DNA of 54,797 nucleotides from Girardia tigrina (taxonomy: Eukaryota): positions 1 to 54,797 of the forward strand of contig MQRK01236849.1 of assembly GCA_001938485.1 (NCBI GenBank), written 5' to 3'. The position numbers and the translations under genes are program-made. The notes under the pieces are model-generated. The model was given only the letters and a program-made list of their open reading frames with translations. It did no database searches and had not been told where the DNA came from. Below, one piece after another: positions 1 to 54,797 of the stretch (position 1 is its first letter; each line of letters opens with the position of its first letter).

Positions 1-1187
1 GTCCTACTATTTCATGTTATCCGTTAATTAATTTCGTATTTTTTTGTTAAAAAAACCATTTATTTAAGTATAAAAGTGAAAAAAATACGAAATTAATTAG
101 TTGTACACCTAATATATATAAATATATGTAAATTTATTATTTTTGAAATTTTGTATTTATTTTAGAAAATGGTTTTTAATTTTAAAACTATTTAAATTAT
201 AAAAATAAACTATATACATATTACAAGTTTCATTACTTAAGATTCTATCTAAAACATTAATTTTTTATTTTTATTAATATTGTAACTTCATACCGCATTT
301 TATCGTCTTCGCGTATTCTACAATAAATTTCTATTTTTTTACATTTTAATTTAATATTAATTTAAAATGTTTTTTTTATCTTTATTCAAAAAATTTAATA
401 GTCTCTCAAAATCCTCACAATGTCAATTAAAAAAGAAGTTATAGTTCATAAAATAACTTTAATATCTTAGTTTCATCTAAAATCTCTTTTACATCAATTT
501 ATAAACTATATTATTGAAACATGAATTTATTTTTAATATTTATTCCTTTATAATTATTTTCTAATGAAATGATTATTTAAATGATTCCATGAAAATAGTT
601 AACCTTTCAACATTATTTTTAATATTTTTGGGAAACTAATGTACATCTAAATTAATGGGATTTTTATTATCATTATTCAATTTTCTTTTCGAAAATAATG
701 TCTGATTTTGTAGTTTTATTTATCCATTAGCCTGAAAACCCGACCTAAGGCGGAAAATATTTTTCTTAAGAAAAAATATTTTCCATCTATATTATATTTT
801 ACATTTATAAAGATAAATTTTTATGGAGAATTATTTATTCTGATTTTCAACTGCTCTACTCTTTCCAGACTTCAAAGAGTAAAACTCTGACATACATATG
901 CATCTTTTGTGAGTAATAGGTGTAGTGAATTCAGTCCGTTAAATTATTCCCTTGTAAGCTATAATCTTCTTGGAAAATGAATGCTATTTAGCAAAAAAGT
1001 AGAAGAAACATTAATTTTTCCTAGTTCTTGTATAAAAATGAAGAAATAAAATTAAAAAAACAATGGTCATTTTTTAAATAGACAAAAGAACTCCATTTAA
1101 TAAGTTTGAAAAAATATATTTAACAATTTTATCGCCGCAGATTATCTTTTTTTATCGCTTATGTATAAGAAATGAATGATAACCTAA

Positions 1188-1188
<1 letters not shown>

Positions 1189-1224
<36 letters not shown>
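1189..1224. repeat. (TA)n microsatellite
   Basis: Direct observation. Confidence 0.95.
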
Positions 1225-1232
<8 letters not shown>

Positions 1233-1423
1233 ACCTAACACATTGCGCAATAGCGATCAGCAGTTCTTAGCATTTGAGAGTACCAGTTGAACTTTTAATG
1301 CATCATGAGATCTTACAATTTATTTTTCATATGGCACAATCCAAGAACTTTAAATCTCTTTGTTAAGAAATTTAATTTTTTTATACTAAAGTTGTTCTTA
1401 CAAGTAAATTGTTTAAACATAAT

Positions 1424-1466
1424 CATGGACCCCTGTATAATAGATGCTATTATACAGGGGTTCATG
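1424..1466. mobile_element. 43-bp palindromic mini-element with 9-bp target-site duplication
   Basis: catggacccctgtataatag-atg-ctattatacaggggttcatg flanked on both sides by aaacataat (1415-1423, 1467-1475). Confidence 0.75.
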
Positions 1467-2616
1467 AAACATAATGATTAAACAAATTTATTTTTTATAA
1501 GCGGTATATAAATCGAAGAGGGCCGTAAAACCATCGAATAATAATATCCCAAAATAGTCTTTACAATCAGTTATTATATGATAATATTTTATTAAGTCTG
1601 CTTACTATATTATTTAGAGTTTATAAACCATAGCCCGAATGCGCACCAGACAGAATATTATTTATCATATTAAACATAAAATTGACATTTCTTTTGTAAT
1701 ATATTTTGATTTTATTTACTCTTAAAATGATACAAATATATAAAAATTAATTAAATAATTTACGAGTTTGCGGACAATAATTTTATTAGAGTTTGAATCA
1801 AGAGGTCAGATTGGGATCAGACATGGCGGTGTATTTGATAAAACGGTCTTATGACAAAGGATGGAATTATATCTTTAATCAAAGGAGTCTTATTAATGAA
1901 ATAGCCAAAGTTGTTACGAATAAATTTAAATTTTTATTTAAAAAATCATTTTATTTGCTTAAGTAGTAATAAATTTGAATACACTAGATAACTACAGTCA
2001 TAATCGAACAACTATGACAAAATATCTTATTTTATTGGAAAAATAATCATTTCATTTAGAGATAAATATAATATATCAACTTATTTTATAACTCAAATAT
2101 TGTATCATCCTTAAACAATAAATTCATCCAATCTGTTTAAGAATGAATTTCCCGAAAACGGTGACGCGGATCAAATTGCAAAACTGATGTTGAATAAGAT
2201 GATTTTCTCATATAAAGGAGTATAAATCTTCTTACACTAAATTTGAACTTTGTAAATGAATGAACCTTTAGCGATTTGACAAAAAAGTAATTTCGTCCTT
2301 GTCAGCCATCATTTTAACTGATTCACTTCTGTTATAAATGTTTTATAATTATAAATGTGTTATAGATAGGAATCTATTTATTTTAACATATCGAAAATGT
2401 ATCAGTTGTTGGAATTGTAGGAAAAAGATTTTCGGATTTTATTTGGGATGAATGTTATGCTTCTTTCAGTATTAAAATTACTTTTTCTGACAACTATAAT
2501 ATCTTTTATTGATACATTTTATTTGTGTTTTAATTAATATTATAGTATGTTTGAAAACTATGAACAATAAATTGAGTTCTAATAGTTAATTTGACCATTT
2601 CACAAAATATTATTAG

Positions 2617-2812
2617 GTTCAATTATGAGATCATCGGTCAAGGAACCCTTGTGTTGATCAACACCAGTAATGTGTATGATGGACTCTACACATGCCAGGC
2701 CTCCCTCAAAAAGAACAGCAGTCTTACGATCTCCAACTCCTTCAATCTGATAGTCAAACCTCAGTTGAGGTTTATCGAAAATCCTCCACCTATTGTAGTT
2801 AAAGATAGAAAT
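2617..2812 (+). CDS. DCC/fra: DCC exon: C-terminal half of an Ig domain and linker
   Basis: ttattag|G...AAT|gtatat; GTLVLINTSNVYDGLYTCQASLKKNSSLTISNSFNLIVKPQLRFIENPPPIVVKDRN. Confidence 0.85.
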
Positions 2813-5800
2813 GTATATTTGTTATATTATTTTAAATACTATTTTATTATTAATTTTTAAATATTTTTTTATACTTTTTCCTCATTTAAATTTAAAAAAT
2901 GAAAACGAAATATGTAAAATTAATAAGAAATAAAAAGACGGATTATAAATCTGGAATTTTTTAGTATAAGTATTAAATTTTATTATTTATTAAATAAACA
3001 CATTTCAATATCTCATTGAAATATTTACCAAAATTCATTGAATAAAATAGTTTTTGAGATAATTTTATTTTTTTACAAAAAATAAAATCGATTTTCTTTT
3101 CTTGTTAAACAAAAATTTAGAATTTATTTTAATTGAAGAATTATAGTTCTAATTATTTTTTACTGACATTAATTAAATTATTTTATTTAATTATTTCGAA
3201 ATATAAATTAACAAAATAAATATTTTATTTATAAATTTTAAGTTGTATTTTTAGAATTTAATTTAAAATGTTAATCTTCTTTTATTGCAATAGTTTTTGC
3301 GAAAGAAAATTTTTATTTTTGAATCTTTCCAAAATTTCCAGATTTTCAGAATAAATGATATATCGTTTATAAAACGCGGGGATTGCAAATAAGACATTAA
3401 CATTTGTATATATTTCAATACGTAAATTAACCATGTCAACACTATTGGTGCATATTGTCCCTTTCAACACGATTTTTTATTTCAGTAACCCATGTAATAT
3501 TATAGCCCAAAATATTTTTTTTCTAATTTATTTTGACTAGATTGAATAAAAAGTCAAAATAAATTGGAAAAAATATTTTGGGCTATAATATTACATATTA
3601 CTGAAATACAAAAGTCGTGTTGAAAGAGATAAAATAACAAATGTCTAGGGAGACAAATCTAATAGAATATTTTCTGACTTTCTAAGATTCATTTTTCCTT
3701 TCTGAAGCTGAGCCTATTATTTTTATTATTAGATTTAGAAAGTTCAGTGTTCTTTGAGAAGAATAGTTTTTGATTGAATTTATTGATTTTTCCTCTGAAA
3801 TAGTGTCTTCAGAGTCATTATCAAAAAGATTTTTTTATATAATCTAATCTTTATTATGAATAATAACGCCAGTGCGATAATCCTATTCACATATAATAAA
3901 AATTTATGACCCTTTCGAACCATTTAATAAATATAGTATACTTACTACTGTTTTAAGTCATAAGTGCCTGCTTTTTTTAACAGAACACTGAATGATATAG
4001 AATAATAAAGAGTTAAGAATTATTCAAAAGTTTTATATTTTCCGAAATTGATCATTTAAAATTTCTGAAAATACAGTGGAATGCATTTTTGAACCAGTTT
4101 CTTTTCTATTACAGAATCAATTTTCTATTTTTTCTATTACAGAATCAACTGTCTCAGTGCTTTCTGATCCTTGTCACCAATAACACAGCTTTTCTCCAGA
4201 AAGTAGCAAAGATTCTCAAAGTGATTATAAAGATGTCTCCATGTCATATGGATCCTCTGAATCACTTTAATCTGATTCCTCAATACACTGCAGTGAAGAG
4301 GCCTACAGATAAATATAAGAATGTGACAGTTTATTGAAATTTAGAATCCGAAATTCAATTTGTACTCTATCTTTATGTTTGCTACACTTCATCCGATTGG
4401 ATGAGGAAAGTAACAACTCCATTATTTGCCGAGACATAGTCTTCGAATTCCACTCCCACAGGAATGCAATTAAAAGTTTTCACTTTGTCAAAAATTTTCC
4501 CATAATTCATGGTAACATCTGGAATCACAAGCTCAGAGGGATTATCTTCGATAGTAAAGTAGCCAGCTTTGCGGAAACAGTTTGAAATGGTTTTGTTAGT
4601 CATAGTACCACATGCACTTACAAGATACTGGATTACGTGAAGAGACTGATACAAAACAATTCACGATTCATAGCTTCTGTCTGTAAAATTTAAAAAGCAG
4701 TACATAAATTACGGAACATAATGTATATAGAAATATTTTTTTTCTCACCTACAATGTATCACCGAAGAATATGTCCTCTGAAGTGACAGGTGAGGTTTTG
4801 GATTACGCCTTGATCCATCGGTTGCAAAAAAAGCTGTGGTGTTTGGGGGAAGTAAACGTACTTCAATGTTGGAAGGTGTGCAATTGAATTGATGTGCATT
4901 TATCCAAAAGCAGTAAAATTTTACGCCCACTCAAACGCATAGAAATATCCAACTTAACCATTCATTAAATATTACACTTGTCCGTCCATCGATAGCTGAC
5001 ATTGAGTTGGTCATGGTCTACATTCTTAAAGCATCTTGGTTTCTCTGATTTCCCTATGACCAGCAGTTGCTACAAATAATAACAGTGATGTGATTTTTAG
5101 AAGCTTTGCCACCACTGCATTTTTCCCCTTTGAAAGTCAATGTTTATTGAGCATCATTTCGTACAAAAATCCAGTTTCATCTGCATTATAAATTCTGTGT
5201 CTTGTAACATGCTGAAATTCCTGGAAGTACCTGCGTAGTCCAAATGGCTTTCTCTTCAGGGTTCCCTGGTCCATACTCCACACCTACAGTTTTGCAAATC
5301 ACTTGGTGCCTCTATTTAATTTTCGGAAGCCATCCCTCACTGACTTTCAAATCCGTATCATCGAAGTCATTCGCAAATTGCCACGCCTTACCTAACAAAA
5401 TATGCCAATTAACAACAGCATTTTATCTCCCATTTCTGGTAACTACAATCAATAATTAGTACAATTGCCTTATTCGTACGCATTAATTGATGACGTGGAT
5501 AAAAAGCCATAGTATTAGGTTTGTCGAAAAATAATGGTGGTTTTGGGACACAACTTCAAAGACGTGCAAATTCACAGAAACAAAAGTTTATTAATCAAAG
5601 TCTGAACTGTTGGCATCAATACATTTTTGCCAACGAGAAACAAGTTGTTTTATTCCATCAGCATAAAATGCATCGGTTCTCGAAGTGACGAATTCTTGGA
5701 AGGCATTTTGAGTATCATTTTGGTTTTTGAAAATTTTTTCATGTAGGAAGTTGTACAAATGCCTGAAAAAGTAGAAGTTCGTTGGCAAGAGGTCTGGTGA

Positions 5801-8800
5801 ATATGGTGGATGAAGCAGGGTTTCATAGCCCAACTCATTAAGCTTTTGAAGAGTCACTTTTNNNNNNNNNNNNNNNNNNNNNNNNNNNNNNNNNNNNNNN
5901 NNNNNNNNNNNNNNNNNNNNNNNNNNNNNNNNNNNNNNNNNNNNNNNNNNNNNNNNNNNNNNNNNNNNNNNNNNNNNNNNNNNNNNNNNNNNNNNNNNNN
6001 NNNNNNNNNNNNNNNNNNNNNNNNNNNNNNNNNNNNNNNNNNNNNNNNNNNNNNNNNNNNNNNNNNNNNNNNNNNNNNNNNNNNNNNNNNNNNNNNNNNN
6101 NNNNNNNNNNNNNNNNNNNNNNNNNNNNNNNNNNNNNNNNNNNNNNNNCCACTGTGCAGATCGACGTCGGTTATCATACAGGATCCATTTCTCATCACAG
6201 GTAACAATACGATCAAGAAATGGATCGTGTTTATTGCGAAGATGATTGGCAGAACAAATTTCATAGCCTCGGTTCTTTTGATTTTCATTCAAATCATGTG
6301 GAACCCATTTATCAAGTTTCTTGATTTTTCCAAGTTCTTTTAAATGATCCAGTTGAATGACTAATACCCAACCCATCTGCAAGTTCTCTGTTGTACGAGG
6401 ATCTGTTTCCACCATTGTCCTCAAATTGTCGTTGTTCGCAGCAACTGGACGACTACGATCTTCTTCATCTTCAAGGTTTTCATCTCCATCAGAAAGTTTT
6501 CGGAACCATCGTTGCACTGTGCGCTCAGAAGCTGTTCCCTTGCCAAACGCTTTATTGATATTGCTAGCCGTTTCTGCTACTTTACGACCCAGTTTATTTT
6601 TGTACAAGAAAATTGCTCGAATTTTAATTTTTTCCATTATTAATTTAGCACCGTAAATATTCTAAAAAATAACAGCAATATGTTAATAATGGCTATAGGA
6701 ATATACAGCTAGACATAAGATTTCAAATAATATCTAACACTAATGCATTTAAACTTATATATATCAAAGTAGATTCGCTAAATAATCTTCGGTGTTTGAA
6801 TTGTTAATGAAAATTTCCAAAATTCTAAAATAATATTTTTTCCTACCTATAAAATCAAAATGTATTGTTAATTTCCTTTTGGCTTTTTATTTTTAACTTT
6901 AAAATATAATTATTATATTTGGTTTTGTTTATTTTTTTCGTTGTGTATAAAAACAATATCAGTATTTGATTCACTTACTTGTTCCATATTTATTTTATTT
7001 TGTTAGTAAAGTTTTTTTTAATTAATCTGCATCAATTTAAAATTAAGGTTCGAAAATCTGTACTTCTTTTGCAACAACCTAATAGTTGCCTGAGATTTCA
7101 TAAATTTCGTGTTTATAATAATTATTATAATTTATAATTTTATTATAATTCTAATTTACTGAAAAATTGAAAAATCTAATCCATAAATAAACACTAATAA
7201 TTAGATATTTCATAATTTTATATAAATCAAATATAATTTTCCAGACAGAAATTCTCCTAAAATGCCGCATTAATGATATTGGCTCTGACAACAAAATTAT
7301 CTGGAGAAAAAATGGAGAACTGATGTTGGGAAACAGTTATATATATCAAAACGATGGCTACCTTCGCATCTCAAAGTTCTTGAAGAGTGATGAGGGTATC
7401 TTTCAATGTTTGGCTGATAACGAGTAAGTAATATATTTTATTTCCTTTTTTCTCGTAAGAGATTTGCAAAAATTTAAAACACTAAAAAATATTTTAAAAA
7501 TTATATATAATTCATGCATTATTTTTTCTTTGTTCATAATTTTGAATTTGTTTAATCTATTAAATATTTATTCATTTCTATTAATTTTTCGTTCTAATAG
7601 ACACTACAGTCATTAAGTGTAGATATTCTGATGTTTCTTTTTGACCTTAGCCGTTGGCCCGTAGGTGCACCTAATTTTCAAGCATTCGCCCCATCTCTCT
7701 ATTTGTAGCCCCTCTTCTCAGACATTCCATGCTCAGTCAAATCCATTCTTTCAAGTCGTCTGTCCATTTTTTCTTTAGACTTTCTCCTTCTATTCTTTGA
7801 TCAATCATAAACTTTACTATTGCTTGTTTTCTTATATGTCCGTAGAATTTCTGCTTCCTTCTCTTGGTTGTCTTTTCTATTGATTCCGATTTTTCATCTA
7901 GTATTTCTTTCACTCTACTCCATTCAAAGTCATTGGTTTTCTTTTCTTTCCACGTGATCTTCGGCATTCTCCTGTAGCACTTCATTTTAAACGCTTTAAG
8001 TTTATACAACCTCTTCTAACTTATTCTTCAACCCTCGCATCAATAGAAAAGTGCTGTCCAGACAATCTGCCTTAGTGATCTTTATTCTACCCTTCATATT
8101 GATTTCTTTGAGGTAAAAACTGTGCTAAACTTTATCATTGCGCTTATTGCTATACCAATCCGGTTTCTGATTTCTTCTTCGATTTCCTCATTCTCTGTGA
8201 TAGTAGAGCCTATCAACTTGTTCCAGCTGCTCCCCTTCAATGTTGATCTCCAGTTTAAACTAGTTATTACGATTTCCAAAAAAACATTATTTTGCTTTTT
8301 TCTCTGTTGATTTCTATTCCGAATTTTTTTGACACTTTGTGCAATCTATCCCTAAGTTTCCGAATCTCTGCCTCTTCTTTACCAATTATGCCTTTATCGC
8401 CAGTAAATCGTTAGTTGGTTATTCTTGTTCCTCCGCAGCTTATTCCAAAATCGTCTAGATCGTCTATTGATTCCATAAAAATTCTTTCAAGGAATAGATT
8501 GAACAGTGTTGGTGAAGAATGCAAACCTTGTCTTACTCATGCTGATGATTTAAACCAGTCGCTAAATTGCTCCCTTAGGGTTAAGCGGGGATCAGACTGC
8601 TGATCTGGATTATATTTTAATTATATTTGACTTTCATTTTATCAAGACATTCTTTCCACAAAATCAAAAAATAAGTATTTCCATTTTATTAATTAATGAT
8701 ACATAATTGGAAGAATGATTCACAAAATAAATACGTTACAAGCAATAACCTGTCAAAGAGGATGGAGCATTGCTGCTATTCGAAAAGTGTTACTACATAA

Positions 8801-11800
8801 GCAAACACTATGAAATTTATATAAGATTGTAGCACTTGAAAATTGTAATTTCTGCTTTAAAATTCATGAGGTATTTATTTTTTACGATTCGCTCCAGAAT
8901 TCCGAGAATATTCACTGTAAAAACCAATTCAAATTAAACTTTTAATACATTTAAACAAACATTCAAAAATTAATGCTTGCAGCCGTAATATAATTGTATT
9001 ATTTGGAGTCACTATGCGCAATACATTTATAACTGAAAAAAACGACAGCCCATAAATTAATCAATATTTATTTAAATCGATAACCTTTACGAAATTTATT
9101 TATTTTCTCTAAAATCTATTGTGACCCTTCTATATGACCCTTCTTGTTGATTTGAATAAGAATTGTTTTCGATGAAAATTAAATCAACTTTGCAAAATGC
9201 TTCCACCTGCCAGTCACACCAGGATGTATACGATAATTTATCAGTTGTTTCAATCCCAGAATGGAAGGCAAGATACGCCAGGTTACTCTTATACAAACAC
9301 GCATTTGAAATTATATAATACTTAATTTTTTATGTCACCAGTTATTATTTAAAATAGATACACCACGTTTCTTATAAGATTTAGACTTTATTCCGAGAGG
9401 ATATCAAGAATAATAACAAAGAATAGTCAACGTCAAACATATGTTTCATTAAATACATTCTTAAGACTTTGGAGCTAACTTACACATAAATTTGCTTTAA
9501 TATTATTAAAATATTATCTTAATGTAATTGACATATGGACTTCAACGTTCTTGTAGATATTGTAACAAAATGTTACACTTTCTGTAAAAGATTGTATGAC
9601 AAAATATTTAAATTGTCGATAAATTATTTAGTATATTTATTATTAACAATATTATTTGGGGATTTTATTTTCCTATTTAAGATTTTGTTTATATTTCAAG
9701 TTTTATTTTTTGATATCACTTGAGTTATAATTATTCATTGTTTTCATAATATTTATTTCATCCGAAAAATACTCCCTTTAAAATTCAAATTTCACCATCT
9801 TTGATGAAGTTTTACTTCTTTTTGATAATATAAAAGAATCCATGTTCGAGTCTTGGTGTGGTCACCATATTAACAATATCAATAAATTAATATAAACTAA
9901 ATCTAAATATTTATTATAAAAATTAAGTCTGTAATATATAATAATGAGTTAAAGGAAAATAACGTTAAAGGAGTTAATGTTAAAGGAGTTGACTTCTCCA
10001 ACTTGTCAATATTGAAGTATTTCTTGACATGGCGTTCCTGTGAAACTGAATAAATATTTCAAGATATATCGTTTTTGAAGTTGGCTTTTTATTCACGGAA
10101 TTTATTTCTCCGTGTATCTGACTGAAAAGCCTTAAAACCTTAGCATAATTCTCTATGTCAATGCGTCTATTTCAGAAAAACAGTAGGTCGTTGGTGGTTG
10201 TACTGCAGTAATTTTGATTTTATTATTTAACAAATATTTTGGAGAAATATCTAGCTTCAATTTATCAAACATTGAACTTTTAAATTATGTTTCAATAAAT
10301 TATCTTTGGAAAAATAGATATTCAGTACATATTATCATTTTCCATAAAATGTTAGTAATATTTAATCATGATCAATTAGAAATTAGTTTGAATAATGTAA
10401 CAAAATATTATAAAGTCACACGAATTTCATTCCGTTATGAAAAGCATCATAATTAAATGGTTGTTTTATTCGTGGACAGGATCAAAAAAGGCGACCCCCT
10501 CGGAAACTTGAATGCATAAAAGTAGCTCATTCATCAAATTATTAAATCAACTGGATTGTAAAGTAAACTTTCGCTGATTTTTTAAAGCAAAATTAACTGA
10601 TAAATGTCAACTAGTTACAGCATAAAAATAAAAATAAATAAATAAAATTAATTGTAATAAAAATTTAAAGGTCGGGAAATGGTTAGAGAAATTGTGGTTT
10701 TTGAATTATAAAATGTTTAATTTTCTAATTTCGAATAATTATTGAAGGTAAAATAGTTTGATTTGATATTTTTTCATTTTTCATATATTTTTATAAAACA
10801 AAACATTTTTAGATTAAAACTATTTTAATTTCTTCATTTTTTGGTAAAAATGCAATTTATATTCCTTTAGAATACAATTTGTCGATACATAATATTAAAG
10901 TTATTATTAATTTTAGGCCTGATTATTACACACGAATATGTTGAATTTCAACTAAATTATTTGTCTTTTAGGATATTTTAACATTTTCTTTGATATTCTG
11001 ACCTGAACATTTATATTTTCGCTACGAGCCTCGAATTCAGATGTCCCATCTGCCTGAGAGATAGACTTACTTCGTCAGAATAAAGGTTTCAGATGAATAA
11101 ACAATGTTACTTTACAGATGGCTTAACTTCTAGACTTGTGTTTAAATATATCCTTCGCAATTGTTTATTGAATTTATTTCTTTAGTACTCTTACGGATAG
11201 GTAACTGAGAATGCAAATAAGATGATAAATTAATAATTTTTTCATAATAGTGCATATTAACTAAATAAAAAAGCAATGACTTTGTGAATATTTTCTATTT
11301 AATTACTATTTTAATAATTTTTTAACTAATTTAATGATTTGAATATTTTTAAAATAATCGAAATGATATGGCATATACAATGGTATTATTGTAAACTATT
11401 TCTTTTCAATACTTGAAGATTGAATTTTATAAAAATAATAAATCAGGTAAAATAGTTATAAGTTAGGATATTCTGAGTGTTGTATAAATAAATGTTCAAA
11501 TAACAATTTCGATGCTTATAAGTGAGATACATTTTAGGAATAAATAAAACAAATTAAATTTTTTTGACATATTAGTAAATTTCAATATAAATAGGTCTAT
11601 TTTCGAGATTTAATTCAAATTACATCGAAGACCAGACTTTCCGAACCACTTTACTTGAGGAAATATCTATCAACTGTGCAATGTGAAATAAAAAGAGTAC
11701 TTTCAAGACGTTTGTAGTTTCTAACTAATCTTTTATTCTTTGCACAAAAAAAATTTAAAACGATGAAAAAGTTCAATGAAAGATTTAAATTAAAAATGCT

Positions 11801-14800
11801 TTATAATTTAAAAGTTACAAAAACATTTTACAATCCTTTAAATACAGTCTCTGGCGCTTAATTACCATTTAAATTCTAATTTTTATTTATACTTTTTCCT
11901 TTTAATACTTTTTATACTTTTCCTTTTATACTTTCCTTTTTATACTTTTTACCTTTCCATGTTTGTAAGGAGGACATATGCTGAATCATAATGAAGAATG
12001 TTGCCTATAAATTATTTAACATTTATATGAAAGGAAAAGTGTCCAAAAATTCAAAGACTAAAATCAAGTTTTAATTACTAAGAAACACAACATCAATTAA
12101 ATTTGTTTGATTCTTTGTCAATCATTTAATTACTATCAACATACTGTAAATTGTTTTAAACATTTTCTAACCGACACTCTTCGTCATCAAATTCTGTTGT
12201 AGAAGTGTCTTGTACAAGCAATGTTAAAAAACAAAATGAAACATATCAGAATTGCTGCCAGGTGTCAAAGTCGGCTTCTGACAATAATTGCTTTTAATAA
12301 AATGTAGATGTTGAATGGTTAAAGAAGAATGAAGAATGAATTTCACTTACACTGGGGGGAAATGATTTTGCCGACACTAACATTTTTCTAAAAAAGACAT
12401 CAAAAATCAAAGAATTTCGTTTCGATTTTTTGAACAATATATTTATTGACTATTTATGAAAATATCATAGAAAAAATATTTTAAATATTTATAGTTTTAG
12501 ATCATTTCTATTTTTAATGATTTATTGCATGCTCAAAGTGGAAAATAATTTTACTGACAAGTGACATTTTGTTTAAAATAACCTGTGTTACTGGCATATT
12601 TATGATCTGTGTTGTTGTGATATACTGACACGCCTTCTCGATTCTCATTGTGCAATTTCACAATATATTTGACTCATTCTCGTCTGAAAATCGATTAGCG
12701 GAAGTCGAAATGGCTAAAATATTCACATTGAAAGATTACACGAATATATCAAACCGTCAGATTGCAAAGGAAATCAACCGCGGAAGAGACTTTATTGGTA
12801 ATTTTATTATAAATCGTGAAAACTTTGGAAAAAAACAAGCGCACCGGCCGGTCATCAACCATTTCATCAGCACAAAAACGATTGTTAAATCGTACTGCAG
12901 CGAATAGTTTCAAGTCTGCACGACAATTAAAGGTTGAAAACAATTTGCCTATAGATGTTCGTTGTGTTCGACAAATTTTGAATGGTTCCAAAACAACTAA
13001 AATACAAGGAAATGAAGCGTAAACCAATGTTGTCAAAATCCAATATTGTGGGTCGCAAAAAATTTGCGCTAGACCACATCCATTGGACAAATGAATGACG
13101 ACAAATTATTTTTTTCCGACAAAAAGAAGTTTAATTTCTCTAAATTGGATGGATTTGCAAATTATTGGCATGATTTGCGCACCGAAGAAAAGATTTTCAC
13201 CAAGTGCAAATTTGGCGGTGGTTCTGTGATGTTATGGGGTTCCATAGGGTACTTGAAAAAGATACCATTGTCATTTATTTCAACCAGAATGAACGCCACA
13301 CAGTACCAGGAGATGGTCGACCCTCATTTTAGGGAATATTGCTACGAATGCACTGACTTAGACTAGAAATTTCAACAAGACAACGCTCCAATCCATGTAG
13401 CTAGATCAACTTTGGCCGATTTTCGGGACCGTTGAATCAATCTTTTTGACGTTTGGACGGCCAAATTACCAGATATGAACATTATTGAGAACGTCTGGTC
13501 GATTTTAGCTCGAGAAGTTTACAAAGAAGGTCGACAATTCAACAACAAAGATGGACTGAAGGAGACCATCACGGCCGCAATTCCTCAGGCCAAAATCGTA
13601 TCCCTGTATGACAGTCTCCCACGTCGAATCACCACATTACATGATGCCAAAGGCAAATGGACCAAATATTGAACACAATTCCCCACAAAAATGTGATTCT
13701 TAAGCCCGAAAAAAACGTGTCGGTAAAATTATTTCCCACTTTCAGCATGCAATAAATCATTAAAACTAGAAATGATCCAAAACTATAATTTTTTTTAAAA
13801 TATTTTATGTCTGATAATTGTATAAATACAGTGCGTTCACAAAGTAACTGTGCACCTGCAATTTCAAAACAAGAACGATATCCTGTGTTCTAAAAATCAA
13901 TAACAAAATATTTTGAATAGTCAATTTTATGTGAAGAACAATGANNNNNNNNNNNNNNNNNNNNNNNNNNNNNNNNNNNNNNNNNNNNNNNNNNNNNNNN
14001 NNNNNNNNNNNNNNNNNNNNNNNNNNNNNNNNNNNNNNNNNNNNNNNNNNNNNNNNNNNNNNNNNNNNNNNNNNNNNNNNNNNNNNNNNNNNNNNNNNNN
14101 NNNNNNNNNNNNNNNNNNNNNNNNNNNNNNNNNNNNNCCTTTTGCTTTATCGCTCCCCACAGGTAAAAGTCCAAAACACTTAGATCTGGGGATCTTGGTG
14201 GCCAAATTCCTTTGGAAATGATTCTCTTCGGGAAGATCTCATTCAAAAAACGAAGCAAAATGTTTGCGGTATGTGCTATTGCACCATCCTGCTGAAAATA
14301 GCTAGTCGATCGTTCTTCTTTAGTTAACTGGTCGATGAAAGCAGAAAGGATTTCCTTACAGTACCTTTCTGATGTTATGGTTTCAGTAAAAAAGTTGGCA
14401 CCAATTACACGCCTCCTGGACATGGCACACCATACTCCAACTTTCAAGGAATGCAGAGGCTTCTCAACAAATTCATGCGGATTTTCACTGGACCAAACTC
14501 GAGAATTTTGGCTACTCACATATCCAGACAAAAGCCGTTTTCTATTGACTCTCAATTGTACTTGAAAATAAAATAAATTGTCTTAAATAAAATAAAAAAG
14601 AACTGATTAATTATCAAATTTGAAAATTTTCACTTCGAGTTTTGTTATATCCGAATTTAAAAAAAGGCAGAAACACCGATTCAATTATATCAATTTGATT
14701 TAAATTATCTATATTTCAATTTCTGTTTTATTTCAAACAGAAATAATAATTTTTAATTTTTAATATTTAATTTTTAATAATTAATTAAAATAATAAATTT

Positions 14801-17800
14801 TTGTCTGTATCTTTTGTTTTATATAATTGACTCAATAGTGATATAAAAACTGAATTTTTTTTGAAGACTTCATCGGAAAAGAAAGTCTTGTCGAGCATGT
14901 CATCCTCATTCAGATTTTCCTTGAACCAATGACAAAACTGGAGTCGCTTTTCAAAGTCTGTCTTTCAACTCATGTTGACAAGTAACACGATATGGATATA
15001 AGCTTAAAGTTTTCCTCACGGCGGCATGTGCAGTTCCAACGGATACACTCACTTCTTGAGATAAACGGCGCATTGACTTTGTTGGACTCTGGCTCATGGC
15101 TTTCGAAATAACATTGACTTTTTGCTCCGTTAAAATCGTTGGTCGACCCGAGCGGGAAGCATCATGAACGGATCCAGTTTCTCTGAACTTGTTCACTAAC
15201 GCTTGAACTGCATTTCGATGAGGTATTGCTGTTGCGGGAAAATTTTCGGCAAATTTTTCCTTCACTGCTTCTGTGTATTCATCCTTCGCACGAAAGACAT
15301 GTTCAATCAAAAATATTCTCTCCTCCGTTGACAAAACCATTTTCAATTGGAATTAACTTCGNNNNNNNNNNNNNNNNNNNNNNNNNNNNNNNNNNNNNNN
15401 NNNNNNNNNNNNNNNNNNNNNNNNNNNNNNNNNNNNNNNNNNNNNNNNNNNNNNNNNNNNNNNNNNNNNNNNNTTTTTGTTCACGAATCTATTTCATAGA
15501 AATTTGCATTTAAAAAGTCTGCTACAACGCTGATTATCTAAAAATAAACCAGACAATGAAAGGTGCACAGTGACTTTCTGAACGCACTGTAGTAAATAAA
15601 TATATTGTTAAAAAAATAAAAATGAAATTCTTTGATTTTTGATGTTTTAGAAAAATATTAGTTCGATTTGATATGCCAAATGTATGATAATGACGAAACC
15701 TTTTGGTAGTACTGAAATGTTATGATAACAGTTAACTGTACTTTGTGATATTAATAAAGTACTTTTACTACTTTTACACTGTTACTTTGATGATCGGGTC
15801 CTCCACGTGTGTGTTTCTTACATAGAACAGATTATTTGCTAAATAAATCTGTTTATTTTAATTCTTCTTTTCTAAACTCATATCTTCATTCTTCTGATAA
15901 CCTTTATATCTTCTCTTCCATTTCTTGCAGCAAACATCCCTTTGTCTTTATTCGGCCATACATTTACCTTTCTCTTATCTGCTAATGAAACTCTGTTAAT
16001 AATAAAAAAATTGAAAAGGGGTTTAATAGATGTTGTGACATACTTATTTTAAGGGGTTTTACAAAGTTGTGATAGGGGAGGGAGAGGGAGGCTAAAATGC
16101 GAAAAAAGCTTAAAATCCTTTATGGAGAGCCCCTTATATGATCTTTATACTTCTTTAATTTTCTTTTAAGATATTCTATCCAATTTATTTATTTAAAATA
16201 AACAAATTCCTAATCATTTAAGCAAACTTAAACTAAAATATATTTTTATCCTAGAGGATTATGGGAAGACTCTATTGATTCCACGAGATAAGACTCTTTA
16301 ACAGTATTGTAATTGACAGTTTTTTATCAATTGTCCTCATATTCAGAGGATTTTTTATTATAAGAAATTTTTATTTGTTTTATAGTTTATACATTTTAGA
16401 CTTTATTTTGTTGACTGAATTTTTTCTCAAAAAGATACTATTTTTTTAATGATGGTGCACTATAAAATGAATAAATTTCAGTATTACTTTAAACTCTTTT
16501 TATCATCTGGAGTGATGGAGAGGATTTCATCCAAAGAGAAATGCTATTTTTTGTCTGGCACTTTGTAACTATTTGTTTATTATAGTCTGTAAACTCATAA
16601 ACTCACTTCTGTAAACTCATAATTTTTGAGTTTTCATTTTAACACCTTGTTTTTATATTCAGCGCATTATTTATGAGTCATCATACATTGAGATTTTCAA
16701 TTATTCAGCAAAAAAATCAGTTTCGAAACTGCTAGAATTTTGACGGAGCTCGAGCCGAAAACCGGTTTATGATTACTAAAAACATTCACAAAATTTCATA
16801 ATGAAAGAATCAACTCATAATTAAAGTTTATTAAAGTCTCATAATTAAGTTTAAAAAGTTAATTTTTAAGTCTTTTACATCATATTAGTATTACAAAGTT
16901 ATGTTTAACACTATTTCTACTAAATGTGTCAAAAGACTCCTTTTAAATTTCAACTTTAAATTATTTTCTAAGTTAAAATATTTTTTCCCAATTCAAGTTT
17001 TGACTTTTCGTAGATTAATTTACTAATAATCATTTCCACAGTTGTTTGCTTTTAAATACAACGGTGTCAAAAGAAACCTTTTCTTCTACAAAGTAGTGCA
17101 CAAAATCGTGGTAGAAATAGTATTAAGAACGAATGTGTATCTAATAATCTATTCCTTACACCCCATTTATAAAAGCATTGAGTGCCTATTCATTTTATTA
17201 TAAATTCAAACTTTACAATTTATGAAAATAAAATCAGAAATGATTTTTAATATCATTAGAGAAATTTAAATAAGTCTTTCCTTTATTTTAAATTACTCAA
17301 AAATATTTCATTAATAACAAAACATTTATACATTTAAAACTGTTTTTTCTAGAATCCATTTAATTATTGAATGTGTGTAATCAACAGTTTTTACTGAGAG
17401 AAGTATATGTTTTTTAATGTTTTAATACAATCTTTATAGTCGTATTTTGTATATTTATATTGTAAGTAACGTTTATGTTACTTTCATTATTAACAGATTC
17501 CATGTTTATAACTGAACACCAAAATTCATATTAATGACAATAATTCACATATTTTAACAAATTTCTTGTCAATTCAAATATTTTGCTAAAATTTAATCTA
17601 TTAAATTTTTATTCCAATTCAATTTTTAAAATTTTATTAATTTTAAAACTTTAAATATCTAAAATAATTTATTTACTTTTTAAATTAAAACTATAAATTT
17701 TTAGCCTAAAACTAATTAATTTAAATTTACTATAAGCCTTTTATTTAAAAAAATATTCCTTAAAAATATAAAATTTAATCCGTTTATCTATTTTAAACTT

Positions 17801-20800
17801 TATTTAAAAATTTATTTAAAATTATTTCATAACTTTTATTAAAATCTATCAATTGTTGACTGTAAACATATTTTTATTTTTAAATAAGTATTTAATTTTT
17901 AATGGTTTTCTTTATTATATCATATTTAATTTTAAAATATTTAATAACATATTTAAATAAACATATTTTTATTTTTAAATAAATATTTAATTTTTATGAT
18001 TTTCTTTATTATATCATTTTTAATTTTAAAATTTTGCATTTATTTACTTTTTTTAAACTTAAAAATTAAAAAAATAATAAACTACTTTGACGAAATGCAA
18101 ATTTAAATTAAACCCTCATATATATACTCAAAATATGAAAGTTTCCCATTCGAAACATTTCCTGTAAAGTAAATAGATTAGTGAATGTCAAGTGCATTAT
18201 TATTTATCTTAAAAGAAGTCTCATTAATCTTTATTAAATCCTATAGTGATACATCTATTATTAATTTTTATTATGCACTTTAAAAGAGAATTAACAAATA
18301 ACTATAATTTAAAACAGATTTGGTTAAATTATTTTTGTTTTTTCTATTTATTTTGTTTTAAGGAATTTTAATTTAAGAAACTTTAAAGATTTTAATTCCA
18401 ATAAATATTTTATAGTGTCTTTTTAAACATATTTAAACATTCTTCCTCCGCATAGATTTTCTTCGATTCAAGCAATTACGCAGTTAAAAATCGCTTCAGC
18501 CATTAAAACCGGATTATCCCCAGGTAGTTTTTTTTAATTTCTTATAGAAATAGTTTAAAAATCTAAATAGAACATTTACCATTATCAGTGAAAAATTTGC
18601 GAGTGAAAGCAGGTTCTTTTGGAACTCTAAATATCAGTTGGAATCACGCAATCCCGGGATTTGAAACCATTCTTCATTATGAGTGAGTGATTTGGTTTTT
18701 CAATCTATTTATTGCTCATTTATTTATCATTGTTTATCAAATTATTCCTTTAATGACTTGTATTCTTGTATAGGATAATTCTTTTTGACTTGTCGAATTT
18801 GTCTTTGGGGAATCCGAAAATTACATTGAAAGCGGATCGACTTGAATCATCAATATTGGCCAAAGACTTAGTACCAGATTCTTTTTATAAAATATTTGTG
18901 TATTCTGTAAATGGAAGTGGAAAGAGTTATCCCGCTGTGATTAATTCTTCTCCAAGGGTTTTATCAAGAGCTCCGAATGCATCTCCTACTAATGTGATTA
19001 TTTTTACTATTTATAAATATTTTCATTCCTTTTTAAAATAAATTTCTTTCATTTGTATATCTACATCTTTGAAATAGATTAGGGTAAGCAAGATTGGTAG
19101 CATTGGGGCAATCATTACATGGTCACCTCCAGAGGCTTCCCAAATGAACGGAGAATTAATTGGGTACAGACTAATTATAGAAAGTAGAGATGGATTTTAT
19201 TCTAAAAGTATGGACGTAAACGCAGCAAAAATAAAGCTTACGGGTGATTATCATTTCTTGAAAAAATATTTTTATAAATATTTTTCACTGTAGATCTAAC
19301 TGCGGGTACAAAATACACTGTGCAGATCCAAGCGTCAACTAGAGGTGGTCGAGGTCCACTTTCAACTCATGTTTATTTTGAAACAAAAGATACTTCAAAC
19401 AACAATGACAATTTATTTAATCATGATTCGAAGTTTTTAAACGAAAAAAAAGATTTCTCTAGAGTTAATGATGTAAAAAGATATGATAAAAGTGCCGAAT
19501 CACCAAGTCAAGTTAGTACTTCAAATTTGAATATGAATCTAGATGATGTCTTCTTTAAAGTAACATTCGTAAAATTGAATAGAAAGGGGACTTTTATCAC
19601 ATCAGTATCGGTATTTTTACGTCAGTATCGTACATTCAAGAACTTGTACTACTTTAAAATTGTGAACCATTTACATCTTTAAATGATATCATTTTTTGAT
19701 GAAAAATCTTATGTTAATGTATAATTGACAAAGAAGAATAAATCCTTATCTTTTTGTACTAGAATAATAAGTCCAACCTTAGTGGTAACTGGGGTAAATG
19801 AAATTTATTTGTGAAATATTTTCTTCCTTCATTATTACTTTATTCCTTTTGAATAAATTAAATTATTTTTAATTCAACCTAAATTAATTAAGTAATATCT
19901 CGAGTTATCCGAAGCGAATAAAATGTAATCTTCATGGATTCGCAACTTCAGAAATTATTCTTGTCATAATTTTAATAAAAGAACAATGTTAATTAAATAT
20001 ATTAATCTCTCAAAAAACATATATTTCCCAACAAAGATGTGATTAATCTTCAAATCTCTTTATGGGCAAATTTCTTTTTATCTTGGTTTCTTTTAACACA
20101 GATCACAAATTTTATTTCTAAATGCTGAAATTTTTAATTATATCTTTAATTAAATTAAAATTTTTTAATCACGAAGAAATTACTTTTTTAAAAGTATTTT
20201 TTTATAATTTTTCATAAATGTAATTTGTTTTTTAATTTTTCATACTAAATTCATTTTTCTGAATTTGATGATTATTAGTTCGTATAAACTATATCTATTA
20301 TTTGGTTAAAATATTCTTGAATAGTAACAGAGAAGTTTTAAAACCGAAAAATAAATAAATATGTCGTATTTTTTGCCACATTACTTTAAGGAAGAAATGT
20401 TTCTTTGAATTCTCATATTATCTGCACGAGATGCTCAAGTTTAAAAAATATTCTTTTCCTGTAGCGCGAACAATTCATTACTAAAAATGGTGATTTTAAA
20501 TTCATTAACACATTAAGGGCCGGACTTCAACCATGACATTTATTTGAAGTAGTCTTTGGGTGGTATATGAATTTAAGCTTAGTCGCAATATTATAGTTAG
20601 AATATATAATAACTAAGGACTGAGTTCGAAAAATATTGCTAACTTTAAATCTCTATAACTCCAACATTAATTCACAAATTACAAAAAACTAATCAAGTAG
20701 GCTGTTGTTTGAATAAATCAAAATAAAATTTATTTCAGTATTCATTTTTAAATTTCATTTTTCATGAATATGTCGTCAGAAACAGGAAGTCGCGAATCAA

Positions 20801-23800
20801 TTATTCGTTTATTTCAAGAAAATCCACAGTCAAGTCAGAAAACAATTGCCAGGCAAAGGTTTGTCAGAAAACAGTTTCTAACGTTATTAAAAACTTCAAT
20901 GAGAACTTGAACGTTTTTAGAAAAATTTGTTAGGGATAATGAAAGGGTTTTTCGTGTACACAAAATGTGAAGAAAGTAAAGGCTCTGTTAGAGAGAAATC
21001 CTCGTTTATCAAATCGAAAACTGACGGTAAAGGCAAATTGTAGCGAGAAAAAAGTTCGAAAATTAAACAGTCTGTGGGTTTAAAAACGTATAAAGTTCAA
21101 ACAATACCAGGCCGAACACTAGCAAAAACGTAAAGGCGCAGCAGCGAGCCAAAAATATTGCAAAGAAAAAAATGTTACATTATGGATTATGAGACTTTTG
21201 TGCTCTGCGAGTTTTCCCAGCTACCCGGACAAGAATTTTACTCTGCAACTAAGAGAGGAGTTGAAGAAAATTTAAAAGCAAGAAAAAATCTAAGTTTCCA
21301 AAAACATTTCTTGTTTGGCAGGCGATATGTAGGTGCGGGAAAAGGATTAAATGCTTTGTCACATCTGGTACAATAAACACAGAAGTCTGTGAAGGAGTGC
21401 TAGCAAAAGCGTTTATTACCATTCATAAGTCAGTACGGATGTCTTACTTTCTTTTGGTCGGATTTGGCATCGTGCCACTATGGTAAGGCAGTCAAGAAGT
21501 GGTACGAAGATAATAACGTATATTTAGTGCAAAGAGAGACAAACCCACAAAAATGTCCAGAGCTTCGCCCAATAGAAAGATATTGGGCCCTGGTAAAAAG
21601 GCAATTAAAGACGAAAAACAAGATGGCACAGACAATTGCAGATTTTCAGAACAATTGGAATAATGCAGCCAAAAACGTGACAGAAACTACAATTGCAAGT
21701 CTAATGGGAAGCATTCTGGAAAAGCTAGCAGAATTTATTTAAAAAAATAAAGAATCTTTCTTAGCTTACTAAAATTATTTTGAATTAAATATATTTTTCA
21801 AAACAACGGTATTTTCTCAATCAAAAATATGGTTATGAAGATGGAGGATTTAAAAGTTAGTTATATTTTTCGCACTCAGTCCTTAATCTGTTGAGTTAAT
21901 AAATGAGTTAATAAATTACATAACATATTAAGAATATTATTTAAATTACATGTCACTTATGGGTATAAGGAAGCTCGGAGAAGCTCAAATTCTGTGAAGT
22001 AAGAATAAACGGTATCAAGAATGCATGTTCCCGACTTAAAGGAGTCAAGAGAAGATATAAGTTTGTTTAAAATAGTAAGAACAACAATCTCTGTATTGAG
22101 TTTTAGAAAAAAAATCTCGAACAAAGATCTCACATCTTTAAAATAAAGACAATTAAAGAACTTAAAAGAAAGAAAATTAGTAAAATTTATTTTTTGTCAC
22201 AAGTTTTTAATAGAAATTAATCAATGAAGTTTTTAGTTATAAGTTAAAATAAAGTAATTATAAAAATGAATATTACGGTAATTACGGACAAAAACAAACA
22301 TTCTGCAGATGTTGATGTTAGTGCGAGCGATTGTGACATCGTCGATGATGGAGAGCAATAAATCTTGTGATGCATTTGTAATTATTTTAACATTAATCAT
22401 TCTGAAGTATGCGTCTTACATTCGTGGTTAATTTTTAAATTTTAAATTAAATAAAATTAATTTTTTAAAACGTTCATATCCTTAATATTTATGATTACAT
22501 CAAAAAATGGCATTTTCTGAATTGTTTTTTCCAAAGAAATAAATTCTCCTTTAATTTCATGAAGACGGATGTTGATATCAATACTGGATACCCTCGACTC
22601 GAAGAGTCTTTTGGAAACCAATTTCGGAATCAGTAACAATTGAGTATAGTGAACATTTCTTGATCTGATACAATTGTTGGAACCGTGTTGAAATATGTAG
22701 TCGGTAAACTCCACCTGGAAACAGTTATCATATTCAGTATTGTTTTTTAAAGATTAAATCTGATAGATATACATATACATTTGTGGACCGTGGAACGAAA
22801 CAATAAGAAGTACATTTTCGGAATTATAGACCATTTCAGCAAATATGTAAGCTTGACAGCTATTAAAAGGCAGGACGAAGAAACGATTATACAAACCATA
22901 TTACAAAAGTGGATACTAAAATTCGGTGCACCAAAAGAGATACATTTCGATTGTGGTAAAAGTTTTGAATCGAAAAGAGTTAAGGAAATGTTGGGGACAA
23001 GGGGCATTAAGCTGATCCTTTCAAGTCCATATCACCATAATATCAATGGAATAATTGAGAGGCAATTCCGAACTATTCGGGAGTTCATCCAAGCAAGCCT
23101 TAAAGAGAGAAACTCTATGAGTTGGGCAGACATATTGCCAGACGTAGAATTTGCAATAAACGCTACAAAACAGAAAACGATAGGGTGTAGTTCAGCAGAA
23201 ATAGTATTTGGGAGGAAAATAGACAGGCAACAGTGACAGTAAAACGGACCGAAAGAACTTAAGACAGATGATAAAAGAGAAGAACACGTCAGTGGAAACG
23301 GGAACGCGTACAACTTATAAAGTGTGTGATAAGGTTTGGATTATGAAAGAAATAAGAAAGAAAGGTGAGGACAGATTTGAAGGACCTTACGAAATTATTG
23401 AACAGATTCATGAGAGGAGTTATAGACTCAAAGATGAAAATGATAAACAAATAATAAGGAATGTGGAAAAATTCAAAAATTTCAAAAACGGGTGGGATGT
23501 TGGGAGCGTTCATAAAATATAAAATTTTTGAATCTTATCAAATTATTAAATAAACAATTACATTCCGTAAAATATTGTTATAAATATGTTAAAATAAGAT
23601 TTTCAGAAATTTAATGTAAAAAATTAATTTAAGTAAGAAATAAAATAAATTTTACGGTAGGGTTATTAAAAGATTTATGTAAAGATTTATTATAAAGTAA
23701 AAGAAGTTAATTTCAAATTTGATGAAAATATTTATTTGAAATAAAATAAAAAGTAATTTAAGTGTGATATTTTATTTGCGAAATAAAAGTAAACTAAACC

Positions 23801-26800
23801 ATTTTGTAACTTTTAAATCAAAGTAAATTAAAAATGTGGTTATAATTTTTTTTGGAAAAAGTAATGATAATTTTTTTGGAAATTAAAATAGAATTAAAAA
23901 ATAATTGTAAAACCATTAACTCGACTTAAATAAAAAATGCGATTTTAATTTTTTGAAAAATGTAATTGAGAAACAGATAAATTTAAATGTACCATAAAAT
24001 TGAAAAATTAATCAAAGACGCAACAAAATCTGACAAAATTTTAATTCACTATATTTTTTAAAGAAAATATAGAATTTTAATTTGTAAAAAAATATACTAA
24101 CCATATTTTTATTTATATCTATTTTTATTTATATTGGTTGTGTAAAAAAGAAAGTACAAAAGTTCCTCAAAAATATTTGTTTAAAAAATTCAAATTGTTA
24201 TAGAAATAACTTTTTGGAAATATTTGTTTAAAAAATTCAAATTGTTATAGAAATAACTTTTTGTGTTCATGATAATGTCTTTTATTCAAGAACCCAATAA
24301 TATGCAATAGCAATTTCTTTTTATTTATTTTGCAGGAACACTTGTAATTTATTTACTAATTTATTTCAATAAGCTGGTTCTTGCTTTTCATGGGACTTAT
24401 TGTTAAGAATTATTTTAGTAAATTCTTGTATTTATGTAATTTGATTTTGTTTATTGTTTTTCGGTTGTTCATATTAGGTATATATTATTAGGAAATGTAG
24501 TGCAGTAGTGTTTGTTATATATGTTCTAAAATCAAGCTAGACAATTATAAATAATTAAAATCATACATTTTATTATAATGACATCTTCCTGATTTGTTTG
24601 TGCGCACATATAGTTCAGGAGTTCAGTGAAGGGAGTTCCCAAGACCAGTAAATTTAAGAACAATTAGAAGATATACGATGTTATTGGCATTTTCAATAAC
24701 ATTTTGTGCTATAAATTTTTGTGCTATTTTTGATGGCGATTATGAAAATCATTAAATGTGTAAATCTATGATCTTTGATTTGATTTTAGATTATAAATTG
24801 GCGATCAAAAGGCTTGAATACCAGCATTGCTTTACAGTGGTCCCATCCCGTTGCAGGGGGTCAAGTGACAAAATATACAATCAAATGGGGTAAAGTGTAT
24901 CCAGGACCTAACCAGATCACTGTCCAGTATCCGACGAGTGCCTATGTAATCGATAATTTAGGTAAATTTTATTGTGAAGAAAAATGTATTTATTTGATTC
25001 AGAATTTCGAACTCAATATATGATAAAAATTATTCCAATAAATGACTTTGGTGAAGGCAAAGAACTATTGTTTTCGACTTCTACTGGAAATCCAGATATA
25101 AGTAGATATAGCTTAAAACATTTAACTTGATTTATCTGTTTATAGAAAAAATTCCCATTCCTTTAAATCTGGGTATCAATAAAGTTGGCATGACTTGGGC
25201 CATCATTACATGGGAAGATCCTAGTAACGATTTAAGTAACACCCGAATTTATCAGATACAATATTCTTCCGTGGATAAAGATTTTCAAGTGACAGAATTT
25301 AAAAATTCCACTGAAAATAAAGTAATTCAAATATTTTAATTTTTTGACAAAATAGCTATTTACTATTACAATTGTAGGTCCAGATAACAGGACTACGGTC
25401 ATCAACGTCTTATTCGTTCAGCGTTAGAACTGGAGATATTATCCCCCCCAGAGACGGTGATTATGGGAATAAAGAGTGGGGCTGGAGCGAATGGAGCTTG
25501 AAAGAATCTTTTAGTACCATGGGTGAAAGTAAAAATTACATTTTAATTATATTTTACTCTTATTTAGCAAGTTCATGTGAAATAAATTAAAGTACGAGAA
25601 TATTAATTTTAAGAAACTGCTAATTTAAATTTTGCCAGTTTGAGTTTTAAATGATGATAACATTTAGAATAGATTAAAAAAAGAAATGTTTATAATTTTG
25701 ATCGTAATGAATATTTCTTTACTTTGAAAATTGAGGATTGAGTTGAAATAATTCAAATTTAAAGAAAATGACGTAAATATTTTTGTAAAATTTGGAAACA
25801 AATAACTCCATTCAATTAATTTATTCAATTTCGACATGACGAGAATCAGAATAGAGGCAAGATCGTGACAAATCCAAACCCACTCGATATCGTAAAGACA
25901 CGCATTTCATTTACTTTTACAATTCAGAGTGTTGGGTTCTTGAACAAAATTATAATTAATTAATAATAAATTTTATTTCTAACACAAATAACAAATATTC
26001 AAACAATTTTTTGTCGAGGAACTTTACTTCGTTTTCTTTTTGACCAGATTTTTATATAAAAATATGGAATTATAAATACTGATAAGCTATCTTAAAATTA
26101 AATTTTTTTTTATTCTCTTCATTTTGAAAATTTACATTCCACTATTTTATGCAACTTAATGTAAATTAAAACCAACATAATTTATTGTAGTCATTTTTAC
26201 TAAATTAATGAAAATGATTTTTATTATTTTAGAATTAGTTTAATGTTATTTTCTTTTATTTGTGAAAACGTTTTTAATTAATACAAGATTTTAACGTTTT
26301 ATTTATTATCAATATTTCAATTTAAAAGCCTTTTATTACCCACAATAATTAAATATACGAAAATAAACAATTTTAAATACAATACAAATTTTAAATATAA
26401 TTTAAATACAAAAAATAATTTACAGTATTCATATTTTGATTATTATTACGATACATTAATGATAAAAGTTTTAATTTTAATTTTTTTTACGAAAACTGTT
26501 TAGAATTAAGTATTTGTCAAATCTTTAATTTGTGAAATTTCAAACTGACTTTAAAATTTAAAATTATCTGTTTTTTTTAATTTACATCTCTGGCAACAAA
26601 GTTCATTATTTTATTTTTTAGAATAACTTTTAAAATTAGTACGAACATAATTATCCTTGTCTTTGTATATTTCTTTTAAATCAATTATTTAAAAATCCAT
26701 TATTTCCCAATTAATTTTTTTACTCTACGTTTTTATCTACGTTTTACTCTAAGTTTTTACTCTGCAATTAAAATTTAATTATTTCCGAAAATAACTTTTT

Positions 26801-29800
26801 AAAATTAATTAAAGATATTTTTTAATTATAATTGCTTAGAAAACTTTTGATTTTAAATATTTCCTTATTTTAGAAAGTCTTTATAAAATTAATTTTTTCA
26901 AAATTTTTAAGAGTGATTCTGTCCTTCACACAGATTAATCGCATTTTATCATTCCAGACTTGAAACCGAAAATTTCTAATAATGTACACATATTTAAAAC
27001 TTAATGAATTAATCGAAATTGCACAACAAATTCAAATAAAAATTCAATTAATAAATAAAAGTTAGATAAACAAGACTGGTCCAGAATTAGATAATAAACC
27101 TCAATCGACGTTTTTAATTTGACAAAAGACCATTTCGATCGGGTTTAGCGTGTACAGATAGATATGTATTACAAACTTTGTAAAAAGATCTCTAATACTA
27201 CTTCAGGTCCGTGATGTTACGTTATGCCTGAATAAACAGTTCCCAGAAGTATGAGGCTCTGTAATACGTTCCCCTAAATTATCAAGAGATTGAATAGAAT
27301 TTTAACTTTTAAAACTATCACGGTACACTTTATGGTTAACCATTCCCTTTCTGTTTGGTGTAGCCATGTGGGTTCATATATGTCAAACACAAGATTTAAA
27401 AAATAACATTTGAGATGACAATAAGCACTAAAATGAATAAAAATATTTTTTGAATTACTAATTTTACTTATACCTGTCACTTAAAACCAAAATTTTATAT
27501 ATATATTATGTATATAATTGGTTTACTTATTTATATTTATATAAAATTAAATACAAAAAAGAAAGGGTTTTTAGTTATCATATGCGACCACTTTCTGAAA
27601 TCTCTTAAAGTCCCATACAATAAAAAATGGAACAGGCGAAAATTATTCCATTCACCATATTAATGAAAATTGTCCGATATTGCTTTACGGTACTATACAC
27701 ATTTTAATTAGTGTTCTTGCATCCATCCTCATTTGCCCATTTATCACAGTCTTTTGATTTATTGTTATTAAAAGACATGATAGTTACAAATGTTTACCAA
27801 TTAATGTAACATAATATTAACTAAAATTAATTAGTTCTTCCAAGCATCACAAGAAGAAAGTGACAAGTCTAGGTGTTCGACGTACCATCATCATAAAATT
27901 TGAAGCGTTAATTATTTTTTCGTACTAAAGCATGTAAAAACAGTCTCCAACTGGTTTCCCAAATTAAAAGTTGTCTTAATATTTATTAGTACGATTAACA
28001 TCTGTTCAATCACTCACTTGGCTCTCATTAATCACGGCAGACTATCGTATATGTATTCTCGACCTAATTCACGGTTGTCTTTTATTTAATATATTATTTC
28101 ATAACACATTCGTGTCACTTTATCCTCACATTTCACAGAAATTAAATCACTTTGAAAATGACTTTTCGTTGCATTTATTTATTATTAATAATAATTATGT
28201 CAATATAAGAATAATAATAAGAATAATCTATTTTCCCGTATCAAGCTGTTTATAGATTTTGTGAAAATAGCTTGACATGAACATAAATTTCTCTAAAAAT
28301 TGTGTATCTTTAACTGAAATCGAAATAAGCTCTATTAGATCAATGTCCAAACAGACCTTTCATCTTCGACTGTCGACAAACAAGTTAAGCAAAAGAGACA
28401 TTAATAAAGTATATAAAATTTCACAAACGTATTTTATAACTATTGTTTGTTTATTTACCCATACAAGCTACTTTATGTTACTGAAGGGAGTAAGTGACTC
28501 TCAAAAGTTTGTAAATCACTTATTTCATCGGTGGCGTTTAATGCCAGAAGGTAAAAGTTTATGTTTGGTTATGCTTTATTTTTATTTTATGTAACAATAT
28601 ATATAACATCTTTAACGGTATGGTTAATACATTTTTCTTTTCCTGGAATATAAATAAAATAAAAGTCATTAGGAATAATTAAATAACTTCATATCTCTTC
28701 AGCATTACTAGATAATTCTTAGTTGATTTTCGCATAAGGAGTTTGTATTATTAATAATATTAGTCATGACAGCTTCATTTGTGTTGGTAAATGAATGTCA
28801 CCTAATTGCCTCTTCTTGACACAATCCCCTAATAAGTAGTTCTCCTTTCAAATACTCTTGACTCACCATCCTCATTAATAATAGAAGTTTTATTTTTAAA
28901 TGAAATGCTTGGTGTTTCTTTTCACAGCAGAAACTGTCGTTCATTTATTAGAGAAATATTTTATCGCCTAATAATATAGTACAAATTCTTTGTCTTATTT
29001 AAAATTAAATCAACATTTAAAGCGTTATATCCATTTTTAATCTTTGAAAGTTTTATAATTTTCTGTGAGCCAAAAGAAAGGATTTTAATATAAAATATAA
29101 TGAAAAGTAATAAATATAAAATTAATTTATTTATTTTTACATCTAGAATTATATCATACTTTGATCAGATAAGTCTTCCTTAAGAAAATTATAATTAATG
29201 ATATTTTAATCCATTCAGACCATAATTATCTTTTCAAGCTGCTAATAAGCAAAGAATATCAATAAAATTGAACAAAGTTAAGGGTTTCCATTTATTATGT
29301 GTGTAAAATACTATAATTGTTTAGTCATATTATTCCATATGATATATATACATAAACAATTGTATTTTAGAGCCTTCAAGCAGTCCGCGGGATTTGAAAC
29401 TTGTAACTCTTGGAACTCCTGATGTTCGTAATAATGACGTATATACGAGAGTCCTCCTGAGCTGGTCTTCTCCTAATAAAAACACCAGTATCAGAAGCGA
29501 TGAAATCTCAAGATACACAATTTATTTTACCATGGATCCCAAAGTAGATTTAAGTAATTGGAATACACAAATTCTTCCTAGCAATCAATTCTCCTCGGAA
29601 ATTAGTTTAAATGGCATTCAGAAGATTTACTATTTCAGATTGGGTTGTAAAACGAAAAATTTCGAGTGTCCATTATCTAGAGTCTTGTTATACAAAACCT
29701 CTGATAGTCTGTTTATTATTAACGTATCACTGTTTTGATTAATTAAGCGTTTTCAGCTCAGAAAAAGAATTACGGTTTACTGAGAATTCCAGAAAAATAT

Positions 29801-32800
29801 CAGTACACGGTAAATATCCCTGATACATATTTAAAAGGTGAACCAGTTGCAACACTGGACGAAGAACCCAAAGACCCACTGACTACGAATAAAGAGGCTT
29901 GGTGGATTATGACAAGCAGTGTATTTGGTGCTGTGACTTTTCTAGTGGTTTTGATTATCTGCATATTTATCTGGCATAGAAGACGGAGTCAATCTTCATT
30001 GTAAGCACTATTTACCACATAACCTTTAATAAACGAATACCATTAATTAGCACTGGTTATAAACTTGGTACCAAGTCATCAATCCAGCATATTGGAGGAG
30101 CGGGATTGCTTTTGTCTAATCAGTCACCGGCTCTCTCAAACGGGAAAGTCAGCCCTCATTATGTCAGTAATTTTAGCCAGTCTCTCAAGACCCCTGACCT
30201 GTTTCCGCACCCTGAACCGCATTTCGGAGATCTGGAAAGTGATAGCAGTGAGTAATTCGGTTTCGACAATTTATTTTTGAAAACACTTACGACTAGTAAA
30301 AATAATGTGTAACTTAATTATTTGGTTAAAGTTACTGTTGCGTTTTTAGAAACAAATTCTGACTACATCGATATTTTTCGTTTTATCATCGTTACTAATT
30401 TGCCGAATAATAATTATTATTACTTCTCGTTGAAATTACATTCTCGGTTCAACCAAACACCAAATAGAACTACTAAAATCTTTACTGATTTATTTTATTG
30501 ATACAAAATTATTTTACGAGATGCAAAATTGAAAAGCGCCAATGATCATGTTTGTGAGTTCAAATAAATATCAAGCGGAGGTCGATGGAGCAAATTCGAG
30601 GATAACAAGTAATCCATCAAGTACCATGGGGTCCACAAGCTATGTTGCCTTTCCCCATTAGACGTTTAGGCTTCAACAGTTGTTTCCCATCAAAGATATG
30701 ATTTTAAAATGACTGTTTAAAAAGTTTGCAACTCTTTGCTTACGCAAAACCTAGCTGGATTTACTTTTACAATAGTTTGTTTAATTCTTTTACAAAAAAT
30801 ACAATGAAAGAGATGTTGCCTTAAAAATATATTTGGTCTGTCGTTATATATATATTATTCGTTACATATATAATATTCCTCTAGCCTAAATCGTCATTGA
30901 AAAACGTATTGAATTTATTTGTGCATTTATAATTGTAAGAATCTTAATGACCGTCGAGTACAAATTGCCGCTGAATAGTTGCCCTCGAATTTTAAGACGC
31001 TGGATCTGCCATGGTTATTAAAAGTCAATTGAAACAGATTACAACACTGCTCTTTAGAGTTCCCCCTGAAAGATAACTATGCTTATATGTTTTGTGTGGT
31101 GTAACAAGGTAATAATGCTTCATAGATCCTTTATCTGTGATTTATTGATCAGCTTAGCTTGTTTACTTAGGTCATCGTATAACTCAGTTCAAAATATCAA
31201 CTTATACTTTCTACTGTACAAAATTGTGATCTTGCATCAATAGGAAATTTGTAGTAAATTTAATGAAATGTTTAATTATAATTTCATTTATATTTTTCAT
31301 GCTTTTTATATAGGCAAATCTTTGTGTATCTGAAATATTGGCACTAGACTGTTTGTCCCATTTGACAGCTCATGTGAACACTCGCCGTATTAATATCCTC
31401 ACTTATGATATCTCTACCACATATACATATGTATATATACAATTTTCCAAAAATTGTTTTCATGTGACAAGATTTATTTAATCTGTCAGGCTAATATTCA
31501 CCAAATAGCTACTACGAAATACCTATGTTTCAATTGGATTTATGCAAATTCTTCACGATTAATCTTGTAAATAAACACTGTAAAGAAATTGTTGAGAAAT
31601 TACTTTGACTGAAAAAAAGTCCATTAATTGATAGAAAAATGAATAAAAAGAGTCATTATTCCTCATTAAAGTGCATAAACTGTCTTCAGTCATTGAACCA
31701 AACCTGGCAACATGCTAATAGACTCTTATTTACCCTTTAAGAATAGTTTCGTGTAAACTAATTTTACAGTTTGGAAAAATTTGTAAATTATATCCGTGAG
31801 GAATGTCCTGAATTGTTTGTTGTTTTATATTTTGTAAGTTGTATGTTGATTCGGATTGTGTCTCTCCTACACAGATGTCTGATTGGTATTTTATTTCCAT
31901 CCTACTAATTAAGATAATTTAATTTAAGTATAATTGTCTAAAATAATTTTCAAATGTAATATTTAAATTTTTGAATGTAATTTTAGATTTTATTATATTA
32001 ATTTAATTTGTACTTTTTTTTAAAATGTTTAGATTTGATTTTAACCAATTAAAGAATGTCGAACTTTTTTTTAAAATGTTTAGATTTGATTTTAACCAAT
32101 TAAAGAATGTCGAATAACGAAAGTAGTTTGAATAATTGTTGTAATGTTGTATTGTAATGACAATTCGACTGGTGATATTAATAAATGTTCGAAAAATCAA
32201 ATTGATGTTGTTAATAATATCGATTATTTAATTATTAACGATATATTTAATATCCATATTAGATTATGTTACCAATTGTAGTAAATTTTAAATTACTTTT
32301 AAAAATCACTGATGATGTAAAATACATCGAAACATGTCCGAAATAATAAAAAGTGCTTTAATCAAATTATTTGTAAATGATCATTTTATATTTATACAAT
32401 ATTAGAAGGGTAGTACGAAGAAAAAAACTAGAATTTTGTAAAATAATTTAGCGTGAAGATTTTTTTTTGGATTTATCTTTCGTACTTTCCTCCTTAGAAT
32501 AAATTATTTTGGAACAACTTTCATGTGTAGCATTGTTTAAAATTAATCTATAATGATAAAAATATGGATTAATATTGCTGTCACTCAAGGATTCTTAAGC
32601 AAAACCCCATTGTAAAAAAATAGCAAATTTCATATAGGCACTTTCATTTTGAAATTTGTTTAAGAAATAATTTTCAAAGTTTTTCGATCAATTTTTGGAA
32701 CTTGTTCATCCATTGGATCATGGATCTAATGGGACGAAAATGCGTGTTGATTTGCTCAAATCATTGATTGGAAAGCCAAGATATTCATTTTATATTATGG

Positions 32801-35185
32801 ATTCACAAGCATGGTCATGATACATTTATTATTGTACTATTTTTATTTTATAATCGAAAACGAAAGAATAATATTAGTCGTCATTAATGCATTATTATGT
32901 TTTTATTTTTATGATGATGTTGTGGTCACAAAAAATACATTTTCTTTTAGATCAAGACAATGATTCTCTTCGATTTGCTTCAGTGTCTCAACATCACCTT
33001 GCTTCCACATCAGGCGTCACAAACATGTTCAATCCGACCATACAGAACCATTCTCTAATCAGATCTCATCCCCAAATGGTCTCAAATTATTATTCTGATA
33101 TGCCAACTCATTCAAAGTCAGCGATCAATGCCAGCACCATTCTTAATCCCTTGATCAACAATAGTATTTCTATTCCTATTCAAATTCAGGGTATGTATTC
33201 GCATAGTTGTTTTCATTTCAATCATATGCACATGATTCATGGTATCCGATGCCGTATTATTCATTATTCTTATTAATCATTTTATAATTTTCTACTTTAC
33301 TGGTATTTATCTGTCTTGATACTCTGTACTTTCTATTTTAGACACTAGCTTACAACGGGCTCCACATCAGACTCCAGTATATTCGTACCAGGGTCATCCA
33401 TTCACGCAACACTTGCTCAGTTCTGGTGCTGGTATGCCGATCTGCTCTTCATCTTGTCTTCAACCAATCCACCTGACCCCACAAATGTTAGCAACACCCC
33501 ACGAGGTGCACAGTCCCACTAACTTTTCAAATACACCCAGAGTCAACGCAAGTGAGTTGGCCTCACACACGAGTTCAGGTAATGTTTGTTACTTTTTTAA
33601 TGTCTGTGTTGGAAATTTCTGAATATTCTTGGGTATTATGACGTGTTCCTGTCGACTAACATTATTTCGATATTACTAATATTTGTCTTTTTAAAATTTA
33701 GTTGATTTGGTTTCATGAATTAAAAAAGTACTTCCTCTCAATATAGTAATCAGATGGACTAGTGACACATGTAATTGTTTTCTTGGTGAATATGACTGGT
33801 TAAAGTCAATGATCACGACTATAATATACTTTGAACTAATTATGATCTACTAATCTTATCTCTTCCTGATATCCACCGGCAATAACAGTGGCTTAAATTA
33901 TTATTAAACTGTTACAATTGAAGACAAGGCAGGATATAAGCAACAATTGTTTTATAAAAAATAAGTAAATATCTCGAATAAAATGAGTCTTCAAAAAAAC
34001 GTTTATTAGGAATAAATCAGTGGAAATAATAACAATACTAATCATTCTAACTGCCTGTACGATTGTTCATAATTTGGAAAACAATTCTTTTATTGCATAG
34101 CTCCAGTAAGTGAATTGATGGTTGACTTTCTAATTTCAGAAGACATCAGGCCCGTGATGAATGGATCTAGAGCAAATGAAAGTGAGTTTTGTATTAATTT
34201 AGAAAATACAAAAGAATTAATCTCTTGGATCTCAGATGACATGTATCCCTACTACGGCAGTGCAGGCAACAGCACCAGCAAGTCCCAAAAGACAGCTGCA
34301 TCCAGCAAGTCTCACGCGGAAACTTTACGGAATCCTGACGTAATCAAATCCGGCATTGATTCGAGTCAATCAGAAAGTGAAGTGGCGGTGAGTAGCATTA
34401 TTATATCTATTGTTATTATTGCAATTATTTCCCTCGGCTTAATTATAATGATGGCATTTATTTTCATTCCAAATATTATTAATTTAATTTTAACATAATA
34501 TATTATAAATTATTTTGATTAAATTTCATTGCATATTTATCAAAACAAATTTTCTCACAACATTAATGCATGTAAACAACAATGTATAATTAATATTAAT
34601 ACCCTTATTTTTAAAAAATTAATAACAAAGAAAGATTAAAAAAGCAATGTTATAATCGACTGAACAAAAAACTTTTCCTGCCGAGACAATGTGAATAAAA
34701 ATGAGTCCCATGAGCCTCGTGAACCGAATGAAACAATGAGAGATTAGAATTTGCTGGACAGGCGAAATTGTGTTTGCACAATGATTGACTTTAAAAAGTT
34801 TGTTATGAAGGAGAGTCGATTTGAAGATATGGCCGGTGGGAAGCGTTTTAATATTATTATCTCAAATTATTTATAAGAATATCACGACATAGGTGAATAA
34901 ATAAATATTTAATATTATTATTCAAAATTGGAAAAGTGTGGTGAAAAATATTATTTAAATTTTTAAATGAATAAATAAATTGGCCATTACTAACAAATAA
35001 ATTCTTGGAAAAATAAAATATATAATTTTAAATATTTCACTTTATAAATATTATAACATTAAAAACACAAAAACAATTAAATCAATATTCAAATATTTTA
35101 CAAATGATAATTTTCGATGATGAAGTATGAAATCTTGAAACGTTCTTAAAACAGCTTTAACTAAATTATTTATTCATTATTATAA

Positions 35186-35242
<57 letters not shown>

Positions 35243-35292
35243 NNNNNNNNNNNNNNNNNNNNNNNNNNNNNNNNNNNNNNNNNNNNNNNNNN

Positions 35293-35346
<54 letters not shown>

Positions 35347-36696
35347 GCTTTCAAAATAAAACATTGTATTATTAAAATATTATGATAATAATATTATTAT
35401 TACATAATAAAATACAACTTTGCACAAATTAATTATTAATTGATGGGTTTGCAAAGTCTTATTGATAATTCATACACAGAAATGAATCGAAGGTTCTGAA
35501 AAACAGAAAACTCATTTATTGAAAAAGAAGAAATTCTATTTTTACAATGTGACCACTTATCGAGAACCTTACTCGAATGCTCGAGTAAGCATTGACTATG
35601 AATGCTCATTATACCAGGTTTTCAGATGACATTTTTTACACCTAAAATTTACTCCCTTGACAATTAAATTTATAAATCAAATTAGTTTGCAATCCACAAT
35701 TCGTTTTCAGTTTATCTGAGAGGAAGCTTTGAACGTTGGATGTCATTGAACTACTTGTCATTACCTATATTCTTGCAAATACTCTACTTAAATGTTTAGA
35801 ATTCACTACAGAATCGAAAATAAATAACACATTTCCTTTTCTAAGATGAAGATCACAAAAGTCATCAAAATACTGTATTCTGAAGGATTATTACTATTAT
35901 ATATGAATTCAAATGTATATGTACACATTTTCATAATTTGATGTCATTCCTAAATTGGTATATTTAGTACTTCTAGTCGCCTAACATCTTCATAAAGGGA
36001 AATAATTAATTCCTGAATGGATTCATTGGCAGTAATTATGTTTCTTTCTTCATTTCCAATGTATAATAGTAACTAAAGACGTAATATTTCATCGCACTTA
36101 TTATTAATGTCGTCTCAGCATTAATTGTACTAACCTAAAACCTAACCTTCACTCTAAAATCCTAAACATAAACCTAAAAGTAATTATATTTCAATAATTG
36201 ATAAATAATTGCAAGTAAATTAATTTTTCATCAAAATTTGCAATCGATTTCTTTTCTTTTTCTCCCAATTTTTGAGAACCTTGTATGGAATAGAAGGGTA
36301 TTGTAATGGATTGTCATGGTAGCAATGTTATCAAAATTATTGTGTGTGAATCATACAGAATATACACCCCTGGATCTTCTCATACATTGCGTACTCTCCA
36401 GGGGAGTATATTTGATATGAATACCAAACTTAATTTTCAATTTTTATCTTAATTTGTCATGTATCTCAAATCGAAATATTTCAACTATCCTCAACATCTA
36501 CTTTATTCAAATATAACACTTATCTTTGATTGTCCTAATTATTAAATGATTGTTACACATTTGCCCTAATTGTTCATTATTGCAACTGTTATTGCAGAAG
36601 GCCTTCAGCACGGAGGAGCTGAGCCAAGAAATGGCCAATCTGGAGGGGCTGATGAAGGATCTGAATGCGATAACTCAGAAAGAATTTGAATGTTAA
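2617..36696 (+). CDS. DCC/fra: DCC/frazzled/neogenin-family netrin receptor, 5'-partial. Exons: 2617-2812, 7245-7423, 18456-18523, 18589-18682, 18774-18993, 19078-19243, 19294-19559, 24790-24961, 25003-25101, 25146-25321, 25378-25528, 29371-29706, 29757-30000, 30051-30247, 32951-33190, 33342-33578, 34140-34181, 34236-34387, 36598-36696
   Basis: All junctions are GT-AG and join in one frame. Ig motifs (DGLYTCQA; C..W..DEGIFQC), five FNIII repeats, a TM helix followed by HRRR, P1-like SLKTPDLFPHPE, and terminal STEELSQEMANLEGLMKDLNAITQKEFEC*, nearly identical to the frazzled P3 as I recall it. A few donors (19559, 25101, 25528, 29706) were chosen on phase and are less certain. Confidence 0.93.
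3461..3626. mobile_element. Foldback/MITE-like long inverted repeat
   Basis: ctttcaacacga...tgtaatattatagcccaaaatattttt...tattttgact / agtcaaaata...aaaaatattttgggctataatattaca...tcgtgttgaaag. Confidence 0.75.
4074..5500 (-). mobile_element. pogo/Tigger-like transposase pseudogene
   Basis: Fragments: LKVSEGWL..IK*RH (CENP-B-type HTH), IYNADETGF, FKGEKCSGGKASK, LLVIGKSEKPRCFKNV, LLPPNTT..MDQGVIQN, TISNCFRKAG; TA-CAGT end at 4072-4077. Confidence 0.85.
5515..6760 (-). mobile_element. mariner element (Hsmar1/cecropia-like); transposase ORF 5591-6637 spanning an N gap
   Basis: WVPHDL, IVTCDEKWILYDN, HPPYSPDLLPTN (third catalytic D appears as N), SRWQKCID; TIR ta-ttaggtttgtcgaaaaataatggtggtttt at 5513; other TIR not found. 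Confidence 0.93.
7245..7423 (+). CDS. DCC/fra: DCC exon: last Ig domain (absent from ORF track)
   Basis: ttccag|ACA...GA|gtaagt; TEILLKCRINDIGSDNKIIWRKNGELMLGNSYIYQNDGYLRISKFLKSDEGIFQCLADN. Confidence 0.9.
7640..8600 (-). mobile_element. 5'-truncated RTE-like non-LTR retrotransposon RT remnant
   Basis: VRQG..SPTLFNLFLERI, GISCGGTRITN, EEEIRNRIGIA, LKAFKMKCYRRMPKITWKEKKTN, KKWTDDLKEW, with frameshifts. Confidence 0.85.
13829..15589 (-). mobile_element. rosa/DD41D-related IS630-Tc1-mariner element (DD38D spacing), nested in the Tc3-like TIR
   Basis: TIRs cagtgcgttcacaaagtaactgtgcacct / aggtgcacagtgactttctgaacgcactg with TA on both sides; KFRETGSV..RSGRP, FFSDE, LSGYVSSQNSRVW, FQQDGA...WPPRSPDLSVLDFYLWG. 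Confidence 0.92.
14531..14863. mobile_element. ~330-bp AT-rich insertion interrupting the DD38D transposase between FSDE and LSGYV
   Basis: Homology stops and resumes either side; weak subterminal inverted similarity (ctattgac..tcaatt / aattgactcaatag). Confidence 0.6.
17460..18120. repeat. AT-rich dispersed repeat, copy 1 (copy 2 at 37945-38520)
   Basis: Shared collinear blocks ttgtaagta..tttatg..actttcattatt, aaaaatttatttaaaatt.tttcataactt.tattaaaat, gaaatgcaaatttaaatt.a.ccctcata. Confidence 0.8.
18456..19559 (+). CDS. DCC/fra: DCC exon cluster (5 exons): end of Ig, first two FNIII domains, long linker
   Basis: SPVKNLRVKAGSFGTLNISW...LVPDSFYKIFVYSVNGSGKS; APNASPTNIRVSKIGSIGAIITWSPPEASQMNGELIGYRL...DLTAGTKYTVQIQASTRGGRGPLS; introns of 50-91 nt. 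Confidence 0.88.
20616..21883 (+). mobile_element. ITmD37E (DD37E) transposon, full-length but frameshifted
   Basis: TIRs aggactgagttcgaaaaatattgctaac / gttagttatatttttcgcactcagtcct with TA on both sides; IMDYET, QLPGQEFY, DLASCHY-(37 aa spacing)-CPELRPIERYW. Confidence 0.9.
22457..22600 (-). mobile_element. Possible Penelope-like RT fragment
   Basis: ..ISLEKTIQKMPFFDVII loosely resembles the PLE RT motif (FT.E.E....LPFLDV). Confidence 0.25.
22755..23497 (+). mobile_element. Ty3/Gypsy integrase remnant with PPT; 3' LTR starts TG at 23498
   Basis: IIDHFSKY, FGAPKEIHFDCGKSF, SPYHHNINGIIERQFRTI, RFEGPYEIIEQ; purine tract aaaaacgggtggga then TGTTGGG. Confidence 0.88.
24168..24263. repeat. Two-copy ~48-bp tandem duplication
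   Basis: aaatatttgtttaaaaaattcaaattgttatagaaataactttttg twice. Confidence 0.85.
24790..25528 (+). CDS. DCC/fra: DCC exon cluster (4 exons): FNIII domains equivalent to DCC FN4 and FN5
   Basis: TSIALQWSHP...YTIKWG...IDNLEFRTQYMIKIIPINDFGEG; IPLNLGINKVGMTWAIITWED...ITGLRSSTSYSFSVRT...WSEWSL; introns of 41, 44 and 56 nt. Confidence 0.88.
29371..30247 (+). CDS. DCC/fra: DCC exon cluster (3 exons): FN6-equivalent, TM helix, juxtamembrane/P1
   Basis: PSSSPRDLKL...YTIYFTMDPKVDLSNW...YYFRL; WWIMTSSVFGAVTFLVVLIICIFIWHRRR; SLKTPDLFPHPE. Confidence 0.9.
32012..32114. repeat. Two-copy ~51-bp tandem duplication
   Basis: tttttttaaaatgtttagatttgattttaaccaattaaagaatgtcgaa twice. Confidence 0.85.
32292..32348 (+). 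ncRNA. Minimal type I hammerhead ribozyme-like motif
   Basis: CTGATGA-tgtaaaatacatc-GAAA-CATG-TC, palindromic stem III (ACATGT) and GUC cleavage triplet; stem I imperfect. Confidence 0.6.
32951..34387 (+). CDS. DCC/fra: DCC cytoplasmic exons (32951-33190, 33342-33578, 34140-34181, 34236-34387), Ser/Pro/His-rich
   Basis: Higher GC than flanks, strong splice sites (gtatgt, gtaatg, gtgagt), phases 1-1-1-1-0 link the P1 exon to the P3 exon. Confidence 0.8.
35189..35342. repeat. (TA)n microsatellite containing an N gap
   Basis: Direct observation. Confidence 0.95.
35626..35844. repeat. ~220-bp dispersed repeat, copy 1 (copy 2 at 41959-42185)
   Basis: atgaca.tttttacacctaaaatttactc...caatccacaattcgttttcagttt..tgagaggaagctttgaac...ctacagaatcgaaaataaataacacatttccttttcta shared. 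Confidence 0.9.
36598..36696 (+). CDS. DCC/fra: DCC terminal exon, P3 motif
   Basis: ttgcag|AAG...TGT TAA; KAFSTEELSQEMANLEGLMKDLNAITQKEFEC*. Confidence 0.95.
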   Translation, partial: KAFSTEELSQEMANLEGLMKDLNAITQKEFEC

Positions 36697-36728
36697 AAAT
36701 GTCACAGATTATTTATTGTAAATTTGTT

Positions 36729-36734
36729 AATAAA
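36729..36734 (+). terminator. Candidate polyadenylation signal of the DCC gene
   Basis: AATAAA about 30 nt after the stop, followed by T/GT-rich sequence; hexamer is common in AT-rich DNA. Confidence 0.45.
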
Positions 36735-37944
36735 GCTTTTTTATTTCAGTTGATTGTTTATAGTTTAGCGTTGGTCGTCGTTTTTTTATATTTTTATTGA
36801 AAGTTCTTTATTGATTTGAATGACAGTGAGGGGCTTTATTCTGTGGCATCAGTGTGTTAGGTGGATATTTTTGTCGCCTGTGAACGGTCCTTCAAATCAC
36901 CACTATTTAAAAATATTTGTTAGGGATACATTGATTTTCGGCAAATTCTCAACTTCTGACCGGCTTCAAATCCCGCAAAATTTATGGACGTTTTTCGTTC
37001 AATGTTTACAAAAATTAGAAACTCTCAAAAATCATGCGCTATTTCATTACAAAACTAAAAATGGTGCTAAAATGAGAACTTAAAAGGAAGAGTTTAAAGA
37101 TACAGTTATAATAATATCTTTGAAAAATCCCTTGATTATAAGTTAAAATATATTACATAATGGATATACGCATCTCAAAGAATAATAAATTATATGTATG
37201 GAGAGTTATTATTAAATGTGCCTTTGTGTGGAGGATAAATAGTTTTAAAAGTATATTATAAAGTGGACTTTATCGAGGCTGGTAAGTTCTACATGAATCA
37301 TTTCTTCGCTTTATGATTAGAATTACAGGTCTAAGGATGAGTGATGTGCCTGTATATTTGAAATGGGTTAAGCTCAGGTGATGATTTCTCCATAATGTAG
37401 TTAACATATGACGAGAATAAAAAGATTATGGGTAATAGTTATAGTGGTTTATGTCATTTTCATTATCAGCAAGTTCACAAATCATTCATATTCAACACAA
37501 AAATATATTACTATAATAAATATAGATTTTCAAATATCTTCGTTAAATAAATTTTTCATTTTGCAAAATTCTTAATTAATTTTGTTTAAATTATAATCCT
37601 AAATTTTCTCTTAATTTTAATTTTTTACATGTAATTTATTTTATTCTAAACCTTGTTTTGAAATTTTTATTTAATTAAACTTGTTATTATTTTTAAAATA
37701 TATACTAATAAAATTATTAAATTTTATTTGGAAACTAATTTTGAAAGAAAATAAAATTAATTTGAATAATTTTTATTAATTTTGTAGTCATATTTTATTA
37801 TAAATTTACAGAAATTTTATGCCGTTTATTATTTTTTAAAAATTCTTATTTAAAAAAATTTATTAATTATTTTCCTGTTGAAATATATTGACTTTTGTTT
37901 ATGTAAGCTTTTAAGATTTTAAATTCTGTTTTTGTTTTATACAA

Positions 37945-38520
37945 TTGTAAGTAGAGTTTATGCCACTTTCATTATTGTCAAATTCAGAGCTCATAATTTA
38001 ACACCACAATCTTTATTATAACAACAATTCACATATTTAAACAATTTTTTCTGTTAATTAATTTACTAGCAAATTTTAAATTTATTAAATAATTTTCACA
38101 TTAAAACTAAAAATTTATTTAAAATTGTTTCATAACTTCTATTAAAATATATAAATTGTTATGACTGTAAATATATTTTTATTTATAAATAAGTATTTAG
38201 TCTTTAATGGTTTTATCATTGTTAATTTTAAGATATTTAATAGATACATTAAAAAAACTTTTTATTTTTAAATAAGTATTTAATTTTAAATGATTTTCTT
38301 TTATTATATCATTTTCACTTTTTAAAATATTTAATAAACACTTTAAAAAACATTTTTTTTATTTTTAAATAAGTATTTGATTTTTTAATAGTTTGCTATA
38401 TTATATCATCTTTAATTTTAAAATATTTCATTAGCATATTAATATAAAAATGTTTTAACTTTTAATTATAAAAATAATAATTTATTTTGGTGAAATGCAA
38501 ATTTAAATTCACCCCTCATA
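37945..38520. repeat. AT-rich dispersed repeat, copy 2
   Basis: See 17460-18120. Confidence 0.8.
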
Positions 38521-39399
38521 ATAATTATTTAATTTTTGGCTAAAATTTTAAATTAAAAAAATATAAATTATTCATTGAATTAAAAATTTTAAATAACTCC
38601 TCTTGGTGGAGTTTCATGGTGTTGTTTTCATTCTCACAAAGGATGTGGTTGCACCGCGTATATTAATTTTGATGTTTTGTATGTTTAGAAATAATGTTTG
38701 TGTATGAAATTCATTGTGAGGTGAAGAGAATGTAGGTTAGAGAGATGTGTATCATTGAATTTACAAGTAGTAGTATAGGGAGTGCAAGAGAGCTATTTCT
38801 TTACATAGTAGTTGTAGTTTATACTGCTATTGACATAGAAATTGGTTTACCATGGTTGTCGGCCATTTTAATTCATATATATTCTCAAAATGGGCCTTTT
38901 CATCCCATATTTCAACGCGCATGGTAAATTATAATATACTGATATTGAATATAATATGTTTATTTTCCAATTTTGAATTTTTATTAATTTTATTATTAAT
39001 TTAATTTTAAATACCGTATTTTCCGGTAGATATATTTTCCGCGGCTTTTACTTTTTGACATCTCTTTTTATGTATAGATAACGCGCATAACAGGTATGGT
39101 AGTATACCTAACATCGTTATCACCAGTACATGATTCACAGTTCATATTTTGACAAAATTTAACATTTTTGTGTAGAAAACCTTTTTCTATCCGCGGCCAT
39201 TTCAATACTGCATATTTTCAACACTCGACCTTTTAAACTCAATACAAAAAATTTAATTGTAACTAAATATTAATTGAGGAAATATATTTTATTAATTGGC
39301 AACATTAATTTACAATGATACAAAATATTTTTTCGCAAAAATAAAATTTTTCATTGCAAAGAACCAATAAATGAACCTGAATGTCTTCCTTCAATCTAT

Positions 39400-39967
39400 C
39401 AAGTCATTTCCATATGCCTGGATGGCTACAAATAAACAATGAATTAAGAGAATTGTGAAACCCCTAACATCAGTTGGTTGTCTTTGAGGATTATGCAGCA
39501 GCAGTATCGAGATGGTTTAAACTCAGCCATAGGAAACATTGACTCTCTTCCAGCTAGTCCTATAATATAAGTTGATTCAAAATATGTTGGCAAGTCATTA
39601 TATAGTTCATCTGTAAACTCATTGGCCACCTGCAAATACAAGTCTTCCACATCATTGATCGGAACATATCACATAGGATGCAAGTGATTTCAATTTTAAC
39701 TTCCCATTATATTCATTCTTCAATCCTCCACTTCTTATTGTTCTAATCAAACTCTGAATAAGATGAAAGTAGCATCCCTTTATTTGGGATTCAGGAAATT
39801 TCAGTTGAGCGGCTGTTATGCAAGCTTCTTCAAAATTCAGAAGAATAGTTTCTGGTGCCAGGTTAGGAAGAAGTTCCTTCAGTATTTCAAGCATTCTGTT
39901 GTAGGTCTCCTGATTTTTCTTCTGGAGAAGAAATTAAATGCATGAGGGATAGGCGTTGTTCGTTGAA
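39400..39967 (-). mobile_element. MULE (Mutator-like) transposase remnant
   Basis: PETILLNFEEACITAAQLKFPESQIKGCYFHLIQSLIR, LPTYFESTYI, MFP. Confidence 0.85.
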
Positions 39968-40990
39968 TGTGGTAAATAACAATGATAAATCACACAAAAG
40001 ATGTATTTACAAACAAAGGCAAATCACTCAGAGTTCTTCAAAGTTTTGTAATTTACTTTACGCTCTTAAAACAATGGTTATTATTATTTTCTTTATCTTC
40101 CAAATTCTCGTTTTCGTCATCATACGCCCCGTGATAACACAATCATACATCCCGTAGTCATTGAACAGGTACTCATCAAATCCTGTTCGGTCTGTGTGAC
40201 ACCAGGACAAGACTCGGTTCGCTCATTACATTATCATCCTCTAACGATCCTCCTCTTGCGGGTGGTAATTCATCTATGTCTTTCATTGCTGTGTCTGTAG
40301 TTGCGGGTTTTTATGTCGATGTTACGCGACTTAAATCTGCAACATCCCTAGATATTCCATCCATTTCGATCGATATTCAGGAGTTGACTCATGACACAAT
40401 CCCCTTCTTCAAACGCCTTGTGCATTGTACTCTACCTGGACGCCGGGCTTGAAATCAGTTCCGTGGTGTTGTTCTTCTTTCGGTCTCACCATTAGAAACT
40501 ACCATTCATACGAGAATATTTCATTAATTGGAACCAACACGCTGCTCGTTCCTGTTGTTTGTGTCCAACAATTCTCTCTCAAATCTTGCTGACTTTCTTT
40601 TTATCCTGCAATAATTTCTTTTGATGATACCATTCCCTGATGGCGATAAGCACAACGATATCTAACTAATAAGTTCCACGATTTTTACAACCTTTGTAGT
40701 GTATCTGGTCGGAAATATTTCCCATTATGACACAACAATTCACCTGGTGGTCCCCTTTCTCGGAAAATTTTCACCAATTTTTACGCAACGACTTCGATAC
40801 TCTCGGTACTTAGCCACTCTCAGATCGCAAAAATGCTTGGCCCGCAATCGACACGTGTGAAGAATATTTTACCATCATAATGAGGGATGTCACAAGCAAG
40901 GCGTTGTAAATTTTCTGGTACATCAAGTTCGCCATTACTCCACTGTAGTGCCTCGGATCAATTGCCTGCACATGCAGGGAAGAAAATATC
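39968..40990 (-). mobile_element. Gypsy-like integrase remnant plus putative 263-bp 3' LTR (40230 to 39968), abutting or inserted in the MULE
   Basis: Manual translation: LQRLACDIPHYDGKIFFTRVDCGPSIFAI*...IFREKG/PPGELLCHNG...RYRCAYR/SGNGIIKRN; LTR TGTAAT...ACCACA after a degenerate purine tract. Confidence 0.8.
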
Positions 40991-40999
40991 ATTCAATCG

Positions 41000-41580
41000 T
41001 TTATTTTCAAATCAAAATTGCATGAAGCTTTGTTCAATGAAGACGTCAGAAGCATTCTCCGAAATATCTTGTGAAAAATGCTTGAGAAAGAAAAAAAATT
41101 ACGGAATAAAATTGTGAAAGAATTAGTATTGGCTCATGTGGCTTTGTGTGATGTAAGTGATGATTTTTGCATTGTTATATGTTCTAAGGTTTCTATTGAT
41201 ATGTCTAATAATCTTTTAAAAAATAAAATCGATTCACGGAATAAAAAACTTATAAATTTACGTAAATTATTTGGTGTTTTTCAATTTGATGTCAATATAC
41301 AGTTTTAAAGTTAAATGAAAATGAAATGAAAGAAAATGATTTTCAAATTATGTGTAATCAATTTAAAAATTACTGGGAGACAGTAACGTATGAGGCCTTA
41401 TTAATAAGATCCATGGATCCAAAAATTAATATTCAAGCTTCACAATCAACTTCTCTGTTAAAAATTTTCAAATAGAGCCTTTATTACATAAGTTATTTCT
41501 TTGTCATATATAAGCTGCAAAAAGCCTATGTTAATTTAGTCTGAAGATGGCGGGTAATCCGCCAAAATTAATAACAAAAC
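41000..41580 (+). mobile_element. Internally deleted Penelope-like element remnant with 3' hammerhead
   Basis: ..DSRNKKLINLRK (N-terminal-like) joined to NDFQIM...YEALLIRSMDPKINIQ...LKIFK* (GIY-YIG C-terminus), then CTGAAGA-T-GGCGG-gtaat-CCGCC-AAAATTAATA. Confidence 0.7.
41535..41579 (+). ncRNA. Decayed minimal hammerhead ribozyme (G12 to A)
   Basis: CTGAAGA, extra T, perfect 5-bp stem II, AAAA instead of GAAA, palindromic ATTAAT stem III, stem I tttagt/acaaaa. Confidence 0.6.
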
Positions 41581-41613
41581 CAAAAATAAATTTTGAAAAA
41601 TGGCGTTCAGTTT

Positions 41614-41652
41614 TTAATAATAATAATAATAATAATAACAATAATAATAATA
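41614..41652. repeat. (AAT)n microsatellite
   Basis: Direct observation. Confidence 0.9.
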
Positions 41653-41958
41653 GTGACAACAAATATCAAGAGAAGCTTTACTCTTCTTAAATTGTTCATC
41701 GCAAAATGATTTCAGTTTCAATCTCCCAATAATTTCAAGACTGTTAGCTTATTTATTCATTTTTTATTGTTGAAATTTATTTCTAATATATTAAATTAAT
41801 TATAATTATGAGGAGTTAGTTAAAATTTTCACTTCGCAAAATAATTTAAGATTTTTTTTAAATCAATAATTTAAAAAAATTAAATAAATACAAAATGATT
41901 TTTAAATTTAAAAACAAACAAACATTAAATAATTATATAAAACCAAAAATGTCTTTTT

Positions 41959-42185
41959 ATGACAATTTTTTACACCTAAAATTTACTCACTTGACAATTA
42001 AATATATATAAATCAAATTAGCTTCCAATCCACAATTCGTTTTCAGTTTGTTTGAGAGGAAGCTTTGAACTTTGGATGTCATTGAAAATGCTTTGGTTAC
42101 ATTACCTATATTTTTGCAAGTACTCTCCTTAAATGTTTTGAATTCCCTACAGAATCGAAAATAAATAACACATTTCCTTTTCTAG
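41959..42185. repeat. ~220-bp dispersed repeat, copy 2
   Basis: See 35626-35844. Confidence 0.9.
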
Positions 42186-42680
42186 GTAGAGCCACTGATT
42201 CTCCTTGTTGAGATTAAGGAAAATATCAACTTTTCATGCTCCGTCACGATCCTTCTGAAGAAGCACATGTCATGGGAGTGAACAAGCAATTCTTTGTTGT
42301 GATCAACTCGTTGTTGTACTTGAGTGGCTGTCAGTTCGTAAGGAATTTGTTGACACCGTATACTGACAAGGCCAAGCTGATGAAGATGACGTTAAATAGT
42401 GGGTTGTGAAGGACCAAGCTCTGCTGATAATCTCCGCGTGCTGGTGCAGGGCTGCTCCTCCAAAGCTTGACGTAGAAGCTTTGATCAACAGCAGATGGTC
42501 TTCCAAATTGAGGTCACCACTTGAGAAAAGCCCTGAACCACAATTGTGACATACGAACACCTACAGTACCTTCGCCTTCTACTTTACATATTTCCAGGGC
42601 TGCAGCAACGACTTTGAAGCCTTTTCCCAGTAATGTCGCAGAAGGACTCGAATTCCGTATTTTTCGCTCTCAATAATCTG
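42186..42680 (-). mobile_element. mariner transposase N-terminal remnant
   Basis: With frameshifts: GIRVLLRHYW/KGFKVVAAALEICKVEGEGTVGVRMSQLWFR/FSSGDLNLED/LLRQALEEQPCTSTRRLSAELG..RHLHQLG..IPYELT..FFRRIVTEHEK. Confidence 0.85.
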
Positions 42681-45569
42681 ATAAGAATAAACAAACAAAT
42701 GTTTAATGAATAAACCAACACTTTACAAGGAGATTCGTTATGCGATACCATAATAAATAATATAAAAATCAAAAATGCCAAAATAGAATGTTTATATAAA
42801 ATAATTGTCACAATGAAAAACGAAAATACTTTTGAATCACCCTAGTACAAAAATAACAATTGATATACTTTAATAGGAAAATAATTAATAAAAGTTTAAG
42901 AACAAAAATTTTAAAAATAAATAATAAACGGATTAAAATGTATAATATTTAATAAATGGATGTTGGTGCAATGATTAAATTAAAGAAAAAATTGTTTTTA
43001 TATGTATTTTATTTTCATTAATAAAATTTTATGTTGAATATGAATTTGACTAACAATAATAATGTAAATTAATTTATTGTTATATTATTACTTATAATTA
43101 TGAAAATAAAAGAATAAATAAAAGTCAAGGTCCTAAAACCCATATACCTATTTATATATTTTTAATTTTATCATTCTACGATTTTTGATGTATATAATAT
43201 GTATACTATAATTAAATATTATTATTGGTTGACTTGATTTAATTATTTTTTTCTGAAAGCCGACAGATCAAAGAATCGTTCTTTTTATATTAATAAAAAG
43301 AAAATTGAAATTTAATAAATCTAATTTTTCTGGAATATGATAAATTAATGAAAAAAATACTCTGATTTAATATTTATAATAGGTATTTAATTAGTCGAAT
43401 TCCGACAATTTTAATTGAAAAGATTAACCTCCAAAATGATAATAAAATAGAATTTCGATATTTTAGTGACAAATAAATTTAAATAATATTGCCGACTAAA
43501 ATCTGATCGCTTTTTTTCTTGAGCAGATTTTAATTGAGCTCAAATATAAATCCTTTCAATGAGGCGCGCGAGAGTAGCGGCTTACTTTGACTATTCATTC
43601 GCCTATTTAACTGAATTTATTATCAAGGAGCCGGATAAAATATTTCTAAAAGGCGCTTTAGGTCCAACTCATCAAACTAAATAATGAATATCACAGAGTT
43701 CTACACGCAAAAATTGATAGAGAAAACATTTTGCTTTTTTATTTGTTGTAAATTGTTTAATTTTTTTATTTATCTTCATTAAAAATCGCATGTTAACAAA
43801 ATTTTCCGTTTTTAAAATCGACAAAATTTTATTTAATTAATTAAATTTTTTATTGAAGTTTTGCTTGAATATTTTTTTTCAATTTTTTTTAAAATGTTAA
43901 TTATAATTTTTTCTACAATTATTTGCGTTTGAACTTCTTAACTTTAGTTAAAAATAATTACATGTATAAAAAGAGCTTTTTATATTACCACGTTTTTTTT
44001 CACTTTTGTTTCTTAATTTTTGCACTGTTTAGAATTTTTATAATCAATTTTTCCACTATATTGTCCTTAAAATTTCAGTTTTCTATTTTAAAATATTTAA
44101 TCACTCTATTCTCACTAAACAAACACAAAATACACAAATTTTTACGAAATATTTAAATAATTTATATATCAACTGTTTACATAAACTATTAAAATCCCTA
44201 TACTTTCAACAACGCCATTTATCGATGTTCTTCTTCAATTCCTATATATTTAAATTGACCGGTATTAGCGTTAACTAGAATTGATAAAATAAAATGATGA
44301 ATTAAAATTAATTTATATTCTAAGATATAATCTGATTTGAGCTATTAATAATTATTAATTAACAACAACGGAGATTCAAATTTGATCAAAACAAAGATTC
44401 AAATCATTTTATTATACAAAATTTACCCATATAAATTGTTGCCATACAAACTTTTTTTTGCCAAAATGACAACTTAGACATGTCCGATCAACTTGAAATA
44501 TTTTTTTCATGCATTGTCTTCGGGTTTTAATCTACTCTGAAAATTTCAGCCCGATAGTTAGTCAAATATGATAGTTGGTCAAATTTGAGTTGAAAGGTTT
44601 TTCCCGGACAGATTGACAACCCGACAACAAGTGAATTTTATAAAAACGTGGTAATAAATATAGTCGAAAAAAATCATAATAAAATATTTTTTTGGTTCTT
44701 TAAACAATCAATCTTTTAATTTTATATTCTGTTTTTTGGTTTATTTTGTTTCTTAATGACTGTTGTTTTTGACATTTTTACAGAAATTTTCAGTTAACAC
44801 ATTATTATCAGTATAATGAGTTAGTATTTTCTTTTCGCTGACAAGTTGTAATCATTTAGAAATGATTTAAATTTTTAAACATAATTTTAAAATTATTTAA
44901 TTAATATTTTAAATAAAATTTTGATTTCAAGATTAGTAATATAATTGAAATAACATATACTTTAAAGTATATAATTTCTGGAAATAAGGGATTGGAGCTA
45001 TAATTAATTTTAAATATGGTAAATTGTAAAATTAATATTATTTTAAAATAAAGTGGATCAATTTTAAAATTTGAAAAGATTTTAAATATTTTTCAAAGAA
45101 TCGTTTATTTTTATTTTTTTTAATTTTAGAATAAATTTTAATCGATTTAGATTATCGCTGTTCAGTCGGTGACAACCTTTCTCTGATAAAAAATATTTGT
45201 TTTGCTCAATCACTTTAATCATTTTTGTGGAAATTTAATTGAGGAATAAATTTTGATTTTACTTTGCTCGATGAGTTCTAATTTACTACCGCAAGACGGA
45301 CACCGAAATTTTCATGTCAACAATATAATTTGATCACAATCATACCAGTGGTATGTTCACAACAAAGTTCAGCGGTCAAGTGGAAGTTAAGATCGATTCG
45401 AGTGGCGGATCAAATGGCACTTGGGTGAGCCGGTAGCCTAAGTGTCTACATAAGGACCATAAGCCTGAACCTCAGCAGGTTAATTTTACTGTCGTCTCAG
45501 TGGGTCCGCAATCTTTTTCAGGGATCCACACACATTATGGAGAGGGCAATCAAAAACACTTTCGTAATA

Positions 45570-46265
45570 CAGTCAACTCCGCATACCTCAATTTTTTTCA
45601 AAGTCCCGATTTTTTCGCTAAGTTTAAATACATTTTGATACTGTTTATCTCAAAATCGTTTAACTCAAATTATTGTTTATCTCAAATCGTTTATTTGAGC
45701 CCAAACACAAATTAATCGTTTATCTTTAATTGTTATTTTTTTCAATAAATGTTATAAAATGGTAATTGAATATATTAAATACGTTGATTAAATATTTTGT
45801 TGTTTAAATAATATTTAATTACGGCAAATATTTTACATTTTTAATATATCTTAGGGAATACAGAAGAATCACCGTAACATCTAATATGACTATCAAACAT
45901 AAGCTGCACTACAAGACGATTGCTGAGAAAGTGAAAATTCTGGAGTATATAGTAAATAATTCTCATGTAAGACAAAATGTTATTGCTTCTAATTTTGGTA
46001 TAAACGCTGGTCACCTTAATGGTCGGTGAAAGAAGAAAGACGAAATTCTATCAAAATCCAATCTTCACAATGTAAGATAAAAAAATCATCCAATAAGCTT
46101 TCCAAACTTGCAAGTCCTTATTTATGTGATTTAGATAGATGAATTCTCATCCGACTAATTTCCTCGACGGCAACATGTTGTTGGAAAAAGCAAAATATTT
46201 GCTGCTCAATTTGGCTACCCGACAGAAATCATTACCCCCTGGTTTGAACGTTTCAAACAATGTTG
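45570..46265 (+). mobile_element. pogo/Tigger 5' remnant (TIR plus HTH-psq/CENP-B HTH)
   Basis: ta-cagtcaactccgcatacctcaa terminus, repeated tttatctcaaa subterminal motifs; TIAEKVKILEYI...IASNFGI, DGNMLLEKAK, WFERFK. Confidence 0.75.
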
Positions 46266-46872
46266 TTGATTGGATGATGGACTGAGGGCATCCGGGGCCA
46301 TACAGATGCCCTTTGATCATAAGAAATACAACTGATAGTTATGAGTCGCTCAAGCGTCAGTAGGTTACCAAATTATTATGAACACTTATTTTTTTAGGTA
46401 TTTTAAACTTTCAATGATTTTTTTGAGAGAATGAATAGGTTTGGATTTAATTTTTTTTGATGAATTCTACGACAGTATACTTGTAAATGTTCTTGACAAT
46501 TGAAAAAAATTGTATCAGACTGAATCGTCTGTCTGAATAATGAATTTTATCAATGTGACCTAAATTTTGGTATAAAATATTTATTATAAAAATTGAATAA
46601 ACATTTTTAGGAAACATTCTAACAACTTTTAGTTAAATGAACTTAATTTTTTTAGTAATACCATATTTTAAATTTAAATTGTAAATATTTAATTACTAAC
46701 ATGCTATATTTGTATTTTATAATATTATCAAAATTTTTTTGCAGTATGGGCAAGTGTTCTGATACATCTCCGTTAAAATTGAGAGAAATCGAAACACTTT
46801 TATTAAACACCAAACATAGACAAAGAGAAATAGCGAGACTTACAGGCTTTTCAAAATCATTAATTAGTAATA

Positions 46873-49306
46873 TGTTACGATGGGAAAAGTCTGTGCCTGT
46901 AATGAAATTAAAAATATACAAACAAAAATGAACGAATAAAAAACCTTTGAAGAAGCCCCACCGTCGTAGTGTCACTGGTCTCCTTCCGGGTCCGGGGATC
47001 GTGTTTGTTGCCTTTGTGTTTGTGAGGCCCTGGAATTAAACAATGAAATGAAATAAGTTAAAAACTTTTTTACAATTTCATCATGCCTTACCTTATCTGG
47101 AATAAATTGTTTAGGTGCGTGTGATCGCGGGCCTGAAATAGATAGGCGTAGGTCACAAAATATTTAAATAATAAATAACCAACTTTCAACGAAGCCACGC
47201 ATTGATACACCGATCCGGAGGAGTGCGTGGACATTGGAGTGTTGGGTTGAGTTGCCGGTGAAATGATTGCTCAGTTGAGCTTATCTTTGGTAGGCTTTTG
47301 AAAAAAACCCGATACACTCTGGTACTGTAGAGAATTACTCTACAATAAATAATAGAGTACAACCACAAACACACACACAAAATTTGAACAAAGTTTTTAA
47401 CACATGCCTTTTTATACTCTTTATAACTGCACAACTTTTCATATTTATTTATTTTCTACTAGCTCTGTTGGTATTATTATTCTACAAGTGTTGGCATTTT
47501 TGAAAAATTATTATTAAGTATGTAGTCTTACGTTTCATTATTAATAATTATATTTTATTTTTTTAATTTAACCCTATATAGTATTATTGTTTATAACGTT
47601 TAAATACAATATTTTATACTAGATTTTATTGTTGTTTTATTTATTAATAAAATTTGATAGATTGTTCCGTAACATGCTTTACTATTATTATTTTATTATG
47701 ATTATACTAATGTTTTTTCTTTTACTCTGGGCCAGGGTTATAGTGTCGACTCGTAGGTGTGGTAATGAATACCCAGTAATGCGAAGGAGACTTAAGGATG
47801 AGAGGACAAATAAGTTCGGGAGACACAGTAGACAAGTGTTAAGCAGTATAAAGGAAGATGAAGAGGTCGATGAGGTGTAATGTGGGTATAGAAGCCGTGT
47901 AAATAAGATAAAACAGTAAAGTAGCTTTATATATAAAAGGATTTAATAGATCCAGGCAAAGCTAATTAGAGTCGGTGATGTAAATAGATAGGTCTATCAC
48001 AATATATATTTAAATGCAGTGTGGTGAGGAGGTCGACAGAGTGGGAGAGAATCATATAAATTTTGCATATAAACCCCTGAACATACATGGAATCCCCTCT
48101 CCTTTATTCTATAGAAACCTTAATTGGCTTTTTAATATGATTTTATATTTATTAGTTTTTCACTGTTAGATAAAAATCAATTATTGGATGTAATGTATTA
48201 ATATGGATATATTAACACAAATAAGTAGGCAGTGATATCTTCATCGATGTTTGGTTGTAATCTGTTTAACATAAAAAATGATGACATAAAAGTATCCACT
48301 GGTATTTACATATAGAGTTCAAATTTAATTCATGTTTTTAGGGAATAAAAGGAAATGAAAATATTTGATCTACAAAATTGTTTCAACAGATTTATGTATG
48401 TTATAAGATGTACATATATAAATTAACATTAAAGTTGAGGTAAAATATTCTATTAAAGATATTCTATTAAAAATTGAGATAAATCTTTCGCCCTAATATC
48501 AAAAAATTGAAAAAGCTTACGTTCCAACGTTTACTAAAGTATCCTTGTTTCAATTCTTATTAAGAACACAAGATATTGTTTGGCCATAGTGAAAATACTG
48601 TAAATCTTTTCTTTTCTTTAATCATAGAGTTGATCATGTTTTAAATGTTATTTCATAAATAATATTCATTTTAAATAATATATATTATTAAATGCAAATA
48701 TGCTTTACGCATTAAAATATTTGAAATATGAATTTAGAACTTGATGAGAGAAGATTTAGTAATAATAGTTATAAACATTTTTGAGGCTTATGATTTTTAA
48801 TTTTAAATTTAGATAATGCAAACAAATAAATAAATTTCTCTCAATAAATTCTAATTATAAACTCAGTCGAGGTCTTATTCCATTGATTGATAAATGCACG
48901 GCTATATTCTGTATATATTTTGAGAAAGAATTAATAACAATGCATGTGTGTGAATAACTGAAGAACCTTTTGGAGGTGACACGGGTCGTTCCAAAGAATT
49001 CACAGGCACGCGGGCGATCGTCGTCTACTTCCTCAGGGCTCTCTTCGTTCAAGTGTTTGAGAAGCGATGATAATGTAATCGTAAAATAAGTCATGTCCAA
49101 ACATATCAAACCTTCCATATACTAAGGCTACCGGTTGGGCAATACTCGTCCCCTCGAAGCGCGTACAACTAGTTGATGTGCGTGGAGGAGACGCGTCCGT
49201 TCGCCCTAAATTAGAAGATATTGAATATCTTGAGTTATCGTTTAACTCGGAAAGCGACTGGGGGTTCGCGCATGCAGAAATGTTGCGAGATAAGAGAACC
49301 GCGACA
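46873..49306 (-). mobile_element. 2434-bp solo LTR-like insertion with 4-bp TSD
   Basis: aata|TGTTACG...CGCGACA|aata; removal restores the transposase frame (..LISN-IKVKIDQG..); no coding homology recognised inside. Confidence 0.8.
47407..47416 (-). promoter_or_regulatory. Candidate TATA box of the solo LTR
   Basis: Minus-strand TATAAAAAGG upstream of two GT-AG introns. Confidence 0.45.
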
Positions 49307-50562
49307 AATATTAAGGTAAAGATCGATCAAGGCAAGCATCTGGAGGTAGATTGAGTGGGAAAATGCCGCAGGAAAATTATTATGATGATAAACAACGACG
49401 GAATTAAAGTTTCCAAAAGGACACTTCAGAGATGTTTGGTTAAAGAAAGCCTCACGGATTGGCGACCTACTAAAAACCAAACCTGATTCAGGTAATGAAA
49501 AAAAGAGACTTCAATGGGCTAAACATCAGAAGCATATGACTAATGAGGACTAGAGTCTTATAAGTAATATTTTTTTATTGAGAAATGATATTTTTTATGG
49601 TATCATTTTACAAATCTGCTTCTCCAACCAGTCAACTTTTAAAATTTTGGTAAACAAATTTTGCTTCGTTCGACGGCGCCCAGGAGAATATCTCCTCAAT
49701 GAATGCTTTATAGAAAAGGTCAAACATCCCATAAGAATCCTGGTGGGGATTGTGATCTCATACAGGGGTTTGAGATCGCTGAACATTGTATAAGGGACGA
49801 TGAGAAAGGACCAATACAATGGAGTGTTGGAAATTCATATTCCTCAGTTGGAAGAATGGTACTCAAATAAGGAAGATTATATCTTTATGCAAGATTCACC
49901 ACCTTATCACAAAGCCAAAAATGTCACTGCATTTCTCGATAAAAATGTTAAAGTCTTACTCTAGCCTGGGAATTCACCGGATATGAACACATTCAACACC
50001 TGTTTGAAATCACTAAAAGGGTAGTAGTTTAACAAGTCATAACAACCAAGTAATAAAAGCCATAGACAGAGTGTGGCATCATACCCCATATCTCATAGAT
50101 ACTACTAAAGTCTGCATATAAAGTATGCGACTACACATAGAAGCCGTAATTTGAGAAAAGGACAGTACTACAAAATAATAATTTTTTTAATAAAATTGTA
50201 TCAATCGTCTTCCTGTAACTTTTCATACATTATTTGTAATATTTTTTATTTGATATTTGGCTTTCGTATTTCTAAGAAAAATTTTTGCTAAATGAAAAAA
50301 CTAAGACTTAAAACGCTTTGATTACTCAAAAAATTCATTCCAAGTTAAAGTTAAAAAACAAATAAGTGTCCGTAATAATTTGGCTATATATATATATATA
50401 TACACAAAATTTTTATTAAAAATAAAAATAAATTTTCATAATACATAGTTGTCTTAAATTAATTTTTTTCACAAAATTCAATAAACACAATGCTTTTGTT
50501 TTAATGCATCAAATCGAATAAAACATAACGGCATTTATTCGAATTTTCGTATTTCATTGGCG

Positions 50563-53500
50563 ATGACCGAAAACAATTTGTCCTTTGTTCTTAAAGAAAA
50601 ACATTCGTTTTATTTTGTAAGTACACATTTCAATTTTTCATTTAAATGAGGTTCGATTGTGTCCACTTGGTCAAGGAGCAGAGAGAGATACCGCGTGAGC
50701 TCGGAGAATACGGTGAGTGAGGCGATGTGTGTACCCGATTGACGCGCGCTTTCCATAGATGTGCTGCTCAAGGTGCTCAGTGTTGGCATCTGCGGCTCGG
50801 NNNNNNNNNNNNNNNNNNNNNNNNNNNNNNNNNNNNNNNNNNNNNNNNNNGTGACGAGTCCGATCGTGCTGGGACACGAGACGTCCGCGCTCGTCGTCAG
50901 GTGCGGAGACAAGGTGACACGGCTGAAGGAAGGTAAACCATCCGCTGGAGATCGGGGCGCCTTGTCCTCGATCGGCGCTCTTGAATCACTGATACTTATT
51001 TGTAAAATCGCGCGTATCAGCCGCGGTTGAAGCGTGCTAAAGAAGCATCTTGATACCAACTAATACACCTTAAATTCCATTTAATCCAATAACAATTTAA
51101 GATAAAATTATTGACAAATAATAATAATAAAGCTTGTAAACATATTTATACATATTTCGGAAATTCTTCTTCTGTCATCAGCAATTATATTTGTTAGTTA
51201 CTATTTTAATGTTGCTTTTTATTAAGGTTATTTTACAAGAGAACAAGTTATTTATTTATTTATTTAAGATATTGGAAAATAATGGCTGCGAGGGAAAATT
51301 TTGAATGTTGTAAGTTTGTTGTTTGTATGCTGTTTAGATTGGTGACTCTCCTACTCAGATGGGATTGATATGTTTATTGATTGATTGTTTGAATCTAATG
51401 ATATTAATTTAATGATATTAATTTTAAGTACTAATTAATTAAAGTTTGATAATTATGAATTTTAATAATATTTTCAGTAAGCGATTTTAACTTATTAAAT
51501 TTAATATATTTTAAAAATTAATGTTTATTTAAAAACTTACATAAAGCCTTTTCATCCAATAAAATTTTGAGAAATTAAAAATTAATAATAAAAAATTTCC
51601 CATTCATTGTTTTTTTAGATTTGAATATATAAACAAAAACTATATCTCGAGACGTTAAAACTACATCTCGTCTTAAAGGTATTTCTATGAACTTTTGAAA
51701 GTTCATAAAATTTGGCCGTTTGAAATTATGACTAAGATTATAATCTTTGTGATAATTATCACAAATATGACCCTTTTTATTAGGATTTTATAAAAAAAGA
51801 AGTAAGAAATTCATCATCATCTATCGTAGGTTATGTATTATATAAAAAATCTAATAAAGTTTCATAAATAGTGGTCCTTTAAGAATATCATTCATTTTAC
51901 CATCTTCATTATTTAAAAAGACTTGACCATTTTACCTTATCAAATTTACAGACATTTATATTTTTCTTAGATAAAGTTTTATAATCACTAAATCCTAATT
52001 ATTTTGTTTAGCATTTTCTAACAAAATCTGGGGTGTTTTTATTCAAAACATACTTAAAATATCCGAAATTAAACTATTAAAATATCAAATATTGGATTAG
52101 TAATATCCATGCATTGCTTTAATCTTCGATTGAAATTTTAATTTATCGAATTTTGATTTAATTGAATGTTTAGGTTCATATTTTGTTATTCCGATTTCAT
52201 TCTTAGATATATTAACATTACTTAAATTCATAATGGAATTTTTAAAGTCAAATTTATCAACTCGAAATAATTCTCTTACATTATTCCTTAACTAACGAAG
52301 ACATCAATACGACATAAGAAAATAATCCCATTATCGTCTTAAAAATATCGAAGAACATCAATGGAGAACAAAGGATATTAGGAGCAATGTTTTCAAAATT
52401 ATAACAATTTCCGAATCTAAGAATATATTTAATATACAAAATATAGAAATAAAACATTTTAATTGACTTAATCATCCTTTCTCGGGTTGTAGATTCTCGT
52501 TGTGATATGCTCGTGTTGGTCAATATATTTTAAACATAAAACTAATATTCCTATGAAAATGATTACAGCATTACAAATCCTTTTCAATCCGTCTTTCAAA
52601 TGTCAAACTTAGTAGCAAATACGTTTTACAGTACAGTATTAATGTAAATGATACCAATATAAACGAACAATGTATTTGTTACTTTATGTTTTATAGTTCA
52701 AGTAATTTTATCACTATTATCGTATGTGTACCCATTTTATAATGGCACTATTTTCTTTCTAATATACTAAACGTACTTTTGATTGAATTCGATAGATAAT
52801 CGAATGCATAATTAATAAAGTCTAATGGTTTGATAATGATATGCTCATGAAAAGTGAAATCGAAGAAGTGGTTACTAAAACCTTCCAGACTTGATTTAGC
52901 AGATCAGTGTTTTTAATGACTATCGTAATTCATGTTAAAAGTACACTTATTTAATTAAAATGCAAATTGGTTGTTAATTTGAAGTTAGTAACATTCTTAG
53001 GAGAATTACAAAAAAACAGATGCAAATAACACCATTTGATAGTTACTTAAAATATTTATGAGTATTATCATTATTGAAGTTGATAAAAGATTTACGAGGG
53101 AAACACAAAAGTTCGTAGAGAAAGTCAAATCATTTTGGCTGAATATGTATGTGTTACAATTACTTGCTGCCTTGTTTGTGTTGTTTTGTACATGTCAACC
53201 AATTAGAAATAGGATAAACATGATTAGAAGTCTATATGTATGAATATAGTTGGCTATTTTGGGAACAATTCATTTTCTTCTATTTCAGAATAAATGAAAG
53301 ACGCGGTGTAGACATAACGTGCTATCGTTTATTTTCTATGGAAGGAACACATCGCCAGCCAACAATACCAACGTTTCTCCCATGTATTTGGTGATGCAGT
53401 CATGTGCCAAAGTTCTGTATAAAAATGTGTACAAAAATTCGAGAATGGTCGAAAATCACTGGAGGATTACGCAAAGATTGATCATTCAACAAACCTATCA

Positions 53501-54335
53501 ACTGTGAAAAATTGAAGAGCTATTGAGGATATCATTGACGTTGATCGATGTGTCACTGTTGATGAGATTGTAGTCCTTATCAATATGTCTCCAAGTTCTG
53601 TACACCACGTCATGACCACAGAGGTCAAAATAAAGAAACTCTGCGAGATGGGTGTCACGATTTTTTATTGATGTCATGAAGTATAATCGCCTGACAGCTT
53701 ACCAACAACTGCTAAAAATAGTAGACAACATTGGTGAGGGGGTTTAGGCAAAAATCTTTACAGTTGATGAGACCTGGCTGCCGTTTTACCTTCCAGAGAC
53801 TATGGAACAATCGAAGCAAGGGTGCCACCATAAAGAAAAGCCCCTGTCAATATGAGCATTCAGAATCTCAAAAAGCGATTGGAGAAGTACGTGCGCATAC
53901 AAGGTGACTTTATCAAGAAATTTAACGATGATTCTGATGCTGAGTATTATGTTAATATATCACTTGGTTTCATTTTTATATTTCCACAAACTCTTGTGAT
54001 GCCCTGTCGTATTTAATTCGTTAATGATGGACCAAGAACATTATAAGAAAACAGGTTATTTGGTGAGTTTTAATAATTCTTTTAGATATGTGTCATAATA
54101 ATTTTATGAATATCTTAATTTTATCTTCATATTTGTTTTGTTAGTTATCATGAGATGATATAACATTATATACAGGCGACAGAGTAGCTATTGAACCTGG
54201 AGTGCCATGTCGGAGATGTGATTTGTGTAATTCTGGTAGATACAACCTTTGTGAAAAAGTTGTATTTCATGCCACACCTCCTTACGATGGTACACTGTGT
54301 CAATATATCACTCATCCGGAGGATTTTTGTCACAA
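50563..54335 (+). CDS. SORD: Sorbitol dehydrogenase (Zn-dependent MDR), 3'-partial. Exons 50563-50616, 50676-50712, 50759-50932, 54176-54335
   Basis: MTENNLSFVLK...|EQREIPRELGEY|DVLLKVLSVGICGS[N gap]VTSPIVLGHETSALVVRCGDKVTRLKE|GDRVAIEPGVPCRRCDLCNSGRYNLCEKVVFHATPPYDGTLCQYITHPEDFCHK; catalytic (GICGS, GHE) and structural (4 Cys) Zn ligands; GT-AG junctions in phase. Confidence 0.93.
53290..54011 (+). mobile_element. Internally deleted mariner in SORD intron 3
   Basis: RAIVYFLWKE, KFENGRKSLED, ILTVDETWLPFYLPETMEQSKQG joined directly to IQNLKKRLEKYVRIQGDFIKK; TIR-like end aaactcttgtgatgccctgtcg-ta. Confidence 0.8.
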
Positions 54336-54587
54336 GTACTTTGATTAATAAATTATAAATTTAGTAATTTTTATTAATCTTCCTGCGAATTCTAAATTCT
54401 AATAATTCTAATTCTCATTTTATTATCATCTTATACATTGATTTGTAAATACAACCCTTTTGTGAAACATTAAAATAGACCTATTGATCTCTTAAGTTTC
54501 TATATAAACTCCTTGATCGTTACATAACTGAGAAATATTTAAATTGATGAAAAGAAAACTTATCTTGACAAAAGAAATCACTAAATC

Positions 54588-54640
54588 AGGCGCGTACCCA
54601 GGGGGAATAGGGGGATAAATCCCTCCCCGAAAAGTTTGAA
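54588..54640 (+). mobile_element. Probable hAT-type MITE terminus
   Basis: caggcgcgtacccagggg followed by G-run/C-run hairpin (ggggataaatccc), typical of invertebrate hAT MITE ends. Confidence 0.4.
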
Positions 54641-54797
54641 TTATGATCTTAATTTCATTGAAGTTTTTTAACTGAATGTCAATATAAATAAGTTAAAATC
54701 CCTGTTCCGCCCAATCCTCAGGTCCCCCGAGAATCGGACTGAGATAGCAGGGTTGCACAGGGAAATTCTGTGGATGAATTGCTGGGCCCATTTTTTG

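What the first reader, a model, noticed from the sequence alone, without database searches (positions are those of the whole stretch)
46873..49306. Unusually long (2.4 kb) solo LTR with its own promoter and two spliceosomal introns
Seen: the insertion has TG...CA imperfect inverted ends and an AATA duplication, and splits a Minos-like transposase that rejoins in frame. On the minus strand it holds TATAAAAAGG (47416-47407), then intron-like gttggt...tttcag (47183-47133, 51 nt), a 41-nt exon, and gtaagg...ttccag (47091-47030, 62 nt). These match the host short-intron size class. The far end (48960-49306) is GC/CpG-rich. Knowledge: 4-bp TSDs fit some Gypsy lineages; multi-kb LTRs mark giant elements such as planarian Burro and plant Ogre. 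Inference: this is the recombination scar of a possibly undescribed giant retroelement with a spliced 5' leader inside the LTR, and it may still drive a spliced ncRNA about 1.3 kb upstream of SORD.
Basis: partly seen in the sequence, partly recalled or inferred. Interest (0 to 1): 0.7.

Follow-up and report, generated by a model that had tools for sequence, protein, structure and literature searches.

The report
Burro-like solo LTR making antisense RNA
This 2.4-kb insertion is a leftover end-repeat, likely of a giant virus-like jumping gene; it carries small exons that are spliced in RNA on the strand likely opposite to the element's own genes, and that RNA likely runs on backwards across a neighbouring nerve-guidance gene.

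Summary
The element is real: exact ends, a 4-bp duplication and many dispersed copies. It is best read as a solo LTR of a Burro-like Gypsy clan. Related LTRs end in the same GC-rich block, followed by a primer site complementary to host tRNA-Pro, short accessory ORFs and gag; other copies continue into a Bcl-2-fold domain and a viral fusion protein.

The 51-nt intron and the start site were not shown. The RNA leaves the LTR and most likely splices to exons 12 and 38 kb away, antisense to a DCC/neogenin-like gene; no joint to SORD was seen. Antisense short-intron motifs recur in other clan LTRs (13 versus 1 sense).

No paired LTRs, polypurine tract or pol gene were found, so size and Burro membership stay open. 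Antisense LTR promoters are known; a clan-wide multi-intron cassette inside U3 was not found in my searches. The scan had not noted this element before.

The parts
46873..49306 (+). Solo LTR, 2434 bp; sense orientation + (U3 left, U5 right)
   Evidence: termini and copies; orientation from primer-site junctions of related LTRs
46869..46872 (.). Left target-site duplication AATA
   Evidence: empty-site joint
49307..49310 (.). Right target-site duplication AATA
47407..47416 (-). Candidate antisense TATA box (TATAAAAAGG); use as promoter inferred, not shown
   Evidence: TATAAAA 97% identical in about 11 aligned copies against about 87% background
47133..47183 (-). Predicted intron 1 (51 nt); no spliced joint seen
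   Evidence: sequence; GT in 8 of 9 and AG in 8 of 9 aligned copies; an RNA contig ends 7 nt inside it
47092..47132 (-). 41-nt antisense exon
   Evidence: in spliced contig X3 record 17
47030..47091 (-). Intron 2 (62 nt), spliced
   Evidence: joint with GT..AG ends in runs X3 and X4
46945..47029 (-). 85-nt antisense exon, no ATG
46897..46944 (-). Intron 3 (48 nt, GTTTTT..TTACAG), spliced; new here
   Evidence: joint in runs X1, X3, X4
46844..46896 (-). 53-nt exon: last 24 nt of the LTR plus 29 nt of the Tc1 flank, followed by donor GTAAGT (46843-46838)
   Evidence: contig pieces 46844-46895 with 0 differences; donor
34377..34406 (-). Inferred downstream exon start (AG acceptor; 12.4-kb intron), inside an open frame of the DCC/neogenin-like gene on the other strand
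   Evidence: deconvolution of a two-contig loose end
8885..8914 (-). Inferred alternative downstream exon start (TTTTTACAG acceptor; 37.9-kb intron)
47730..47940 (+). Purine-rich tract and TATATATAAAAGG: candidate sense promoter of the LTR (inferred)
   Evidence: 91% and 94% identity among copies
48960..49306 (+). GC/CpG-rich U5-type end, the block shared across the clan and followed by the tRNA-Pro primer site in internal-junction copies
46368..50383 (+). Decayed Tc1-type DNA transposon that the LTR interrupts
   Evidence: inverted arms 46368-46423 / 50328-50383; Pfam
19278..36693 (+). Part of a DCC/neogenin-like host gene that the antisense RNA would overlap (5' end not mapped)
   Evidence: fn3 E 3.6e-4 at 19278-19679; Neogenin_C E 3.6e-12 at 36598-36693
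50563..54345 (+). SORD-like host gene, 1.26 kb right of the LTR (start codon read by eye); not joined to the LTR in the RNA contigs
   Evidence: ADH_N E 2.5e-9; joint 50932>54176

Best explanation
The insertion is a solo LTR, likely left by recombination between the two LTRs of a large Burro-like Gypsy element, whose U3 end carries small exons that are spliced on the strand likely antisense to the element and are likely driven by an antisense promoter in the LTR. Shown: termini, 4-bp duplication, dispersed copies, splicing of two introns in RNA from this locus. Inferred: + is the sense strand, because relatives carry the tRNA-Pro primer site after the GC-rich end; antisense placement lets the introns survive retrotransposition, since they cannot be spliced out of the sense genomic RNA; in a full element the 3' LTR would send this spliced leader back into the internal region (an accessory gene or a regulatory RNA, not seen); here it reads into the Tc1 flank, meets a GTAAGT donor and is likely joined to exons 12 and 38 kb away, making a low-level noncoding RNA antisense to a DCC/neogenin-like gene.
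For: 4-bp duplications in 14 loci with both ends. Pattern CGACA-N1-5-TGGGGGCTC: 53 hits vs 1 control; 13 of the 30 loci cut out match the window's right end by BLAST, 22 of 30 look like it by eye. The primer site is the complement of host tRNA-Pro genes ending ATCCCGGCTGAGCC. The nearest junction copy, L037, has a 2.4-kb LTR 82% identical over the first 202 nt and 70% over the last 432 nt, then the primer site (one change) and two short ORFs also found between primer site and gag in L281 (tblastx E 4e-34). That gag (Retrotrans_gag E 8e-5, zf-CCHC E 4e-7 in its 92%-identical relative) continues in contig C181156 into a region whose model matches Bcl-2 proteins (top 24 of 50 rows, best Z 9.6, rmsd 3.5, 124 aligned) and a fusion glycoprotein (PF24664 E 8e-24): the Burro order in PMC6431247. 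RNA: joints at introns 2 and 3, contig crossing the LTR/flank border without differences; runs are RNA by the SORD joint. Loose end at 46844 resolves to one pair of places among 12 candidates, both at AG acceptors, predicted agreement 0.617 vs 0.62 reported, 0 of 500 shuffles give a pair. Short-intron motifs in the first 700 nt of 17 clan LTRs: 13 antisense, 1 sense; shuffled 3.0+-1.8, max 9 of 200.
Against: No copy of the window's own subfamily (79-92% identical) was seen next to a primer site or a polypurine tract; the link to gag-env runs through relatives whose LTR middles do not align. No paired LTRs, 3' junction or linked pol gene of the clan was found. Splice dinucleotides are kept in 83-94% of copy positions, no better than background, and intron-3 donors vary among copies. 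The intron rule was tuned on the window's introns, missed 7 of 17 LTRs and the 17 are partly related. RNA evidence is Logan contigs of one sample, unstranded, depth 4-20 against 2944 for SORD; one contig runs 7 nt into intron 1 unspliced. The long-range joints rest on two contigs of one run and on my assumption of how the tool breaks ties. The Bcl-2 model has pLDDT 56 and Foldseek E 0.011.
Confidence: 0.75

Rival explanations
1. Same solo LTR, but the spliced minus-strand RNA starts further right (divergent transcription from the SORD promoter, or within U5) and only borrows the LTR's splice sites.
For: Low-depth contigs cover 47686-48227 and 48776-50211 almost up to the SORD promoter, strand unknown; no start site was mapped.
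Against: The TATA box 230 nt before the first predicted donor is the best-kept element among copies (97%) and similar antisense introns recur in other clan LTRs that have no such neighbour; no joint links the right-hand cover to the small exons.
Confidence: 0.25
2. One reading: the minus strand is the element's sense strand and the introns form a spliced 5' leader in R/U5.
For: TATA box, exons and outward reading direction look like an LTR promoter; splicing is real.
Against: The primer site lies after the opposite end; none of the CGTAACA ends inspected is followed by a shared primer site or internal sequence; introns in sense R/U5 would tend to be lost when spliced RNA is copied (inference).
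Confidence: 0.04
3. A non-autonomous DNA transposon (Ginger-like, TGT..ACA ends, 4-bp duplication) rather than an LTR.
For: Nearly all termini inspected are outer ends with unique flanks (29 loci, apart from three duplicate pairs); lengths vary from 1.0 to 6.7 kb with deletions and nested insertions.
Against: No terminal inverted repeat beyond about 7 imperfect bases; homologous ends are followed by a tRNA primer site and gag.
Confidence: 0.04
4. The antisense splicing is noise: cryptic sites in AT-rich decayed repeat used at trace level, with no role for element or host.
For: Depth under 1% of SORD; no excess conservation of splice sites; no ATG in two of three exons; the distal exons are cryptic-looking.
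Against: Sites are ancestral in the subfamily and strand-biased across the clan, which chance sites would not be. This rival can still hold for the host-side effect on the DCC-like gene.
Confidence: 0.2

Closest known systems
Burro / GYPSM1 giant Gypsy elements of dugesiid planarians (PMC6431247 section 7, read whole)
   Same: Gag with CCHC knuckles, then a long polyprotein with a ubiquitin-like candidate, a Bcl-2-like domain and a mononegavirus-type fusion protein; accessory ORFs upstream; multi-kb LTR
   Different: No pol, total length or MATH/BIR/ankyrin link shown here; the review says nothing on LTR termini, primer site or antisense introns; no Burro sequence was in hand for comparison
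Antisense promoters in retroviral and ERV LTRs: HTLV-1 HBZ, HERV-K and IAP solo LTRs (PMC10186651 abstract and section 6)
   Same: LTR works in both directions, also as a solo LTR, and makes chimeric transcripts with host sequence
   Different: Here two (perhaps three) complete 48-62-nt introns and micro-exons lie wholly inside U3, in an invertebrate Gypsy clan
Antisense ORFs between pol and the 3' LTR: maize Grande gene23, RIRE2, Retand; micropia antisense RNAs (PMC7264820 passages)
   Same: Large Gypsy elements with an antisense transcription unit at the 3' end; a model for what this leader would serve
   Different: Their promoters are described upstream of the ORF or unspecified; no antisense ORF was found for this clan
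L1 antisense promoter chimeric transcripts (search listing only)
   Same: Retroelement antisense promoter spliced into distant host sequence
   Different: Non-LTR element, mammalian

Membership tests
Solo LTR | TG..CA termini with short imperfect inverted ends and 4-6-bp target duplication | tested here: met
Solo LTR | Dispersed copies with the same two termini and no internal genes | tested here: met
   longest stop-to-stop frame inside the element under 100 aa
Solo LTR | Homologous LTR end followed by a tRNA primer-binding site in other copies | tested here: met
   in relatives (70-82% at the ends); not seen in the own subfamily
Solo LTR | Polypurine tract before a 3' LTR; paired LTRs around gag-pol | tested here: inconclusive
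   none found in 21 LTR starts or 16 GGGG-preceded hits; assembly is in 255,254 pieces
Burro-like Gypsy | Retrotrans_gag followed by CCHC zinc knuckles | tested here: met
   (clan copies L281, L309)
Burro-like Gypsy | Bcl-2-like domain in the polyprotein | tested here: met
   (24 top rows Bcl-2 family, Z up to 9.6); low-confidence model; no Pfam or PDB sequence hit
Burro-like Gypsy | Mononegavirus-type fusion (env) domain between gag/Bcl-2 and pol | tested here: inconclusive
   env present right after the Bcl-2 region (PF24664 E 8e-24; E 5e-25); pol downstream not reached
Burro-like Gypsy | Ubiquitin/SUMO-like domain before Bcl-2 | tested here: inconclusive
   Pfam ubiquitin E 0.16; model pLDDT 44
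Burro-like Gypsy | MATH, BIR, ankyrin domains or an upstream accessory ORF | tested here: inconclusive
   two short ORF families without Pfam match lie between primer site and gag; a MATH ORF lies near a clan LTR in L049 but is not shown to belong to it
Burro-like Gypsy | Giant size (internal region up to 25 kb, total over 30 kb) | not testable with these tools
   no whole copy; 3.7 kb primer site to gag in one copy and over 7 kb gag to mid-env in another
Burro-like Gypsy | Reverse-transcriptase phylogeny with Burro1-4 | not testable with these tools
   no linked RT and no Burro sequence returned
Ginger-type DNA transposon (features recalled) | Terminal inverted repeats of tens to hundreds of bases | tested here: not met

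The most novel reading that the evidence does not exclude
Burro-like LTRs of this genome are portable two-way promoters with a built-in, multi-intron antisense leader in U3; hundreds of solo copies seed spliced antisense long noncoding RNAs across host genes, and this copy regulates a DCC/neogenin guidance receptor from 10-38 kb away.
Probability: 0.25. Interest if true: 0.72.

Novelty: new variant of a known kind. Interest (0 to 1): 0.5.

Why it matters
Introns wholly inside an LTR are hard to keep if they lie in the sense strand; finding them antisense, spliced and recurring across a clan points to a dedicated antisense transcription unit in Burro-like elements, which PMC6431247 does not describe. 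It gives a concrete lead on how these virus-like giants express accessory genes or regulate themselves, and a way by which several hundred solo LTRs could create antisense RNAs on host genes in what is probably a regenerating flatworm (host inferred, not tested). If the RNA is only trace noise, the finding reduces to an ordinary solo LTR of a known kind of element.

Tried and rejected
1) Flank comparison of close copies for a shared internal region: none; solved only by the primer-site patterns. 2) A 9.6-kb 'long member' with a DEDDh exonuclease (L042/L060) proved to be a different Gypsy family (G1, own 1.2-1.3-kb LTR and primer site) nested in a clan LTR. 3) Pattern TTYKCAATCGTAACA: most of the 30 loci were one unrelated repeat with both sides shared; dropped. 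4) Polypurine-tract search: 231 vs 188 control; of 16 fetched, six form one family that looks like the purine-rich middle of clan LTRs, the rest other repeats. 5) No RNA joint from the LTR to SORD and none at intron 1; 47249-47569 has no cover, which is no evidence either way. No listed run is on record as RNA. 6) Homology searches for the clan polyprotein gave nothing or one unnamed 95% match; the representative-protein search was still queued when I stopped, no result. 7) Grohme et al. 2018 is not held, so its LTR descriptions and supplements, and Repbase entries, are unseen and may already describe these features. Passages of PMC8532177, PMC11410931, PMC13238120 and bioRxiv 10.64898/2025.12.11.693146 gave nothing on Burro LTR structure. 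Searches for LTR-internal antisense introns (listings only) showed no such case. 8) Scan look-ups by sequence and words were empty.

Full report
Observation. The insertion is 2434 bp, starts TGTTACG, ends CGCGACA and has AATA on both sides. It lies in a decayed Tc1-type transposon (inverted arms 46368-46423 and 50328-50383; helix-turn-helix hits on both sides). RNA contigs of uninterrupted Tc1 copies skip 2438 nt at this place in 4 of 4 runs, which fixes the boundaries independently.

Copies. The window comes from a 1.43-Gb, AT-rich genome in 255,254 pieces. A search with the element scored 40 of 1129 candidates and gave 81 matches, with two more full-length copies at 84-85%. Fourteen loci hold both termini (about 12 independent insertions; two pairs share flanks); all have 4-bp duplications with 0 or 1 mismatch and no fixed target sequence, and 5- or 6-bp readings fail. 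The right-hand end belongs to a wider clan: TGTCGCGTTCCC occurs 341 times against 8 for the control. The flanks of the close copies and of 29 further ends were unique apart from duplicates, so at that stage a non-autonomous DNA transposon was still possible.

Orientation and parent element. Asking for TGG after the GC-rich end gave 36 hits; 3 of the 27 new loci showed TGGGGGCTC... The pattern CGACA-N1-5-TGGGGGCTC then gave 53 hits against 1 control. Of the 30 loci cut out, 13 match the window's right end by BLAST and 22 resemble it by eye; 8 are other families; some are duplicates. The site TGGGGGCTCAGCCGGGAT is the complement of the 3' end of host tRNA-Pro genes listed (anticodon read by eye). 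So the GC-rich end is U5 and the sense strand of the LTR is the window's + strand. The closest junction copy, L037, has a 2.4-kb LTR that is 82% identical to ours over the first 202 nt and 70% over the last 432 nt, with an unalignable middle. It is followed by the primer site with one change and by two short ORFs that also stand between primer site and gag in L281 (tblastx E 4e-34). A gag 92% identical to that of L281 has Retrotrans_gag (E 8e-5) and CCHC (E 4e-7) matches and continues, with breaks, for more than 7 kb. Near its end lie a region whose low-confidence model (pLDDT 56) matches only Bcl-2-family structures in the top 24 rows (best Z 9.6, rmsd 3.5, 124 aligned; Foldseek E 0.011) and a Monjiviricetes-type fusion glycoprotein (E 8e-24). 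A ubiquitin-like stretch before them is weak (E 0.16). This is the domain order given for Burro in PMC6431247 (section 7 read whole). Not found: a pol gene linked to the clan, a 3' LTR with its polypurine tract, or a paired-LTR copy. From two different copies, 3.7 kb (primer site to gag) and over 7 kb (gag to mid-env) precede pol, so a total near or above 20 kb is likely; this is inference. The host is probably a dugesiid flatworm (inferred from these elements, base composition and intron size; an earlier scan note on this genome says the same; not tested).

RNA. Four coded runs of one sample hold part of the element. They are Logan contigs, unstranded, and not on record as RNA, but they carry the SORD joint 50932>54176 with GT..AG ends (depth 2944 in X1), so they contain spliced RNA. 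The 62-nt intron is skipped in X3 and X4. Both have GT..AG ends on the minus strand. One 186-nt contig spans both joints and 29 nt of the flank with one difference in all, so it comes from this locus. It ends 7 nt inside the predicted 51-nt intron, and no joint at that intron was listed. No start site can be read from contigs. No joint links the LTR to SORD.

Where the RNA goes. All three spliced contigs stop at 46844, directly before GTAAGT on the minus strand. In X3 two contigs continue there with other letters, reported as one 30-letter consensus with agreement 0.62. Assuming that ties go to the alphabetically first letter, 12 places in the window are compatible and exactly one pair reproduces the consensus: 8885-8914 and 34377-34406. 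The pair predicts agreement 0.617, both places follow an AG on the minus strand, and 0 of 500 shuffled consensuses give any pair. I read this as alternative splicing over 12.4 and 37.9 kb. The + strand there holds a DCC/neogenin-like gene (fn3 E 3.6e-4; Neogenin_C E 3.6e-12), and 34406 falls in an open frame between those two exons.

Is the cassette part of the element's design? In close copies the splice dinucleotides are mostly present (83-94%), which makes them ancestral, but this equals background (about 87%); only the two TATA-like boxes stand out (97% and 94%; alignment). In the first 700 nt of 17 clan LTR starts a short-intron rule finds 13 antisense and 1 sense match, against 3.0+-1.8 (maximum 9 in 200) after local shuffling. 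The rule was shaped on the window's introns, 7 of 17 LTRs had no match, and the starts fall into a few related groups, so this is supportive, not conclusive.

Mechanism. Shown: insertion, copies, primer site after the homologous end, Burro-like coding in relatives, splicing of two introns. Inferred: the element integrated into the Tc1 copy and lost its interior by LTR-LTR recombination; U3 holds divergent promoters (minus at 47416, plus at about 47928); antisense introns persist because the copied genomic RNA is the other strand; in a whole element the leader would read from the 3' LTR into the internal region, as antisense units do in HTLV-1 (PMC10186651, abstract and section 6) and in Grande, RIRE2 and micropia (PMC7264820 passages); as a solo LTR it reads into host DNA and picks up distant acceptors. 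The main rival is that the RNA starts nearer SORD, since low-depth contigs cover most of 47686-50211.

Comparison and verdict. It works like known two-way LTR promoters and belongs with good but incomplete evidence to the Burro-like Gypsy elements; size, pol and phylogeny were not testable. A multi-intron antisense cassette inside U3 did not appear in my searches (listings only), but the primary Burro paper and Repbase were not available. New variant of a known kind; interest 0.5.

Noticed in passing
G000:C240086 (L110, L111); also L042, L115, L121, L123: A second large Gypsy family (about 17.5 kb, LTR-like repeats 16.3 kb apart, different primer site) with a fusion-type env before pol, a weak Bcl-2 hit, and after integrase a 998-aa ORF with ankyrin-like repeats and a 749-aa ORF with a DEDDh exonuclease; the exonuclease has 152 matches among 150 of 2678 candidates scored.
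   Followed up: partly
L042:7598 and L296:about 1128: The second family's LTR end lies inside the U5 region of a clan LTR in two different contigs; chance or target preference, two cases only.
   Followed up: no
L110:5403-6290 (minus): Arginine-methyltransferase-like open frame (PRMT_C E 2e-18) lying antisense inside the second family's polyprotein region, next to a gap.
   Followed up: no
L037:6030-8050, L281:2469-4568, L270, L273: Short, conserved, apparently intron-separated ORFs between primer site and gag; no convincing Pfam match for the two tested.
   Followed up: partly
L248 junction: Sequence after the LTR end matches host tRNA-Pro for about 30 nt, beyond the usual 18.
   Followed up: no
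L185, L186: Two small contigs hold head-to-head LTR ends with identical flanks 354 nt apart; inverted duplication or assembly artefact.
   Followed up: no
L285 (G000:C247446): Two primer-site junctions 2417 nt apart with near-identical downstream sequence: tandem duplication of a short deleted element.
   Followed up: no
window 51036-51723: Very high summed contig depth in the SORD intron (about 18,000 in X1), probably a common repeat or small RNA.
   Followed up: no
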